Shown here: positions 1 through 64,000 of the stretch, in pieces | Numbering within the stretch: position 1 is the first letter of the stretch | How the letters are laid out: the number at the start of each line of letters is the position of its first letter | Source of the DNA: Candidatus Hydrogenedens sp. | GTDB lineage: Bacteria > Hydrogenedentota > Hydrogenedentia > Hydrogenedentales > Hydrogenedentaceae | Direction: 5' to 3' | Assembly: GCA_049968235.1 (NCBI GenBank) | Contig: JBMFRC010000011.1 | Location: 1 to 64,000 of the forward strand | Length of the DNA stretch: 64,000 nucleotides | Notes under the pieces: generated by a model | What the model saw: only the letters and a program-made list of their open reading frames with translations | Told to the model about the DNA's origin: nothing | Database searches by the model: none | Program-made: the position numbers and the translations under genes

Positions 1-951
1 TCACCTTCTACTACTCCTTCGCCTTCCGGTGTTCCTTCTACTACACCTTCTGGACTACCTTCGCCTTCTACTATTCCTTCACCTTCAGGACATGGTCCCG
101 TTGATACCACCAAATTCACGGTTATCCCCGGATTTACTTGCTGTCCCGCTGTCGGACTCTGGCTGATTACATTGCCCGCCGACACTATATTACTACATTG
201 TGTGGTTACCGTACCAACCGTCAATCCGGCTCCGGTTATCGCACTCTCTGCAGAACTCTGGCTCATGTCTACCACATCCGGAACATTCACTAATAAACCA
301 CCCTGCCATAATAAATATGGATAACTACTATTTTCTACTATCCCCCAAACAGTTGTAAAATCCCAGCTTACATAAGTTGCCTGCTGTTTCATCTCCGCTG
401 TCGTCTTACCTGTCCCTCCCGCTGAACTATTCCGACCGGATGTCTCTACATCCCAATAACTTTGACTCACGGAATCATAATTATACCCCACAAGACCGCC
501 TACATAATTATCCCCCGAAACACTGCCCGCACTATAACTTTTACTCACGGTGCCATAATCATTCCCCCCCCACAAGACCGACAACATTATTCGTCCCCAT
601 AACAGATATATTTTCTAAACCAACATTATAGACATCTCCTTGACTTCCTATATATCCAAATAAACCAACATAATCCTGACCCGAACGATTTATATATAAA
701 TTCTGTATCTTATACCCTTGACCATTAAACTTACCGATAAAAGGATTGCTCTCCGTTCCTATCGGAACAAAGCCTGCTCCACTGTTCCAATTTATCGTAT
801 CACTCGCATCTATATCCTGCGTTAATTCATATTCGACATCCAACGGATAGCCCGCGTCGTTCCCTATCTTTTGCATATCCACTATATTATTTATCTCTAT
901 CACACTATGACTGCTCTCACTGATAAAAAGAATTATCGAAACCATGCACAA
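1..951 (-). CDS. Large secreted surface protein with GLUG-motif repeats, a PASTA-like domain and a PEG-repeat linker. It is partial: the C-terminus lies beyond the window start. The reading frame is broken by an apparent +1 insertion in a G8 tract at 564-571, so it is either a pseudogene or a sequencing error.
   Basis: The minus-strand ORF 951..559 starts with a signal-like N-terminus (MCMVSIILFISESSHS) and carries GLUG-type motifs (NPFIGKFNGQGYKIQNLYI...YVGLFGYI). It stops at TGA immediately after GTGGGGGGGG. Removing one G gives a continuous frame through 558..1: NDYGTVSKSYSAGSVSGDNYVGGLVGYN...TAEMKQQATYVSWDFTTVWGI...PASTA-like AESAITGAGLTVGTVTTQCSNIVSAGNVISQSPTAGQQVNPGITVNLVVSTGPCPEGEGIVEGEGSPEGVVEGTPEG. 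I translated this manually. Confidence 0.6.
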
Positions 952-2065
952 AAATACCTTAACAAAATTACTGCTGAGATTACGATTAAACGGATTGTAC
1001 CTGTTTATGACTCTTTCCTTTTTGTTTCAGTTTATTTGTAGTTAAAAAACTGATTCTATTACCTTGATTTAAATTGCAACCATCATTCATATCCATTTCA
1101 TTGATACACAAACAATTCAAAGAAAAAGAAATATCCTCCCGAAGAGTTTTATGGATGGAGTGGATATAACTATACCGATTTATCCTGTGATTATTTGCTC
1201 TCACTGAGAAATTTCTTAATCTGATATTAAAAAAATCTTTCTTCTCACTTTTTACAGTCCATATACTTATAGTCCTCCACTTTCTTATCGCATTCTCTAA
1301 ATTATATTACATAAAGTAGATAAACAGGATAAAAAAGTATTTATAAATATACTAAACTACCTTACTACCTTTTATACCTTAATTTAAAACTTTTTGATTT
1401 GCCATGAATTATTTTTAATTATTTTTATTTTTTTCTATCTATTCAAAATTCATTATATTCCTTCCATTTTATAATTTTTTTTGGTTCCTCTACTTAAGTT
1501 TCTTTACTTATTTAGTTATTTTATAAAAAAGAAAATTATCCGTAAACAAATATACATATTGGCTATTTCTTTTGCAGATTTTTAAATCAAGGAACAGTTT
1601 AAAGGTGGTATAGATAAAATAATTATTTTTGTGCTGAATTTTTCAAGAGAATATTTTTAATAATAAATGTCAGCGGGCTAATTTTATTGTATTGAGACCT
1701 CTGAATAAAACAAATACTATAAATAGTATATGAAAGGTTATATACAGGAATAGGAAAGAGAAAAAAATGAAATGAAAGATGTATGTATTGTGTAAAAGGA
1801 ATAGGTTAATTGTCCGGTAAGGAGAAAGGTAAATGTGCGGTATGATGAAAGAGGTAAAGCAGGTGAGTTTTTTAATTATGCACTGTCACAACAGAAACCG
1901 ACATGATGAGAGAAATAATAGAGAGTGATGTAAGAGATAACCCGGTGGGAAAAATTGGAATGTAGATGAATAGAGGGGAAAACTGGGGAGAGTGTAGGCT
2001 TTCATCTTTACTATTTTGTGCATTATTGAACAATGTGTGATGACTTCTCGGTGGTCGATTATATT

Positions 2066-2270
2066 TTTTTCACCACGGAGGACACGAAGGGACATAAAAA
2101 GGCACAGAGGGGTACAAAGGATACGGAGGTATTTATTCTATGATTTATATTTTTCTTCTCTTTTTTTTCTCTGTATTTCTTTGTGTCCTTTGTGTTCTTT
2201 GTGTTGGATTATATTTATTTTTCACCACGGAGGGACATAGATAGGCACAAAGGAAATGCACGGAGAGGCT
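2066..2270. repeat. Cluster of short direct and inverted GG(N)ACA(N)AGG-type repeats. Two copies of TTTTTCACCACGGAGG(G)ACA sit in a 1.3 kb AT-rich non-coding region.
   Basis: Direct copies appear at about 2066-2120 (ggacacgaagg, ggcacagagg, ggtacaaagg). Inverted copies appear at about 2176-2210 (cctttgtgtcc, ctttgtgttc, ctttgtgttgg). Direct copies recur at about 2217-2270 (gggacatagataggcacaaagg). No ORF is supported here. Confidence 0.3.
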
Positions 2271-2291
2271 AATTATTAACCTGTGTTATTT

Positions 2292-4103
2292 TCACATATT
2301 CATGCCCCAAAATTCATCATTTTCTATCAATGGGTCTTCGGGATTGGGAACATGTAAGTAGGTCATCTCTCCATCGGGGTCGGGGAATTCTGTCAAAACG
2401 ATGTTATCATAATCATATTTTACCAATGGATACCAGCTGAGTGTGTTCCAGCCTTTTACTGTAAATTTCAATCCTCCTTTGCGAACTGTATCATCCGGGA
2501 AAGGTCCTTCAATAGTTTTGGGGTCAATTGTAATCAGCCTTAAATCCTTATCTGCAAGTTGAGGGTTGGCTTTTTGACTCACACAGAAGACTTGCGGTCC
2601 ATACATAATTGCAACTCTACCTGCCTGGGCTTGAATTCCACGAACGACACGCATCCGTAATCCTAAATCAATTTCTAAGACAGAACCTTTTTCCCATGAA
2701 TTTTCTACTTTCCATATCTTCCCTGCTAAATCGTTTTTACTCATCCAATCCCCCTTGTCAATTCTTGCTTTAACTTCTTTACACCATGAGGGGACACGAA
2801 AAGCAATTGGGAACGCCTTTTCTTGTTGTATTTCATTAATCTTAATCTTCACGATTCCATCGGTTGGGTAATTTGTCTCTTGTTCTATTTCTATAGGGAT
2901 ATCATCAACGGTTAAAGTGGCTTTTGAGGAAGTAAATAGGTTTATATAAATGGATTTATCGCTTGTGTAATATATCATCTGAGGTAATTCTGCAATTATC
3001 CTACGGAAATTACATGGACAGCAATAAGAATCCTGGTCGAAATATACTCGTTTCCCTTCAAATGGCGTATAGTAGCGAATCTTTCGACCATCTAACGATT
3101 GAGCACCGAATAAAGCGTTATAGATAGCACGCTCCATTAAATCGCCAAATTTTGAATTATTGGTTTCTCTGAAGCATTCATCCCACCAGCGGATTAAATA
3201 GGCTGTCATACATGTCTCACCGAGATTTGCACTTCCTTCCTGCGTATCATGCCAGCATTCATGCTGTCCGCAAGTCCCGGTGATAACCAGACCATTGTTT
3301 TTCAGTATAAAATCGAGAACCTTCTGACTGGGTTTAAGTAAATCCAAGTTTGTCTCAATTCGATTTAATTGCATCTTTGCCATGCATCGTTTCAAATGAG
3401 CATAGGCATGCCCCTGTATGTTTCCCCATCTGCCTTTTATAATGGGTCCATCCCACTGGTCTAATTTCATGTAGTTTTTAACGAAATCTAAATATTTTGG
3501 GTCTTTTGTATCCTCATACAGACAGAGCATTGCAGTTTCAACACCAGTGGTCCCCATCTCCCAGCATACATCATCATCGCCGGCGATGCGTCCCGGGTAC
3601 GGACTCATATTTTGAATGAGATAATCGCCGGCTTTTTTGGCTCCTTCTAATGCAGATTCATCATCAAAGAACCGATATTCCATCACAAGCCCATAGATTA
3701 TGTAGGCAACCTCATGTATATCCCAGAGTCTCCATACACGGGCACCTTCCTTGAATAAACCGATATATCCATCTTTTTCCTGTGCATCAAGCAATGTTTT
3801 AACGACATGTTTCTTGCGTTCAATTACCTTCGGGTCGTTGGTGTATTTAGCAAATCGAACCAACGCATCAATAGTTTTGCCTATTCCAACATACCCACCT
3901 TCTTCATTTTCCTTTTTTATAAATGGTTCCAAAAACTCACCATCAATATCCATTACCATTGTATTATTATATATCGTTATGTCTATTCTTCTGCCTATTT
4001 CGCCACTGACTTTAACAGCATCCAGAGGAATTGGCTTTAATATATCCTCAAAAGCACCCACTGTCATTAAAACAAACATCAACGAAATACTCATAAAATA
4101 CAT
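2292..4103 (-). CDS. Glycoside hydrolase family 127 / DUF1680-like protein (beta-L-arabinofuranosidase-like) with a signal peptide.
   Basis: 603 aa from the internal ATG (MYFMSISLMFVLMTVGA, signal-like). The CC motif region (YFDQDSYCCPCNF) and ECWHDTQEG resemble the Cys/Glu Zn-site and Cys nucleophile region of GH127. The family call is from memory of GH127 motifs. The upstream 43-aa extension of the tracked ORF is unlikely to be translated. Confidence 0.7.
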   Translation of the reverse strand: MYFMSISLMFVLMTVGAFEDILKPIPLDAVKVSGEIGRRIDITIYNNTMVMDIDGEFLEPFIKKENEEGGYVGIGKTIDALVRFAKYTNDPKVIERKKHVVKTLLDAQEKDGYIGLFKEGARVWRLWDIHEVAYIIYGLVMEYRFFDDESALEGAKKAGDYLIQNMSPYPGRIAGDDDVCWEMGTTGVETAMLCLYEDTKDPKYLDFVKNYMKLDQWDGPIIKGRWGNIQGHAYAHLKRCMAKMQLNRIETNLDLLKPSQKVLDFILKNNGLVITGTCGQHECWHDTQEGSANLGETCMTAYLIRWWDECFRETNNSKFGDLMERAIYNALFGAQSLDGRKIRYYTPFEGKRVYFDQDSYCCPCNFRRIIAELPQMIYYTSDKSIYINLFTSSKATLTVDDIPIEIEQETNYPTDGIVKIKINEIQQEKAFPIAFRVPSWCKEVKARIDKGDWMSKNDLAGKIWKVENSWEKGSVLEIDLGLRMRVVRGIQAQAGRVAIMYGPQVFCVSQKANPQLADKDLRLITIDPKTIEGPFPDDTVRKGGLKFTVKGWNTLSWYPLVKYDYDNIVLTEFPDPDGEMTYLHVPNPEDPLIENDEFWGMNM

Positions 4104-4977
4104 ATCCTTCTCTTTATGGTAAATTTTGTGTCCTAATAAAATAGGATAACATAATAAAAAAAGAAAAGAATGACAGTCAAGTAAATAATTGAAATTTACA
4201 AAATCGGGAAAAGAATAGTGGAATATAAGCAAAAAAGGAAAGAGAGAGCGGAGTATGGAGAGGAAATTTTGTAGAGGTTATATAGGGTTTATCCATTAAA
4301 CATCAGCAAGGAGTCAGCAGAAATAACATCCAATATATGCGGGTACTTTACCTCAAATACTCAAAATTCCAGACACTTTCTGGCAAATTATCATGGAGTC
4401 ATTATGTTGAACTTTTATGAGCTTCTGATGATTTAGCACGCTCCTTTTATGAAAAGCAATATATAAAAGAAAATAATAATCTTCAAACAGGTATTCATTT
4501 CTATAATATTTAATACATGTTATAAAAAATATACATATTTCCAAAAGATGGATGTAGGTAAAATGTTATAGATATAATAGGGCAAAAAGATTACCCCCCT
4601 AATCCATCCCCAAAATAATTCCTTCTTATGTTGTAAAATCAGCAATTTGGGAACAGATTCTCGACATGTTATAGAATCTTGTAGGTGCGAAATATTTTTC
4701 GACCTAAAGTAGCACAAACATTCTTGTCTTTGAATGGCTATATGGTGAATATGAACACCTATAAAAATATCCGTGCTATTTCATAAATTATAAAACCGGT
4801 GGATAGATTACATCGGTTTGTTTATTGTTATAATTTTGTCAATAAAAAATAAATGTTGACCACAGAATCTCAATGGAGGAAATAGGAGAACGGTATGAAA
4901 AAAATCTTCTCTTTTTTTCATAAGTCCTTATAAGATTTAACAAACACCCGTAATATTAGAAAAGGAGGCTAAATTTT

Positions 4978-5395
4978 ATGTATTATTTTGCATATGGTTC
5001 AAATATGAATTTATCGCAAATGAAGGAAAGATGTCCCGATGCAGAGTTAAAATGCAGGGGCTATTTATTGGGGTATAAATTTGTATATGACGGATATTCA
5101 TATTCTCGTAAATGTGCTGTAGTTAATATAGTAAAAGATGCAAATGAAATCGTTTGGGGCGCTATTTTTGAATTTAACAAACATAGAAGCGTTAGACCAC
5201 TATGAAGGTAAACCTAATTCATATCAAAGGAAAATATTTACAGTGATAGATGATAAAGATAATAAATATTCTGCATGGGTTTATTTTAGAAATCCACATA
5301 ATATAGGACAACCAAGTGAGGAATACAAGAATATAGTATGTCAGGGAGCAAAAGAGTGTGGACTGCCTGATGAATACATAAAAAAAATACCTTGA
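4978..5395 (+). CDS. Gamma-glutamyl cyclotransferase-like (AIG2/GGCT fold) protein. It is split into two overlapping ORFs by an apparent +1 frameshift near the T5 run at 5165-5169.
   Basis: The N-terminal part (4978..5205) reads MYYFAYGSNMNLSQMKERCP...VWGAIFE(F). The C-terminal part (5138..5395) reads ...GALFLNLTNIEALDHYEGKPNSYQRKIFTVID. Both match the GGCT-like pattern YxYGSNM...LDxYEG...YxR. Deleting one T around gctatttttgaattta joins them. An AAAGGAGG Shine-Dalgarno sequence lies 7 nt upstream of the ATG. Confidence 0.6.
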
Positions 5396-5611
5396 ATAAT
5401 CTTTTTTATAAAAAGAAAATTGTTTGTGGCATTTTAGGGAAATAAAAGGAAATTAGTTCCGTTTATCGTGTCATAGAAAATAAAAATTATCATATAGCAT
5501 TTAAAATTGGACAAAAGGTATCTCAAATTATGGAATTATATGTTTAGGATAGTTAATAAAAGTTTTGGGGAATTTTGTATTTAGGAGGGGAAACTGTATA
5601 ACTAAAAAATC

Positions 5612-5687
5612 TGGCTCCGCGAGCTGGACTCGAACCAGCGGCCCGGTGGTTAACAGCCACCTGCTCTACCTCCTGAGCTATCGCGGA
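5612..5687 (-). tRNA. tRNA-Asn (anticodon GUU).
   Basis: The reverse complement folds as a cloverleaf. Acceptor UCCGCGA/UCGCGGA, D-stem GCUC/GAGC, anticodon stem GGUGG/CCACC with loop CUGUUAA (GUU), T-arm GCUGG-UUCGAGU-CCAGC, discriminator G, and an encoded CCA. Confidence 0.9.
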
Positions 5688-5933
5688 ACCGATGGATTAA
5701 TATCATATCAGAAATGGCTATTTTTTTTCAAACAGTATAATGAAATGTTATTCCGTTTTATAAGGAATTGAAAAAGATTGTCGCTCTCTGGGAGCAAATA
5801 TAGGTGTGTCTATGTGAGTTTTTTGTTGATAGAATCTATTTTACTCTTATTCCAGTATTTTGGTTTTTAGGGTCTATTTTTTATTGTTTTGGAAGTATGT
5901 TTTTTTTTATGTTATAATTTTTCTGCTTTTAGC

Positions 5934-6025
5934 GGAGAGGTGACCGAGTGGCTTAAGGTGGCGCCCTGCTAAGGCGTTGTACGGCTTAAACCGTACCGCG
6001 GGTTCAAATCCCGCCCTCTCCGCCA
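5934..6025 (+). tRNA. tRNA-Ser (anticodon GCU), type II with a long variable arm.
   Basis: Acceptor GGAGAGG/CCUCUCC, anticodon stem GCGCC/GGCGU with loop CUGCUAA (GCU), long variable arm UGUACGGCUUAAACCGUACC, T-arm GCGGG-UUCAAAU-CCCGC, discriminator G, CCA. Confidence 0.9.
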
Positions 6026-6080
6026 TTGAATATGATGACCTCTTATCCGATATTCCCTTCGGAGATTGAAGAGGGGTTTT

Positions 6081-7649
6081 ATGATTATATCGCGTCGTTC
6101 GTTTTTAAGTTCGGTAGGATTGGGGGTGGGTCTTGTTTATGCTTTTCCTTCTTTAACGGAGGATTTCTCTACAATTCGCAGGTATCATGTTTCTATCTCT
6201 ATTGATGCATTAGAACATGAACCGGATTTGTTTGATATTTTTAAAAGGAGTGGTGTTTCTGCGGTCTGGATTGGTGGTTATTTTTATGGGCATTGGTATT
6301 ATCAACCGGAAGCAATTCGGGCATGGAAAAATAAATTTGAGTCCGCTGGAATATCTGCTTATGTAATTAATGTTCCACTGGGACATCCAGGTGATTCATT
6401 AGGCAGTTATTCAGGGGATGTACCGCTTACTCCGCCGACGCAATGGAAGCCGGGGGTTAGTTATGATATGAAAATGTATGCAGGGACTTCGCTTCATCCA
6501 CCTGCAACCGAAGAGAATGCAAAGGCTTTAGAGGTATTGAATAGTCATGACATTAAAAAGATTTTCCTGGATGATGATTTCCGTTTAGCACGAAGTCCGG
6601 GAATGATTGGTGGATGTTTCTGCAATGAGCATAAAGAGACTTTTTTGAATAAATATGGTTATGGAAACCCAGACTGGGAGGGTCTTATTGATGCGGTTCA
6701 GAAACGAAGTTTAACAAGAATTTTAAGGGAATGGATAGAGTTTACCTGTGATGAACTAACTACCTGTTTTCGCACATTGGAACAACGAGTTCGTGAACTT
6801 GAACTGGGTATTATGGTGATGTATATGGGGAGTGAGAAAGCGGGAATACGATTAAAAGATTATCAGGGATGCTTATTCCGTGTCGGGGAAGGTATGTTTA
6901 ATGACCATAGTTTTGGTAGTGAGAAAGGGAAATGCGATGAATTGTTTAGCGTTTTATTTCATCGTCGATTTGCAACACCTGAAAAAGCATTTAGCGAAAC
7001 GACTGCATTCCCAGCGGATAAATTATCTGCAAGAAACATGTGTGCGAAACTGGTTATCTCAACGATTGCAGATGTGCGGAATACAATGTTTATGAGTGGT
7101 ATTCAGCATTTTCCCAAAGGTCATTGGGATGTTCTTCTGGACGAGATGAAGAAACAAGCCCAATTTCATGAAACTATCGCAGGGCATAAACTTACAGGTC
7201 CGTTAAAACATTATTGGAGTGAGACAAGTAGATATGTTAGCGATGATAATCCATATAGTTTGTTTTTAGCGTTGGGAATTCCATTTGAGGTGGTTGAAGA
7301 ACCGACTAATAAAGGTTGGACTTTTGTTAGTGATTATGATACAGATATTCTCGCACAGAAGGAATGCGTTTATATCTCACGAAGAGAAAAGGAGCATTGT
7401 CTAGAAATCCCAGAAGATTTAAATGCTCTTTTCAAATTTAAGCAATCCATTCTTCCACAATTGAAGAATATTCCATATATTATTGAAGAAAAACCTGTAG
7501 TCTGTGCATGGTATCCAATAGCAAAAAAAGTCATGGTCTGGAATTTATCTGAAAATAGAGAAGATTTCACATTAAAGAGAGATGATAGAGAAATAAATTT
7601 CCAATTGTTGGGGCTGGAATCATCTCTATTAGATGACTTATCGATATAG
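6081..7649 (+). CDS. Tat-signal exported protein of unknown function. It is a candidate carbohydrate-active enzyme, given the sulfatase/DUF1559 neighbourhood.
   Basis: 522-aa ORF with a twin-arginine motif (MIISRRSFLSSVGLGVGLVYA). Start is placed at the ATG with the AGAGGGG ribosome-binding site. The tracked start at 6066 is a TTG. I recognise no domain. Confidence 0.55.
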   Translation: MIISRRSFLSSVGLGVGLVYAFPSLTEDFSTIRRYHVSISIDALEHEPDLFDIFKRSGVSAVWIGGYFYGHWYYQPEAIRAWKNKFESAGISAYVINVPLGHPGDSLGSYSGDVPLTPPTQWKPGVSYDMKMYAGTSLHPPATEENAKALEVLNSHDIKKIFLDDDFRLARSPGMIGGCFCNEHKETFLNKYGYGNPDWEGLIDAVQKRSLTRILREWIEFTCDELTTCFRTLEQRVRELELGIMVMYMGSEKAGIRLKDYQGCLFRVGEGMFNDHSFGSEKGKCDELFSVLFHRRFATPEKAFSETTAFPADKLSARNMCAKLVISTIADVRNTMFMSGIQHFPKGHWDVLLDEMKKQAQFHETIAGHKLTGPLKHYWSETSRYVSDDNPYSLFLALGIPFEVVEEPTNKGWTFVSDYDTDILAQKECVYISRREKEHCLEIPEDLNALFKFKQSILPQLKNIPYIIEEKPVVCAWYPIAKKVMVWNLSENREDFTLKRDDREINFQLLGLESSLLDDLSI

Positions 7650-7790
7650 GGAAAACTCTTCTCTATAAAAACACCCAATTATTCACCTAATTTTAATTAT
7701 TATAATTATTTATCCTTCTTAAAAATAATATTTACAAATATATCTATCTTAATTTTATATCATAATTATCCAATACTATTATTTTTATCC

Positions 7791-7819
7791 TTGACAAAAA
7801 TAAAATTATGTGTTATTAT
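7791..7819 (+). promoter_or_regulatory. Near-consensus sigma70 promoter (TTGACA-N17-TATTAT) upstream of DUF1559 gene copy 1.
   Basis: TTGACA at 7791-7796, a 17-nt spacer, and TATTAT at 7814-7819. The ATG at 7889 has an AAGGAGG Shine-Dalgarno sequence. Confidence 0.5.
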
Positions 7820-7826
7820 AGTTTTG

Positions 7827-7839
7827 GTAATCGTTATAC
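7827..7839 (+). promoter_or_regulatory. LacI/GalR-type operator-like palindrome GTAATCGTTATAC just downstream of the -10 element.
   Basis: Near-palindrome with a central CG. A nearly identical motif (GTAATCGTTTAC on the opposite strand, 31993-32004) sits at the same position relative to the promoter of the second DUF1559 paralog. Confidence 0.35.
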
Positions 7840-7888
7840 CAATATTTACTATTTATCATTTTTAATTTAACATTAAGGAGGCTTAAAT

Positions 7889-8815
7889 ATGCACAGAAAA
7901 GGTTTTACACTCATTGAACTGCTTGTCGTAATTGCCATTATTGGTATTCTTGCGGCAATATTGTTACCTGCTCTTGCTCGTGCCCGTGAGGCGGCTCGCC
8001 GTTCCAGTTGCCAGAATAATTTGAAACAGTGGGGATTGGTCTTTAAAATGTATTCCAATGAATCTAAAGGTGAAAGGTTTCCAAGATTATGTGCTTATTA
8101 CGGAAACCTGGTAAACTGTGATGTAGCTGGATTTCCTGTAACTCATACCAACACTCTAAGGATTGCTGTGGGTCCTTATGTACCTTCGATATTTCCTGAA
8201 TATTTAACAGACCCCAATATTACGCTATGTCCTTCGGATGCAGAAGCCAAACCTGGAGATTTAACAAATCCGATAACGAATCAATCGGAATTCTACCTTG
8301 CGTGCAATAATATGGAAAGAGGTATGTTCCGTATTGACACAAGTTATGCCTACTTAGGCTATGTATTAGACCGGTGTGAAGATACGGATGAACAAATGAA
8401 TTTAGGTATGTTCGACCCTGAGTACTCTGCTTATAATGGTCCTGCCCAATTTGTAATGCTTGCAGCACAGTTATATGCAGCAGCAGAACCTGAGATTCCG
8501 GCAAAAACAGACCAGGATATTACTGTCGGGACACCTTATGGTAATGCAGGTAGTGCAACAGTATATCGGCTTCGTGAAGGAATTGAACGATTTCTTATAA
8601 CGGATATTAATAATCCTGCAGCAACAGCACAGGCACAAAGCAGTGTGTACATTATGTTTGACCTCGTTGCAACAGCGACTCAGGGGTTTAACCATGTCCC
8701 CGGTGGTTGCAATGTGCTGTATATGGATGGGCATGTGGAATTTGTTCGCTATCCGGGTAAAGCACCTGTAAATCAAGGAATTGCCTGGGTCACAACTGCG
8801 GTTGGATTTTCGTAA
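7889..8815 (+). CDS. Prepilin-type N-terminal cleavage/methylation domain protein of the DUF1559 (H-X9-DG) family, copy 1.
   Basis: The N-terminus ([43 protein letters not shown]) is a classic type IV pilin-like methylation motif plus hydrophobic helix. The C-terminal [12 protein letters not shown] is the H-X9-DG signature region. Confidence 0.9.
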
Positions 8816-8840
8816 TCGGTGTATGATATAAAATGATATT

Positions 8841-10250
8841 ATGAAAAGACGCGATTTTATAAAAAGGGCAGTGTTAGGTTTACTAACCTGCCCTACTGTT
8901 TATGCTTCATCAACAAAGCAGGTAAATGTAAGCAGAACATCGAAGACCAAAGCCCCAAAGAATTTTATCTTTATTCTAATGGATGATATGGGCTATGACG
9001 ACCTCAGTTGTTATGGCAATACAAATTATACAACACCTAACCTTGACCAGATGGCGAAGGAAGGGGTTCGTTTTACTGATTTTTATGCCTGTGCCCCTGT
9101 ATGCACTCCGACGCGTGCCTCTGTATTGACGGGATGTTATGCACAGCGAGTTGGTCTACCCCGTGTGTTAGGAAACAATGCACGCACAGGAATTAATCCT
9201 AATGAAGTAACTCTTGCAGAAGCATTAAAAGGTGCAGGGTATAATACTGCTTGTTATGGGAAGTGGCATTTAGGGCATTTACCTCCGTTCCTACCACCAA
9301 ATCATGGTTTTGATGAATATTATGGTCTTCCCTATTCTAATGATATGGGTCCGGATGAAGATGAACCTAATGCACCTCCGTTACCTCTTATCGAAGGGAC
9401 TAAAACTATCGAAGAGAATCCTGACCAATCTAAACTTACTACAGCATATACGGACAGGGCTATTGATTTTATTAAACGAAATAAGGATAATAAATTCTTT
9501 TTATATTTACCCCATACGATGGTGCATGTACCTATTTATGTATCGAAGAAGTTTGAGGGAAAATCGGGTGCAGGGTTATATGGAGATGTAGTTCAAGAAA
9601 TAGATTGGTCTGTAGGCGAAATATTAAATACACTCAAAGAGACAGGTTTATCTGAGGATACGGTGGTCATTTTTACCTCCGATAATGGTCCGTGGTTAAT
9701 TTATGGCAATCATGCAGGAAGTGCAGGTCCATTACGGTGTGGTAAGGGAACTACTTTTGAAGGAGGGATGCGTGTTCCGTGTATTGCATGGTCACCGCAA
9801 TTCATTCCCTCCGGGAAAATTTGTAGCAAAGTAAGTGCTACTTTCGATTTTTATTCCACATTTATTCAACTCGCAAATGCAAATTACCCGAAAACGGATG
9901 TCCGTGATGGGAAAAATATATGGGATTTGTTGGTAAAACCGGACACTAACTCTCCTCATTCTTTCTTCTTGTATTATTTTCATAATGAATTACAAGCCAT
10001 TCGTCAGGGCAAATGGAAACTTCATCTTCCGCATAAATACCAGGAACTTGATTTTCCAGAGAATGACAGGAAACGTGGAAAATATAAAGAAGAAAAGATT
10101 GAGTTATCGCTGTATGATTTAGAAATTGATATTTCGGAAAAAACGAATCTTGCAAGCGAATATCCTGAAAGGGTAGAACAATTAAGAAATATCGCTCTTC
10201 TTTATGATAAGGATTTAAAAGCAAACATCCGTCCTTGTGGGAAAGCATAA
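8841..10250 (+). CDS. Sulfatase (arylsulfatase family) with a Tat/Sec signal.
   Basis: RRDFIKRAVLGL signal. The sulfatase N-terminal signature reads FIFILMDDMGYDDLSCYGN...CAPVCTPTRASVLTG, where C-x-P-x-R is the formylglycine motif. WHLG follows downstream. Confidence 0.9.
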   Translation: MKRRDFIKRAVLGLLTCPTVYASSTKQVNVSRTSKTKAPKNFIFILMDDMGYDDLSCYGNTNYTTPNLDQMAKEGVRFTDFYACAPVCTPTRASVLTGCYAQRVGLPRVLGNNARTGINPNEVTLAEALKGAGYNTACYGKWHLGHLPPFLPPNHGFDEYYGLPYSNDMGPDEDEPNAPPLPLIEGTKTIEENPDQSKLTTAYTDRAIDFIKRNKDNKFFLYLPHTMVHVPIYVSKKFEGKSGAGLYGDVVQEIDWSVGEILNTLKETGLSEDTVVIFTSDNGPWLIYGNHAGSAGPLRCGKGTTFEGGMRVPCIAWSPQFIPSGKICSKVSATFDFYSTFIQLANANYPKTDVRDGKNIWDLLVKPDTNSPHSFFLYYFHNELQAIRQGKWKLHLPHKYQELDFPENDRKRGKYKEEKIELSLYDLEIDISEKTNLASEYPERVEQLRNIALLYDKDLKANIRPCGKA

Positions 10251-10303
10251 AACTTTATCTGAGTTTTTTCTTGTATTCAATTTATTCTCTTTATTTAAAA
10301 ATC

Positions 10304-10341
10304 ATAACGGGCTATTGGAAGTAAATCCTATAGCCCGTTAT
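10304..10341. terminator. Bidirectional intrinsic terminator hairpin between the convergent sulfatase gene and the giant Ig-like protein gene.
   Basis: A 12-bp perfect inverted repeat (ATAACGGGCTAT ... ATAGCCCGTTAT) with a 14-nt loop. It is flanked by an A-rich run upstream and a T-rich run (TTTTCTATTCTAT) downstream. Confidence 0.6.
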
Positions 10342-10361
10342 TTTCTATTCTATATATCTAT

Positions 10362-13300
10362 TTATTTGCGTAAGCATGCCCTCTTGCGTATAACCGTCAT
10401 TACTCCAATAATCGAGGATATAAGAATCATTACAAGCAATCCTGTGCTTGTAGTTGCAGGAATGCCTTTTTCTACTTCCAGTGTAGCAATCGTAGATGTA
10501 ATCGTGTCGTTCTGTCCAGTTACAGAACTACCGCTATCCTGGACCACAACATAATATTGCCCTGAATCTTCATGTTGAGCTGGGTCAATTACCAGTAGAG
10601 GACCTATTGCACCGGGAATAACTTCCCATGCTTTTCCACCGACATTTCGATACCAGGTATAGGTCTTATCACCTAATCCACCGTTCACCTGAACAAACAT
10701 TTCCACCCGTTCACCCGAAGTGGCTCTATATTCAGGCAATAGGTCTTGAATGAAAGATAAATGCAATCCTACTTCTATATTTGCTTTACGAGATTGATAT
10801 AACATTGGAATATCATCTGTTACTTCAAGATAATATTTGTATGTTCCAACTGTCAACGAAGCAGTGTTAACCAATATCTCAAGGGTATTGCCAGCCACCA
10901 CTTCTGTTCCACCTCCGGGTAGGTCGCGTTTCCATTCATAATAGACAGGTGGTAACCCACCTACGAAGTCAGCTGTCAACCAGAATGATGGGTCATTAAT
11001 ATACAATGATTCATCTTCTGGTTGTAATGTAAATATGACTTCACTACTGGCTACACGGAGTAGTACGGGGTCAGATGTAAGTGTGGTATTCAAACCTGTA
11101 ACTGTAGAGGGTTGGTCAGAGATATATACCAGGTATTGATTTCCGTCATAGGTTACATCTACATTGGATAGGAGCAAAGTATTATTATTTACGCCTAACG
11201 AACCCATCCCGATTTGCCACCAATCATAATTATATGGTTCAAATCCACCTACTACTTCTACCTGGAATATTGCATCCTGCCCAGCATACAGATTTAAACT
11301 CTGCGGTTGCGTTACTATTTGTGGTGGGTCAGCCACCTTCACATTAGCAGTCCTCGATGTTACAGGCGGGTTCAATCCACCACTGGAATCGCTTACTATT
11401 ACATAGTAATCGCCCTCATCGGTAGCATCAGCAGAGCCTAAATCAAGCACATTATGCCCTTCTTCAGGACCCAATATACTTTCAGTGCCTTTGAACCATT
11501 CATAGTAGAATGGTGGTTGGCCACCCGTTACATTAGTAATTAATTGCACTGGTGATTCACCTGTATATGCGCGCACATCAGCAGGTCCCTGAACATTGAT
11601 AAAGTTTGTTATTGACAATTTAGCAATGCGAGATGTACCACTTTGCGGTGTGCCACTATCCGTTACCACACAACGATAATACGAATTTTGTAATCCAGAT
11701 AGATGCGCACCTTCCGCAATTTGTATTGTTAAAGTTGATTCATCTGCACCCGATACAATTGAACTTGCATGTAACGGATGCGGTCCATTTGTCAATGTTG
11801 TCCATGGACCACCCTGGTCGGTTGCATATTGCCATTCATAATTTATTGTTGGTATTCCACCTGTCCTTTGAACTGCAAATTGTGCTTGATTGCCCACATT
11901 CTCGATTACATCTGCAGGATGTTCTGTGTCAACTACAAGATTTTCATACACATTTAACACGCCTGCATTTGCTGGATATGCATCCGGATCCGGTCCACTA
12001 TCAACTGCTATACAACGATATGTACCTGTATCACCTACAACAGTGCCATTTATTGTAAACACGGAATTACTAGCACCGCTAACTATTGAAACTCGACCGC
12101 CTAAGTCGCCATCATTTAATGTTACATATCCACTTCCTGTATCCCTTTGCCATGTAAATGTATATGGAGTGGTTCCACCGGAAGCGGTTACAGTTACACT
12201 GTAATTTGAACCCTCATATTGGTTCACCGGACTTGGCGTCGGGTCAGTAATCACAAATGGATTTGTTATCAAAAGTGTAGCATTTTGAGAATCTTCTGTG
12301 GATGGAGCTCCACGATTTTCAGAGTCTGTTACGCGACACTTATATTGACCGGCATCAATTAGACCTAAATTCGATATTGTCAAAGTTGATGTAGAACCTA
12401 CATTGTTTATAGATACTATCGCACCGGAACCTGATGGATGTGGTCCATCCACCAATGGGGTTGTATCATTCCATAACCATTCATAAGTATATGGGGCATA
12501 ACCTCCAGAAATTGTAACACTGAATTGTGCAGAGCCTCCTGTATTCCGATGAATACTTTGCGGTTGTGCGGATATTGCCACTACAGGTTGAACATCTAAA
12601 CTTGAAGGTCCGGCGAATACGGTTTGTCCGCCATCTGAAATGTTGATTGCGGTACCATAGTAATTACCAATCATAGTCTGGTCGAGATTGGGAATATTCA
12701 CAGGATTGGAACCTGAGCCTACAGGAGTTAAACTTCCGCTTCTATCTATATACCACTGATATAAGTAATTGGAACCTGAACCACCGATAAATTTGAAACT
12801 ATAGATAACATTCTCACCAATATATTTTCTTACTGGTGTTGTCAGGTCTACCACAGTTCGCATTACATTGGTATTGATTGTGATAGTTTTTGTTCCTGAA
12901 ATTACCTGATTGGGTGGAGGAGGCGTATCGTTCGGGTCAGTAACAACACAACGATATTGACCATCTTCCTGACCGGGGATAGCATACTCTACGGTCAATT
13001 GATTAGTTGTCGCACCACTTATAACTGTTATTATAGGAGTATTATTGGGACCATCTGAGCCATTCACATTTCTTGGATAACTACCATTAGAAATATTTAC
13101 CCAGGAACCACCTTTAAATATCTGCCATTGATATTGATACGGCGGACCATATCCACCACTGGCGTTAACGGTCATCCGGAATGAACGCCCAAAACCGATG
13201 TATCCATCTGTTAAATTGTTTGCAGTTGGACTGCTAAAATCATCTTCACTAAATGGTGAATCTCTCGGTGGGTCAAACTCTTGTATTGCTATATTACTCA

Positions 13301-15095
13301 CGGCAAGTGGGTTAGGCCAGACATCAATATAATTTGTCTTTGTTTCTGTATCTTCTCCATATTGAGTAACAACTCTTAACCGAACAGTATAAACACCTAC
13401 AGAATTGTATGTCCATTGGGGATTTGTAGGTGTTGTGTAATGAGCATCATCATTACCATCACCATTGAAATCCCAATACCAGTCGGTTATCTGAGTAGTA
13501 TTTTCCGGTAACTGGTCTGGAATAGATGAATCTGTAAATGTAACAGTCAAAGGATATTGTCCCTGGGTAGGTGCTGCTGAAAAATCTGCTGTTGGTGGAG
13601 TATGCACTACAATATAATTTGTTTTTGTCTCATTGTCATTTCCTTCGGCTGTTTGAACAGTCAGAGATACTGTATATCTACCTGCAGTATTATACTGATG
13701 ACTCGGATTCTGCTGATTACTTGTTCCACTATCACCGAAGTTCCATGCCCATGTTGTTTCTGCCCACAAGCCAAAAGTATCCGATGAATCAGTAAACTGA
13801 ACGGATTGTCCTGCTAATATCTCCACAGGTGTCGCAGAGAAATCTGCTACAGGTGTCGCTACATTTTCATACGCTCCCATATCTACAGCAGAGCCATTTT
13901 TCCTCTGGAAATTACGAATATCAACTCGCCCGGGTGCTAGAGGTGGTTGAACAAGACCATCAGCCCCTGTATCTAAACATGGGGATATTGGTGATGGGAA
14001 AGTAACTGTCAAACGAAAATCATTATTCCCTGGATTCCGGAATAATGGGTCCGAATTAATATTTCCAGTTCCTACATGTCCTCCCTGTACATCAGAATAC
14101 TGTACATCTGCATTTACATATCCAAGGCCGGGTCTAAAGGTTCTAATATGAGGATTTGACGGTACAGGATTATTCCACAATATAGTGTTATAAATTTTTG
14201 GGAAATTAACTCCACATCCACTATTCATTATAGTATTAGCATTATATAATTGAGGATTAGACAAATTAGCCGAAGTGTTATTATAAAAGGTACAATTAGT
14301 AATATATGTCTCATTTCCTATTTCTACATTTGAGGAATTGATTCCATTGTTAAAAATTCCAGCACCGCCACGAATCGGGGAAACGCCGGTATCTACTGTT
14401 TCATTGCACGTATTGCCACGGAAGACGCAATCATGGATTAATGCACTTGCCTTGTAAATATTAGAACCAACAGTCCCGGACATGTTTGCAATCGCACCAC
14501 CTGCTGTTGCAGAAACATTATCGTAGAAAACACAATTACCTATCACTGGTGCTGATAACCAGTTATATATGCCTGCGCCACGCCAGGTATGGTAATCTCC
14601 TGCAACGCCCGAAGCACGACCACCACGTATGTGGAAGCCATCAATTACTACATCCGTATTGGGACCACTTCCCTTTCCTATGACGATTACATGATATGCA
14701 TTCGTGCCACCTCTTGAAGTTCTTCCATCAATAGTCGTTACATATTGTGAAGGTCTTCTCTGGTCTCGAGAAGTCTCTGTTCCCTTAAATCCACCATAAA
14801 GATGGACATTATCTTCCATAACCAATGAGCCATCCACCAAAGCAGGTGCACCCCAAGTTGCTGTTCTTAGTTCATCGTAATTCCCCTGAGCCACCCAAAC
14901 CTCCACAGGATTTCCAGGAGATGCTTGTGCATTAGCAGTGTCAATTCCTTCCTGAATTGTGCGAAATGCTTTAGCCCATGAACTACCATCCGGGGATGGG
15001 TCTGTGCTTGCTTTATTCACATATACTACTGCAAAAGCGTAGTTTGTCAGCAAGCATAAAACCAATAAAGACCACTTTAACTTGCTTTTCATCAT
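10362..15095 (-). CDS. Giant (~1577 aa) secreted adhesin-like protein. It has an N-terminal right-handed beta-helix region, two PKD domains, then more than 8 Ig-like domains with the G-x-Y-(R/K)-C-x-V-(T/S)-D motif. The C-terminus looks like a sorting signal: IPATTSTG, then a TM helix, then a basic tail.
   Basis: Signal peptide MMKSKLKWSLLVLCLLTNYAFA, with an AGGAGA Shine-Dalgarno sequence before the internal ATG. Beta-helix-type repeats (GNCVFYDNVSATAGGAI, HDCVFRGNTC, NCTFYNNTSA). PKD motifs (WNFGDSG...SHQYNTAGRYTVSLTV; WYWDFNGDGNDDAHYT...YNSVGVYTVRLRV). Recurrent Ig-like motifs (GQYRCVVTD, GQYKCRVTD, GTYRCIAVD, YYRCVVTD). C-terminus is GIPATTSTGLLVMILISSIIGVMTVIRKRACLRK. Confidence 0.8.
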   Translation of the reverse strand: MMKSKLKWSLLVLCLLTNYAFAVVYVNKASTDPSPDGSSWAKAFRTIQEGIDTANAQASPGNPVEVWVAQGNYDELRTATWGAPALVDGSLVMEDNVHLYGGFKGTETSRDQRRPSQYVTTIDGRTSRGGTNAYHVIVIGKGSGPNTDVVIDGFHIRGGRASGVAGDYHTWRGAGIYNWLSAPVIGNCVFYDNVSATAGGAIANMSGTVGSNIYKASALIHDCVFRGNTCNETVDTGVSPIRGGAGIFNNGINSSNVEIGNETYITNCTFYNNTSANLSNPQLYNANTIMNSGCGVNFPKIYNTILWNNPVPSNPHIRTFRPGLGYVNADVQYSDVQGGHVGTGNINSDPLFRNPGNNDFRLTVTFPSPISPCLDTGADGLVQPPLAPGRVDIRNFQRKNGSAVDMGAYENVATPVADFSATPVEILAGQSVQFTDSSDTFGLWAETTWAWNFGDSGTSNQQNPSHQYNTAGRYTVSLTVQTAEGNDNETKTNYIVVHTPPTADFSAAPTQGQYPLTVTFTDSSIPDQLPENTTQITDWYWDFNGDGNDDAHYTTPTNPQWTYNSVGVYTVRLRVVTQYGEDTETKTNYIDVWPNPLAVSNIAIQEFDPPRDSPFSEDDFSSPTANNLTDGYIGFGRSFRMTVNASGGYGPPYQYQWQIFKGGSWVNISNGSYPRNVNGSDGPNNTPIITVISGATTNQLTVEYAIPGQEDGQYRCVVTDPNDTPPPPNQVISGTKTITINTNVMRTVVDLTTPVRKYIGENVIYSFKFIGGSGSNYLYQWYIDRSGSLTPVGSGSNPVNIPNLDQTMIGNYYGTAINISDGGQTVFAGPSSLDVQPVVAISAQPQSIHRNTGGSAQFSVTISGGYAPYTYEWLWNDTTPLVDGPHPSGSGAIVSINNVGSTSTLTISNLGLIDAGQYKCRVTDSENRGAPSTEDSQNATLLITNPFVITDPTPSPVNQYEGSNYSVTVTASGGTTPYTFTWQRDTGSGYVTLNDGDLGGRVSIVSGASNSVFTINGTVVGDTGTYRCIAVDSGPDPDAYPANAGVLNVYENLVVDTEHPADVIENVGNQAQFAVQRTGGIPTINYEWQYATDQGGPWTTLTNGPHPLHASSIVSGADESTLTIQIAEGAHLSGLQNSYYRCVVTDSGTPQSGTSRIAKLSITNFINVQGPADVRAYTGESPVQLITNVTGGQPPFYYEWFKGTESILGPEEGHNVLDLGSADATDEGDYYVIVSDSSGGLNPPVTSRTANVKVADPPQIVTQPQSLNLYAGQDAIFQVEVVGGFEPYNYDWWQIGMGSLGVNNNTLLLSNVDVTYDGNQYLVYISDQPSTVTGLNTTLTSDPVLLRVASSEVIFTLQPEDESLYINDPSFWLTADFVGGLPPVYYEWKRDLPGGGTEVVAGNTLEILVNTASLTVGTYKYYLEVTDDIPMLYQSRKANIEVGLHLSFIQDLLPEYRATSGERVEMFVQVNGGLGDKTYTWYRNVGGKAWEVIPGAIGPLLVIDPAQHEDSGQYYVVVQDSGSSVTGQNDTITSTIATLEVEKGIPATTSTGLLVMILISSIIGVMTVIRKRACLRK

Positions 15096-15249
15096 ATACT
15101 GTCTCCTCATAGTGTTTTTATTATAGATTAAAACGCATTTATTAGTTATTTCACTTTTCTTTACATTTTAATGATAATTTTTTATCTTGTCTAAATTATA
15201 ACATGTAAAGCAATAAAAATCAAGAATATTTAATACTATATTTATATAA

Positions 15250-15285
15250 ATATAGTGGGCTGAAAATTATTCAACCCACTATATT
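15250..15285 (-). terminator. Putative intrinsic terminator hairpin downstream of the LRR/InlB-repeat giant gene.
   Basis: Inverted repeat AATATAGTGGG(C)TG ... CA(A)CCCACTATATT of about 12 bp, followed on the minus strand by an AU-rich tract. Confidence 0.4.
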
Positions 15286-15305
15286 ATCTTTATCAAGAAG
15301 ATTCA

Positions 15306-18300
15306 TTATGGTTGAGTACCGGGACAATAACCATCTTCACTACCTTCACACGGGTAATAACCACCGGAATTGAAGAATTGTATTAGACGGAGCAATTCAC
15401 TCAAAGATATTACCCAATCTTGTGGATTATAGTCAGAAGCATGTGGGTTACAGGAATGGTCGCCGGGTCCGGGAGCATATCCATCTTCACCCTGTGGGTC
15501 GCAGTGATATTCATTAAAGTTGAAGAACTGAATAACACGCAATAGTTCCGTTAAATTAATCTTTCCATCTCCATTCTGGTCAGCATTGTGAGGAGGTATT
15601 TCTCCTTCTGGAGTCCCTTCTGGAGTCCCTTCTGGAGTCCCTTCTGGAGTTCCTTCTGGTGTCCCTTCTCCTTCAGGTGGAATTTGAATAAAGATAACAC
15701 CGATTGTTCTGTTCCTGTCCATAGGAACCGTGATTTCAGGTTGCTCAATATTCGCAATTCCTTCTGTATCACCTGTCCATGCACCGAACATCCAGCCGTT
15801 AGCAGGCTGAGCAATAACAGTCTGAGTTTGACCCTCCAGAAATAGATATTCGTTACCTGGAAGTGGAGATGTAGTTCCCTGTCCTTCAACGACATTCAGC
15901 AGTAATTTATAATATACCTGCGGAGCAAATTTCGCTACTAATTGCATGTCTTCACTCAAAACTGTACCAAAAATAGGATTTGATGTAATTAGTGTGTTAC
16001 CGGAATACCACCCTTTGAATACCTGACCTTCACCGGGAACTGCTGTTAATTGAAGCGGGAAATTATTTGATAGTAGATATACATCTGCTAATAAAATTTC
16101 TTCTTCGCCTATAAATACAGTTCCATCGCCTTCTATCTGGAAATCAAATTTCCTACCTTCATTGTCAAAATGCGCTATCATATCATAATGTCCGTTAACA
16201 GTAACTGTTGCGGAATACCAATAAACCCAAGTTGTCTCGGGATTATTATTAGGGTTCTTTATCAATTCCCATCCACCGAAATAATCTTCGGTTTCCGCAT
16301 ATAAACTTAATTGTTTGCCATTAATATAGCAATACGCTCCTGGTCTTGGGGATGTTTCTCCGGTTCCGTTTCCGGCAGTAGTAATGTTCACATTCCAATC
16401 ACAAGGTTCAAATACCGCTATAATCGATAGGCTTTCCTGAACTTGAAGTATTAACACATCATCTGTGCTTATAATTTCATTATCATCAGTTATCCAGTGT
16501 TTTAACGCCCATCCTGAATCAGGATATGCTATATAGTATATCCATTCTCCACCTATATATCCGTAGATACCAGGGACGGGATTTGTTGTTCCATTACCCT
16601 GTGTACTTAACTCTATTGTATATACAGCATCTACGAAACGGGCTACAAGATTACGGTCAGAAGTTACCTGGAAAGAATAAAATGGCCATTCATTTACTAA
16701 TTCGTTGTTTTCATACCAACCCGCAAATGCTTTTCCTGAATCAGGAATGGCTGTAAAGAATGCCCATTGTCCATCAAAGTAGTAATAATTTCCCGGTACT
16801 GGGTTAGTGGTTCCTGGTCCGTCCACAGATATTACTACGGTATAGTCCGTCTCTCTGAAATTTGCAGTTATTACTTTATTTGCATTCATCACAACCTGTA
16901 TAGGATTATCTTGTGGATTTGCTCCTCCTATATCACCACTCCAACCATTAAATACCCAACCCTCCTCAGGATTTGCTGTAATAAGAACAACCTGACCTTC
17001 TGTCTTCTGATATATACCTGGGACGGGGTCAGTCGTTCCTGAACCATTTACATTTATAGTTAAAGTATAGGTTGGTACAGATGTAAAAACGGCACGAATC
17101 GTCATATCTTCTGTTATTTCTACATTTATAGGATTATCTGTTCCTAAATTATTACTATTACCATCTTCCCAATGGTCAAACAGATAACCTGCATCTGGAA
17201 ATGCTGAAATGCTAACGAACGAACCCTGAGCATATTGATATGTCCCTTGATATGGAGATGTAAACCCGTTCCCTATTACTTCTATTTTTAATTGATAGCA
17301 TTGATTGGAGAATATAGCACCAACTGTCTTGTCACTATCCATTACTATATTAGCAAAAGGAGAAGAGCCGAAAGACTGGGCATCTTCTGTCCATCCTCCA
17401 AAGCATGAACCTGTATCCGGTAATGCATATAAATATACCCATTGATTATCTTTAAATGAATAATTACCATTTCCATCATAGAATGGGATAATGGTACCTG
17501 TACCTGTGTTGGATGGGTCAAATGCAAATGTTAATGTATATGTGCCAGGGACAAAAACAGCCTTCACTAAAATATTTTCCTGAACATTATCAAAGAGATA
17601 ACTATAACTATCTGTTAAAAATACATATCCTGCTTTTGCGTTCTCATCCCAAATTTCCCAGTGGTCAAAAGCATAGCCACTATCTGCTTGAGGATATGCT
17701 AAAATAATAAAATCACTATTGATTTCGACTGTATTTACTCCTACTTGAGGTAAAACCTTTCCAATACCTTCCACTTCAATGGTTACGGTTACCTCACATA
17801 CTCCTTCACGAGTTACTACACCACTAGGTTTCACTTTTTGAACCAGTTGGTCGACTAAATAACAAAGTTCCGTAGGAACGGGATTGTACCTAAGGTCAAT
17901 ATAGTCACCATCACCAATTCCTTCGTTGTCTAACAGAAACCCAAAATTCTCTATGTTATTATTGTCCAGATAAACATATTTTAATGCGGTATAGTTTTTT
18001 AAAGGACTTATATCAGAAACCACGTTATTACTTAGATTTAACATTTCTAGAGTTCCTACAGGAGATCCTGAATTGCTTAACCCATATATATTGTTAATTT
18101 GATTCATTGACGCATCTAATGCTACAAGATTAGGCATCATTTCTATACCGGAAAGATTGGTTAATGAATTATCACTTACATTCAACCCTATCAAAGAATT
18201 AAAGGTAAATGGATCTTTTACTGTGAACAATGAAGGACCAATATTATTCCCAGGCAAATTTGCAATCGTTAAACCGTTTAATCCTACAAGACTGTTGATA

Positions 18301-19268
18301 TTTGTAATACCTGTATAGGCACAAAACAACAAATATAAATTACTCCAATTTTGAACAACACCTATATCATTAATGCCAAGCCCTACTAAGAATGCAAAAC
18401 GGGGATTTAACCCGCTAAGATTTGAAAGATCTGTTATATTTTCTTCAGCTAAACCTAATAATCCTGGGTTATCCTCATCTACATAAGTTATATTTGTCAT
18501 GTTGGCTACATAAGTATCCAATTCTGTTTGTCCCAACCCACAATTAGCGGATAAAAATGAATTCAAGTTCTGGTCTACATTTCCCAGAGGGGACCAATCC
18601 GTAATTGGATTACTTCCTAACCATAACTGAGTTAGATTATTCAGATTGTTTAGAAAACTTATATTTGTAACATTCTCCAATCCCCCTATACTTAGTATTT
18701 CTAAATTTACTAAAGAATTTAATACAGCAAGGTCAGCGTCATCAAGATTATTCGCTCCCGTAACAAATGGGTCAAATTCATCATATAAAAATACCGTACC
18801 AAATCCTAAATTTAATCCTACTAAATTTGTTAATGTCGATAAGGCTGAGATATCCGAAATCTGGTTCATTCCTATATCTAAATACTGTAGTCCTGTAAGT
18901 CCTGACAAACTTGAAATATCTGTTATCTGATTCTTTCCTAATAACAAATATATTAAATTCGTTAAACTACTTAATGGTGATACATTTGTTATTTCATTCG
19001 AAACAAGATTTAATACGGTTAAAGAAGTACACGCCTCTAAACCTGTTAAATCGGTAATCCCAAGGTAGGAGGCATCCAATTTAGTAAAATCAGGGTTTGC
19101 TAATTCGGTATCTTGTGGAGGGTTACTCAAAGGGCTTCCGACCTGGTCTTCATATTGTATCTGAACTGCTGACAACAGATTCGGGTCATTAAATATTACA
19201 TCTGCCGAAAAAACATTCAGAGAAAACAGTGCAAAAGCCATCACAACGACTAAAGATTGGATTTTCAT
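15306..19268 (-). CDS. Giant (1320 aa) secreted protein. It has N-terminal internalin-like leucine-rich repeats, about 9 divergent InlB B-repeat-like domains, a PEGTPEG linker and a conserved Cys-containing dockerin/EF-hand-like C-terminal module.
   Basis: Signal peptide MKIQSLVVVMAFALFSLNVFSA, with AAGGAGATG as Shine-Dalgarno. LRRs read LTVLNLVSNEITNVSPLSSLTNLIYLLLGKNQITDISSLSGLTGLQYLDIGMNQISDISAL. Repeated modules follow the pattern Y(T/K)L.I.V.G.GTT.P.PG.Y....G..V.L.A.P..G..F.GWSGD. C-terminal region is PEGEGTPEGTPEGTPEGTPEGTPEGEIPPHNADQNGDGKINLTELLRVIQFFN...YHCD...EDGYAPG...CNPHASDYNPQDWVISLSELLRLIQFFNSGGYYPCEGSEDGYCPG. Confidence 0.85.
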   Translation of the reverse strand: MKIQSLVVVMAFALFSLNVFSADVIFNDPNLLSAVQIQYEDQVGSPLSNPPQDTELANPDFTKLDASYLGITDLTGLEACTSLTVLNLVSNEITNVSPLSSLTNLIYLLLGKNQITDISSLSGLTGLQYLDIGMNQISDISALSTLTNLVGLNLGFGTVFLYDEFDPFVTGANNLDDADLAVLNSLVNLEILSIGGLENVTNISFLNNLNNLTQLWLGSNPITDWSPLGNVDQNLNSFLSANCGLGQTELDTYVANMTNITYVDEDNPGLLGLAEENITDLSNLSGLNPRFAFLVGLGINDIGVVQNWSNLYLLFCAYTGITNINSLVGLNGLTIANLPGNNIGPSLFTVKDPFTFNSLIGLNVSDNSLTNLSGIEMMPNLVALDASMNQINNIYGLSNSGSPVGTLEMLNLSNNVVSDISPLKNYTALKYVYLDNNNIENFGFLLDNEGIGDGDYIDLRYNPVPTELCYLVDQLVQKVKPSGVVTREGVCEVTVTIEVEGIGKVLPQVGVNTVEINSDFIILAYPQADSGYAFDHWEIWDENAKAGYVFLTDSYSYLFDNVQENILVKAVFVPGTYTLTFAFDPSNTGTGTIIPFYDGNGNYSFKDNQWVYLYALPDTGSCFGGWTEDAQSFGSSPFANIVMDSDKTVGAIFSNQCYQLKIEVIGNGFTSPYQGTYQYAQGSFVSISAFPDAGYLFDHWEDGNSNNLGTDNPINVEITEDMTIRAVFTSVPTYTLTINVNGSGTTDPVPGIYQKTEGQVVLITANPEEGWVFNGWSGDIGGANPQDNPIQVVMNANKVITANFRETDYTVVISVDGPGTTNPVPGNYYYFDGQWAFFTAIPDSGKAFAGWYENNELVNEWPFYSFQVTSDRNLVARFVDAVYTIELSTQGNGTTNPVPGIYGYIGGEWIYYIAYPDSGWALKHWITDDNEIISTDDVLILQVQESLSIIAVFEPCDWNVNITTAGNGTGETSPRPGAYCYINGKQLSLYAETEDYFGGWELIKNPNNNPETTWVYWYSATVTVNGHYDMIAHFDNEGRKFDFQIEGDGTVFIGEEEILLADVYLLSNNFPLQLTAVPGEGQVFKGWYSGNTLITSNPIFGTVLSEDMQLVAKFAPQVYYKLLLNVVEGQGTTSPLPGNEYLFLEGQTQTVIAQPANGWMFGAWTGDTEGIANIEQPEITVPMDRNRTIGVIFIQIPPEGEGTPEGTPEGTPEGTPEGTPEGEIPPHNADQNGDGKINLTELLRVIQFFNFNEYHCDPQGEDGYAPGPGDHSCNPHASDYNPQDWVISLSELLRLIQFFNSGGYYPCEGSEDGYCPGTQP
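15603..15672. repeat. In-frame 12-nt tandem repeat (CCTTCTGGAGTC, about 5.5 copies) encoding the PEGTPEG linker.
   Basis: tccttctggagtcccttctggagtcccttctggagtcccttctggagttccttctggtgtcccttctcc read directly. It is coding, not CRISPR-like, because there are no unique spacers. Confidence 0.7.
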
Positions 19269-19405
19269 AATACATCTCCTTAAAAATTTTAAATTTTAAT
19301 ATACATTCTGCCTAATTCTTATTATAATTTATACCACTTTTTTTATCAAATGTCAAATAAAAAACTCACATCTTTTCAACTTTCATATGAACTTGAGACA
19401 AACAT

Positions 19406-20755
19406 CTAATCGTAAAAATTTCTATTTACCTCAAACAGTGCCTTTTTAATTATATGTACAGATTGTAATAACTTATCTATACTCTCATAGCCATAAGAAA
19501 GTCGCATTTGATATTTTCCTTTTTTTAGCATGTCTCTTTGAGAGGAAACACAATATATTCCTGGCAAATAAATAACCTTTGGTTTTTTTTCTTTTCCTTC
19601 GTAGTCCCATTCTCTAACACCTGAATTTCGTGATAAAAGTGTAAAGAGGCGTGAATTGGAAATGGTTTTTATTTCTTTAAAGGTTAGGTATAAATAAAAA
19701 CCGGCATCTCCTCCTGTTATTGATTCCAGATAATTCCCAATTTGTTGATTAATTTCTCTTTTGAACAGAGTTCCTTTTTTTCGATATCCATCATTAACAG
19801 AGTTGAATTGTTTTTTGCCATATCTTTTAATAAGTTCTGCGGACACTTCCTGTGTTATTAATGGTGCACTGAAACCTACATCGCTATTCCACTGCACTAA
19901 GGCTTTGAGCAAATCACTTCCCTGAGGTCCTATGATAAAACCTACGCGTAATGAGGGTGCAAATATTTTTGATAAGGTACCAATCTCATAAACGGACGCA
20001 TTGTTATCATAAATTGATGGTGAAACAGGCTTTTCTAATTCAGGATTATGGATAAGCCATTCATACGCAAGGTCAAAAATTATAGGAATATGGACATTAT
20101 ATTTTTTTGCCAGATTCTGCACACACTCAACAATTTCTCTTCGTCGCCGGTTAGAAATTACAGTACATGTTGGATTATTCACAGATACAAAATAACAAAA
20201 AGACACATGTTTTCCTTGCTTCAAATGTTTTTCAAGTACCTCCACCAGAATATTAATATCAGGACCTTCCATCTCTTCTTGAACAGGTGCAATTTCAAAC
20301 CCATACCGTTCTAACGTTGAAGTATATATATAGTAGACTGGATCAGTCGTGATGACAATACCTTTCCTCAATATATTAGCCAAACCCGTCAATATACTTG
20401 TTGCGCCACTAACACCGATAATAATTTGCCTTTCATTAAAATTAGGGATATTTCCTATCCTGTGATCTTTCCACAATTCTTGATAAAACCATTTAATAGA
20501 CTCTATCAATTGAACAGAGCCTTCGGGTCCACCATAATTTAGTAAGTGTGAAAGTCGTGTATCTTTTTTTGCAAGTATGTTAACAATTTCCGCGAATTCA
20601 TCATAAGGGATAGTCTCTTCGTTAACATAACCGACACCAAGATTAATATCTATACCGGGTCGAAAATCCTTTGCAAATTCAGACATCATCAGACTAACAG
20701 GTGAAGGTTGAGAAGATTTTTTCCCATATTTAGAGAAGATGTGATGACTTTTCAT
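19406..20755 (-). CDS. PLP-dependent aminotransferase (fold type I, class I/II-like).
   Basis: 449-aa ORF. SKIFAPSLRVGFIIGP resembles the aminotransferase PLP-lysine region SK...G.R.G. YGGPEGSVQL is an N-terminal aminotransferase-like motif. The start codon is uncertain: MKSHH or MMSEF. Confidence 0.55.
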   Translation of the reverse strand: MKSHHIFSKYGKKSSQPSPVSLMMSEFAKDFRPGIDINLGVGYVNEETIPYDEFAEIVNILAKKDTRLSHLLNYGGPEGSVQLIESIKWFYQELWKDHRIGNIPNFNERQIIIGVSGATSILTGLANILRKGIVITTDPVYYIYTSTLERYGFEIAPVQEEMEGPDINILVEVLEKHLKQGKHVSFCYFVSVNNPTCTVISNRRRREIVECVQNLAKKYNVHIPIIFDLAYEWLIHNPELEKPVSPSIYDNNASVYEIGTLSKIFAPSLRVGFIIGPQGSDLLKALVQWNSDVGFSAPLITQEVSAELIKRYGKKQFNSVNDGYRKKGTLFKREINQQIGNYLESITGGDAGFYLYLTFKEIKTISNSRLFTLLSRNSGVREWDYEGKEKKPKVIYLPGIYCVSSQRDMLKKGKYQMRLSYGYESIDKLLQSVHIIKKALFEVNRNFYD

Positions 20756-20785
20756 ACTTGCAATACTTCATAAAAGGGATATTTT

Positions 20786-21838
20786 TTAACCTGTTTTCTC
20801 TACTTTCTGAACCAATTCCGTTCTGACGGGATATGTTCGATTTCCATAACTTATATAATAATAGGGTGCTTGTTCCACAACATCATCGGCAGGTTGCCGT
20901 AGTCCACTTTTAAAATATACCATATACTTCTTTCCGGAATTTATACCTGCCGTTGAAATATTTCGCTTTACCGCGGTAATTTTTCCACTCATTCTACTTG
21001 CATAGTAATTAGCATCTAATTTTAGACCCAATTTTGATTTAACTAATTTCACATAGTTAATCGTCTCATCAAATGGAGGAATACCTTTATACTTTTTCAC
21101 ATTCTCTGGACCTGCATTATACCCTGCCAGAGCAAAATCAATGTTCCCATTGAATAAGTCTAACATTCTATTTAAGTACTGCACACCTCCTGCAATATTT
21201 TGGGCAGGGTCAAATATATCGGTAACGCCCATTTCAACTGCAGTTGCAGGCATTAATTGCATTAAACCACAGGCACCTGCATTAGAAACAGCATTAGGAT
21301 TGAAAGCACTTTCGACTTCCATCACCGCCCATATCAATTTTTCATCTACCTGGTAATACTGACTGCACTCTTTTACAATTTTCTGAATTGCTTCAAAGTT
21401 ATATACTTTTCCTTTATATAAATGTTCAAATTTCTTTGAAACATGAACCGGTTCCAAAGGTACTATGATTGCATAGCCATTATTCTCAGTAGAATCTTTT
21501 GTAATTGTTCCTTTTTTCGTTATTTGCTGGGTGTTGGGAGATTTTTTAAAATACACCTCTTTATATTCACTTTTAGAACGATATTTTTGGGGACGATTTG
21601 TAAAAACTAATGTGCCATCCTTCCGTTGAAATTGATACAATCCTTTTTCTCGTGAGCGGTCTGCATAGGCTTCTTTTAAATCTATCTTATATATTTTCGT
21701 TCCCTGAGAAGAAACACCATCTATCTTTTGCTCTGAAGAAACATGGGGTTCCGTGAAAATAGGATTAGAAAAAAGCAACACAAAAAACAAACTGGTTATA
21801 GTTCTGAGAAATATCTTTTTCTTCTTTACGAATAACAT
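20786..21838 (-). CDS. Lytic murein transglycosylase (SLT domain) with a signal peptide and an extra C-terminal domain.
   Basis: SLT motifs read EKLIWAVMEVESAFNPNAVSNAGACGLMQLMPATA ... AGYNAGPENV. The N-terminal hydrophobic signal is LFFVLLFSNPIF. Confidence 0.8.
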   Translation of the reverse strand: MLFVKKKKIFLRTITSLFFVLLFSNPIFTEPHVSSEQKIDGVSSQGTKIYKIDLKEAYADRSREKGLYQFQRKDGTLVFTNRPQKYRSKSEYKEVYFKKSPNTQQITKKGTITKDSTENNGYAIIVPLEPVHVSKKFEHLYKGKVYNFEAIQKIVKECSQYYQVDEKLIWAVMEVESAFNPNAVSNAGACGLMQLMPATAVEMGVTDIFDPAQNIAGGVQYLNRMLDLFNGNIDFALAGYNAGPENVKKYKGIPPFDETINYVKLVKSKLGLKLDANYYASRMSGKITAVKRNISTAGINSGKKYMVYFKSGLRQPADDVVEQAPYYYISYGNRTYPVRTELVQKVEKTG

Positions 21839-22026
21839 TCATTTTTCCTGACAAAATTTTATATTCCTTTATAATAATAGAAAAAAGTTATTATTTCTGT
21901 CAACAAATTATTAGAAAGATTTCATTTTTCAAGTTTTTCAAGAATCAATCCTTTTACTTCTTTTGATGTTTTGTTATCAATGGATATAAGGCTATTTCCT
22001 TTTACCAAAATATTTCCCTCCACTTT

Positions 22027-23232
22027 TTAGATATCACAGTTTTTATCTACCGTATCAAACTCTATAGGCTTTCTCATGTATTCATCCAGTATTACACAAT
22101 TGCGAAAAAGAACATTTCCAATATCAGAAGTTATAGATTTCCGCCATTGGTTGATTTTGATAGGATAACCTTTTTGTTTATCCGGTGTATTGAGGCACAC
22201 ACATGAATCAAATATTACATCGAGACCTTCGGATGATTTATCAAAGACTACAATCCCCCCTCTTTTTGCACCCTCAATAAAACAGTTTTTAAAAATCAAT
22301 TTACCTTGAGGTCCATCCTCTGAAACAGCCCCTATTGCAATTCCATGGTCATAATCACCTTTCATGATACAGTTTTCTATATTTATAGAAACCGGGGCGG
22401 TTGTTTTCTTAAAATTTTTTAGATACACCAAAACCCCTGCACCTTTATTGCCACTGATATAACAATTTTTCATCGTAATATCTGTCAGTTGTTCATCAGC
22501 CCCATTAGGTTCAAAGTCAATTCCTGCTTGAGGTGCCGTTCCTGATGTATTCAACAATGAACAATTTTCAATAGTTAAATTTTTAGCACTAATAACGCTA
22601 ATCCCCTGACGATGATTATCATCACATATAACATCTTTTATAACTGCATTTTCACAATAATTCTGTTTATGAGTGACGCCTATATAAATTCCATCTCCTC
22701 CGCTACTTTCACATCGAATTCCTTCAACAATAACATTCTTACAACCTGTCATCGATAAAACCATTCGCCATTCTGCGGGTTCATATTCTTTTTTATTCTG
22801 GTAATCCTTTTTATGCATTCTTAAAATCGCGACATAACCTGAAATCACTAGATTTTCAACATCATCAGCAAAAAACAATGAATCACCTCTGCCCTTAAAC
22901 TCTCCTTTTTTAGCAAGAATAACTACCCCGGGTAAAAATGTAATTTTTTGATTTGAATGTAATTTTATTGGCTTAACAATCCACGGAACACCCATATTTG
23001 GGACTATGATTTCTTTTGCTCCTGAATCTATTGCTGACTGTAAACAAACTGTCGCGTCATCGGCATTAAATCCCCACCATGCAGGGCTTGCCCATGTAAG
23101 AGTCCCTTGTTGAACCTGAGAAATTGCATCTTGATTTGCTTGATGTAATGGAAATTGTATTTCACTGGCATATGCGTAAATATTTAATAAACAAACGAAA
23201 CCGGACAAAACTACCGTACATTGCTTAGCCAT
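22027..23232 (-). CDS. Secreted right-handed parallel beta-helix (pectin-lyase-fold) protein. It is a probable polysaccharide hydrolase or lyase.
   Basis: Signal peptide MAKQCTVVLSGFVCLLNIYAYA. Repetitive beta-helix rungs (NAVIKDVICDDNHRQGISVISAKNLTIENCSLLNTSGTAPQAGIDFEPNG...MKNCYISGNKGAGVLVYL). Confidence 0.6.
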   Translation of the reverse strand: MAKQCTVVLSGFVCLLNIYAYASEIQFPLHQANQDAISQVQQGTLTWASPAWWGFNADDATVCLQSAIDSGAKEIIVPNMGVPWIVKPIKLHSNQKITFLPGVVILAKKGEFKGRGDSLFFADDVENLVISGYVAILRMHKKDYQNKKEYEPAEWRMVLSMTGCKNVIVEGIRCESSGGDGIYIGVTHKQNYCENAVIKDVICDDNHRQGISVISAKNLTIENCSLLNTSGTAPQAGIDFEPNGADEQLTDITMKNCYISGNKGAGVLVYLKNFKKTTAPVSINIENCIMKGDYDHGIAIGAVSEDGPQGKLIFKNCFIEGAKRGGIVVFDKSSEGLDVIFDSCVCLNTPDKQKGYPIKINQWRKSITSDIGNVLFRNCVILDEYMRKPIEFDTVDKNCDI

Positions 23233-23344
23233 TTTCTTTTCCTCTCAAATTATGGTTTAATCCTGAAAATAACCAATAAAATATGGTAAACTAATACCCA
23301 TCTTAATAACAATCTGGGAGAAATACAATTTAAGGAGAAAGATT

Positions 23345-24730
23345 ATGAAGCATAATATATCTATTGACATATCTTTATGCCATGCTAATAAAATAAGTCC
23401 TGCTCATGGTTTTACCGATGATGAATTACAAAATTTAGGCGAATTAATCAAGCGGTATCACCAATCTATATTGCAAGAACGAGAAGAGAAAAAATATGGT
23501 TTCTTTGAACTTTATAAGGACAAAGTAACCCGTGAAAAGATTAAAAATATTTCATCTGATTTTCTAAATCGTGGTATTGAAAATCTGGTAATATTAGGGA
23601 TTGGCGGTTCCGCTTTAGGCATTACAGCACTGAACACAGCACTCAATGGTTATTATTACAACCTCTTGTCTCGTCAGGAAAGGAAGGGTTATCCCCGTCT
23701 TTTTGTAATGGATAACATTGACCCAATTACATTCAAACGAATGATGCATTTATGTCCACCTCATAATACATTATATAACGCTATTTCAAAATCAGGTGAA
23801 ACAGCGGAAACAATGTGTCAGTTACTTATAATATTAAAAGAATTAGAAGAAACATTAGGACACGAAAAGATAAAAGAGCATGTTGTTATTACAACAAGTC
23901 CAAGAGGTAAAGATGCTCCAAAAAGTTTGTTACATCCCATTGCCGATAAATATGGTATTACTCAGTTTGAAATCCCTTTAAATGTAGGCGGTCGATTTTC
24001 TGTATTCTCTCCCGTAGGTCTATTCCCGTCTGCAATGTTAGGATTTGATGTTGAAGCCCTTGCCGAGGGATGTGCGGAGATGGATATTTTATGTTCAAAG
24101 AGAACTTTTCAAGAAAATCCCGCATACCAATTTGCAGGCGTTCATTATATCCTTGATAAAAGCAAAGGTAAAAAAATATCTGTAATGATGCCTTATTCAG
24201 ACCGATTAAAAGATATTGCGGATTGGTATTGCCAACTATGGGCAGAGAGTTTAGGTAAAAAAGAAGATATTCAGGGAAATATAGTTTTTAACGGGCAGAC
24301 ACCTGTCAAAGCATTAGGAGCAACTGACCAGCATTCTCAGATACAACTGTATCGGGAAGGACCAAATGACAAAATAATCAATCTAATTTCTGTGGAAAAT
24401 GCCGGAGAAACCTTACCCATCCCAGATATGTTAGCCGAAATTCCCGAACTGGAATATATACGAGGTCAAAGTATGAATGACTTATTATTTGCAGAGTTTC
24501 AGGGTACAAAGGACGCTCTTACACTAAGTCAGCGTCCTGTTATTCATATACAAATGACGGAAATATCTGAATTCACGGTTGCACAATTATTATATATGTT
24601 AGAAGTTGCCACAGCCATGGCAGGTAAATTATATGCTGTAAATGCTTTTAATCAACCCGGTGTTGAAGAGGGTAAAAAAATAGCCCGCCAGTTAATGCTG
24701 GAAATGAAAAAGAAAAAAACATCTCAGTAA
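23345..24730 (+). CDS. pgi: Glucose-6-phosphate isomerase.
   Basis: PGI signatures LGIGGSALG, SKSGETAET and NVGGRFSVFSPVGL. An AAGGAGAAAG Shine-Dalgarno sequence lies upstream. Confidence 0.9.
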   Translation: MKHNISIDISLCHANKISPAHGFTDDELQNLGELIKRYHQSILQEREEKKYGFFELYKDKVTREKIKNISSDFLNRGIENLVILGIGGSALGITALNTALNGYYYNLLSRQERKGYPRLFVMDNIDPITFKRMMHLCPPHNTLYNAISKSGETAETMCQLLIILKELEETLGHEKIKEHVVITTSPRGKDAPKSLLHPIADKYGITQFEIPLNVGGRFSVFSPVGLFPSAMLGFDVEALAEGCAEMDILCSKRTFQENPAYQFAGVHYILDKSKGKKISVMMPYSDRLKDIADWYCQLWAESLGKKEDIQGNIVFNGQTPVKALGATDQHSQIQLYREGPNDKIINLISVENAGETLPIPDMLAEIPELEYIRGQSMNDLLFAEFQGTKDALTLSQRPVIHIQMTEISEFTVAQLLYMLEVATAMAGKLYAVNAFNQPGVEEGKKIARQLMLEMKKKKTSQ

Positions 24731-24740
24731 ATTAAATACA

Positions 24741-26405
24741 GTGATTGAAATTAGAAAATTTATTCACTATGTTGCACTTTCAATGAATAACATAAACGAC
24801 GAAATAAGAACGAACAGTCAAAACCAACAATGTGTTGAAATACCATCAACTTTCGATTATATTTTTTTTATAAGAAGGAAAAAATCGTTTCGTTATTTGA
24901 TTTTTTCAGTTGTAATATTAACCTTTTGTTTATGGTTTTCAGACCGATATTTACGCTTTGACCTGGATGAGACCAAATATCGTGTTGCACTAACACTGGA
25001 AAAAGAATCTGCTCGCCCTATAATGCGAAATATCGTCCAAAAAGTATTATCTAATCCCACTCTTTTGGATGACCCAAGATATTCTCAATACTTAGAATTT
25101 CTTGCTTTGATTGAAGAAGATGATGCTGTTCAAAAACTTTTTCAGGATATTTATAACCTCAGCAATATAAATACTTCTTTTTTAACAAATTATGTAACCA
25201 GACTCTATTTCCTTGGGAATTATAATAAAGCAAGAGATTTGATTAAAGAGGCACAGAATCTTCCCCTTAACAATTCTTTATTAGGATATATAGAATCTGC
25301 AATGGTTATAACACCGGGTACAACAGATGAAAAGACCCTTTCCGAAGGTATATCCATTATTGTAAAAGAGAATCGAAGTGGAAATCCCATTATTTTTCCG
25401 GAACCTTACTGGCATAATACCTTACCTAAATATACTTATTCTTATTACATGCAGAAATATAATATCCTGAATCACTGTTTAGCACCTTTATACAAAATGT
25501 TTTCTGATATACTCAAACAAACGGAGACTGACCTAAATCAGAATAATGTTCAAAATAAACAAATATGGCTGGAAGAATTATATCGAATGGGGAAGAAAAT
25601 AGGGATGAGTTTAAGTCCCGATGATTATTATTCAAGTTTACCTATATGTATCTTTTCTCTAAAACTCCAAAAGGATATTCTCTCAACATATAATAAATTT
25701 TCAAAATCAGTCAGTTCACCAATTCTTGAAAAAGAAAAAGGCAAATTAAATAAGATATCAAATTTATTAGAAATGTCAGAGCAACTGGAAGAGAAAAGAA
25801 AAATTGAATTTGAAAATAGCCGAGAAAATAGAACAAAAACAATTGCTTTCGTCCTTTTAGGGCTTATTAAATTAATATTTATTTATTTCATAAGTAAATT
25901 ATTGTATTCCTTACTATTTAGGTCCCAACCGAACTTACTTTTTCTTATGTTTCCAGGTTCTGTTTATATCTATATTTTTGTCTGGTCTTTTGTTGTATTT
26001 GTATTTTTATTCTATTCATTATACTTCAATAAAATTATCGTAAAAAGTTTTTTTATAATGAGCATCCTTTGGAGTTTATTACTAATTTCCCCGTTTTTTG
26101 TATTAATCTCCTCTTTATTTCGTAGAAAATTGTGCAACGATGTTTTCATAGACATAGGAAAAAACAAAGAAACTTATAAATCAGAATCTAAAAGGAAGTA
26201 TTCTTTTCTTCTTTTATTTATATATTTTACAGGTAAACTAGCAGGCATACTTTTAGGTTTTTATACCACACTAATTTGTATTTTGTTTTTAACATTTCGT
26301 ATATTTTATTTTTCATATCCATTTCAATTGAATTTAATTTGGGACTTAACAAGAATTGAAGAAATGGAATTAATAAAAGATTTTTTGTCCTTTATTCATT
26401 CTTGA
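24741..26405 (+). CDS. Hypothetical integral membrane protein. It has an N-terminal TM helix, a soluble domain of about 300 aa, and a C-terminal cluster of TM helices.
   Basis: Long ORF (554 aa from the GTG start; an alternative ATG lies at 24783). Very hydrophobic C-terminal third (FVLLGLIKLIFIYFISKLLYSLLF..., FVWSFVVFVFLFYSLYF...). No domain recognised. Confidence 0.45.
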   Translation: MIEIRKFIHYVALSMNNINDEIRTNSQNQQCVEIPSTFDYIFFIRRKKSFRYLIFSVVILTFCLWFSDRYLRFDLDETKYRVALTLEKESARPIMRNIVQKVLSNPTLLDDPRYSQYLEFLALIEEDDAVQKLFQDIYNLSNINTSFLTNYVTRLYFLGNYNKARDLIKEAQNLPLNNSLLGYIESAMVITPGTTDEKTLSEGISIIVKENRSGNPIIFPEPYWHNTLPKYTYSYYMQKYNILNHCLAPLYKMFSDILKQTETDLNQNNVQNKQIWLEELYRMGKKIGMSLSPDDYYSSLPICIFSLKLQKDILSTYNKFSKSVSSPILEKEKGKLNKISNLLEMSEQLEEKRKIEFENSRENRTKTIAFVLLGLIKLIFIYFISKLLYSLLFRSQPNLLFLMFPGSVYIYIFVWSFVVFVFLFYSLYFNKIIVKSFFIMSILWSLLLISPFFVLISSLFRRKLCNDVFIDIGKNKETYKSESKRKYSFLLLFIYFTGKLAGILLGFYTTLICILFLTFRIFYFSYPFQLNLIWDLTRIEEMELIKDFLSFIHS

Positions 26406-26509
26406 CATAGATTACCAAAATTACATATAATAAATGCTAATCTAATTAATAATGTTAAATATGAAATTATTACTAAACAGAACCCGTATTCGTTAAGGAG
26501 GTTAATATT

Positions 26510-27094
26510 ATGAATCGTGAACAAAAAGCGTTTACAACATTTGAAGCGGCAAGGATATGTCATGTAACCCACCATAGTATAAAGAATTGGATTCGTCAGG
26601 GTCTGATAAAAGCATCGCGAACACCTGGAGGACATTATCGTATTCTTGAAAAAGACCTGGATGAATTTAGAGAAAAGTATGATATGTTTCCAAGGGACAA
26701 AAACGCCAAAAAGTATCGTATTATGGTGGTTGATGATGACCCCGACGCGATAAATCTTATTGAGAACATGTTGGGTAAAGATGAGTATGAAATTATAAAA
26801 GTAAATAACGCTACAGAAGTTGGCTTAAAAGCAATCCAATTATCTCCCGACCTTATATTGCTTGATTTCTTAATGCCAGAAATCAATGGTTTTGAAGTAT
26901 GCCGTGCATTAAGGAGTAACGATATGACTCGTTTTATTCCGATTATGGCGGTAACATGCTTAACTAAAGATTCTGACATTGAACGGATATTCGCTTGTGG
27001 TGCGGATGAATATCTTGCAAAGCCTTTTAAAGTTGACCAATTATTGGAAAAAGTTAAAGAGTTGGTTACTAAAGGTCGACCCGTCCAAAAATAA
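26510..27094 (+). CDS. Response regulator with an N-terminal excisionase/MerR-type HTH (HTH_17-like) and a C-terminal receiver (REC) domain.
   Basis: HTH reads TTFEAARICHVTHHSIKNWIRQGLIKASRTPGGHYRI. REC reads RIMVVDDDPDAI...LILLDFLMPEINGFEVCRALR...IMAVT...LAKPF. A strong AAGGAGG Shine-Dalgarno sequence lies upstream. Confidence 0.85.
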   Translation: MNREQKAFTTFEAARICHVTHHSIKNWIRQGLIKASRTPGGHYRILEKDLDEFREKYDMFPRDKNAKKYRIMVVDDDPDAINLIENMLGKDEYEIIKVNNATEVGLKAIQLSPDLILLDFLMPEINGFEVCRALRSNDMTRFIPIMAVTCLTKDSDIERIFACGADEYLAKPFKVDQLLEKVKELVTKGRPVQK

Positions 27095-27158
27095 CATTTA
27101 AGAATAAACATATATTGTAGGATGCCAGGGGAAATTATTCTCTCTTGGCAAATACTTC

Positions 27159-30100
27159 ATGGAACAAAAGCAAAAATATCGCACAAGTATTGAACGAAAA
27201 TTTTTCATAGCGATATTTTGGGTTGGCATAATTCCCATGACGCTAACCTTGATTGTGGCTTATGTTTTTGCCAGAGAAGGACAGTGGATAACCACAAAAA
27301 GGAATTTGACCACTGCGGTAAAAATTACAACTGAAGGGGTAAGGCTCTCTTTATCTACTCGTTTAAGTTATTCTGCACGGATTGCCACAGAACCTATTTT
27401 TTCTCAATTCTTCCATGCACCTAAGGAAGAACAAGAACTTTTAATAAAGCAAATCTCTGAGAAACTATTCTCTATTCAATCCTATAGCGAAGGAAAATCA
27501 TTCGCATTCGCAATTGTTGATAAAGAAAATAACTTACTCTTTTCAACTCCGTCATTTAAAGCAGGAGATTTGCTTACTTCCAATTGGCAAAAAAAAATAA
27601 AATACCCATATATCGTTGCCATATCCACACCTCCTCAGGCGGAGAGATATTCTTTAACTGTAGCCATTCCTATAAAAGATAAAAATGATGAGATATTGGG
27701 ATTTCTTCTTGAGGTACAGGAAGCCTCTGAACTGATTCGTTTTGCTTTAGGACAGACATTTGTAGATTCTCCCCAAAAAGAGAACATCTATTATATGATT
27801 GTTTACATGAGAAATAGTGATGGTATATCTGTTTATTATGATGATAAAGGAGATGGAACAAAAGCAAATATAAATTATGAAATTACTGATTCACGATTCA
27901 CACAAAGATTAAAGAGAATATCCAATAAATCGGAGGGGTTATTAACACTACTACGATTTTCCAGTCGAGGGAAAGTTGCACCTGTTTTATTAGCATATGA
28001 AAAGATTTATCCGGAATACGATATATATTTCTGTGCCTATAAACATCTTAATGAAATTTTTTGGTTTATTCATATTGGTTCTGTTGTATCATTAATTATT
28101 GCGGGTCTGGTTATACTTTTCTTCTCATTGATAGGTTATCGTATTATTCATAAAAATATATTACAACCTTTAAGTTTGATTAACGAAGGGGCACAAATAA
28201 TCCGACAGGGGGATTTGGAACTTAAATTAAAGATTCAAACTGGGGATGAGTTAGAAGAAGTTGCTATTTCTTTTAATGAAATGGCAAGTGCTTTGCGAAA
28301 AAACATCTATGAATTAGAATCTTCCGAAGAACGGTATCGTAATCTTGTGAATTCCATGAGAGATGGGATATATCAGACAAATAAAGAAGGAGTATTAACA
28401 TTAATTAATCCTTTTGGTGCAAGAATATTAGGTTTTGATGAACCTGATAGTGCTATAGGAACACGAATTGAGAATTTGTTTTTAAACACAAATGATTACA
28501 AAACATTCTGTTCTGAATTAGAAAAAAATAATTATTTGAACCAATTCCGCGTATGGATAAAACCCATTCGAGGTGAATTGATTTGTGTAGAAATATCCGC
28601 AGGCTATTTAAAAGATGAAAAATCGAATATTATAGGTATCGAAGGTATTTTCCGTGATATTACACAAAATGTCTTACTGGAAAAGGAAGTCCATGAACGA
28701 GCGGAAAGATTACGAGCAGTAAATATTATTGCGAGGACGATAAATTCCAGTCTGGAAGCGGGTAAAGTTTATGAAAGTATTGTCAATGAAATAAAAAGGT
28801 TAGTTTATAACATTGATTATGCAGTGGTTGCTTTCCCTCCGGAAAAACAGGGGCATCCGCAATGCTATGAAGAGGATTCTTGTTTTGAAATCTTAACGCT
28901 TCTACCCAATTCCAATACCAAACCTATAATAGGACATTTCTGTTGTGGGGAAAAAGTAATAAAAGAGAAAAAGACCCTTGTCTTTGATTATTTACAATCT
29001 GAAGAAGAAACCATAGCTAAAGAATTTCCATCGGACATTGTAAGTCTTATTGTAACGCCATTATTCGCAGAAGATACTGTGATTGGAGTTTTAGTGTTGG
29101 GTTCCAAAATTCCCAAAGCATTTCTACCCCATGACATTGAAATTGTAGAAGAGGTATCCACACACATTGCAGTTGCCATTCGCAATGCCCGGTTACTAGA
29201 GAAACTTCAGAATACACTTGATGAAATCAATAAAGCTAGAGAACAATTAAATAAAGCAAATGAAGAATTAAAAACTCTCGATGAAATGAAGACGAATCTT
29301 CTTTCCAATGTTTCTCATGAATTGCGAACACCTCTGGTATCAGTAATGGGATATACCGATATGATTTTGAAAGGGAAAACAGGACCTATCACAGATACAC
29401 AAAGGGAATATCTCTCCATCAGTCTCAGAAATGTTGAAAAGTTAGTAAACTTAATAGAAAACCTTCTGGATTTTTCTAAACTTCATAAAGGGAAAGAAGA
29501 ACTTGTATTTAGCACTTTTGATATTGTTGAATGTGCAGAAAGCGGGCTACAGAACATTCGCCCTATGGCAGAACCCCGAAAAATACAATTAATTTTAAAT
29601 GCAGAACAAAGACCGATACTGGTAGATGGTGATAAAGGAAAAATAATTCAAGTTTTTAATAATTTATTGTCCAATGCTGTAAAATTTAATAAAAATGAAG
29701 GGTCTGTAGAAGTCAGGATAAAAATAATAGACGAAGAAGTAGAAGTTTCAGTTGTAGATACAGGGATTGGAATTCCTCCCGAATCTATAGATAAAATTTT
29801 TACCCGATTTTATCAGGTAGATTCCTCATCTACGCGGAAATATGGAGGAACGGGAATAGGACTTTCTATTTCTCAGGATATTATGCGTCTTCACGGGAGT
29901 CGAATTATATTATCAAGTAGTCCGGGGCAGGGAAGCACATTTTCATTTCGACTTCCTCTTCATGGGACACACCCTGAAGATAGTCATATTTATGCTCGTC
30001 ACATTACACCCGATGAAACTCACTTACTGGTAGAATTAGTTACTCAAGATAGGTCAATGAGTGCCCAGATTCGCAATTGGTTATTAGAGGAAAATATAGA

Positions 30101-30770
30101 TATCCTTCACGCAGGGCATCCATCAACAGCCATATCGTTGGCATTAAAGTATAATCCTGATTGTATCATTATTGATTGTGATGAAGGACCTATGGCAGAG
30201 GTTATGGTAAGTGAAATTTTAGAAAGTCCTGGGATTGTTGAAATACCCATTATCCTCATAACAGAACAAGAACAATTATATACTACTTATTCGGACAAAA
30301 TTATCCATCGTTTACCTAAACAATTAAGAAAAAGTATTCTTTTAAGTGCCATTCGATATGCTATACGGACTTTACCTATAGAAGCATCTGAATTAGGGAA
30401 TTCAATACTATGTGTTGATGATGATTTAGAAGTTCTTCAATTCATAAGAAATTGCCTTGAAAATGAAGGTTATAATGTTGAGGTAGTCACATCAGGAGAG
30501 GAATGTATTGAGAAAGCACAAACAGGTCAATTCCGCCTTATTTTATTAGATATTGCTATGCCCGGACTGGACGGTCTTGAAGTATGCCGGACAATAAGAA
30601 CAAATCCAAAATTAAAAGGGATATATATCCATATTGTTACAGCCAAACCTATAACCGATATAATAAAGAGAACTTATGAGGTTGAAGCGGATGGTATTTT
30701 ACAAAAACCATTTAAACAAGAGGATTTATTAACTATTGTAAAAAATTACATTCCTCCGGAAAAAAAATAA
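27159..30770 (+). CDS. Hybrid sensor histidine kinase (1203 aa). It has a TM sensor domain, HAMP, PAS, GAF, HisKA, HATPase, then two receiver-like domains.
   Basis: N-terminal TM (FFIAIFWVGIIPMTLTLIVAYVF) and a second TM (FWFIHIGSVVSLIIAGLVILFF). PAS-like SEERYRNLVNSMRDGIYQTNKEG. H-box LSNVSHELRTPL. G-boxes VVDTGIGIP and GGTGIGLSISQ. C-terminal REC reads ILCVDDDLEVLQF...LILLDIAMPGLDG...LQKPF. Confidence 0.9.
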   Translation: MEQKQKYRTSIERKFFIAIFWVGIIPMTLTLIVAYVFAREGQWITTKRNLTTAVKITTEGVRLSLSTRLSYSARIATEPIFSQFFHAPKEEQELLIKQISEKLFSIQSYSEGKSFAFAIVDKENNLLFSTPSFKAGDLLTSNWQKKIKYPYIVAISTPPQAERYSLTVAIPIKDKNDEILGFLLEVQEASELIRFALGQTFVDSPQKENIYYMIVYMRNSDGISVYYDDKGDGTKANINYEITDSRFTQRLKRISNKSEGLLTLLRFSSRGKVAPVLLAYEKIYPEYDIYFCAYKHLNEIFWFIHIGSVVSLIIAGLVILFFSLIGYRIIHKNILQPLSLINEGAQIIRQGDLELKLKIQTGDELEEVAISFNEMASALRKNIYELESSEERYRNLVNSMRDGIYQTNKEGVLTLINPFGARILGFDEPDSAIGTRIENLFLNTNDYKTFCSELEKNNYLNQFRVWIKPIRGELICVEISAGYLKDEKSNIIGIEGIFRDITQNVLLEKEVHERAERLRAVNIIARTINSSLEAGKVYESIVNEIKRLVYNIDYAVVAFPPEKQGHPQCYEEDSCFEILTLLPNSNTKPIIGHFCCGEKVIKEKKTLVFDYLQSEEETIAKEFPSDIVSLIVTPLFAEDTVIGVLVLGSKIPKAFLPHDIEIVEEVSTHIAVAIRNARLLEKLQNTLDEINKAREQLNKANEELKTLDEMKTNLLSNVSHELRTPLVSVMGYTDMILKGKTGPITDTQREYLSISLRNVEKLVNLIENLLDFSKLHKGKEELVFSTFDIVECAESGLQNIRPMAEPRKIQLILNAEQRPILVDGDKGKIIQVFNNLLSNAVKFNKNEGSVEVRIKIIDEEVEVSVVDTGIGIPPESIDKIFTRFYQVDSSSTRKYGGTGIGLSISQDIMRLHGSRIILSSSPGQGSTFSFRLPLHGTHPEDSHIYARHITPDETHLLVELVTQDRSMSAQIRNWLLEENIDILHAGHPSTAISLALKYNPDCIIIDCDEGPMAEVMVSEILESPGIVEIPIILITEQEQLYTTYSDKIIHRLPKQLRKSILLSAIRYAIRTLPIEASELGNSILCVDDDLEVLQFIRNCLENEGYNVEVVTSGEECIEKAQTGQFRLILLDIAMPGLDGLEVCRTIRTNPKLKGIYIHIVTAKPITDIIKRTYEVEADGILQKPFKQEDLLTIVKNYIPPEKK

Positions 30771-30775
30771 TAGTA

Positions 30776-31843
30776 CTACTCCATGTAAGAATCGAAAAAG
30801 CGATATGAGGGTTCAATTTCCCTATCACGAGTTCGTTCTGTATCCAATATGGGGTTAAATAAAACTTGTATAGGTCCTTCCAGTTTCCCTTCTAACCATC
30901 TTGCTAATAGTTCTAAACCTTCTGATGCCGATTCACGAACAGGTAACCAAACATGGGCTGAAGCCTCATGAAGAACGTAGCCTTTACTTTCATAGGTCCA
31001 TGTTAGAACTTCACAGTCTTTTTCGATGGTTCTTCCTGCTCTTTTAAATCCCTCCCGAATGGCTTCACCATTTTCTGTTCCGCTACTATCAATTAATGCA
31101 GTAATGTTAGAGTCCGATAGAAGTTGATGGATTCGTAGTGCAACATTTCTTGCACCAAAGTTTACATGTTTTATATTTCTTTCAGAGAAAGGCAGGTTTG
31201 CCTCTTCCAGTGCTTTCTTGTAACCTCGAATTCTTTCTACACCGGGTTGATATTCATGAAAAGCCTGCAATAAAGCGATATGTTTATGCCCTTTATCTAT
31301 TAAGAATTTTGTACTTATATAAGATGCTTTTTCATAGTCAACTGTGGCATAGGATAAATCTGGAAACGATTCCAATCTACCAAAGGCTATATAAGGAATG
31401 CCTGAGGTATGAATTCTTTTTGCAATCACATCAGACAATGAAAAAGGACCTGCAATAATACATGACTTAAAAAGATTATCGAAAACACCTCGGGCATAAT
31501 TTTCTATTTTTCCCAGTTCATAAGGGGACATATCAAAGCAAATATACTCCCCCTTTTTCCCAAATATTCGATATAACTCCATAAAAAGCCATAGAAAAAA
31601 GTTGGGGCTAAAAGGGACAATCTCTATGGGTGCAGGAAAAGTAACTCCAACACATGCAGGTTGATTGGCTCTCAATGAACGAGCAAAAATATTGGGATAG
31701 TAACCTAATTTTTCAACTATTTCAAGGACTTTTTTCCGAGTTTCTTCTTTGACGCCGTCTTTAAAATTAATAACCTTACTTACTGTTTTTGCAGATACAC
31801 CCGCCATTTTTGCGATGTCATAAATGGTTATCTTCTCGAACAT
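30776..31843 (-). CDS. LacI-family transcriptional regulator.
   Basis: N-terminal HTH reads ITIYDIAKMAGVSAKTVSKVINFKDGVKEETRKKVLEIVEKLGYYPNIFARSLR, followed by a periplasmic-binding-protein-like effector domain. A GGGAG Shine-Dalgarno sequence lies upstream. Confidence 0.9.
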   Translation of the reverse strand: MFEKITIYDIAKMAGVSAKTVSKVINFKDGVKEETRKKVLEIVEKLGYYPNIFARSLRANQPACVGVTFPAPIEIVPFSPNFFLWLFMELYRIFGKKGEYICFDMSPYELGKIENYARGVFDNLFKSCIIAGPFSLSDVIAKRIHTSGIPYIAFGRLESFPDLSYATVDYEKASYISTKFLIDKGHKHIALLQAFHEYQPGVERIRGYKKALEEANLPFSERNIKHVNFGARNVALRIHQLLSDSNITALIDSSGTENGEAIREGFKRAGRTIEKDCEVLTWTYESKGYVLHEASAHVWLPVRESASEGLELLARWLEGKLEGPIQVLFNPILDTERTRDREIEPSYRFFDSYME

Positions 31844-31952
31844 AGGAAACTCCCTTTTAGTAATCGTTTACTATAATTATAGCAAAAAATTTTTTTGTTT
31901 TCATTTATTTTTTGATTAATTTTATATTAATAGAGAAAAAATAAAAATTAAT

Positions 31953-31981
31953 TTGATATTTGTAAACATATAATATATAAT
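31953..31981 (+). promoter_or_regulatory. Near-consensus sigma70 promoter (TTGATA-N17-TATAAT) upstream of DUF1559 gene copy 2. It is divergent from the LacI-family gene.
   Basis: TTGATA at 31953-31958, a 17-nt spacer containing TGTAAAC, and TATAAT at 31976-31981. Confidence 0.5.
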
Positions 31982-31992
31982 ATAGGTATAAA

Positions 31993-32023
31993 GTAAACGA
32001 TTACTTCAATGGGCGAAGTAATC
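31993..32023 (+). promoter_or_regulatory. LacI-type operator-like near-palindrome GTAAACGATTAC (31993-32004). It overlaps a perfect 9-bp stem hairpin (GATTACTTC-AATGGGC-GAAGTAATC, 31999-32023) in the 5' UTR.
   Basis: The half-sites GTAAAC/GTAATC flank a central CG, typical of LacI/GalR operators. The motif is essentially identical, as a reverse complement, to the one downstream of the copy-1 promoter (7827-7839). The hairpin arms are read directly from the sequence. Confidence 0.35.
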
Positions 32024-32061
32024 AAAAAAGGTTTATTAACAAAAATATAAGGAGTAATCCT

Positions 32062-33045
32062 ATGAAGAAAAAAGGTTTCACACTCATCGAACTGCTGGTC
32101 GTTATTGCAATCATTGGCATCCTCGCTGCAATATTGTTACCAGCACTGGCACGGGCACGCGAAGCGGCAAGACGCTCCAGCTGCCAGAACAATTTAAAAC
32201 AATGGGGTCTCGTTTTCAAAATGTATTCTAACGAGGCGAAGGGAGAACGGTTTCCTCCCATTCAGGCAGGTGGTTATAAGAATGTAAATGGGCAACTTAA
32301 ACCTGTTTTAGATGCAGGACCCAATGTATTTGTTCTGTATCCGGAATATCTGACGGACCCCATGATTATCTTTTGTCCATCGGATGCAGAATTAGGTCAA
32401 TCTATTGCCAAAGCACATCTCAATGGGGATGTTAATCAAGATTGGTGTATTGGTTATGCGGATAGCAATGGTGGAAATTGTGCGCGTGCCATTGACGCGA
32501 GTTATGGCTATTTAGGTTGGGTTTTAGATAAAGGGAATTGTCCCCCGCAAGACCCCGTATCTACGCTTAGCAGTTTTACCTATTTAGGCACGATTGCGTC
32601 ATTCCTTGGTGTAACAATTGACATGAACACCGAAGTTTCTACACAAGTTGGTTCAGCACTGGATTATTTGGTTCAACAAATATTGCCATTATTGAGTGGA
32701 AGTAGTATTCCCAATGGAATTCTTCCCATAGCTGACAATGATATACCTGTTCCTAATGGTGTAGGAAACGGTGGTGGTTCTACTGTATATCGTCTTCGTG
32801 AAGGTATTGAACGTTTCTTGATCACAGACATTAACAATCCAGCAGCATCAGCACAAGCCCAAAGTTCCGTATGGATTATGTTTGACCAGTTATCAACCAA
32901 TCCTGCGGCATACAACCATATTCCCGGAGGTTCAAATGTGTTATACATGGATGGTCATGTGCAGTTCCAGAGATATGGTGAATGTGAACCTGCTCCTGTG
33001 AATAAGCCTATGGCAGTCCTTGTGGGTATTTTGACCTCCAATTAG
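32062..33045 (+). CDS. Prepilin-type N-terminal cleavage/methylation domain protein of the DUF1559 (H-X9-DG) family, copy 2. It is a paralog of 7889..8815.
   Basis: The first ~60 aa ([54 protein letters not shown]) are identical to copy 1, although the nucleotides diverge synonymously. The C-terminus ([34 protein letters not shown]...[11 protein letters not shown]) is conserved and the middle segment is divergent. Confidence 0.9.
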
Positions 33046-33074
33046 ATTTAGTATTTCTATAAATCCCACAAAAA

Positions 33075-33112
33075 AGCGTCGGTATCTAATGGATATCGAC
33101 GCTAATTTTTTT
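33075..33112. terminator. Bidirectional intrinsic terminator between convergent genes (DUF1559 copy 2 and an oxidoreductase).
   Basis: Stem AGCGTCG...CGACGCT (7 bp perfect, extendable to about 11 with one mismatch). It is preceded by AAAAAA and followed by TTTTTTT. Confidence 0.7.
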
Positions 33113-33125
33113 AGTTGATGGACTA

Positions 33126-34367
33126 TTAATTTTCAGGGTATATATCAGGATAACTTGAATTATAATTAATAGAATAGACTCGCCCTTTTTCAGATATGGA
33201 CAACCTTCCTGCTTCATTTATTAACTCATTATAAAATGAATTTTTAGGTGTGGCAATAATACCGAGATTATCTATTCTTTCCATTTCTTCTAACTGTTTC
33301 TGCTCATCATCACTACTATCAATTTTCTTCACACAATGCACTAATTCCTCTATTGAAGTATAGCCATATCCAACAGGTTTTAATCCGGGACCGTTCCACG
33401 GCACTAATCGGAAGTAATCCGTATTGATAGTAAAAAACTTTTTCTTAGGTTCTATCAGTTCTTCTCTAATACTGTAACTTACACCACGGAATTGGTCATC
33501 GTGTTTCAAGGTTGTTGTGCAATTTTCATTTTCAAAGTATAATTCCAATCCTTGCTGGTTACTACCGCCTCCCATGTCGGGATAACCCAGACCATTGATA
33601 ACAGATAGGATACCGCCATTTTCATAAATTACTCTACCATGTGACCACAAATAACCTATATTACCATTAGGGAATGGCTTTCTAATACCAACCACAGAAA
33701 CAGATACCGGTTTTAGCCCTGTAATAAAAGCAACAAGGTCAACATAATGACAGCCAACATAAGTAAAAGGGTCGGAAATATCACAGGTAAACCAATTTTG
33801 AAAATTACTGTGGCGATAGTAGTAAGGCTCAATCATCTTTGCCTCACCAATGACAAATTTGCCAAATAATCCATTTTGATAATTCTTTCGTGCCAAAAGG
33901 GAACGAATATCAAACCGTTTATGGTATTCGACCCCCACAAAAAGTCTTTTTTCCTTTGATATTTTTTTAATCTCCACAAGTTGCTTATATGTCTGAACAA
34001 GGGGCTTAACGCAAATTACATGCTGTTCATGAGCAAGTGCTTCCATAATAGCGGGATAATGCAAGTGGTCTGGCAAGGCAACAAAAACACATTGACGGGG
34101 TGGTAGATTTTTTATTGCCTCTTTGTATAAATCCGGGTAATATTCATTTTCGGGTGTATTCAGAGGAGGGAAAGGTATAAATGTTTGTTCGGGGAAAGCC
34201 TCCTTAATAAATGGGCTTTCCTGTAAAAATTTTAAGGGTGTGGTATGTCGGGCACAAATAGATATTTTTCCTATTTCCCCTAGTCTTTGTAATTGATATA
34301 GACTTGGGAGAATCTGGTCATGGACAATCATTCCTCCACCTAATATAAGAATATCTTTTCCCGACAT
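33126..34367 (-). CDS. Gfo/Idh/MocA-like NAD(P)-dependent oxidoreductase with an extended C-terminal domain.
   Basis: N-terminal Rossmann region ILILGGGMIVHDQILPSL. The family motif around VALPDHLHYPAIMEALAHEQHVICVKPL resembles the EKPL consensus. Confidence 0.55.
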   Translation of the reverse strand: MSGKDILILGGGMIVHDQILPSLYQLQRLGEIGKISICARHTTPLKFLQESPFIKEAFPEQTFIPFPPLNTPENEYYPDLYKEAIKNLPPRQCVFVALPDHLHYPAIMEALAHEQHVICVKPLVQTYKQLVEIKKISKEKRLFVGVEYHKRFDIRSLLARKNYQNGLFGKFVIGEAKMIEPYYYRHSNFQNWFTCDISDPFTYVGCHYVDLVAFITGLKPVSVSVVGIRKPFPNGNIGYLWSHGRVIYENGGILSVINGLGYPDMGGGSNQQGLELYFENENCTTTLKHDDQFRGVSYSIREELIEPKKKFFTINTDYFRLVPWNGPGLKPVGYGYTSIEELVHCVKKIDSSDDEQKQLEEMERIDNLGIIATPKNSFYNELINEAGRLSISEKGRVYSINYNSSYPDIYPEN

Positions 34368-34380
34368 AACATAAATCCTA

Positions 34381-35376
34381 TTATTTATAGTTCTGATAGT
34401 AAGTTATTGTTATTTCTTTTTGAAGTATTTCCAATTCCTGTTTCAAAATATCCCTTACTTTCTGGTGAATAAGTTGCTGGTAAATTCCTTGTTTCATCTT
34501 ATCAAAAGGAATTGTCCCCGGTATGTTTCTGGAAATAACTTTTAAGATATTCCATCCATTACGGGTCCGAAATGGAGGAGATACGGCTCCCACAGGAAGT
34601 GTTATAAGGTAATGTTTTACTTCGGGTAAAACCTGTTTAAGGGACATCTCATAGTAGCAATATCCCTGTCTTCTCGAGAAAGGGTCTTCGGAAAGTTGTT
34701 GAGCGAGAAGGAAAAAATCTTCACCATTCTGAATACGCTGGTATATTTCATTTATCTTTTTCTCTTTCTCGGGGTCTCCCGTAAAATCTATAATAAGGAT
34801 ATTTGAAAAATCATAAGTTTCTGTAATTCTTTTTGCCCATCCAGATTTAACATATCGCTGGTATGTGTCCTGTATTTCTTTATCAGAAACGGATACTGTT
34901 TTTTCTATTTTTTGAATATATTTTTCAACGATATGTTTCTTTTTAATCTGGTCTTTAATATATTCGTCTGTGAGATTGGATGTTTTTAGCCATCTTTGAT
35001 ATTCTATATCTCCCCCCAATAGAGAAATCCCTTCTTTGTAAATACTGTCAAATTCTTCATCCGTACAGGTAATATTGTTACGGATAGCTAATAGAAAAAT
35101 CATGGTTTGTTCAACAATTTCATCCAATACTTTTCTCTGGAAGTTCTGAACATTTTGAGGAGAAAACAGAAGATTTCTTTTTCTCAATTCAATTTGACGA
35201 TATTGTAAATATGCTTCATAATCGGCTTTTGTAATCCTTTCTGAACCTACCTGGACCATTACTTCATCTTTTAATAAAGATAAATCCTCAGTTTCTTTTA
35301 AAGCAAAGACAGTGTTAGAAGTTATAATGATGGAGATAAGATTTGAGAATATAAAAAACCCTATTCTATTTATCAC
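34381..35376 (-). CDS. Secreted or membrane-anchored SurA/PrsA-like chaperone with a C-terminal parvulin-type PPIase-like domain (tentative).
   Basis: N-terminal hydrophobic segment (FFIFSNLISIIITSNTVFA). The C-terminal LPVGAVSPPFRTRNGWNILKVISR resembles the parvulin G..S.P..T..G.HI..V motif. Assignment is weak. Confidence 0.4.
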   Translation of the reverse strand: MINRIGFFIFSNLISIIITSNTVFALKETEDLSLLKDEVMVQVGSERITKADYEAYLQYRQIELRKRNLLFSPQNVQNFQRKVLDEIVEQTMIFLLAIRNNITCTDEEFDSIYKEGISLLGGDIEYQRWLKTSNLTDEYIKDQIKKKHIVEKYIQKIEKTVSVSDKEIQDTYQRYVKSGWAKRITETYDFSNILIIDFTGDPEKEKKINEIYQRIQNGEDFFLLAQQLSEDPFSRRQGYCYYEMSLKQVLPEVKHYLITLPVGAVSPPFRTRNGWNILKVISRNIPGTIPFDKMKQGIYQQLIHQKVRDILKQELEILQKEITITYYQNYK

Positions 35377-35409
35377 ATTGTAATACCTGTTTTATGTTAT
35401 TCAATTAAT

Positions 35410-36456
35410 TTATAAAGTAATAGGCTTTCTAAGACGGGCAGATTTATAAATTTTTTCAATAAGTGCAACTGCATTTCTTCCTTCCCTACCGTCTACAGCA
35501 GGTTTACGACCTTTTATAATCGCATGGGCAAAATCTTCAATCTGACGCCGATGTCCTTCAATTTTTAAGGCAGATAATGGGTCACCGGCACCTGAACCCA
35601 ACTCTGATTCTTTAGCCATAGATTGTTCCACTTTTGTATCAATAGGCTTTTTCTTACTAAATCTCCAGAAAACTAATTTTCCATCTTCAAGCACGGCACT
35701 ACCTTCAAAACCATGGATTTCTACACGAGCAGGATGACCGGGCCAGATAGCGGTACTTCCTTCAATTACACCGTATGCACCGTTTTGAAATTCAAGAGTT
35801 GCGGTAGCCAGGTCTTCTACTTCCAAGCCTTCATGAGCAATACATTGCGTTTGGGCATATAGTCTCTTTACCGGACCCATAAACCAGAGGAGTAAATCGA
35901 TTTGATGAATTCCCTGATTCATTAAGGCACCTCCCCCATCCAATTTCCAAGTCCCTCTCCATGAGGCACTAGCATAATATTCTTTAGAACGGAACCATTT
36001 AATATAGGCATCACCTAAAACTAATTTGCCAAAGCGATTTTGTTCTATAGCTTGCTTGACTAACCGAGAACCTTCTGCAAAACGACTCTGGAAAATACAA
36101 CCTAAAAGGACACCGTATTTATCTGCGGCTTTTATAATACGGTCAATCCGTTGTGTAGTAACTTCCAAAGGCTTTTCCGAAAGGATATGTTTTCCAGCCA
36201 TAGCACAGTTTTCAGCAATTTCAGCACGCAGACCGCTTGGCACACAAATACAAATTGCCTGTATATCTTTTCGTTCTAACATTTTTTTATAATCGGTATA
36301 GGGTTCTGCATTATATTGGCTTGCCAGTTTTACCGCATTCTTTTCAACAACATCTGAAACAGCAATTAATTTTGCATTAGGAATTGCATTTATTGCAGAT
36401 GCATGAACAGGACCGATATTCCCACAGCCAATAATTCCAAATCCTACTTTCTTCAT
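35410..36456 (-). CDS. Gfo/Idh/MocA family oxidoreductase.
   Basis: MKKVGFGIIGCGNIGPVHA...LIAVSDV...ICVPSGLRAEIAENCAMAGKHILSEKPLEV shows the classic Rossmann and EKP motifs. A strong GGAGGAG Shine-Dalgarno sequence lies 7 nt before this ATG. The tracked ORF's 36-aa upstream extension is not supported. Confidence 0.85.
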   Translation of the reverse strand: MKKVGFGIIGCGNIGPVHASAINAIPNAKLIAVSDVVEKNAVKLASQYNAEPYTDYKKMLERKDIQAICICVPSGLRAEIAENCAMAGKHILSEKPLEVTTQRIDRIIKAADKYGVLLGCIFQSRFAEGSRLVKQAIEQNRFGKLVLGDAYIKWFRSKEYYASASWRGTWKLDGGGALMNQGIHQIDLLLWFMGPVKRLYAQTQCIAHEGLEVEDLATATLEFQNGAYGVIEGSTAIWPGHPARVEIHGFEGSAVLEDGKLVFWRFSKKKPIDTKVEQSMAKESELGSGAGDPLSALKIEGHRRQIEDFAHAIIKGRKPAVDGREGRNAVALIEKIYKSARLRKPITL

Positions 36457-36609
36457 TTCATACTCCTCCAATAATTTGTTTATACATGTTAAAACTTTTA
36501 CTTTTTGAGATAATATAAGCGGACTACATCGTAAATTATAACTATGATATAATAGCAAATCCAACCTTATGTATTACGATGTGTTATCTATTTTTGTAAG
36601 GATATTTTT

Positions 36610-37782
36610 ATGAAATTGTCTCTGCAATTTGGTGCAGGAAATATTGGTAGAGGTTTCTTAGGTCAACTTTTCTTTGAAAGTGGCTATCATACCCTTTTTA
36701 TAGATGTTGTCCCTGAACTTGTGGAACACATAAACAAAATAAAGAAATATCCCATCAAAGTTGTTGGAGATATTGAATACACTATATTTGTTGAGAATGT
36801 ATCTGCTCTTTTACTTACCGAAAAAGAAAAAGTGGCAGAAGCGGTTCAAAAATCGGACATAATTGCTACAGCGGTAGGGGCAAAGGGAGTACCGGCTGTT
36901 GCGGAAATTCTTTCTAAGGGAATTGCAAAAAGATTAGAGGAAAAAGTTATAAAACCCTTAAACATTATCATCTGTGAAAACCTCCCTGAACCAAAGAAGA
37001 CTTTTTATCAGGAAATAACCTCATATCTCCCGAAATATCTATTAGAACCTTTTGAAACATATATAGGATTGGTTGAGGCGTCTATAGGAAGAATGGTCCC
37101 TATTATTACAGAAGAGGATAAAAAGGAACATCCTTTGCTGGTTCGGGTTGAAGAATACTGTGAACTTCCTGTAGATGCAGATGCTTTCAAAGGAGATATT
37201 CCCCAAATTAAGGGGATGAAATTATGTCGTCCTTTTTCCGGATATGTTCATCGTAAATTATATGTGCATAATCTTACTCATGCTGTATGTGCCTATCTGG
37301 GAAGGTTAAAGGACTATAAATTCATTTGGGAAGCCATCGAAGATAATGAAATATATACGATAACAAAGGATGCAGGGATAGAAAGTGCAAAAGCCATTCA
37401 TAAATTAGATGGACTTCCTTTTTCTGAACTTGAAGAGTATATCAATGACCTATTGATAAGGTATAGGAATAGACATTTAGGAGACCAGATAGAACGCGTG
37501 GCAAAAGACCCTATTCGTAAATTAAGTGAGGGAGAAAGATTAATCGGTTCTGCTATGTATTGTTTAACTGCGGGAATAACTCCTTTAAATATCTCCTTAG
37601 GTATAGCAGGTGCTATATTCTACAATGGTAACGATGAATCCTCCCAAAAATTGAAGCAGATAAGAGATTTGAATGGTGTTCATGGAGTGTTAAAAGATAT
37701 ATGTAAAATAGATGAAATACATCCACTATTTAATCTAATAATAGAAGCAATAAACAAATTAAAAAATAAAAACTGGTTATAA
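36610..37782 (+). CDS. Mannitol dehydrogenase family protein (mannitol-1-phosphate 5-dehydrogenase-like).
   Basis: The N-terminal LQFGAGNIGRGFLGQLFFESGY closely matches the MtlD motif HFGAGNIGRGFIG. Length is 390 aa. An AAGGA ribosome-binding site lies upstream. Confidence 0.7.
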   Translation: MKLSLQFGAGNIGRGFLGQLFFESGYHTLFIDVVPELVEHINKIKKYPIKVVGDIEYTIFVENVSALLLTEKEKVAEAVQKSDIIATAVGAKGVPAVAEILSKGIAKRLEEKVIKPLNIIICENLPEPKKTFYQEITSYLPKYLLEPFETYIGLVEASIGRMVPIITEEDKKEHPLLVRVEEYCELPVDADAFKGDIPQIKGMKLCRPFSGYVHRKLYVHNLTHAVCAYLGRLKDYKFIWEAIEDNEIYTITKDAGIESAKAIHKLDGLPFSELEEYINDLLIRYRNRHLGDQIERVAKDPIRKLSEGERLIGSAMYCLTAGITPLNISLGIAGAIFYNGNDESSQKLKQIRDLNGVHGVLKDICKIDEIHPLFNLIIEAINKLKNKNWL

Positions 37783-37806
37783 AAACATCAACAGAAGGAT
37801 AAAATC

Positions 37807-39141
37807 ATGTTTGAAGTAAAAATGCCTAAGTTAGGACAAACGGTAGAAGAAGCAATGATTGTCCAATGGCTCAAACAAGAAGGTGAGGAAGTTAAAGAAG
37901 GAGAACCCTTATTTACCGTTCAAACCGATAAAGCAGAAATTGAATTTGAATCACCTGCAAGTGGGACGCTATTGAAAATATTGGTGGAAGCAGGTATTGA
38001 GATACCTGTGTTAACAGTAGTAGCCCTCATAGGGGATAAGAATGAAGCCATTCCTTCGGAATATGCCCGGGGAGGTATATCGGAAGCATCCCCAAAATTG
38101 GCGGATAAAGAAAAACTTGAAATAAAAGAAGAGACACCTACCACAATGCCTCCTGCCCCAGTTGCAACAGGTCAATCGACCACAATGTCTGAAAAAGTTA
38201 TTGCATCTCCGAGAGCAAAAAAGGTAGCAGAAATTCATAATATTCCTTTGCAAAATGTTTCGGGTTCTGGAGTTGGTGGGAGAATTATGTCTTCCGATGT
38301 TGAAAATGCTATACAATCGCAGGTTAAAGCAACACCTGTAGCACGAAAATTAGCAGAACAGGGAGGAATTAATTTGCACAATGTTACAGGTTCAGGACCT
38401 CATGGGAAAATTATGAAAGAGGATGTTGAAAAAGTAAAGACATCTCCTCCCCCGGAAACCGCTACATCTACACTGCCTCCCACTATGAAAAAGATACCTC
38501 TTACACCCATGCGTAAAATTATTGCAGAGCGTATGGGACAAAGCATGCATATTGCACCTCATTACTACATAACCGTTGAAATAGATATGTCGAATGCTAA
38601 AATTTTACGCGGAAAACTACCCTTTAAGGTATCTTTTAACGATATTGTTCTTTATGCTGTAGTAAAGACACTTCGCGAGTTTCCATCCGTAAATGTGCAA
38701 TGGGGGGGCGATTGTATTATTCAAATGCCGGATATTAACTTAGGGGTTGCTGTTGCTTTACCGCAAGGTTTAATTGTTCCTGTAATCCCAAAAGCACAGG
38801 AATTATCTTTAGAGGGGCTTTCCAAAAAAGCAAAGGAACTCATTACCAAAGCACAAAATAACAAATTACTCCCGGATGACTATACAGGCAATACATTTAC
38901 AGTGTCTAATTTGGGACCGTATGGAGTAGACCATTTTACTGCGATTATAAATCAACCTGATAGTGCTATTCTGGCGGTTGGACAGATTAAAGATAGACCG
39001 GTGGTTGTTGATGGGGGTATATTTATTCGTTCTATAATGAAAGTTACTATGTCCTGTGACCATCGGGTTATAGATGGAGCATTGGGTGGTCAGTTTATGG
39101 GCAGGTTCCGTGAAATATTGGAATTGGCAGATTTTATGTGA
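37807..39141 (+). CDS. Dihydrolipoamide acyltransferase, the E2 component of a 2-oxoacid dehydrogenase complex.
   Basis: Lipoyl domain (MPKLGQTVEEAMIVQWLKQEGEEVKEGEPLFTVQTDKAEIEF, lipoyl-Lys). Two peripheral subunit-binding domains (ASPRAKKVAEIHNIPLQNVSGSGVGGRIMSSDVE; ARKLAEQGGINLHNVTGSGPHGKIMKEDVE). Catalytic domain with DHRVIDGA. Confidence 0.9.
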   Translation: MFEVKMPKLGQTVEEAMIVQWLKQEGEEVKEGEPLFTVQTDKAEIEFESPASGTLLKILVEAGIEIPVLTVVALIGDKNEAIPSEYARGGISEASPKLADKEKLEIKEETPTTMPPAPVATGQSTTMSEKVIASPRAKKVAEIHNIPLQNVSGSGVGGRIMSSDVENAIQSQVKATPVARKLAEQGGINLHNVTGSGPHGKIMKEDVEKVKTSPPPETATSTLPPTMKKIPLTPMRKIIAERMGQSMHIAPHYYITVEIDMSNAKILRGKLPFKVSFNDIVLYAVVKTLREFPSVNVQWGGDCIIQMPDINLGVAVALPQGLIVPVIPKAQELSLEGLSKKAKELITKAQNNKLLPDDYTGNTFTVSNLGPYGVDHFTAIINQPDSAILAVGQIKDRPVVVDGGIFIRSIMKVTMSCDHRVIDGALGGQFMGRFREILELADFM

Positions 39142-39169
39142 TAACCCAAAAAGAAAAGGAGAAAGAATA

Positions 39170-40558
39170 ATGGCTGATTATGATGTTATCGTAATAGGTG
39201 CTGGTCCAGGAGGATATGTTTCTGCAATTCGTTCCGCACAAAGAGGTGCCAAAACAGCAGTGATTGAGAAAAAATATTTAGGTGGGGTATGTTTAAATAT
39301 TGGTTGTATCCCGACAAAAACATTAATAAACACTGCGGGTCTCTACCGTAAGTTGAAAAAAATAGACGAATTCGGTATTCATGTTGGTAATGTCCAATTA
39401 GACCTTAATCAATTGAAGCAACGGAAAGATAAAGTCATTTCTTTAAATACCGGTGGTATTGAACGACTTTTCAAATCTTACCATATTGATTGGATTAAGG
39501 GCGAAGCAATCATTCATAAACCCAATGAAGTTACTGTTGATGGTAAACAAATTACCTCTAAAAACTTAATAATAGCCACGGGTGGGAGGCCTATCGAATT
39601 ACCTATTTTACCTTTCGATAAAAAACAAATTATTGATAGTTCGCAAGCGTTGGAATTAACAGAAATACCCGAGCGAATTGGTATTATAGGAGCCGGGGCT
39701 ATTGGGTGTGAATTTTCTAGTATCTGGAATAGTTTTGGAGCAGAAATACATCTTATTGAAATGCTACCGCATATTCTTCCAAAAGAAGATGAGGAACTTG
39801 CAAAAAGACTTGAATCTATATTCAAAAAGGAGGGTATTCAGGTTTATACAGGTAGCAAATTAAAAGGGGCAAAAATAAATGATGGTGGTATTACTCTTTC
39901 TATTGAAGGAAACAAAAATGTTGAAATTACAGTTGACCTTGTTCTTGTATGTGTAGGGATGCGATGTAATTCAGACTGTATACAGGAACCCCTTCGCAGT
40001 GCACTTAAAATCAATAAGAAAGGTGGAATTACAGTAAATGAGAAGATGGAGACAGGGGTTCCGGGTGTATATGCAATTGGTGATGTTATTGACCGTACAT
40101 GGCTGGCACATGGTGCTTCTAATGAAGGTATTGTAGCGAGCACAAATGCTACAGGTGGAAATAAGCGAATGGACTACCGTATTCTCCCAGCTTGTACCTT
40201 TACATTTCCGGAACTGGCAAGTGTTGGATTAACAGAAGCAAAGGCAAAAGAACTGGGTTATTCTGTTAAAACTGGGAAATTCCTCTTTTCTGGAAATGGT
40301 CGAGCACATACCATCGGTGAAGCAGAAGGTATGCTGAAGATAGTAGGTAATACTCACACAGATGAAATTTTAGGTGTCCACATTTTAGGACCGGAAGCAG
40401 GTGAAATAATAGCAATTGCCAGTGTTGCCATGAAATTGGAAAGCACTGTTGAAGAATTAGCAGAGACTATCTTTACACATCCTACTTTATCCGAAGTGTT
40501 AATGGAAGCCAGTGAGGACTATTATGGAATGAGTATTCATAGTCCTGCGAAAAAATAG
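39170..40558 (+). CDS. lpdA: Dihydrolipoyl dehydrogenase (E3).
   Basis: MADYDVIVIGAGPGGYVSAIRSAQRGAKTAVIEKKYLGGVCLNIGCIPTK gives the FAD-binding GxGxxG and the redox-active CLNIGC disulfide. An AAAGGAG Shine-Dalgarno sequence lies upstream. The tracked upstream extension overlaps E2 and is unlikely. Confidence 0.9.
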   Translation: MADYDVIVIGAGPGGYVSAIRSAQRGAKTAVIEKKYLGGVCLNIGCIPTKTLINTAGLYRKLKKIDEFGIHVGNVQLDLNQLKQRKDKVISLNTGGIERLFKSYHIDWIKGEAIIHKPNEVTVDGKQITSKNLIIATGGRPIELPILPFDKKQIIDSSQALELTEIPERIGIIGAGAIGCEFSSIWNSFGAEIHLIEMLPHILPKEDEELAKRLESIFKKEGIQVYTGSKLKGAKINDGGITLSIEGNKNVEITVDLVLVCVGMRCNSDCIQEPLRSALKINKKGGITVNEKMETGVPGVYAIGDVIDRTWLAHGASNEGIVASTNATGGNKRMDYRILPACTFTFPELASVGLTEAKAKELGYSVKTGKFLFSGNGRAHTIGEAEGMLKIVGNTHTDEILGVHILGPEAGEIIAIASVAMKLESTVEELAETIFTHPTLSEVLMEASEDYYGMSIHSPAKK

Positions 40559-40622
40559 TTATATAATGTAAAAATCATCATCTTTTTTTGGGTTGATAAT
40601 ATAAATCCATTATAATGAATAC

Positions 40623-42893
40623 ATGACGAATATGAATGAGAATTCAAAAGCACATTTTAGAAGAGACGATGTATCGGTCTGTCTCTTCTTATTATTATTC
40701 CCTCTGGTAGTATTGGTAATTGATTTTTCACAAAATCAGATACCTGGGAACTATACTTCTTTATATTATAGCCCACTATGGGTAGAGGGAAAATTAATAA
40801 GCAATGGGAGTTATAACAAAGATACACTTACGGATAGTTCTAAATATCTATCCGATTATTTTTATATGTCTCAAGTAAAAAGTTTATCATCCCTATTGTG
40901 GGATAACACTTCGGGAGGAGGTATTCCTTTTCTTGCGAGATGGGAATCTCGTTGTTTTTCTATTTTTAGCATACCTTTTTATTTCCTACCTTTATGGAAA
41001 TCCATTTACATTAGTATATGGTTAAAAATGATTATTGCGGGCATTGGAGCATATCTACTTGCACTATCCATAGGTTTCTTACCATCTATAGGATTATTCG
41101 TCGCGATACTATTTCAGGTCAGCGGACATTTATTTTTCAATCCCATACATCCTATAACAGATGTCATGGTTTGGTTTCCTTTATATCTATGTTTTGTAAA
41201 TCTTGTTTTTTATCATTCATTTCGTTATTGGGTGTTATTATGTATATCTATTGCTTTTATGTCATTGGGGGGTAGTATTGAAACATTAGTAGTTATTTTT
41301 GCTTTCACTATTTTATATATTCTCGTTGCATATTTCTTTGCTCGACCTGAAAATATCGTTTATTATATCCCCATTTTATTTGTTCTCTTTGCATGGATAA
41401 CCGCATATGGACTTATTTCGTTTCAGATATTCCCTTATATGGAATGGAATAATCACAGAGCAATTATTTCATCTATCTCCTCTATTCCTAATCTGGTTTA
41501 CAAAGATTTATTAGGGCTATTTTTCCCAGCAGGAATCTCTGCAGAACATTCACATCTTATTCCCATTGTTTTGCTATGCTCTCCTGGCATCTGTTGTATT
41601 CTTTTATTGCCATTATGGCTCAGTGCTCGTTCTCTTATTCACTCAGAAATGCGAGGGAAAACAGAGGCGTTTTTTGTTACAAGTTTATTTCTATTTGCAA
41701 TTTTCTGTCTTATTTCTTGTTTGGACTTACAATTGCCCTATTTCAACAATATATCCCTGATTCATGTGGGTTGGTTTCTCATACTTTCAATGGGTTATAT
41801 AATTGGAATGTCTATAGAATCTTGGAATTTGTTTTCTCCTGATGAATGTCGTCAGTGTGTGAAAAAATTATTAGTTTTTGCTGTAATATTCTGGATTTTA
41901 TTATTCATGTCAGTTCTTGCAGGGAAATTATATGGTATCATAGGAACAGAATGTTTCTGGAAAGAATTCGGAATTGCATTCTTCTTTTTACTATTAGTAT
42001 TTCTATACTTGCTTTTTAGTCTTTTTTATCCTTCGCCCCGAAATTCAGGATATATACTAACCCTTATTCTTTTGCTTTCCATTATCGTTATATATCGTCC
42101 CTATCGGATTACAACACCGATAGAATTATTAAAAGTAAATGAAGAATCCATTAATAAATTAAAACAATATGGGACTCGTTTTGCAGGACCGGAACCTTTA
42201 CAGAACTTTGTTTTCTCCATAGAGGGATTAAACATGATGGTTGTCCCACCGGAGAAATGTACCAAAAGATATTCCCTTTTCATGGAAAAGGCATTAGAGG
42301 ACCCAAAACTCTGGTTTAGAACCGGAACTTCTTGTTTCCTTTTTACATCCATTGAAAATTCTAATCCGAATAATTCTTTTTATAAAATAAGGTCCGAATT
42401 AAAATTAGCAGATATGTTCTCATCTGGAATGGCTATATTCAAATCCAACAAGAATGCTCCACGGGCATTTGTAATTTACAATGGAAAAACCACTGATACT
42501 ATAAATCCTGATTTGCTTTCTTCGGATCTTCCTCATCTGGTTGAAAACGCTCTTATTCCCGAAACAACTTCTGTTACAGAACTTCCGGCGGTTGTCGAAG
42601 ATATTTCTCCCACGCATGTCCGTATCAAAGTAGAAAAGACCAAACCCGGTATACTTGTTTTAGCAGATACCTATTATCCGGGATGGTCTGTTAGCGTAGA
42701 TAATATGGTCAAAGATATTATACCTGTTAACATTGCCTTTCGTGGAGTAGAACTCAGCGAAGGGGACCACCAGATTGATTTTGAATATCAATGTAAAGGT
42801 TTCTGGTGGGGTTTAACTATAAGTATTATTGCTGTCATTCTATTTCTTGGGATAATACGGTTTACTTTCCGTTTTTCCAGACAATTAATCTAA
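40623..42893 (+). CDS. Polytopic membrane protein with YfhO-like topology: about 14 N-terminal TM helices, an extracytoplasmic C-terminal domain and a final TM helix.
   Basis: Hydrophobic helices span the first ~500 aa. A soluble domain follows, then a terminal helix WWGLTISIIAVILFLGIIRFTF. The family call is tentative and based on topology only. Confidence 0.5.
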   Translation: MTNMNENSKAHFRRDDVSVCLFLLLFPLVVLVIDFSQNQIPGNYTSLYYSPLWVEGKLISNGSYNKDTLTDSSKYLSDYFYMSQVKSLSSLLWDNTSGGGIPFLARWESRCFSIFSIPFYFLPLWKSIYISIWLKMIIAGIGAYLLALSIGFLPSIGLFVAILFQVSGHLFFNPIHPITDVMVWFPLYLCFVNLVFYHSFRYWVLLCISIAFMSLGGSIETLVVIFAFTILYILVAYFFARPENIVYYIPILFVLFAWITAYGLISFQIFPYMEWNNHRAIISSISSIPNLVYKDLLGLFFPAGISAEHSHLIPIVLLCSPGICCILLLPLWLSARSLIHSEMRGKTEAFFVTSLFLFAIFCLISCLDLQLPYFNNISLIHVGWFLILSMGYIIGMSIESWNLFSPDECRQCVKKLLVFAVIFWILLFMSVLAGKLYGIIGTECFWKEFGIAFFFLLLVFLYLLFSLFYPSPRNSGYILTLILLLSIIVIYRPYRITTPIELLKVNEESINKLKQYGTRFAGPEPLQNFVFSIEGLNMMVVPPEKCTKRYSLFMEKALEDPKLWFRTGTSCFLFTSIENSNPNNSFYKIRSELKLADMFSSGMAIFKSNKNAPRAFVIYNGKTTDTINPDLLSSDLPHLVENALIPETTSVTELPAVVEDISPTHVRIKVEKTKPGILVLADTYYPGWSVSVDNMVKDIIPVNIAFRGVELSEGDHQIDFEYQCKGFWWGLTISIIAVILFLGIIRFTFRFSRQLI

Positions 42894-42898
42894 TATTT

Positions 42899-45505
42899 TC
42901 ATATAACTTTTTCTTCTCTCCTATCCACATTGAAGATTATTTCATTATTATCGTTTGTATCAATGTGGACATGATCACCTTCTCGGATGCCCTGAGAAAG
43001 GATTTGCATTGCCAGAGCATCCACGACCTTACGCTGGATTAGGCGTTTTAATGGTCTTGCTCCAAAAACGGGGTCATAGCCTTCTTCCGCGAGTAGTTCT
43101 TTAGCACTATCACTTACAGAAAGTCTGATTTCTCTATCCGATAATCGATTTATAACCTGATTTAATTGCAAATCAACAATTTGTCGTATCTCTTCTTTCT
43201 TCAACGGTTGGAATAGAATAATATCATCAACACGATTTAAGAATTCAGGACGGAAATGATTATGAAGAATATTTGTTACATACTCAACCTGTTTCTCATA
43301 AGGCATGTTCGTTTTCTGGAATACTTCACTGCCTAAGTTTGATGTCATGATAATAATTGTGTTTCTGAAATCTACTGTTCGACCTTTTCCGTCTGTTAAT
43401 CGTCCATCATCAAGCAATTGTAGAAGGACATTGAATACTTCGGCGTGTGCTTTTTCAATTTCATCCAGAAGAACTACACTATAAGGTTTTCTTCTTACTG
43501 CTTCTGTAAGTTGTCCTCCTTCTTCATATCCGACATAACCGGGAGGTGCACCAATAAGTCGTGCTACGGAATGTTTTTCCATGTATTCGGACATGTCAAT
43601 CCGTATCATTGCCTGTTCATGGTCGAACAATAACTCCGCTAAAGCACGTGCCAGTTCTGTTTTTCCCACTCCTGTGGGTCCAAGGAAAATAAAAGAACCT
43701 ATAGGACGATTGGGGTCTTTCAGTCCGGCTCTTGCTCTACGGACAGCATCGGACACAGCACGGATACCTTCTTTTTGTCCTACTACACGATGAGAGAGTC
43801 GTTCTTCCATATTTATTAATCTTTGCATTTCACCTTCCAATAGACGGTCTACGGGAATTCCTGTCCAACTGGATACTATTTTGGAGATATGTTCATCGGT
43901 AACTTCTTCACTTAGAAAACTTCCGTTCTTTTGTATTTCCTCTAACTCTTTCTTTCTCAATTCTAATTCTTGTCTTAAGTGGTTCAATTCTCCATAGATA
44001 ATTTCTGAGGCTTTTCCTAAATCACCCTGACGCTGTGCAATTTCAGATTGTCGTTTTGCTTCTTCAATGCGGGCATTAATTTCGCGGATTTGGTTTATTA
44101 CCGCTCTTTCTGTTTGCCATTTTGCCTTTTTAGCGTTTAATTCTTCACGAATTTCGGCAATTTCTTTTTCGATGGCTTCTCGTCTTTCGACACCTGACTT
44201 TTCCGTTTCTTTTTTTAATGCCAGATGTTCTATTTCTAATTGACGAATCCTTCTATCAAGCACATCAATCTCGTAAGGCATACTATCAATTTCTATCCGT
44301 AATCGGGAGGCAGCTTCATCAATCAGGTCAATCGCTTTATCCGGCAAAAATCGGTCTGTGATATAACGATGGCTTAAATAAGCAGATGCAACAATGGCAT
44401 CATCACGAATACGAACTCCGTGGTGTACCTCATATTTTTCTTTAAGACCACGGAGAATAGCAATAGTATCCTCAACATCAGGTTCCTCTACAATAATTGG
44501 CTGAAATCTTCTTTCCAATGCAGGGTCTTTTTCAACATGCTTCCGATATTCATCGAGGGTTGTTGCCCCTATACAATGGAGTTCTCCGCGTGCTAAGGCG
44601 GGTTTTAACATGTTGGATGCGTCCATTGCTCCTTCGGCGGAACCCGCACCTATAAGTGTGTGCATCTCATCAATGAACAGGATTATATTCCCTTGAGACT
44701 CCTGGATAGTAGAAAGAACCGCTTTAAGTCGTTCTTCAAATTCACCACGAAACTTACTTCCAGCAATAAGAGCAGATAGATCTAAAGCATGAATTCGTTT
44801 GTTCTTTAATGATTCAGGGATATCTCCCGAAACTATTCGTTGTGCTAAACCTTCTACTATGGCTGTTTTTCCGACACCGGGTTCGCCAATAAGCACCGGG
44901 TTATTTTTTGTTCTTCGGGATAAGACCTGAATCACTCTTCGTATTTCTTCGTCCCTACCAATAACAGGGTCTAATTTTCCTACCCGGGCTAACTGGGTTA
45001 AATCTCTACTAAACCGTTCCAGAGCATCATAGGTAGATTCCGCATTGGGGTCATCTACGCGTTGATTTCCTCTTACTTCTTTCAACGCAGATAATAGGGA
45101 AGTTTCCGTAATACCTAAATTTTTTAAGATTTTTCCTGCATGGTTCGTTTTTTCTCGAACCATACCTAACAGGACATGCTCGGAACTTAAATATTGGTCT
45201 TTTAATGTTTGGGCAAAATTCCATGATGTTTCTAATACCTGTTGAAGTTCATAGGACAGATTGGGATTATGAAGACCCGATGAAATATGTGGAAGTTTCT
45301 CCATCTCTCTATTTATCGAAGCATTTATCTGTCCTTTTGAAAGCCCTAATCTCTGTAGTATTGGAACAACTGCTGAATTTTCTTTCGTGATTAATGATGT
45401 TAGTAAATGTAAGGATGTAATTTCAGGATGTCCTTTATTTGTAGCTAAATCAAGGGCTTCCGATAATGCATCCTGTAAAGGTATAGTTAATCTATCAAAT
45501 CTCAT
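42899..45505 (-). CDS. clpB: ATP-dependent chaperone ClpB.
   Basis: Clp N domain ([33 protein letters not shown]). Two AAA+ modules ([20 protein letters not shown]; [17 protein letters not shown]). A long middle coiled-coil region typical of ClpB. Confidence 0.95.
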
Positions 45506-45697
45506 AATTTATTACCTCCTTCTTTTTATTTATTTTTTATTAGCAATTGGTGTGCCAGATTAAAAAGTAGATTTTCTGCTCATTTTACATAATCTTTGTT
45601 TCAAAAAGAGATTTGTTTTGTAACACTGTTCCAGTTTAAAACAAAAGAGGCAAACCTTTTTGCAAAGATTTGCCTCTAATAATTACGACCTATTAAA

Positions 45698-47263
45698 TTA
45701 GAATTTAAGGACTGTCATCCAGAAGATATATCCTGCATCGTTATTGTCTGAACCGCCAGAGAAATCTGTCCCATTTCCTTGAATATATGCTCCTTGTGCT
45801 AATCCATCACCAACGAATAGGTAATTTCCATAGAGCATAAACCAGAGGTCTTTGGAGTAGTTGTATCTAATCCATGCGGCGATTTCCCAACCTATATCAC
45901 TTTCTCCTTCGTCAGTCCAGAAACTAAGTAATGGTGCTGCGTAGAATTTTCTCCCCAATACCTTAAATGTTTTGGGTGGGTCAAATGGAGAAACAATCCC
46001 ATCATAAGCACCGTGCACATGGACTAAAATTTTATCTGTTGGTTTGACTTCAAACCCTAACTGAACCTGCCAGTAGTTTGATAACCAACCATTATCATTA
46101 ACAGTGGGCAAATAGTTTTTATCGGAGAATAGACGATTAAATGAATGACTTGCTTCAGGTTCATAAAATGGATTTAACCAATCCCAGAAATCAATGCTTC
46201 GGTTGTCATGCCCCTGGAAATATACACCCAGAGTATAGATTCGTGGTGTCCACTTTATATCCTCAAAGGTATAACCCACCGTCAGTTCTGCACCTAAATC
46301 ACCCCAATGGGCACTATCATCACCATAAAGGAAGCCACCTATGGGCTTAAAGGTTGCACCTAAAGAATCTGCGTCACCAAACTGGTATGCCAATTCTAAA
46401 TCATAATCGAAACCAGTGGATTTTCCAAATGCACGGACACCTACTGTATGTAATTTTGTAACGCCATAATCATCACGACCGACTATATCTTCAGCAAATT
46501 CCATAATAGGATTTCCCGTAGTGTCGTGTGGACTTAAGCCATCTCTGAGAAAATACCAGTACGCCGAAACTGTAAGTGGTTTCCATCCTGCATAAGTCCC
46601 ATAAATACCATAGAAATCTATATCCCCATCCTGTTCAATCTGGAATCGGTCATTAACTTTGGATGCGAATGCATCAACGGTCCAATCTCCTTGTTTATAA
46701 GTTAACCGAATGGCGTCATAGGAAGAATATTGTGATGGTGTTAACATGTTGGTTACTAACCAACCTTTGCCCATAATTAAATCCTGGCGACCTACGCGTA
46801 ATGTTAAAGGAGATCCAAACAACTCACGAACTTCTACATAGGCTTGTTCAATTTCTACATCATCATTAGAATTTGCTCGTGTATCTACTCCTGTAACATA
46901 ATCTCGCGAACGGAAATCTTCACCCCAGATATGCCAATCATAAAATTCGATAAAAGCAGATACATTATCCGTAAAATCTGCTTTGAAATTCAGTAACACA
47001 GAAGTTTCATACCTTGTCCAATCGGAACCCTGGTCATCCCATTTGTAAATAGAAGAAATCCGATTTCCTCCGACAGGTCTTTTTGGAATAAACGCAGGTG
47101 GTATCCTTTCCGTTCTCGGTGCAAATGTGTTTATATACCAGCGTCCCCGAATTCTCAATTCTCCCCCAACTGAGACGCTTTGTAATTCAGCAACCGCTAC
47201 GGATGTAATTGTTACACATAGAATAAATACACATATCCCCTTTGCCAAAAGAGATTTGTTCAT
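45698..47263 (-). CDS. Putative outer-membrane beta-barrel protein (porin-like).
   Basis: Signal peptide MNKSLLAKGICVFILCVTITSVAVA. Alternating amphipathic beta-strand pattern and an aromatic-rich sequence. C-terminal ...FWMTVLKF ends in Phe, typical of OMPs. An AAAGGG ribosome-binding site lies upstream. Confidence 0.5.
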   Translation of the reverse strand: MNKSLLAKGICVFILCVTITSVAVAELQSVSVGGELRIRGRWYINTFAPRTERIPPAFIPKRPVGGNRISSIYKWDDQGSDWTRYETSVLLNFKADFTDNVSAFIEFYDWHIWGEDFRSRDYVTGVDTRANSNDDVEIEQAYVEVRELFGSPLTLRVGRQDLIMGKGWLVTNMLTPSQYSSYDAIRLTYKQGDWTVDAFASKVNDRFQIEQDGDIDFYGIYGTYAGWKPLTVSAYWYFLRDGLSPHDTTGNPIMEFAEDIVGRDDYGVTKLHTVGVRAFGKSTGFDYDLELAYQFGDADSLGATFKPIGGFLYGDDSAHWGDLGAELTVGYTFEDIKWTPRIYTLGVYFQGHDNRSIDFWDWLNPFYEPEASHSFNRLFSDKNYLPTVNDNGWLSNYWQVQLGFEVKPTDKILVHVHGAYDGIVSPFDPPKTFKVLGRKFYAAPLLSFWTDEGESDIGWEIAAWIRYNYSKDLWFMLYGNYLFVGDGLAQGAYIQGNGTDFSGGSDNNDAGYIFWMTVLKF

Positions 47264-47425
47264 TTAAGTACCCTTTCATTTAATTATTAGTTTTATTGTT
47301 TTTTTTATAACTTATCAATAAATCACAATTTTATAATCATAGTAAATAAATAACAAAAAATTCAAATAATAACGAATATTTTTTAATATTTTTTTGTTTT
47401 TAATTAGAGAATTAGGAGATAGAAT

Positions 47426-48011
47426 ATGGTTGCAGTAAATTCTGTTATGTTACCTTTAGGAACTGAAACACCGGATTTTTGTTTAAAAGATATAACAGGC
47501 AAAATGGTACAAAGAGATAATTTTCGAGGACAAAAAGGTCTTCTTGTTATGTTTATATGTAATCATTGTCCATTTGTAAAACATATTCAAAATGAATTGG
47601 TAAAACTGACCAATGAATACCAGTCTAAAGGAATAGGCATTGTCGGAATAAATTCTAATAATACAGAAAAGTATCCCGAAGACTCTCTGGAAATGATGAA
47701 GGAGGAAGTTGTAAAAGCAGGATATACTTTCCCCTATTTGTATGATGAAACACAAGAAGTAGCAAAAAAATACAAAGCAGCATGTACGCCTGATTTTTTT
47801 TTTATTTGATGGAAACTTTAAATTGGTATATCGGGGTCAGTTCGATGATTCACGCCCGGGCAATAACAAACCCGTAGATGGCAAAGATTTGAGAAATGCA
47901 TTAGATTGTTTACTGGAAGGAAAACCTTTACCGGAACACCAAAAACCCAGTATGGGATGCAATATTAAATGGAAACCGGGAAATGAACCCGAATACTTTT
48001 TGAATCGGTAA
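47426..48011 (+). CDS. Thioredoxin-fold (AhpC/TSA-like) thiol-disulfide oxidoreductase. It is interrupted by an apparent +1 frameshift in a T10 run (47794-47803).
   Basis: Part 1 reads ...FICNHCPFVKHIQNEL...AACTPDFFFI*. Part 2 reads MVYRGQFDDSRPGNNKPVDG...GCNIKW. With T10 reduced to T9 the read-through gives ...CTPDFFLFDGNFKLVYRGQFDD..., one continuous thioredoxin-like protein with the CxxC motif CNHC. Confidence 0.65.
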
Positions 48012-48123
48012 TTTATTAATCCTTTACCAAAATTTTAAAAACTCATAGTTGATATTTTTATAATTGCTTCCTTTTTATAGTATATTTTATTAGTTAACAC
48101 CTTAAAATTAAAAGGAAGCTTTT

Positions 48124-48582
48124 ATGGAAAATAAAAGGGATACATTACCCTCAGGGGATTCTTTTCTTTATTTATTCAAATTGTCCATGAGAATTCTTGC
48201 CTTTGCCTATTTTTTAGGTGCCTTGTTTTTTTTCTTCATACCGGATGGTGTCAATTATATCCTCAATTTTCTTCCTATCTTTTTGAAAGTACTACAACCT
48301 TTACCTGAAAAAAATACCGATTATTTTTGGTTACCTCTGGTGGGTTCCCTTATGCTGGTATTGACCTATATTGCTTATCAATCATCCAAAGACCCACAAA
48401 ATAAAATTCTCCTAAATGTTCACATCTTATCAAAATTTATCTCATCAGCAGGCTATCTCTTTCTATTTTTATCTGATAAACTTATTTTTGGATATTTAGT
48501 GGGTTGTGTATTGGATTTTGCTATTTGTATTTATGTTTTTTATCTAAAAATGAAAATCCATCGATTAAATAGTTCTTTGTAA
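48124..48582 (+). CDS. Small integral membrane protein (about 4 TM helices), hypothetical.
   Basis: 152-aa ORF with an AAAGGAAG ribosome-binding site. Hydrophobic helices (ILAFAYFLGALFFFFI; WLPLVGSLMLVLTYIAY; GYLFLFLSDKLIFGYLVGCVLDFAICIYVFY). Confidence 0.45.
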   Translation: MENKRDTLPSGDSFLYLFKLSMRILAFAYFLGALFFFFIPDGVNYILNFLPIFLKVLQPLPEKNTDYFWLPLVGSLMLVLTYIAYQSSKDPQNKILLNVHILSKFISSAGYLFLFLSDKLIFGYLVGCVLDFAICIYVFYLKMKIHRLNSSL

Positions 48583-48589
48583 TATCATT

Positions 48590-49624
48590 ATGAGATTCCC
48601 TTACCGAATAACAAATGAATCCTTTTTACTTCCTTATTACAAGAATAATGCTTATGAAGTTTGGTATTGGAAACTGAATCCTGTTGAGCAAGACTGGTCG
48701 TTTTGGTTTCGTTTCACATTATTAAAAAATGCTACAAAAAATGTAGCGGAAATATGGGGGATTTTTTCAAAAAAAGAAATTCAAGAAGGTAATTCAAAAG
48801 CATTAAATATAGCCATAAAGGAAACCTTTCCTATAGAAGAATGTTATTCTTCATCAGATAATAGCATCACTTTACATGATAATTATGTAAATTTTCATTC
48901 CTGTCATGGACAAATAAAGGGGAACAATGAACAACTTGTTTGGGATTTAAGTCTTATGCCTGTAGAGCCACAGGAATCTTATAATTTTGTTCCCTTTCTA
49001 TTGTGGGAAACAGGAATTGTAAAAAACTATGCAGTAACAATTCATGAAAAAATTCTTTTTAATGGAACTATTCGGGCAAATCAGGAAACCTTGCAGGTAA
49101 ATAATGCTTTGGGAATGCAAGGACATCTTGCTGGATTAAAACAAGGACACTCATGGGCGTGGGCTCATAGTTGTATTTTTGTTGATGAGGATAATGGAGA
49201 ATCTGTTCCTATAATCATTGATATTTTAACAGCCCGTGCTCGGATTGGAGGAATAATAGTCTCACCACCACTTACAACATTATATCTGTATTATGAAGGG
49301 AAATCTTACCCATTAAACTCTATACAATATACAACAAAGAATAAATCAAAATATATTCCTTTATTCTGGGAATTCAGCACATCTACAGATAACATTCAAC
49401 TTTATGCTTCAATTGAAGCAGATATATCAACGGTTGTTGGAGTAAAATATGAAGATACAGATAGTAGTGAATTATATTGTTATAACACCAAAATGGCGAC
49501 TATGAAACTCATTATTTATGATAAAGAAGTTAATAAGAAACGGAAATTTATCAGTCTCAATAAGTGTGCCTTTGAATGGGTGCAACGAGAACTCTGGGAA
49601 AAAGTTCCTATTTCAATTTGGTAA
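48590..49624 (+). CDS. Hypothetical protein (344 aa), Trp-rich, unknown fold. It may be co-transcribed with the downstream small membrane protein and the GMC oxidoreductase.
   Basis: Long ORF in an operon-like arrangement with an 8-nt gap to the upstream gene. Motifs WYWKLNPVEQDWSFWFRF and GHLAGLKQGHSWAWAHSC. No family recognised. Confidence 0.5.
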   Translation: MRFPYRITNESFLLPYYKNNAYEVWYWKLNPVEQDWSFWFRFTLLKNATKNVAEIWGIFSKKEIQEGNSKALNIAIKETFPIEECYSSSDNSITLHDNYVNFHSCHGQIKGNNEQLVWDLSLMPVEPQESYNFVPFLLWETGIVKNYAVTIHEKILFNGTIRANQETLQVNNALGMQGHLAGLKQGHSWAWAHSCIFVDEDNGESVPIIIDILTARARIGGIIVSPPLTTLYLYYEGKSYPLNSIQYTTKNKSKYIPLFWEFSTSTDNIQLYASIEADISTVVGVKYEDTDSSELYCYNTKMATMKLIIYDKEVNKKRKFISLNKCAFEWVQRELWEKVPISIW

Positions 49625-49632
49625 AGAATATT

Positions 49633-50061
49633 ATGCAATCATTTATTAAAAAAAATAGTTATGCTATTTTAACCACATTACTTAATGACGATTCTTATTG
49701 GATTGAAAATGTTTCAATGGATGCATTCTGGGTAGAATTTAAAAAGACTCTGGATTCTTTACCTAAATTAAATCGTCTGGGTCTTGTATTTGCTTTCATT
49801 TTGATTTCGATAATCCCTCCTCCCTATTCTTTTTTTTCCCTTATGTATAATTCACAGTTCCCCCTAAGAAAAAAGTGGCTCGAGTCGTGGGAACAATCAA
49901 AATGGTTATGGAGAAAATCGTTGTTTTTAGGAATACGCATTTTAATTATCGGGAGTGCACTTCAACTTCCTCAAACAATGATACATACGAATTATCAGGA
50001 ATTATTATCAGAAAGAGAAAAGCATTCTTGTTTAAAGATAAGACAGATAACCGATGAATGA
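49633..50061 (+). CDS. Small membrane-associated hypothetical protein.
   Basis: The ATG at 49633 avoids overlap with the upstream gene. Hydrophobic helix LGLVFAFILISIIPPPYSFFSLMY. The stop TGA overlaps the start of the next gene (ATGAATGA). Confidence 0.4.
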   Translation: MQSFIKKNSYAILTTLLNDDSYWIENVSMDAFWVEFKKTLDSLPKLNRLGLVFAFILISIIPPPYSFFSLMYNSQFPLRKKWLESWEQSKWLWRKSLFLGIRILIIGSALQLPQTMIHTNYQELLSEREKHSCLKIRQITDE

Positions 50062-51598
50062 GTATTTATTTGATATTTATAATCGTCCTAATGTGGTTAA
50101 TTTAGTTACAGATGAAACCTCAAATTTAACGAACTCCATTTTTGACTTTATTGTTATTGGCAGTGGAGCAGGTGGAGCGGTCCTTTCAAAAGAACTTACA
50201 GAACAAGGAGCCAAAGTAGCACTTATTGAAGAAGGTTCCATTCCCTTTCCATGGGCGACATCTGCTTTTCGCTCTTTACTTAAACTTTATAGAGATAATG
50301 GATTTACAGGTACTATTGGAAAGCCCATGATACCCATTCCTCTGGGTCGCTGTGTGGGGGGAACCACAGTTATTAATTCGGGGACCTGTTTTCGTGTTCC
50401 ACAAAAGGTATTAAATTTGTGGGAGTCGGAATTTGGTCTGGCAGAAGTAACTAATGAAAATTTACAGGACTGTTTTACGAAAGTAGAAAGGGAGATACAT
50501 GTTGAGGATGCGGACTGGAATGTAATGAATAAATCTAGCGACTTTATACGAAAGATATTTACCCGGAGAAATTTACCCTGTCTCCCCTTGCGACGGAACA
50601 CATACAATTGTCAGGGATGTGGTATGTGCTGTTATGGTTGCACATCAGGTGCCAAAAAAAGTATGGAAATTTCATACATTCCTAAATCTATCCAGGCAGG
50701 ATTGTTTTTATTCTATAATGCACGGGCAAAACGCATCCTTTTATCCGATAGGAAAACAGGAAAAGGTGTTTTAGTTGATGTGGTTCATCCAACAACACAC
50801 AAGGTAATCAAGGAGATTGAGATAAAGGGAGAAAAAATAATAGTTGCGTGTGGGACAATGTTATCTCCTCTATTACTGAAAAGGAGTGGTATTGCTATTG
50901 ACAATCCTAACTTAGGAGCACATTTGACAATACATCCTGCAAGTAAAATATCTATTGAACTCGAAGGAGATGTTTCGTCGTGGGTAGGAATACCTCAGGG
51001 ATGCTATAGCACAGCACTCGAAGATGAAGGGATTATTTTTGAAGGTGTATCAATGCCTCCTGATTTAGGTCCTTCTGCCGTTCCTTTTTCAGGTAGTGAA
51101 TTAATTCATTATTGGAAGAACTATAAAAATATCGCAACTTTTGGTTTTATGATAAAAGATAGCAATGAAGGTTCATTGAGTTTTAATATAAAAAACCAAC
51201 CCATCTATTCTTACCAATTAACAAATACAGATGTCCAAAAGTTAAAAAGAGCCATCACTTTTCTGGCGGAGTTGGCTCTGGAAGAGAATCCCATTCAGAT
51301 TTTTGCTATGGTAACAAAACAACCCAATATAATAAAGAATAGAGATGATTTGAATATATTTATAAAACAAGAACATGCACCATCCGATTTTGAATGTATG
51401 GCATTTCATCCCTTAGGGACCTGCCGATTATCTGAAACACCTGAAAAGGGGGTCTGTGATTCCAATCATCGGGTATTTGGCATGAACAATATTTTTGTAT
51501 GTGATGGAAGTTCAATTCCTACCTCACTTGGAGTGAACCCTCAATTAACCATTATGGCATTAGCAACACGCTTAGCCCAGATACTTAAAACCTTTTAA
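50054..51598 (+). CDS. GMC-family FAD-dependent oxidoreductase (choline/glucose dehydrogenase-like).
   Basis: N-terminal FAD-binding motif DFIVIGSGAGGAVLSKELTEQGAKVALIEEG. Length is 514 aa. The C-terminal GMC-type region is FHPLGTCRL...VFGMNNIFVCDGSSIP. The start overlaps the upstream stop, which indicates translational coupling. Confidence 0.85.
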   Translation: MNEYLFDIYNRPNVVNLVTDETSNLTNSIFDFIVIGSGAGGAVLSKELTEQGAKVALIEEGSIPFPWATSAFRSLLKLYRDNGFTGTIGKPMIPIPLGRCVGGTTVINSGTCFRVPQKVLNLWESEFGLAEVTNENLQDCFTKVEREIHVEDADWNVMNKSSDFIRKIFTRRNLPCLPLRRNTYNCQGCGMCCYGCTSGAKKSMEISYIPKSIQAGLFLFYNARAKRILLSDRKTGKGVLVDVVHPTTHKVIKEIEIKGEKIIVACGTMLSPLLLKRSGIAIDNPNLGAHLTIHPASKISIELEGDVSSWVGIPQGCYSTALEDEGIIFEGVSMPPDLGPSAVPFSGSELIHYWKNYKNIATFGFMIKDSNEGSLSFNIKNQPIYSYQLTNTDVQKLKRAITFLAELALEENPIQIFAMVTKQPNIIKNRDDLNIFIKQEHAPSDFECMAFHPLGTCRLSETPEKGVCDSNHRVFGMNNIFVCDGSSIPTSLGVNPQLTIMALATRLAQILKTF

Positions 51599-51608
51599 TT
51601 ATTTTCAA

Positions 51609-54305
51609 CTAGTTCGGATGAAGCGTAAAGGAATCAATCCAGATATTTACATTATTAAGGGTACATGGGTCAATACGAATTGCCTTAATTTTTCCGTTCC
51701 AATTAGGATGGTCCCGTAAATTAAAGGTATAGGTATAATAACCTCCATCTACACGAATAGGTATTGTAATGGAGTTTTCCTCATTGAATTGTAACCCTTT
51801 TGATGACCAATATAACTGTGCTTTATTTTCCATTGGTGCTGGATTTTCTACACGCAATCGTAAAGTGGCTCTTGGAAATTGATTTGCATTAATACCTTTT
51901 GTACCATAGTAAAAGAAATAAATAGATGGGTCATCTGTATTCGTTCTACCTGTAAGACTTCCTTCCTCTACTTTTATATCATTCATACCTCTGAATACCT
52001 TCCATCCTGATAATGATTCATGGAAGTCCCATGATGTCTCAAAAGCAGGGACAGGAAAGTCATACGGTCCCAATCCTATGTCATCGGGAGAAATATTAAC
52101 AGGCAATGGTTGTGTATTGGATGAGACAAAAACATTGCGAATGGCTTCATACATTGTAAATCCAAATTCTGTATTAGGCTCGATATAACTACCTTCTCCC
52201 CATTCGTTTAATGGGCCTAAAATAATTATTGGTATTTTTTTCTCTTCCGCAAAATCACGAGCGGACAATAACATTGTCTTGAACAGTTCTGAAGTCCTTC
52301 CCTCAATAACCAATGCCTTGGAACCATGCCAGGGACGCGAATCCCAACCTGTTTCTACAATGGGATAATAAGTCATTCCTTCACATAAAGCGCTTTTCTC
52401 CATCCAAACAGTTGGTATTGTAGAAACAACATCTTCATATTTAGCACGGTTAGGGATTTGGCTCATATAAACTGCTTTATAAAATTCATGGTAATTTGTA
52501 AACGATGAATAACCTTCGTTTTTTAATGTTTGCAACTCAGAGGCAGATTGATTGTTGTTTATCGCCATAAATTCAATACCTTCGTAGCCTGCTTCTTTAG
52601 CCCATTGCTGGGATTTTTCTAACAATGCCTTTACTGCTTCGGAACTACCTAAATCATGGCGAATATTCTCCGGGGACCAGATGCACACAAGTGGTTTATT
52701 ATTAACCCTATAATAAGATGGTAAATTAAAATAGTTATCTATCCATTCTCTATTTACCTTTTCCCAGTCTTCGGCAGAGTGGGTATTGGGAGGATTATGG
52801 TTTGCCCACATAATTGCTACTTTCAAATAATCTCTATACTTTGCTTTGCGATAGGCTTCGAACCAATGAGTTAAGGATTGTTTTCCCGCAACCCAATACC
52901 AATCAACAAGGAAACATTTAATTCCATTCTCTACAGCCCATTTAATCTGCCAATCCACACACTCCGGATTTCCTTCATTATAATAACCCAAAATAGGTTT
53001 TCTTATGGGAGCTGTTGTTTGAATACAATCCCATTTTTCGAGAGTATCCCAACCTGGGAAATAAAACGCACATATATCTATTTTAGTTTTAATTGGTTTC
53101 GGTTCAGGGACATATTCTGCGGATATTTTTCTAATTTCAGGTAATACCTGTAATTCTCCGGTATTGATAGTTAATACAGTTCCTTTGGATAAAGGTATAA
53201 CCTCTATGGGATAGATGCCTGATTTTTCTGGAGTAACTTTCCAGTAAACATCTATGAAATCATCATATTCAATTTCATACGGAGGCTCGGGAATGGGTCC
53301 TTTTTCTATTCTTAAAGAACCCGGATGATTAAATTTTAGATTATCAATACGGGCAACACTACCTCCCTGATTGGAAAGTCGTAATAAAACAGGGACTTCT
53401 CTACCCGCTCGTATACCACCTTGAGCAGAACCGAAATAAGAGACTACGACTTCAGGTTTGTTCAGTGGTTCTTCCCCAATAGACAGAGAATTTATTTTTA
53501 TATTTGAACCATCGTGAATATAAAATCCTAAGGCAAGAATGGGTTCTTTCCATGTAGAATATTGAGACATGTCAATAACACTAACATGCATTTTGTTATC
53601 AGTAACCAATGGTAGAGAAATCGTTTGAGGTCCTAAAATATCCTGACTTGCCCAAATAAAATCTATTGAATTAGCACTTTTACTTGCAGAATACTCAATT
53701 GAAAGATATTTTCTCTTTCCAATAAGCAATGATATAGGTTTAAAGAAATAATAGGGGCTATTTTCTGAATCAATTTTCCATGAGGAGATATCCCCTTCGG
53801 GGAATTGCCACTCGTAAACATCTGTAACAGGGGGTTCCCCTTTATCCCATGTTTTTACAGAAATTTTCTCTAATTCAAATTCCAGAGCATCACACAAATC
53901 CAATCGTATTTTAATAATTTTCCCCTCTTTATGCCAGAATGGAAAAACATAAATATCCTGCCAATCATTCTTTTCTTCAAAACTAAAATTGACAGATTTA
54001 TCTCCCGATAGCCCTCCGTATTGTCCTTCATTTGTTCCGGACCAAAATATCTGCCCCATACCTCCATGGTTTGTTTTCATACGAATATGTATGTATTGAT
54101 AGGGAGTTGGAACAAATTCAATTCCTTTGCATAAAAGAAAAGGGTCTGTACCTTGTGTTCTACCCTGCAATTTTCCACCTTCTATTTTTACATCCTGTAT
54201 CTGTCCATTCGGAACCCATTTCTGTAATACTTCGGGATTATCAAATGTCCATTCAGGAAGTTGACAATTTAGGAAATATAGGATAACTAAGGAAGTTAAT
54301 AACAT
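51609..54305 (-). CDS. Secreted multi-domain glycoside-hydrolase-like protein (898 aa). It has a TIM-barrel-like core flanked by beta-sandwich domains. The family is undetermined.
   Basis: N-terminal hydrophobic leader. The central region AFYFPGWDTLEKWDCIQ...ILGYYNEGNPECVDWQIKWAVENGIKCFLVDWYWVAGK...AIMWANHNPP is reminiscent of glycosyl-hydrolase-like TIM-barrel DUFs. I could not place it in a CAZy family. Confidence 0.5.
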   Translation of the reverse strand: MLLTSLVILYFLNCQLPEWTFDNPEVLQKWVPNGQIQDVKIEGGKLQGRTQGTDPFLLCKGIEFVPTPYQYIHIRMKTNHGGMGQIFWSGTNEGQYGGLSGDKSVNFSFEEKNDWQDIYVFPFWHKEGKIIKIRLDLCDALEFELEKISVKTWDKGEPPVTDVYEWQFPEGDISSWKIDSENSPYYFFKPISLLIGKRKYLSIEYSASKSANSIDFIWASQDILGPQTISLPLVTDNKMHVSVIDMSQYSTWKEPILALGFYIHDGSNIKINSLSIGEEPLNKPEVVVSYFGSAQGGIRAGREVPVLLRLSNQGGSVARIDNLKFNHPGSLRIEKGPIPEPPYEIEYDDFIDVYWKVTPEKSGIYPIEVIPLSKGTVLTINTGELQVLPEIRKISAEYVPEPKPIKTKIDICAFYFPGWDTLEKWDCIQTTAPIRKPILGYYNEGNPECVDWQIKWAVENGIKCFLVDWYWVAGKQSLTHWFEAYRKAKYRDYLKVAIMWANHNPPNTHSAEDWEKVNREWIDNYFNLPSYYRVNNKPLVCIWSPENIRHDLGSSEAVKALLEKSQQWAKEAGYEGIEFMAINNNQSASELQTLKNEGYSSFTNYHEFYKAVYMSQIPNRAKYEDVVSTIPTVWMEKSALCEGMTYYPIVETGWDSRPWHGSKALVIEGRTSELFKTMLLSARDFAEEKKIPIIILGPLNEWGEGSYIEPNTEFGFTMYEAIRNVFVSSNTQPLPVNISPDDIGLGPYDFPVPAFETSWDFHESLSGWKVFRGMNDIKVEEGSLTGRTNTDDPSIYFFYYGTKGINANQFPRATLRLRVENPAPMENKAQLYWSSKGLQFNEENSITIPIRVDGGYYTYTFNLRDHPNWNGKIKAIRIDPCTLNNVNIWIDSFTLHPN

Positions 54306-54393
54306 ACAATTATTCCACTCCTATAAAATGAAGGGATTGTTAAATAGATTCGCAAATAAAAGATAAAATTGGGTAAATTATATCATAAAAGAA

Positions 54394-54429
54394 TATACCC
54401 GCCGAAATTATCAAATCTCGGCGGGTATA
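54394..54429 (-). terminator. Intrinsic terminator downstream of the EF-hand/PEG giant gene.
   Basis: A 12-bp perfect stem (TATACCCGCCGA ... TCGGCGGGTATA) with a 12-nt loop. On the minus-strand transcript it is followed by a U-rich tract (the complement of AAAAGAA). Confidence 0.65.
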
Positions 54430-54455
54430 AAACTATGTGTGAAGATTTCTAACTC

Positions 54456-57400
54456 TTACTTAAGCCCACCACAATAACCATCCTCTTCTTCAGGACATAT
54501 TCTGTAACCACCCATGTTAAAGAACTGTATTAACCGCAATAATTCATTAAGGCCAATACGCCAATCTTGTGGAGCATAATCGCTGGTATGCGGTGGACAA
54601 TTGTGGAATGAATCATTTCTTCCAGGGGCATATCCATCTTCTGTCGAACCTTCACAATGATACCCAAAGGAGTTAAATAGTTGAATAACGCGAAGTAGTT
54701 CTCCTATTTCAAATTTCCAATTAAAGTTTCTATCCGCAGAATGTATTCCATGTGGGATTTCTCCTTCTGGCGTGCCTTCCGCAACACCTTCGGGTATGCC
54801 CTCTGGTGTCCCTTCTACAATACCTTCTGGCTGTCCCTCGGGTATGCCTTCTGGCGTGCCTTCCACAACACCTTCGGGTATGCCCTCTGGGGTTCCTTCA
54901 ACGATACCTTCCGGTGTCCCTTCTACAACACCTTCTGGCTGTCCCTCGAGGACACCTTCGGCTGTACCTTCTAAGACACCTTCCGGTGTCCCTTCCGCAA
55001 CGCCTTCGGGTTGTCCTTCCGGTATCCCTTCTGCAACACCTTCCGGTTGTCCTTCGGGTGTGCCTTCAACGACGCCTTCTGGGGTACCTTCTACGATACC
55101 CTCCGGTTGTCCTTCGGGTATGCCTTCGGGAGAGCCTTCTACTGTTCCTTCACCTTCAGGAGAAGGTAAGAAATCGGAGCAGTCAAGAACGCCATTATCA
55201 TTCTTATCTGCAACATCAAACTGGTCTTGTGTAATTTTTGAACTCAAAGCACGCACTTCCGTTAGAGTTAATTCATTATCACCATTCGAATCGAGTTTGG
55301 GTAGCAAATTAAATATGGAACTTACTGCTGTAAATTCTTCAAAAGTTAATTGATTATCCCTGTTCTTATCTACCAGATACCATACGCCAGCAATAATTAT
55401 ATCACTCCAACCTGTCAGGGATTTAAATTCGCTTTTTGATAACAAACCATCGCCATTGGTATCTCCAAATAGGAGCATAATCAGGAAATAATGTTCAATA
55501 TCATCAATATCACAGGTAGGAGGTTCCCCTTCTATAACACCTTCCGGGATGCCTTCAGGAGTACCCTCAACTATACCTTCACCTTCAGGTATACCTTCAG
55601 GAATACCCTCTTGTGTCCCCTCTGGTGTACCTTCCGGGGTGCCTTCCGGGGTGCCTTCAGGTGTTCCCTCTGGTGTGCCTTCCGGGGTACCTTCAACTAC
55701 ACCTTCGCCTTCAGGCAATACAAAGTCATTGCAATCAAGAACACCGTTTTGATTTAAATCCACTGCATTTAACTGGTCCATAGTTATATTGGAATTCAGG
55801 TTTTGCAATTCTATAAGCGTAAGGGCACCATCGTTATTTCCATCTAATCCTGGCAACAGGTTATACAACCACTCCACCTTAGAGAACTCTTCAAGAGATA
55901 ACTGATTATCTCCATTCGTATCAACGGCACTCCATAATAATAGGACAGTATCACTCCAACCTGTAATGGCTTTAAGTTCTTCTTTAGATAATAATCCATT
56001 CCCATCTGTGTCGCCGAACATAATCAAGATATAGTAGTAATGTGTAATATCATCAATATCACAGGGTGGTTCACCTTCAAAAGTCCCCGGACAAGGTGGA
56101 CAACCACCACCGTTCAGGGTCTGATTAATATCCAGTGCAGAAAGAATAAAGGTATCTATATCCGTAGGTGCAAATACATAGGCTTTATACTCACCTATAT
56201 TACAGACTTCATCAAAATCCGGGTCACCGGCGGAAGCAAGGTATTGTCCTGCGGTTAAATCATATCCGTTTAATGTGAATGTGCCCCAGAACATTAATGT
56301 ATCAATCACATTCACAATAGAATTGATAAACGATTGTTCACCTGTAGTAAGGACCCCAGCAACAACATTGATAAATGTTGTGTTCGAGAAAATCGTGCTT
56401 AATAATGGAATAGAATCCCATTTGCTTTGAGCCACAACACGATTATTCATATATGCGTTTTTCACACAGCAGAAAATAGGCAATTCCGGATGTGCAAGAA
56501 TATAATCTAACAATCTTGCCTGTGCAACATCATACATACCATTACCATCTATATCCGCTGTATCGGGATTTACGCTAAGGAAAGAAGCAATGCCATATAA
56601 ACTGCGTAATGCTGTTTCAAACCCCGCATTTACTGCAGTTTGATTGCAGTTATCCCAGCACCATTCAGCATAACAAGATTCTGGAAGTGGACCCATAATA
56701 TCGATGCAGTCGAGATAGCCATTGCCATCAATATCATGTTGATTAAATTGGTCTTGTGTAATTTTGGAACTCAATTGCCTTATTTCAGTTAAAGTTACCT
56801 GATTGTCGCCATTCGAATCGAGGTTTGCAGGTAAAAGTCCACCCAAACGATTGCTGGCTACAAATTCGTCAAAGGACATAAAACCATCACCGTTTTTATC
56901 AATTATCCACCATCCTAAATCTAAAAGGAACCCTGTTACAAAGGCTTTTAATTCATTTTTTGTTAACTTACCATCACCATTTGTATCACCAAACATTATT
57001 AACAATGCGAAATAGTTTTCATCAGAACGCATATTACAGGGAGGTGGACCTCCACCTTCGCCTTCACCTTCAACGGTTCCTTCTGCCCCACATGCGGGAC
57101 AACCACCATAATAATCTGTAATACTACTATTAATAGCCGCATTCACAAATGCATCAAAGTCCGCAGGTGTGTTCACAACCCATGCTTTGTATTCACCAAT
57201 ATTGCAGACACCGTCCAAATCCGCATCACCTTTGGCATTCAGATAAACAATATTTGAGCCATCCAATTCTAATAAGGAAAGGTCGGGTAAGTTAGGAATT
57301 ATCCAATTCAACGCTGATAGAATAGTATTAATAATTGCTGTGTTCCCCATTGTTGCCAGTGCTGCGAAGAAGGTTTTCATACCTTCAAGGTCTGGTGGCG

Positions 57401-57824
57401 TTCCTAAATAGGATGGCCAGCCTGTCTGTATGGCAAGTGCTAACGCTTCCACTTTCAAACGATTGCCTGCATACGCCCAATATATACAATTACGAGTGGG
57501 TATCCCACCAATTAATGAAAAACTTCCCATAATTGTATCGAATAAACGTGCCTGGGCAGTATCTTTCATTCCATCAAAATCTAAATCAAGATTATCTGGA
57601 TTTCCTCCAATTAATGGGATTTTCGCATATAATTCCCGCATTGAATTTTCAAAACTTTCAGTATATACAGGACCGGGTATTAAATTATTGCAATTAGGAA
57701 TATTGCAATAATCCACTTCTGCATCTGTTTGTGCAACTGATGAAGAAGAAAAAACAAAACATACACTCATGATAAGGAACAAAGTTCCTATGTATATTTT
57801 GCTTGTATTAATCTTAATGTTCAT
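54456..57824 (-). CDS. Giant (1122 aa) secreted protein with two copies of an unknown ~200-aa domain and three blocks of four canonical EF-hand/dockerin-like Ca-binding loops. It also has long PEG(T/I/V)PEG linkers and the same conserved Cys-containing C-terminal module as the 15306..19268 protein.
   Basis: Signal peptide MNIKINTSKIYIGTLFLIMSVCFVFSSSSVAQ, with an AAGGAG Shine-Dalgarno sequence. EF-hand loops include DTNGDGKLTKNE, DKNGDGFMSFDE, DSNGDNQVTLTE and DIDGNGYLDCID, repeated in three blocks. Linkers read EGTPEGTPEGTPEG... The C-terminus reads ELLRVIQLFNSFGYHCEGSTEDGYAPG...CPPHTSDYAPQDWRIGLNELLRLIQFFNMGGYRICPEEEDGYCGG. Confidence 0.85.
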   Translation of the reverse strand: MNIKINTSKIYIGTLFLIMSVCFVFSSSSVAQTDAEVDYCNIPNCNNLIPGPVYTESFENSMRELYAKIPLIGGNPDNLDLDFDGMKDTAQARLFDTIMGSFSLIGGIPTRNCIYWAYAGNRLKVEALALAIQTGWPSYLGTPPDLEGMKTFFAALATMGNTAIINTILSALNWIIPNLPDLSLLELDGSNIVYLNAKGDADLDGVCNIGEYKAWVVNTPADFDAFVNAAINSSITDYYGGCPACGAEGTVEGEGEGGGPPPCNMRSDENYFALLIMFGDTNGDGKLTKNELKAFVTGFLLDLGWWIIDKNGDGFMSFDEFVASNRLGGLLPANLDSNGDNQVTLTEIRQLSSKITQDQFNQHDIDGNGYLDCIDIMGPLPESCYAEWCWDNCNQTAVNAGFETALRSLYGIASFLSVNPDTADIDGNGMYDVAQARLLDYILAHPELPIFCCVKNAYMNNRVVAQSKWDSIPLLSTIFSNTTFINVVAGVLTTGEQSFINSIVNVIDTLMFWGTFTLNGYDLTAGQYLASAGDPDFDEVCNIGEYKAYVFAPTDIDTFILSALDINQTLNGGGCPPCPGTFEGEPPCDIDDITHYYYILIMFGDTDGNGLLSKEELKAITGWSDTVLLLWSAVDTNGDNQLSLEEFSKVEWLYNLLPGLDGNNDGALTLIELQNLNSNITMDQLNAVDLNQNGVLDCNDFVLPEGEGVVEGTPEGTPEGTPEGTPEGTPEGTPEGTQEGIPEGIPEGEGIVEGTPEGIPEGVIEGEPPTCDIDDIEHYFLIMLLFGDTNGDGLLSKSEFKSLTGWSDIIIAGVWYLVDKNRDNQLTFEEFTAVSSIFNLLPKLDSNGDNELTLTEVRALSSKITQDQFDVADKNDNGVLDCSDFLPSPEGEGTVEGSPEGIPEGQPEGIVEGTPEGVVEGTPEGQPEGVAEGIPEGQPEGVAEGTPEGVLEGTAEGVLEGQPEGVVEGTPEGIVEGTPEGIPEGVVEGTPEGIPEGQPEGIVEGTPEGIPEGVAEGTPEGEIPHGIHSADRNFNWKFEIGELLRVIQLFNSFGYHCEGSTEDGYAPGRNDSFHNCPPHTSDYAPQDWRIGLNELLRLIQFFNMGGYRICPEEEDGYCGGLK
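54761..55165. repeat. Long imperfect in-frame tandem repeat of about 12-15 nt encoding the (V/I)(V/A)EGTPEG(I/Q)PEG linker. A second block lies at about 55535-55730.
   Basis: Repeated ccttctgg/ccttcggg units are visible directly. The alternative-frame ORFs listed in this region are low-complexity artefacts. Confidence 0.7.
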
Positions 57825-57914
57825 TGTGTAACTCCTTATTCTTAATTATTTTTTATAATTAATTCTACCTGAAAAGTTTATCTTATGTAAAAAAATCTTA
57901 ATAATGGGGGGTAT

Positions 57915-58373
57915 CTAACAAAGAAGAGGGAGGAAAGGTATTTTTGAAGAAATCTTCATTTCTACATCTTTTGAAAGTGAGTAATATTGCTTTGTGATAT
58001 TTTCCTCTTTATTTTGACAAAAATTTGTCTCAATTAAATTATTATGATTAGTTAAATTTTTCAATAAAAGCGAAGTTTTTTCTGTTCTTAATATAGAACT
58101 AAATAAAATCATGTTTTTTAATGTTCTGGGTGTGGGAACTTTTGTTTTTTCATTCTTAATTTTTTGAACAATCAGACACAAATCACGAACATCAATTGTA
58201 GAATCCCCGTTCATATCTTTTATTTCTGCAGTAAGTGAGGAGTTCGCTTGATTTAATATAGAAGTTAAGACACTTTGCCATAATATAACATTCAGATTTT
58301 GAAATGTGCTTATCATCATTAGGGGATATAAAAATAGTCCCAAAACTGTAAAAACACAAACAAACTTTTTCAT
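57915..58373 (-). CDS. Small secreted protein (about 152 aa) with a single dockerin/EF-hand-like loop. It lies immediately upstream of, and in the same orientation as, the EF-hand giant.
   Basis: Signal-like MKKFVCVFTVLGLFLYPLMMIS. Loop DMNGDSTIDVRDLCLIVQKI follows the D-x-N-x-D...DL..I...I pattern. Start is placed at MKKF rather than at the tracked upstream Met. Confidence 0.4.
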   Translation of the reverse strand: MKKFVCVFTVLGLFLYPLMMISTFQNLNVILWQSVLTSILNQANSSLTAEIKDMNGDSTIDVRDLCLIVQKIKNEKTKVPTPRTLKNMILFSSILRTEKTSLLLKNLTNHNNLIETNFCQNKEENITKQYYSLSKDVEMKISSKIPFLPLLC

Positions 58374-58510
58374 TTCAAAACTCCTCATATATATATTATA
58401 ACATATAAACACATAAAATAAATATCAAATTTGATGTTTTTTTTGTTAAAATATTTTTGGAGTTTTTTATTTATTTTTTAAGAAGTATTTTTAATTATGG
58501 GATTTTGAGA

Positions 58511-60031
58511 ATGAATTTAGAAGCAAGGCAATTTTTGCAACAAAGGCAGGAATTACAATTATCGTTGTTCCAACAGCAATCATTACAAATACTACAAATG
58601 TCGACCATCGAATTAGAACAATACATTGTACAGGAGGCTGAAAGTAACCCATATCTTGAAATAGAGTATAAATCATTAGATAGCGAAGTAGAATCAAATC
58701 TCCCTCTTGAAGATTCAGAATTATCTTCAACAGGTATAAGCAAGGATCATCTCTTTGATAATGATACTACTTATACTCAAGATGGAACCATTGATATGAA
58801 GTCTGAGGAGCAATATGCAGATATAACAGAAGAAAAAGATGATATGGCAGAATTATGGGAGCATGAATACAATAGAACAAATACAAATACGGACCTGAGT
58901 TATAACCCGGACATAGATGAATGGGTAGAAAGTAAATTTAATAACATTAAAAGTCAGGAGACCCTTAGAAGCCACTTGATGAAACAATTATATATTGAGT
59001 TTAATGACCCCCAAGAAATCCAGATAGGTGAAAGTATTATAGCTAGTATTGACTCTCGCGGATATTTTGTTGGAAATATAGAAGATATATCTAAAGAATT
59101 TGATGTTACACCTGAAAAGGTCGAAAAAGTTTTGAAAAGAATACAGGGATTTGACCCTTCCGGCGTAGGAGCAAAAGATGTAAAAGAATGTTTGCTAATT
59201 CAGATTAATCAAATATATCCTGACAATATCCTTCTGAAAAAATTGGTAGAAGAATATTTTGATGAACTTACCCATCGACAGATTCCCAAAATATCTCGGG
59301 GATTGAAAATTGAGCCTTATCAGGTAGAAGCATTGATTGACTTATTAAAAACCTTAAATTTGTTTCCTGGACATTTGTTTCCGGAAGAACCAAATAATAT
59401 CATCCCTGATGTTATTGTAAAATTTACCGAAGATGATGGACTTGCTATTGAAATACATGATAAGCGTCTTCCCGAAATAAAATATGTGGAACCTATAAAA
59501 AAAGAACAGATAAAGATATTACCCAAAGAAGAGAAAGAGCAGATAAAAAAATATAAAGATTCGGCAATTCGATTAATAAAATGCCTTGAACTGAGAAAAA
59601 GTACCTTATATAAGGTTGCAAGAGAGATAGCAATTTTTCAAGAAGAGTTTATGCGTAAAGGAGTTGATTATTTAAAACCATTAACTTATAAAACCATTGC
59701 AGACCGTATTAATATACATGAATCAACAATCTCCCGTTGTATTGCGGGTAAATACATGGCTACCCCACAAGGAATCTTTGAATTCCGTTATTTCTTTTCA
59801 GGGGGCATCAAAACAAGTGAAGGTGAAAATGAAAAATCATCGCGTACAGTTCAGAGCATCATCAAGAGAATTATTGAGGAAGAAGACAAAACAAAGCCTT
59901 TAAGTGACCAGCAAATCGCTGAATTCATTCTAAAAAAGGAAGGAATAAAAATTGCACGGAGAACTGTATCAAAATATCGGGAGGCAATGAATATTCCTAA
60001 TGCTTTTGAACGGAAAGTTTACAAGAAGTAA
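58511..60031 (+). CDS. rpoN: RNA polymerase sigma-54 factor.
   Basis: N-terminal region I (LQQRQELQLSLFQQQSLQILQMSTIELEQYI), a long acidic region II, and a C-terminal RpoN box (ARRTVSKYREAMNIPNAFERK). Start is placed at the internal ATG (MNLEARQFL). Confidence 0.9.
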   Translation: MNLEARQFLQQRQELQLSLFQQQSLQILQMSTIELEQYIVQEAESNPYLEIEYKSLDSEVESNLPLEDSELSSTGISKDHLFDNDTTYTQDGTIDMKSEEQYADITEEKDDMAELWEHEYNRTNTNTDLSYNPDIDEWVESKFNNIKSQETLRSHLMKQLYIEFNDPQEIQIGESIIASIDSRGYFVGNIEDISKEFDVTPEKVEKVLKRIQGFDPSGVGAKDVKECLLIQINQIYPDNILLKKLVEEYFDELTHRQIPKISRGLKIEPYQVEALIDLLKTLNLFPGHLFPEEPNNIIPDVIVKFTEDDGLAIEIHDKRLPEIKYVEPIKKEQIKILPKEEKEQIKKYKDSAIRLIKCLELRKSTLYKVAREIAIFQEEFMRKGVDYLKPLTYKTIADRINIHESTISRCIAGKYMATPQGIFEFRYFFSGGIKTSEGENEKSSRTVQSIIKRIIEEEDKTKPLSDQQIAEFILKKEGIKIARRTVSKYREAMNIPNAFERKVYKK

Positions 60032-60070
60032 ATCGAAATAAGTATTAATGTAAGCATTTAAATAAGAAAT

Positions 60071-60110
60071 AAGGCACAGGAAAGGTTTCCTGTGCCTTAT
60101 TTTATAATTT
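60071..60110. terminator. Bidirectional intrinsic terminator between convergent rpoN and the H+-PPase gene.
   Basis: Perfect 13-nt inverted repeat AAGGCACAGGAAA-GG-TTTCCTGTGCCTT. It is followed by ATTTTATAATTT and preceded by an A-rich tract. Confidence 0.8.
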
Positions 60111-62163
60111 ATATAAATAATGGAGCTAATACCAAAGCAATAACGCACATTAACTTAATCAAAATGTTAATGGAAGGTCCAGCGGTGTCTTTTAACGGGT
60201 CGCCGTAAGTATCACCAACAACCGCCGCTTTATGTGCTTCAGAGCCTTTACCACCGAAATGACCTTCTTCGATGTATTTCTTTGCATTATCCATGGCACC
60301 ACCACTGTTTGCCATTTGAATACCTAACATTACACCGGTTATAATAGCACCGACAAGGAAACCTGCCAGAGCGGGGGCACCCAAACCAAATCCAATAACA
60401 ACAGGGATTATAATGGCTAAAATTCCGGGGACCATCATACCTTTAATAGCAGACTGTGTCGCAATATCTACACATTTCTTGCTATCAGGCATAACATCTT
60501 CTTTACCTTCTTTAAGTCCGGGAATTTCTTTGAATTGCCGTCTTACTTCAGCGATGATAGCATAAGCATTTTTGCTTACAGCACCGAATAATAACGAGCA
60601 AAAAACGAAAGGTATCATACCTCCGATTAAACAGCCTGCAAGAATTTTCGGGTCAATTAAGGATACTTTTGAAGTGTCTAATTTAGCAGATAACATGAAC
60701 GCACTCAATAAACCAATTGCGGCAAAAGCGGCACTACCAATGGCAAAACCTTTTCCGATAGCGGCTGTTGTATTTCCGACAGCATCTAAGTTATCTGTAA
60801 TTTTACGGACACTGGGGTCAAGTCCGGACATTTCTGCAATACCACCGGCATTGTCTGCAATGGGTCCATAAGCATCTACGGATAGAACCATTCCTGTTGT
60901 AGCAAGCATACCTAAGGAAGCAAGGGCTATACCATACATTCCACCTACTTTATAAGCGAGGATAACGGCAAGAGCAAGAATAATCGTAGGGATGGCGGTA
61001 CTTAACATACCTATTGAAGTTCCACCAACAACCGCAACAGCAGGGCCGGATTGTGCTTCTTCTGCTAATCTTTGTACAGGTTTATATTTTCCGGAGGTAA
61101 AATATTCACTGGTAAATCCAACAATAACTCCTGAAATAATCCCCAAAATACATGCGACAGGAGGTCCCCACCATTGATATGCAGTCCCATCTAAATTAAA
61201 ATTTGTTCCAATCATACGACCTAATAAAAGGACACCAATAATTGTAAGTCCAGCACTTACATAAGTTCCCCACATTAAAGCACTTTGTGGGTCATTTTTA
61301 GCAAAAAACTTAACATAAAATACACCTATAACTGAGGCAACAATGCCCACTGATGCAGTAAGGAATGGAAATGAAGTGACATACATAGATTCACTTGCAG
61401 AGGAAACAGCAATCATACTTGCTACTGCTAAACTAGCAATGATAGATTCAACATACGATTCTAATAGGTCGGCGCCTAAACCGGCAACGTCGCCTACATT
61501 ATCACCTACATTATCTGCGATAACAGCAGGGTTACGTGGGTCATCTTCCGGAATGCCCGCTTCTACTTTACCAACAAGGTCTGCACCCATGTCCGCACCT
61601 TTGGTATAAATACCACCGCCTGACCTTGCAAACAACGCCACTAATGAAGCGCCCATTGCATATCCATTAACAATCTGTGCTTCTCCATTAAATAATTTGT
61701 AAACTACAACTAAAAGAAAAGTTGCAATACCAACCACACCTAATCCCATAACCGAACCACCACTGACAGCCACATCAATAGCTGCTTTTATGCCACCGGC
61801 ACGAGCCGCTTCTGTGGTTCTGGCATTGGAACGGGTTGCAATAAACATACCTAAGAAACCTGCCATTGCACTGGCTACCGCACCTATGATAAAGGCGATG
61901 GAAGTTTTCCAGCCCAATGGTAAATCGGGTCTCATCTCCCCTACAATGGCTATTAATACCGCTATAATAAGCACTGTAGCCATTACATAGCGATATTCGC
62001 GTAACAGGAAAGCGAGAGCACCTTCCTGAACCGCTCTGGAAATCCGCGCCATTTTTTCATTGCCCTGTGATTTTGTCAACACATACTGAATCATATAGGC
62101 AACGACTAACAATGCAAGAACCGACGCCGCTCCTGCAATTTTTAAATAACCTAATCCCATCAT
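60109..62163 (-). CDS. hppA: Membrane-bound proton-translocating pyrophosphatase (H+-PPase).
   Basis: 684 aa and polytopic. Signature GADLVGKVEAGIPEDDPRNPAVIADNVGDNVGDVAG. An AAAGGAG Shine-Dalgarno sequence lies upstream. Confidence 0.95.
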   Translation of the reverse strand: MMGLGYLKIAGAASVLALLVVAYMIQYVLTKSQGNEKMARISRAVQEGALAFLLREYRYVMATVLIIAVLIAIVGEMRPDLPLGWKTSIAFIIGAVASAMAGFLGMFIATRSNARTTEAARAGGIKAAIDVAVSGGSVMGLGVVGIATFLLVVVYKLFNGEAQIVNGYAMGASLVALFARSGGGIYTKGADMGADLVGKVEAGIPEDDPRNPAVIADNVGDNVGDVAGLGADLLESYVESIIASLAVASMIAVSSASESMYVTSFPFLTASVGIVASVIGVFYVKFFAKNDPQSALMWGTYVSAGLTIIGVLLLGRMIGTNFNLDGTAYQWWGPPVACILGIISGVIVGFTSEYFTSGKYKPVQRLAEEAQSGPAVAVVGGTSIGMLSTAIPTIILALAVILAYKVGGMYGIALASLGMLATTGMVLSVDAYGPIADNAGGIAEMSGLDPSVRKITDNLDAVGNTTAAIGKGFAIGSAAFAAIGLLSAFMLSAKLDTSKVSLIDPKILAGCLIGGMIPFVFCSLLFGAVSKNAYAIIAEVRRQFKEIPGLKEGKEDVMPDSKKCVDIATQSAIKGMMVPGILAIIIPVVIGFGLGAPALAGFLVGAIITGVMLGIQMANSGGAMDNAKKYIEEGHFGGKGSEAHKAAVVGDTYGDPLKDTAGPSINILIKLMCVIALVLAPLFI

Positions 62164-62256
62164 AACACTTACTCCTTTCGTTCAATTAATTTTTTTGTTT
62201 TAATCGTCTTTACATTTATTTGTTTATTTTCCTTACTCGCAAACTTTGATATTATC

Positions 62257-62985
62257 TCATACCCATGGTTCTTTTTGTAGGAGGGATAATGCCTTTTGAG
62301 CAGCAATCTGTGATGCACTTTTTTTGGTTTTACCCTCCCCTGCTGAAATAAATTTATCTTCAATAAAAATCCCCATTTGAAATTTTTTCTCGTGGTCAGG
62401 ACCTTTTTCTTCCAGTAACCGATATTCCGGTAAAGGTATCAGGTTCCTTTGACACCATTCCTGTAATTTGGATTTGGAATCTTTACTTCCAGATAAATGG
62501 AAATCTTGTTTTAGATATTGTTCAAAAATCTTATATATAAATTTCTTTGTTAAGTTCCATCCTTTGTCTAAATAAAAAGCACCGATGAGTGATTCCAGAG
62601 CGTCTTCAAGAATAGTATCTTTATCTTTACCTCCAGCGTTCTCTTCTCCTTTACTCATAATAATAATACTGGAAAGATTTATTTTTCGAGCTACCTGACT
62701 TAGGGTCTGACACCTGACAATAGAAGAACGTAATAAAGTATAGTCTCCGGAGGATAATCCCGGGTATGCTTTATAAATATATTCGGTAATAGCCAGTTGT
62801 AAAACCGCATCACCTAAAAATTCCGTTGTTTCAAACATACAACGATTTACTTTTGTTTTTCCACTATAGAATGAAGTATGTGTCATCGCCATCTTAAATA
62901 AGTAAATATTTTTGGGCTTAAATTTCAAATTTTTAGCCCATGATAAAAATAAACTTTCCCAGTTACCCTCTTTATTTATCTCCAT
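62257..62985 (-). CDS. rnc: Ribonuclease III.
   Basis: RNase III signature region MAMTHTSF...FETTEFLGDAVLQLAITEY. C-terminal dsRBD (KDSKSKLQEWCQRNLIPLPEYRLLEEKGPDHEKKFQMGIFI...AAQKALSLL). Confidence 0.9.
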   Translation of the reverse strand: MEINKEGNWESLFLSWAKNLKFKPKNIYLFKMAMTHTSFYSGKTKVNRCMFETTEFLGDAVLQLAITEYIYKAYPGLSSGDYTLLRSSIVRCQTLSQVARKINLSSIIIMSKGEENAGGKDKDTILEDALESLIGAFYLDKGWNLTKKFIYKIFEQYLKQDFHLSGSKDSKSKLQEWCQRNLIPLPEYRLLEEKGPDHEKKFQMGIFIEDKFISAGEGKTKKSASQIAAQKALSLLQKEPWV

Positions 62986-63065
62986 ACGATTAATTTATTT
63001 CAAAGGTAATACAAAGTTATTATATTTTATCAAATCTATTCCTTAATATCCAATTTAAAAGACAG

Positions 63066-63102
63066 GTAAAAAAATCCCTGTGAATAAAATTTATTCACAG
63101 GG
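63066..63102 (-). terminator. Intrinsic terminator downstream of acpP.
   Basis: A 12-bp perfect stem CCCTGTGAATAA/TTATTCACAGGG. On the minus-strand transcript it is followed by a U7 run (AAAAAAAT on the plus strand, 63068-63075). Confidence 0.75.
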
Positions 63103-63123
63103 ACTATAAGTAATCTTTTTTAT

Positions 63124-63366
63124 TTATTTTATCCGGGATAACACATATTTAACGGCGTCACCCACGGTAATAATTTGATTGGCATCATCATCTAACTGGA
63201 TATTAAATTCTTCCTCAAGTGTCATTAACAATTCTGTCAAATCCAGTGAATCTGCGCCTAAATCTTCTATGAAACGCGCCTCATCCGTAACTTCGTCTAT
63301 AGAACGACTCAAACGGTTGGCGATAACTTCCTTAATCTTATTAACTAAAGCATCCGTATCTGTCAT
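63124..63366 (-). CDS. acpP: Acyl carrier protein.
   Basis: MTDTDALVNKIKEVIANRL...IEDLGADSLDLTELLMTLEEEFNIQL contains the DSLD phosphopantetheine-attachment motif. A strong AAAGGAGGTG Shine-Dalgarno sequence lies upstream. The tracked 17-aa upstream extension is not supported. Confidence 0.9.
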   Translation of the reverse strand: MTDTDALVNKIKEVIANRLSRSIDEVTDEARFIEDLGADSLDLTELLMTLEEEFNIQLDDDANQIITVGDAVKYVLSRIK

Positions 63367-63612
63367 TTTTTCACCTCCTTTCATAAAAATAAGAATTAAT
63401 TCCCACTTTTGTAACATCTATTTTATCAAGTCAGGATGTTAAATGTCAAACATTTTACATTCTAACAATTAAAATACATACAGATATATGTTGGATAGTT
63501 ATTCTTACAAAAAAGTTTCAAAAATATTACTTTTTTGCATATCTTATTCTGTTATTGTATGATTATGATTATCGTTTGAAAGCAATTAAACATAATTGGA
63601 AAGGAGAACAAT

Positions 63613-64000
63613 ATGGGTAACTTTCGTTTAGGATTTATTGGTGCTGGATTTATCGCCCGTTTTCAAACAAAAGCATTACAAAGTGTACGTGGTGTAGAAC
63701 TTGCAGGTGTTTATGCTCTCAAAGGGGCAGGAGAACTTTCCTCCTTAGCAAAACGGTTAGGCGTCGGCGATTGTAAAGTTTATAAGAACATTAAAGACCT
63801 TTGTGAAAATGTAGATGCGGTTGCAATATTTGCTCCGAATTTTGCGAGGATAGAAATTATGCAAAAAATTGCTGAGGCAGTTAAGGCAGGAGCAAATATT
63901 AAGGGAATTATTTGTGAAAAACCTTTGGGAAGAACTGTAAAAGAGGCAATGGAGTTAGTAAATATTGCAAAGTCAACAAAATTGCCAACAGCCTATTTTG
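63613..64000 (+). CDS. Gfo/Idh/MocA-family oxidoreductase, N-terminal fragment. The gene continues beyond the window end.
   Basis: An AAGGAG Shine-Dalgarno sequence at 63601-63606 and an ATG at 63613. MGNFRLGFIGAGFIARFQTKAL...AIFAPNFARIEIMQKIAEAVKAGANIKGIICEKPLGRT shows the Rossmann and EKP motifs. The reading frame is open to the window edge. Confidence 0.7.
   Translation, partial: MGNFRLGFIGAGFIARFQTKALQSVRGVELAGVYALKGAGELSSLAKRLGVGDCKVYKNIKDLCENVDAVAIFAPNFARIEIMQKIAEAVKAGANIKGIICEKPLGRTVKEAMELVNIAKSTKLPTAYF

Follow-up and report, generated by a model that had tools for sequence, protein, structure and literature searches.

We find that a LacI-family gene and a divergently transcribed gene encoding a prepilin-type DUF1559 protein very probably form a self-contained two-gene switch, in which the LacI/GalR protein would repress both the adjacent DUF1559 gene and its own gene through two operators. 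The pair lies in the window, the whole stretch of 64,000 nucleotides that was analysed (GC about 35%; 34–35%). That the adjacent LacI-family protein represses the DUF1559 gene locally had been proposed in the initial annotation, and this reading is strongly supported, as the gene pair, the promoter hexamers and the position of the operator are kept in 17 loci. The cassette, composed of a LacI-type repressor gene and a divergent DUF1559 gene, usually with an operator after each promoter, is kept across the uncultured phylum Hydrogenedentota. It occurs in syntenic and non-syntenic neighbourhoods alike (17 loci with a DUF1559 neighbour among those fetched around LacI homologs, with LacI identities of 51–91% and GC contents from low to high). 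The description of the host as Planctomycetes-like does not hold: Candidatus Hydrogenedens sp. belongs to the Hydrogenedentota, and homologs of its LacI-family protein come almost all from Hydrogenedentes/Hydrogenedentota. Both DUF1559 proteins of the window share 100% identity with annotated proteins of a Candidatus Hydrogenedens sp. MAG.

A LacI-family regulator divergent from the DUF1559 gene

The regulator gene is divergent from the DUF1559 gene, as had been claimed, across an intergenic region of 218 bp; this is borne out by the position of the open reading frame and by the domain content of its product. The protein carries an HTH_LacI domain at residues 6–51 (PF00356, 66.1 bits versus a cut-off of 27; Pfam E = 2.3e-18) and an effector domain of the type I periplasmic-binding-protein-like kind (PF00532, Peripla_BP_1, 31.8 bits versus a cut-off of 22.2; PF13377, Peripla_BP_3, 32.2 bits versus a cut-off of 26.5). 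Along its whole length the protein aligns with CcpA structures (3oqm, E = 3e-30, residues 4–303). The hinge ‘NIFARSLR’ (core ‘ARSLR’) aligns with CcpA ‘NAVARGLA’ and places a leucine at the expected hinge position; A54 and R58 are the same in all of 30 homologs, and L57 in at least 90% of them.

At E ≤ 1e-20 the protein has 242 homologs, and among the 120 of these that were listed, all named ones are Hydrogenedentes/Hydrogenedentota or unclassified, except one labelled Nitrospiraceae. Scores fall far under every NCBIfam equivalog cut-off, the best match being ccpA (TIGR01481) at 107.8 bits versus a cut-off of 442, and we therefore assign the protein to a separate, Hydrogenedentota-centred LacI subfamily.

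Two further genes adjoin the LacI gene: 26510..27094, for a MerR-HTH/receiver protein, and 27159..30770, for a hybrid histidine kinase of 1203 aa that has HAMP, PAS and GAF domains, with 5 nt between the end of the kinase gene and the LacI stop. Six of seven close orthologs also have these two genes beside the LacI gene (L170 does not), and they are missing from every distant locus examined.

Two near-identical predicted operators, one just downstream of each promoter

LacI/GalR dimers recognise even-spaced palindromes, with the hinge-helix leucine inserting at a central CpG, and repression is exerted from sites that overlap the transcription start or follow it directly, such as lac O1, which is centred at +11. 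The promoters and palindromes of the intergenic region are listed in Table 1. On the DUF1559 side, the TTGATA-N17-TATAAT promoter named in the initial annotation is upheld both by the sequence (−35 TTGATA at 31953–31958, a 17-nt spacer and −10 TATAAT at 31976–31981) and by conservation of the hexamers in relatives. In this AT-rich stretch promoter-like matches are not enriched (13 found in the window versus 11.7 expected), so that the promoter is supported by its conservation and not by its score. A near-palindrome with a central CG had been placed just after this promoter, and it is found there as GTAAACGATTAC at 31993–32004, its core starting 11 nt after the −10 element. With a transcription start some 7 nt past the −10, this operator would be centred near +11.

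The count of operators required revision. The DUF1559-side operator stood, while a second full operator in front of the LacI gene, at 31860–31871, had been overlooked. Its 12-mer, GTAATCGTTTAC, is the reverse complement of GTAAACGATTAC, and each operator, read towards the gene that it precedes, gives AGTAAACGATTACT. In their longer versions, TAGTAATCGTTTACTA and AAGTAAACGATTACTT, both have the form of a LacI-type operator, an even-spaced palindrome of 14–20 bp with a central CG. The LacI gene has a weak −35 (ATGAAA, 31899–31904) and an extended −10 (TGCTATAAT, 31876–31884) with TG before the −10, together matching 10 of 12 consensus positions; on the minus strand its operator starts 4 nt after the −10 and ends 16 nt before the start codon. 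Because this second operator covers the LacI gene’s own promoter, autoregulation is probable.

A GTAAAC half-site had also been reported within the spacer of the DUF1559 promoter (TGTAAACATAT). The hexamer is present, but as a single hexamer that is conserved in no ortholog; as a candidate third operator it was rejected.

Table 1 Features of the LacI–DUF1559 cassette in the window.
Feature	Position	Strand	Details
LacI/GalR-family repressor gene	30776..31843	minus	355 aa; HTH_LacI and periplasmic-binding-protein-like effector domain
Repressor-proximal operator (predicted), TAGTAATCGTTTACTA	31858..31873	unstranded	core 12-mer GTAATCGTTTAC at 31860–31871
Promoter-like site of the LacI gene	31876..31904	minus	−35 ATGAAA, 17-nt spacer, extended −10 TGCTATAAT
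Sigma-70-type promoter of the DUF1559 gene, TTGATA-N17-TATAAT	31953..31981	plus	11/12 consensus positions
Target-proximal operator (predicted), AAGTAAACGATTACTT	31991..32006	unstranded	core 12-mer GTAAACGATTAC at 31993–32004
5′-UTR hairpin, GAUUACUUC / AAUGGGC / GAAGUAAUC	31999..32023	plus	5′ arm is the operator right half
Shine-Dalgarno sequence of the DUF1559 gene, AAGGAG	32049..32054	plus	ends 7 nt before ATG; AGGAG invariant in 8 orthologs
Prepilin-type DUF1559 / H-X9-DG protein gene, candidate regulated target	32062..33045	plus	327 aa
Terminator-like hairpin (13 pairs), then T-run	33075..33103	plus	follows the DUF1559 gene

Operators are concentrated at the cassette

Exact matches to GTAAWCGWTTAC occur twice in the 64-kb window, both within the 218-bp intergenic region, where 0.01 would be expected; none of 100 shuffled windows contained two. 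Looser matches with up to two mismatches are not enriched in the window (11 versus 10.75 expected, none of them with exactly one mismatch). Related loci contain 30 sites that match at 11 or more of the 12 positions. Of these, 28 fall within the shared intergenic regions (6.2 kb; 15 loci), and both others, in the surrounding 129.5 kb, stand upstream of the second of two tandem DUF1559 genes in L003. The density of strong sites in the shared intergenic regions is thus about 230-fold that of the flanks, with operators co-inherited with the LacI gene. Position counts over 35 sites give the consensus RGTAAYCGRTTACY, in which the arms GTAA and TTAC hardly vary; at the two central positions, 31 of the 35 sites have C and 34 have G.

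A scan for further sites had been suggested as a way to define the regulon. Over the window and 129.5 kb of related flanks, the motif proved to be concentrated at the cassette and no wider regulon was seen, so that the regulon looks like the cassette itself. A wider regulon within the window was dropped, with looser sites at chance level and no additional targets; given that the scan covered 64 kb of this genome, the regulon there could be larger than the cassette.

This distribution bears on whether the palindromes might instead be cre-like sites of a global CcpA-type catabolite regulator encoded elsewhere, with the adjacent LacI gene as one target of many. The operator core GTAAnCGnTTAC is close to the Bacillus cre consensus, the closest solved homologs are CcpA proteins, and ccpA is also the best NCBIfam match. 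Yet the protein stays well below the ccpA equivalog cut-off, and the sites are local where those of CcpA are global: they are confined to the cassette, occurring nowhere else in the 64 kb and, in the flanks, only upstream of another DUF1559 gene, and they travel with the LacI gene into non-syntenic contexts. We regard a global regulator of this kind as highly improbable, and local repression by the adjacent protein as the preferred reading.

The architecture is conserved in close orthologs

Eight syntenic loci were aligned (WIN, L001, L081, L083, L167, L168, L169 and L170; LacI identity 72–91%). The alignment consists of islands of conservation amid diverged AT-rich DNA, and these islands are both operators, both −10 boxes, the DUF1559 −35 (TTTGACA/TTGACA), the hairpin and the Shine-Dalgarno sequence. 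All 12 positions of the DUF1559-side operator are invariant in the eight orthologs, and the LacI-side operator is invariant except at one Y position. The spacer of the DUF1559 promoter diverges while its −35 and its −10 TATAAT stay conserved.

A short block, TTTnnnnAACnAA, in the DUF1559 leader between the hairpin and the Shine-Dalgarno sequence (32030–32046 in the window) is kept in all eight orthologs. The genes flanking the cassette vary by lineage with a leaning towards carbohydrate metabolism, and include Gfo/Idh/MocA oxidoreductases, GH4, DUF2961, xylose-isomerase-like TIM barrels, GH2 and fucosidase; this fits a carbohydrate-type inducer without identifying it.

Promoter and operator positions persist in distant relatives

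In distant, GC-richer and non-syntenic loci (L002, L003, L005, L007, L012, L085, L087, L088 and L090; LacI identity 51–61%), the neighbour transcribed divergently from the LacI gene is once more a prepilin-type DUF1559 gene. A TTGAnA-N17/18-TAnnnT promoter is found in all 17 loci with a DUF1559 neighbour, and the operator core, GTAAYCGRTTAC, starts 7–13 nt after the −10 in 16 of the 17 and 28 nt after it in L002. In most distant loci a second operator precedes the LacI gene, and the LacI promoters of the distant GC-rich relatives are clear (TTGACA-N17-TAtAcT, 12–14 nt upstream of the LacI-side operator). Over the 19 loci tabulated, a site precedes the LacI gene in 16; L085 and L090 carry one site only, so that autoregulation is not universal.

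These comparisons also weigh on the mode of action. The LacI-family protein might activate, or both activate and repress, or the two operators might act through a DNA loop, since some LacI/GalR members are known to loop DNA or to activate and the operators in the window lie 133 bp apart, centre to centre. Both sites, however, sit downstream of a −10, the position of a repressor. Across loci the operators are 108 to 184 bp apart, with scattered fractional turns that show no helical phasing, and in some loci there is just one site. On the spacing and the single-site loci, looping between the operators was rejected; unlike lac, the cassette gives no sign of looping or of auxiliary operators in phase. 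We consider activation or looping extremely unlikely, and repression remains the reading that we follow.

Upstream of the tandem second DUF1559 gene of L003 (1316..2266, minus strand), two additional GTAAYCGRTTAC sites stand at 2360 and 2505 (region 2267–2729), and the L003 repressor probably controls two pilin-like genes. In L002 (2764–4000), the LacI gene is separated from the intact DUF1559 gene by a degenerate DUF1559 copy that is interrupted by in-frame stops; the LacI-side operator is located upstream of this pseudogene, which points to duplication and loss within the cassette.

Paralogous cassettes pair other helices with other palindromes

Palindromes in paralogous cassettes were found with a palindrome script. 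L008 and L091 (49–51% identity) have the same gene pair and promoter layout with the palindrome TTATCGATAA and the recognition helix ‘SANTVSR’, and L009 has the palindrome GACATCGATGTC and the helix ‘SGKTVSR’. Members of the GTAAYCG group mostly have the helix ‘SAKTVSK/R’; L090 is an exception, with the helix ‘STNTVSK’ and yet the operator GTAATCGGTTAC kept. Such pairing of helix and palindrome across paralogs is what would be expected if the adjacent protein reads the site, and we treat it as suggestive, the sample being small and L090 imperfect.

Within the window, the first DUF1559 paralog (7889..8815) is preceded at 7791–7842 by TTGACA-N17-TGtTATTAT and then TTGGTAATCGTTATACCAA, and has a sulfatase gene next (8841..10250) and no LacI gene beside it. 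Its site, at 7824–7842, has TGGTA/TACCA arms as in the LacI operator with one extra base between them (N7 versus N6). Looking up the exact sequence of this paralog returned no record. An 87% ortholog of this paralog (L171/L172) carries TGGTAATCGTTTTACCA with the same +1 spacing and a diverged promoter spacer. As a second target of the LacI-family protein the first paralog is unlikely, since the +1 spacing, conserved in the 87% ortholog, makes binding by the same dimer unlikely; its site may represent a separate operator class for another regulator. In a 68% relative of the first paralog (L173, 1040–1100), TTGACG-N17-TACGAT is followed by a different palindrome, TGAGA-N6-TCTCA. Judging by these sequences, DUF1559 genes seem to have individual operators closely following the −10.

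A hairpin in the DUF1559 leader overlaps the operator

The perfect 9-bp hairpin overlapping the operator, as described in the initial annotation, was recovered at 31999–32023, with DNA arms GATTACTTC (31999–32007) and GAAGTAATC (32015–32023) forming nine perfect pairs around a 7-nt loop. Over nine loci 98.6% of cells are paired, with five different loop sequences. The changes observed were one compensatory replacement of U-A by C-G (L168), four U-G/G-U wobbles and one mismatch, and each wobble change leaves the stem paired only on the strand of the DUF1559 mRNA. A binomial estimate that ignores relatedness gave P of about 0.005–0.02 for four of five single substitutions preserving pairing, and a shuffle control was not significant (143/500). 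For the predicted leader the folding energy is −15.9 kcal/mol (z = −4.4), and an Rfam search of it returned a chance match only (E = 0.84).

These properties could be taken to mean that control is mainly post-transcriptional, with the 5′-UTR stem-loop, and not a repressor at the overlapping palindrome, governing how stable the mRNA is or how it is translated, for instance by way of an RNA-binding protein or of alternative pairing with the Shine-Dalgarno region. The conservation of the hairpin in nine loci, with changes tolerated only in the mRNA sense, the binomial estimate and the folding score all favour this account, as does GGAGUAAUC at the Shine-Dalgarno region, which could pair with arm 1. 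Against it, the same palindrome recurs on the LacI side, where it lacks a hairpin partner, and distant relatives keep the operator but have no common hairpin, the right half of the operator sometimes pairing downstream (L005, L087, L088 and L090); the shuffle control and the Rfam search also count against it. A stem-loop can add to repression and cannot replace it, and we judge control by the stem-loop in place of the repressor to be very unlikely.

The alternative pairing was followed through the orthologs. The region at 32051–32059 reads GGAGTAATC, a third GTAATC copy, which could pair with hairpin arm 1 (GAUUACUUC) and so sequester the Shine-Dalgarno sequence. This copy is present in WIN, L001, L081 and L168 and lost in L167, L169, L170 and L002, and alternative pairing of arm 1 with GGAGUAAUC was dropped on account of these losses; the pattern of presence probably reflects shared ancestry. 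Alongside repression at the operator, the hairpin is a probable 5′ stem-loop of the DUF1559 mRNA, possibly stabilising and secondary to the operator, although the evidence for it is thin.

The probable target is a pilin-like protein of a highly expanded family

The DUF1559 gene looks monocistronic, since a terminator-like hairpin follows it and the next gene (33126..34367) is convergent. Its product matches PF07963 (N_methyl, 37.1 bits) and PF07596 (SBP_bac_10/DUF1559, 39.9 bits) and carries the H-X9-DG motif (TIGR04294, 23.8 bits versus a cut-off of 19). The protein seems to have a pilin fold, joined to a large globular part for which there is no match. A two-lobed periplasmic-binding or solute-binding fold was not detected in the protein, and the Pfam name ‘SBP_bac_10’ is thus unsupported by its fold. 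It resembles the DUF1559 proteins of Planctomycetota, Verrucomicrobiota and Lentisphaerota (PF07596, TIGR04294) in its N-terminal methylation motif, its conserved first ~60 residues and its C-terminal H-X9-DG motif. The massive paralogy of the family extends to this lineage, with at least 8000 database matches.

In the literature DUF1559 has no assigned function, although Planctomycetota and related phyla encode 68–74 copies per genome and two are essential in Planctopirus (PMC10632474, PMC2754498). Our search of the literature found no paper that links LacI-family regulators to DUF1559 or prepilin genes or that describes DUF1559 function. The 64-kb window contains no genes for pilus or type II secretion machinery.

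Elsewhere in the window, the minus strand has two very long ORFs (1582 and 1320 aa; 10362..19268) with Ig/PKD and LRR/InlB-B-repeat domains that probably encode surface proteins, and the presence of GH127, a sulfatase and an alginate-export-like porin suggests a polysaccharide-degrading lifestyle. A 1122-aa minus-strand ORF (54456..57824) has many weak matches to EF-hand repeats and lies near genes for Sigma-54 (58457..60031), an H+-pyrophosphatase (60109..62163) and RNase III (62257..62985).

Discussion

Because the ‘ARSLR’ hinge is conserved, the operators have a central CG and both sites lie just downstream of a −10, we infer repression of the DUF1559 gene together with negative autoregulation. 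The proposed mechanism, which takes in binding by the adjacent protein, repression over activation, the nature of the inducer, the transcription starts and the role of the hairpin, would run as follows. The LacI/GalR protein would bind, as a dimer, two near-identical palindromes of 14–16 bp with a central CG, one at about +11 of the DUF1559 promoter and the other overlapping the start of the repressor transcript. Bound repressor would block RNA polymerase at both promoters, and through this block the pilin-like gene would be kept off and the repressor would limit its own level. A small ligand, in the likeliest case a carbohydrate or a compound derived from one, would bind the C-terminal domain and release the repressor. 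The DUF1559 mRNA would begin with a stable stem-loop, its 5′ arm formed by the operator right half, that may stabilise the transcript. A sugar as inducer and a role for the DUF1559 protein in a pilus or in secretion are guesses.

In most respects the cassette resembles known LacI/GalR local repressors (E. coli LacI at lac O1, GalR, PurR and Bacillus CcpA). It shares with them the HTH_LacI domain, the hinge leucine and the periplasmic-binding-protein-like domain, an even-spaced 14–16 bp palindrome with a central CG, and a regulator gene that adjoins its target; the placement of the DUF1559-side operator recalls lac O1, and its core recalls Bacillus CcpA sites. It differs from them in its target, a single prepilin-type DUF1559 gene in place of a catabolic or transport operon. 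On this comparison the mechanism would be that of a textbook LacI-type local switch, and what is new is the target and the phylum-wide conservation of the cassette.

One possible parallel for a sugar-linked pilin comes from archaea, where the ‘bindosome’ sugar-binding proteins (Sulfolobus GlcS/AraS) carry type IV prepilin signal peptides. We draw on this likeness for an idea only, that of a pilin-type N-terminus on a sugar-linked surface protein. In contrast to the archaeal system, the DUF1559 protein has no detected solute-binding fold, no assembly genes lie nearby and the cassette includes no ABC transporter.

A further, rather doubtful extension is that paralogous LacI–DUF1559 cassettes have non-cross-reacting operators and that DUF1559 proteins are substrate-specific subunits, each induced by a particular carbohydrate and exchanged into a fibre like that of a pilus or of type II secretion, where they would serve to capture or secrete glycans. 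The operator classes would then be GTAAYCGRTTAC, TTATCGATAA, GACATCGATGTC and the +1-spaced TGGTA-N7-TACCA of the first paralog. Were this true, the DUF1559 expansions in Planctomycetota, Verrucomicrobiota and their relatives would amount to a repertoire of inducible, ligand-matched pilins.

The comparison also provides the first comparative evidence that we have found for a sigma-70-type promoter architecture (TTGACA-N17-TAnnnT) in Hydrogenedentota, and a small set of candidate repressor–operator pairs that may not cross-react. For DUF1559, among the largest paralogous families in Planctomycetota and related phyla, a dedicated and conserved ligand-sensing repressor offers a practical point of entry: should the releasing molecule be found, the condition under which the pilin-like protein is needed would become known.

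Follow-up and report, generated by a model that had tools for sequence, protein, structure and literature searches.

The locus lies on the reverse strand of the window, that is, the whole stretch of 64,000 nucleotides that was analysed, and comprises the gene of a large EF-hand protein and a small gene directly upstream of it (Table 1). The ATG of the EF-hand gene is preceded by AAGGAG at a distance of 7 nt, and GAGGAG precedes that of the small ORF. From its N-terminus, the EF-hand protein is built of a signal peptide, DomA, EF4, DomA, EF4, a PEG linker, EF4, a second PEG linker and a C-terminal module (CTD), and its mature chain of 1091 residues has a mass of ~117 kDa, a pI of ~4.05 and a net charge of ~-136. 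The long PEG linkers described in the initial annotation are indeed present and appear in the DNA as 12/24/36/48-nt tandem repeats. Two plus-strand ORFs (54752..55234 and 54772..55353) were rejected as genes, being reverse-frame readings of the PEG repeats, and NCBIfam matches of the EF-hand protein to FliH were dismissed as artefacts of the E/G/P-rich linkers.

Table 1. Features of the EF-hand locus and the second CTD copy in the window; residues refer to the EF-hand protein
Feature	Position	Strand	Description	Evidence
EF-hand protein gene	54456..57824	-	1122 aa	ORF list
Signal peptide	57732..57824	-	residues 1-31, ending ...SSSSVAQ and followed by TD	read directly from sequence
DomA copy 1	57084..57719	-	residues ~36-247; all-alpha; CxxxxC and GGCPxC at its bounds; acidic loops DLDFDGMKDTAQ and DADLDGVCNIGE	
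EF4 module 1	56691..57038	-	residues 263-378; loops start at 280/309/336/364; bracketed by C263 and C373	Pfam, module alignment, loop pattern
DomA copy 2	56085..56678	-	residues ~383-580	
EF4 module 2	55719..56069	-	residues 586-702; loops start at 605/635/661/689; bracketed by C588 and C698	Pfam, module alignment, loop pattern
PEG linker 1	55524..55718	-	residues 703-767; (x-P-E-G)n	sequence, DNA repeats
EF4 module 3	55167..55523	-	residues 768-886; loops start at 788/819/845/873; bracketed by C771 and C882	module and ortholog alignments
PEG linker 2	54759..55166	-	residues 887-1022	sequence, DNA repeats
CTD	54459..54758	-	residues 1023-1122; twice an acidic loop, ELLRxIQFFN helix and beta-hairpin; 4 Cys	
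Terminator-like hairpin	54394..54429	-	16-bp stem, 7 GC pairs, T-rich tail, 27 nt past the EF-hand gene stop	
Sigma-70-like promoter motif	57862..57891	-	TTTACA-18-TAGAAT, between the small ORF and the EF-hand gene	consensus scan; total matches no more than in shuffles
Small partner gene	57915..58373	-	152 aa	GAGGAG RBS, homologs, dN/dS
Second CTD copy	15309..15608	-	end of a 1320-aa LRR / InlB-B-repeat protein (15306..19268, - strand)	

Orthologs of the EF-hand gene share 43-87% identity, and the gene, with a dN/dS of 0.07, is evidently under strong purifying selection. The protein looks extracellular, as had been claimed, because it carries a Sec-type signal peptide, its mature chain holds 24 cysteines, the count being even in each module, and the cysteine pairs of the CTD covary in the alignment, such that where one cysteine is missing its partner is missing too. 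The orthologs retain the same n-h-c signal layout and a junction of AQ followed by T, S or N.

The twelve near-perfect EF-hand loops of the initial annotation are borne out: all 12 match a PROSITE-type pattern (ligands at positions 1, 3, 5, 9 and 12, with position 8 hydrophobic and position 6 in most cases Gly, and then a helix), while the shuffled protein gave a mean of 0.0125 and a maximum of 1 match in 2000 shuffles. Position 6 is Gly or Asn throughout. The Pfam models EF-hand_1 (99.3 bits against a gathering cut-off of 25.4; E 2.2e-29), EF-hand_6 (88.9 against 25; E 3e-26), EF-hand_5 (81.7 against 25.9; E 1e-23), EF-hand_7 (82.7 against 30; E 2e-23) and EF-hand_8 (54.8 against 28) all match, and the EF-hand_7 domain pair falls on three stretches, so that with four hands per module the hands are paired. 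Because of its 12 canonical EF-hands, the protein should bind calcium; in loop 4 of each quartet, position 12 is Asp instead of Glu, a replacement that usually means weaker Ca2+ binding. The arrangement in three quartets also stands, since these are mutually homologous at 44-57% amino acid identity; module 3 is closest to module 2 (57%) and is absent from the more distant orthologs, and is therefore a lineage-specific duplication. No match to beta-roll/RTX, thrombospondin type 3 or Excalibur models was found by Pfam at E<=1 over the whole protein, and these identities were rejected, as was the type III effector XopAW (NCBIfam NF041410; 56.7 bits against a cut-off of 120), whose match reflects generic EF-hand similarity. 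Of the condition that the initial annotation set for its refutation, one half is triggered: profile searches place the loops in a well-characterised family, although membership in it assigns no biological role. The EF-hands themselves are ordinary and already detected by standard profiles.

The best matches of EF4 module 1 among sequences of solved structures are Entamoeba CaBP2 and CaBP1, with four EF-hands each (5e-9). The E. histolytica CaBP1/CaBP2 proteins (PDB 2jnx, 1jfj) likewise hold four canonical 12-residue loops in ~115 residues, but they are small cytosolic signalling proteins, whereas here a secreted chain of 117 kDa unites three such modules, each bracketed by cysteines, with DomA, PEG linkers and a CTD. 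Extracellular EF-hands stabilised by disulfides are known from the EC domain of SPARC/BM-40, which however has one EF pair in a different, eukaryotic domain context; SPARC_Ca_bdg (PF10591) scores 17.9 bits on our protein (E 0.0038), below its 22-bit cut-off. Calsymin (CasA of Rhizobium etli) is like our protein a secreted bacterial protein of repeated EF-hand domains; its three domains hold two EF-hands apiece, and it is not known to have accessory domains or an anchor. To call the architecture unusual for bacteria was too strong, since three metagenomic proteins have more EF-hands: P0009 carries ~9 Cys-bracketed EF4 modules with the same CTD and the same PxEGE linker style, and P0010 and P0015 carry more than 20 EF-hands. 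All three, unlike our protein, lack DomA. Within the EF-hand search, the alternation of DomA with EF4 was found only in P0001-P0008, and all those with a taxon label are Hydrogenedens or Hydrogenedentota.

The duplicated Cys-containing domain, here called DomA, is real, its two copies sharing 36% identity (E 8e-29), although the strings initially quoted for it actually read YGGCPACGA and GGGCPPCPG. DomA is covered by no Pfam or NCBIfam model and has no structural relative among solved structures; for nine distant members no source gives a name, and what Pfam recognises on the distant proteins is limited to Ig, PKD or lectin domains beside it. P-domain, Ig and lectin proteins carry DomA as well, ~200 clusters match it, and on its distribution it is evidently a discrete mobile module; most DomA proteins also bear a CTD. 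The residues of its two acidic loops are invariant, and DADLDGVCNIGE is loosely like the Excalibur motif, DxDxDGxxCE. A domain of this kind, ~200 residues long, all-alpha, bounded by cysteines and with both acidic loops invariant, is new to the databases and literature searched. Because it comes without functional annotation or structural relative, to call it a ligand-binding head is a guess.

The small ORF ends 90 nt before the EF-hand gene, in the same orientation and immediately 5' of it as first described, and its conservation in relatives has been confirmed: homologs lie directly upstream of the EF-hand ortholog at 9 of 10 distinct loci, including two (L004 and L006) whose further surroundings are different, and dN/dS is 0.34-0.39. 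The ORF is evidently a real gene, conserved and specifically linked to the EF-hand gene: its homologs were found only next to EF-hand orthologs, and its family comprises 12 clusters in all, every one from Hydrogenedens. At one locus (L001; EF-hand ortholog of 70% identity) the small ORF is absent and no remnant was found; therefore, the EF-hand gene can do without its partner in at least this case. The small protein has an N-terminal hydrophobic signal or anchor, an invariant C-terminal cysteine and, at residues 53-72, the one dockerin/EF-hand-like loop that had been noted, within a single loop-helix (DMNGDSTIDVRDLCLIVQKI). It was rejected as a type I dockerin: Dockerin_1, with a cut-off of 22.9 bits, scores 15.8, all seven homologs aligned (alignment A4) match it below the cut-off (best E 3.7e-4), and the match spans positions 3-29 of the 57 of the profile, which is one segment. 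Charge complementarity to the acidic EF-hand protein was also rejected, as the small proteins (pI 6.1-9.6) are not consistently basic. In profile-profile comparison, the loop-helix motif alone aligned with the CTD, with a probability of 15% for the small protein and 5% for DomA, and both likenesses are, by these alignments, motif-level resemblance only. The tight pairing of the EF-hand gene with a small, fast-evolving protein bearing a single loop-helix is likewise new to the databases and literature searched.

Downstream, the terminator-like hairpin stands between the EF-hand gene and a WbsX/GH99-like gene, which follows the EF-hand gene in most loci, and because of this strong hairpin the small ORF and the EF-hand gene are read here as a separate unit. 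Their co-transcription, as first suggested, is conceivable, but a sigma-70-like motif lies between the two (Table 1). A Pect-lyase_RHGA_epim neighbour is found at L004 and L006, and genes for GH2, GH127 and a sulfatase lie nearby. No sigma-54 promoter was detected upstream of the gene pair, despite a divergent rpoN gene.

The shared C-terminal module of the initial annotation recurs at the end of the 1320-aa protein listed in Table 1, again behind a PEG linker, and extends far beyond the window. It was found on at least 461 proteins and, counted by locus, at no fewer than 590 loci, nearly all of them in Hydrogenedentota and up to 21 in one MAG; it is always C-terminal, the second motif lying a median of 31 residues before the stop, and repeats of surface type dominate the cargo (n=55), with PASTA (16), InlB B-repeat (14), surface Ig (7) and EF-hand (5) proteins. 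By this distribution, the CTD is a general, phylum-wide terminal tag on many unrelated proteins, and therefore it says little about the EF-hand gene in particular; it looks like the main way in which Hydrogenedentota, an uncultured phylum, tag their surface proteins. Lineage-restricted tags at the extreme C-terminus of unrelated surface or secreted proteins are known in the T9SS CTD, PEP-CTERM and LPXTG, from which the CTD differs entirely in fold and sequence; it has no transmembrane helix, sortase motif or exosortase motif.

In alignment A3 the CTD falls into two repeats, where D, E, L, R, Q and N are invariant; the AlphaFold model forms a loop-helix-hairpin twice, and both show two tandem segments of Ca-loop plus helix (F-hand). 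The CTD weakly resembles a dockerin, but it is longer (~100 residues, against ~60-70 in type I dockerins), each of its repeats has an added beta-hairpin and putative disulfide, and its host is Hydrogenedentota, whereas that of dockerin and cohesin is a cellulolytic Firmicute. Only 3 of 31 CTDs match Dockerin_1 (PF00404), at best with 6.7e-4 and below the 22.9-bit cut-off, and sub-threshold matches to EF-hand_6 are commoner (19 of 31). In the EF-hand protein, the Pfam search gave no Dockerin_1 match at E<=1, and Foldseek against the PDB returned nothing significant for the CTD, dockerin likeness included; P0010 carries a canonical Dockerin_1 (1e-19) where the CTD would sit. DomA, the CTD and the pair of small ORF and EF-hand gene are absent from Pfam, NCBIfam, the PDB and the literature searched, in which a full-text search found nothing on the EF-hand protein, DomA, the CTD or its motif.

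Based on these findings, we propose, at about even chances, that the EF-hand gene encodes a conserved, Sec-exported and surface-displayed protein of Candidatus Hydrogenedens, with a calcium-dependent structure, tethering through the CTD and a dedicated small partner. The signal peptide would be cleaved after residue 31, each module would be locked by its own disulfides, and the three calmodulin-like EF4 modules would load Ca2+ at the 12 canonical sites, to which the two DomA copies and the CTD may add up to six acidic loop-helix sites. The Ca2+ of the environment would keep these sites occupied at all times, so that calcium would serve as a folding and rigidifying cofactor and not as a signal. 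The PEG linkers, rich in proline and glutamate, would form extended, negatively charged spacers, while the CTD, as the common tag of the phylum, would hold the protein on the cell envelope or sort it there; the two DomA heads would be the likely ligand-binding parts, and the small protein encoded 90 nt upstream the dedicated partner. The architecture, the assignment to the EF-hand family, the conservation, the linkage of the two genes and the wide spread of the CTD stand as observed, whereas export, disulfides, Ca2+ occupancy, tethering and the roles of DomA and the small protein are inferred.

Whether the tag tethers at all bears on a different reading, doubtful in our estimate, in which the CTD is an outer-membrane translocation signal with a role like that of the T9SS C-terminal domain, perhaps removed, and the EF-hand protein is released. 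The strictly C-terminal position behind a flexible linker, on dozens of unrelated cargo proteins per genome, matches the pattern of known sorting domains such as T9SS CTDs and PEP-CTERM; however, the modelled fold is a disulfide-stapled loop-helix pair and not the T9SS beta-sandwich, no dedicated secretion genes were seen beside the EF-hand gene in the window, and the long PEG spacer better fits display away from an anchor point. The extreme acidic charge and the high density of sites (~12-18), together with consistently glycan-active neighbours, would also suit a calcium sink or chelator at the surface. By taking up Ca2+ it could open gels of anionic polysaccharide crosslinked by Ca (EPS, pectin or alginate-like material) to the neighbouring enzymes, or it could act as a Ca2+ buffer or govern the nucleation of minerals. 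We regard this as unlikely, as about one site per ~90 residues makes a poor stoichiometric chelator, the neighbouring genes lie behind the terminator or on the other strand, and a pure sink would need neither DomA nor a dedicated partner. A lanmodulin-like binder of lanthanides or other metals is highly improbable: the protein does have four-EF-hand modules outside the cytoplasm and a weak match to LanM (NCBIfam NF053806; 31.3 bits, E 1.8e-7), but that score is far under the cut-off of 135 bits and reflects generic EF-hand similarity, neither a methanol nor an XoxF context is apparent in the window, and position 2 of all 12 loops is T, K, S, I, G or L and never proline, which is reportedly a lanmodulin marker.

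The calcium-dependent assembly or scaffold system suggested at the outset gained no support; no cohesin-like receptor was found among the window ORFs scanned, and the CTD is a general tag on unrelated cargo. In its cellulosome-like form, DomA and/or EF4 would be receptors for CTDs or for the half-dockerin of the small protein. Dockerin-type loop-helix motifs do occur in both the CTD and the small ORF, DomA is present in one to two or more copies and on far fewer protein families than the CTD (~200 clusters against at least 461 proteins and 590 loci), a ratio as expected of a receptor and its ligands, and most DomA proteins bear a CTD too, as scaffoldins bear a dockerin. Yet the scan of window ORFs revealed no cohesin, a beta-sandwich module, while DomA is all-alpha; the dockerin similarity stays under every significance threshold, and two DomA copies mean low valency, which makes this form quite improbable. 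A further reading, which we likewise consider doubtful, is a novel surface-display system peculiar to Hydrogenedentota, in which the CTD, as a disulfide-stapled, dockerin-like double loop-helix behind PEG/EG spacers, attaches dozens of different proteins per cell to a receptor in a Ca-dependent manner. The DomA-EF4 protein and its dedicated half-dockerin partner would then be more than cargo and serve this system as its receptor, adaptor or scaffold.

The unannotated CTD is a more interesting lead than the EF-hand protein itself. Its definition would at once improve the annotation of hundreds of "hypothetical" proteins and provide a handle on the cell-surface biology of Hydrogenedentota, which to our knowledge are known only from metagenomes, chiefly of anaerobic digesters, sediments and mats. 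The putatively disulfide-stapled, extracellular EF4 module could in addition appeal to protein engineers, as a spacer whose rigidity depends on Ca.

The EF gene, which encodes a secreted multi-EF-hand protein (EF protein), is a real ORF, with an ATG start and AAGGAG 7 nt upstream, and its product is built of discrete modules (see the table). The mature chain was computed at ~117 kDa with a pI of ~4.05 and a net charge of ~-136, and it carries 24 cysteines, an even count in each module. Two long PSG/LLQ-rich ORFs on the + strand, 54752..55234 and 54772..55353, were rejected as artefacts, namely the PEG-linker repeats read in the reverse frame. No entry identical to the 1122-aa protein occurs in a 15-billion-protein collection, though the adjoining small ORF was found there. 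The closest NCBI entry, P0001, ends at a contig edge within the PEG linker, and many matches to the C-terminal module (CTD) are contig-edge fragments; evidently assemblies are broken by the PEG/EG repeats.

Features of the EF locus and of the rest of the window; EF-protein modules are in residues, with boundaries read from the sequence
Feature	Location	Strand	Description
EF gene	54456..57824	-	1122 aa
Signal peptide	residues 1-31		...SSSSVAQ/TD
DomA copy 1	residues ~36-247
Short EG linker	residues ~248-262
EF4 module 1	residues 263-378
DomA copy 2	residues ~383-580
EF4 module 2	residues 586-702
(xPEG)n linker	residues 703-767
EF4 module 3	residues 768-886
(xPEG)n linker	residues 887-1022
CTD	residues 1023-1122
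Small ORF	57915..58373	-	152 aa; GAGGAG before ATG; stop 90 nt ahead of EF gene
rpoN	58457..60031		divergent from small ORF/EF gene
WbsX/GH99-like neighbour	51609..54305	-	898 aa; central domain residues 437-721; conserved downstream
LRR/InlB protein	15306..19268	-	1320 aa; secreted; LRRs, at least six divergent InlB B-repeats, PEG linker, CTD
PKD/Ig protein	10362..15110	-	1582 aa; beta-helix-like N-terminus, two PKD, many Ig-like repeats
DUF1559/N-terminal-methylation (type IV pilin-like) proteins (2)	7877..8815, 31981..33045	+

The initial annotation had read twelve EF-hand loops arranged as three quartets and a duplicated Cys-containing domain, and both readings are borne out. All twelve loops fit a PROSITE-style EF-hand pattern, which 2000 shuffles of the protein matched 0.0125 times on average and at most once, and the Pfam models EF-hand_1, _5, _6, _7 and _8 all scored well over their gathering cut-offs (E 2e-29 to 8e-15). 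The three quartets (EF4 modules) are mutually homologous at 44-57% identity, module 3 being nearest to module 2. Their best solved-structure matches were the four-EF-hand proteins CaBP2 and CaBP1 of Entamoeba, followed by polcalcins and calbindin; therefore, EF4 is an ordinary calmodulin-type four-hand pack. In every module the fourth loop ends in Asp, not Glu, and has a Cys as its tenth residue; with another Cys just before helix 1, this suggests a disulfide staple across each module. The same Cys-bracketed EF4 unit recurs ~nine times, with PxEGE linkers in between, in the metagenomic protein P0009, which JGI named 'Ca2+-binding EF-hand superfamily protein', so that the EF-hand content had already been detected automatically. 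Orthologs at 74-87% identity have three EF4 modules and the more distant ones (66-69%) have two; therefore, module 3 with its linker is a recent internal duplication.

Between the two copies of the duplicated domain (DomA), identity is 36% (E 8e-29). When 14 copies from nine proteins are aligned (A1), DomA emerges as a discrete module that opens with the Cys motif C..C..C, closes with GGGCPxC and has two acidic loops that are invariant, DxDxxGxxDxAQARLxD and GDxDxDxxCNxGEY, each of which leads straight into a helix in the predicted model. When 1.84 billion representative proteins were searched exhaustively with HMMER, 201 clusters matched at E<=1e-3, 72 of them at E<=1e-10, and in these proteins DomA is accompanied by Ig, PKD, C-type lectin, InlB-repeat or P-domain modules. 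In the DomA proteins scanned no Pfam model covers it, and it has no name in any source; neither DomA, the phylum-wide CTD nor the conserved two-gene cassette is covered in Pfam 2025, NCBIfam 20.0, the PDB or the full-text literature searched.

The CTD comprises the ~100 terminal residues and consists of two repeats, HSAD-x3-4-(D/N)-xx-I-x-L-x-ELLRVIQFFN-x-GGYHC...EDGYxPG (alignment A3), in which loss of the first Cys of a pair is accompanied by loss of its partner, the signature of two disulfides. As previously remarked, the module is shared within the window, since the LRR/InlB protein also ends in it, likewise after a PEG linker; the first CTD loop of that protein is a perfect EF loop, DQNGDGKINLTE. 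A profile search retrieved 461 proteins, nearly all 'hypothetical protein' entries from Candidatus Hydrogenedentes or Hydrogenedens MAGs, and scanning one genome per species gave at least 590 confirmed loci, the best 80 of which include 21 in one MAG and 13, 12 and 8 in three others. The CTD invariably closes its protein, the stop coming a median of 31 residues after the second ELLRxIQ motif. Among 55 proteins scanned, its cargo is typical surface material: PASTA (16), InlB B-repeat (14), bacterial surface Ig-like (7), CHRD (6), Ig (5) and EF-hand (5), with rarer HYR, GLUG, P-domain, PKD and beta-helix matches. The CTD is thus not special to the EF gene. MAGs titled 'uncultured Nitrospirales bacterium' (CAYYRW01, CAYXPO01, CAZJTZ01) hold up to 21 CTD loci each (L012-L018, L023-L031 and others), and L011 even appears to hold an EF-protein ortholog; matches also came from two records under the names Patescibacteria or Buchananbacteria. 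Mislabelling or contaminated bins probably account for these titles, which do not point to a broader spread.

AlphaFold2 predicted the CTD very confidently (pLDDT 95.3) as a loop-helix-beta-hairpin occurring twice. Dockerins kept appearing in Foldseek searches with this model, never with a significant E-value, Pfam Dockerin_1 and EF-hand models matched CTD members solely below cut-off, and a PDB profile search gave merely faint EF-hand matches. The CTD therefore shares its loop-helix unit with dockerins and EF-hands, yet does not qualify for the dockerin family. We conclude that it appears to serve as a tag at the C-terminus for display or sorting, which is supported by P0010, a protein with many EF-hands that carries a true Dockerin_1 (1e-19) at the equivalent position.

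The small upstream ORF, earlier put forward as a partner of the EF gene, proved to be conserved in relatives: of ten distinct loci, nine (the window, L002, L003, L004/L005, L006, L007, L008, L089/L090 and L091/L092) have a homolog immediately upstream of the EF ortholog. The sole exception is L001, where the EF protein is 70% identical and the 526 nt that separate rpoN from the EF gene (7475..8000) hold no detectable homolog or remnant. At L002 (7250..7728) the small ORF is split by a frameshift, with the signal-like N-terminus in a 36-aa ORF and the loop-helix in the frame that follows, either through sequencing error or as a pseudogene. The family comprises 12 clusters, all from Hydrogenedens, and no member was found beside other CTD proteins among 80 CTD loci examined. 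With dN/dS of 0.34-0.39, against 0.07 for the EF gene, the small ORF evolves quickly, and despite this it retains an N-terminal hydrophobic segment, a loop-helix D-x-N-x-D-x-x-x-D-x-x-DLC and a Cys as last residue. The small ORF is therefore a real gene, specifically linked to the EF gene. All seven aligned members match the first half of Dockerin_1, each below cut-off; the identical 152-aa sequence in NCBI is ACP5UA_08905, a hypothetical protein of Candidatus Hydrogenedens sp.

Most loci share the order rpoN (divergent), small ORF, EF gene and the WbsX/GH99-like protein of ~900 aa, whose ~430 N-terminal and 170 C-terminal residues have no Pfam match in the window copy. At L004 and L006 the neighbourhood differs, with rpoN not upstream and a pectate-lyase-like gene in place of the WbsX-like one, and the pair is intact. 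A hairpin with a 16-bp stem and a T tail lies 27 nt 3' of the EF stop, so the gene beyond it is probably transcribed separately. Co-transcription of the small ORF and the EF gene is plausible; the 90-nt gap between them contains a sigma-70-like motif, and such motifs are no commoner here than in shuffles.

Based on these findings, we propose that the EF protein could be a Ca-rigidified, exported, envelope-attached protein with DomA heads and a small partner, a reading that as a whole stands at about even chances. The protein would be exported by Sec, its signal peptide cleaved, and each module would gain its own disulfides by oxidation. Beyond the cytoplasm, Ca2+ would far exceed the typical micromolar affinities of canonical EF-hands, therefore the sites would be permanently loaded and Ca would serve as a folding and rigidifying cofactor, not as a signal. 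The PEG linkers, ~200 residues in all, may act as extended anionic spacers, and the CTD would attach or sort the protein to the envelope, as it would for dozens of further proteins in each cell. A specific activity, presumably ligand binding, is best sought in the two DomA heads, which have two more invariant acidic loops apiece, and the small protein may be a dedicated partner. For the CTD step alone, an outer-membrane sorting signal in place of an anchor has a low probability.

Other roles for the whole protein fare less well. The neighbouring glycan enzymes could be served by a Ca2+ sink that loosens Ca-crosslinked polysaccharide, which we regard as unlikely. A true scaffold, the idea of the initial annotation, with DomA or EF4 as receptor for CTDs or for the small half-dockerin, is quite unlikely. 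A lanmodulin-like metal binder is highly improbable, as the EF loops lack Pro at position 2 and the score is 31 against a cut-off of 135 bits. The EF gene by itself is unlikely to overturn anything, but the CTD system to which it points offers a promising way into the cell-surface biology of a phylum that is uncultured.

Outside the EF locus the window is ordinary Hydrogenedentota chromosome, encoding GH127, a sulfatase, a hybrid histidine kinase, 2-oxoacid dehydrogenase E2 and E3, H+-pyrophosphatase, RNase III, ACP and two pilin-like proteins of a kind abundant in PVC-type genomes. Directly downstream of the LRR/InlB protein, the PKD/Ig protein ends in a hydrophobic helix plus RKRACLRK, not in a CTD, so the organism also uses a different anchoring mode. 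The sole zero-mismatch sigma-54 -24/-12 element within the window, TGGCAC-N5-TTGCT at 45542..45557(-), lies ~34 nt upstream of an 869-aa ORF, 42899..45508(-).
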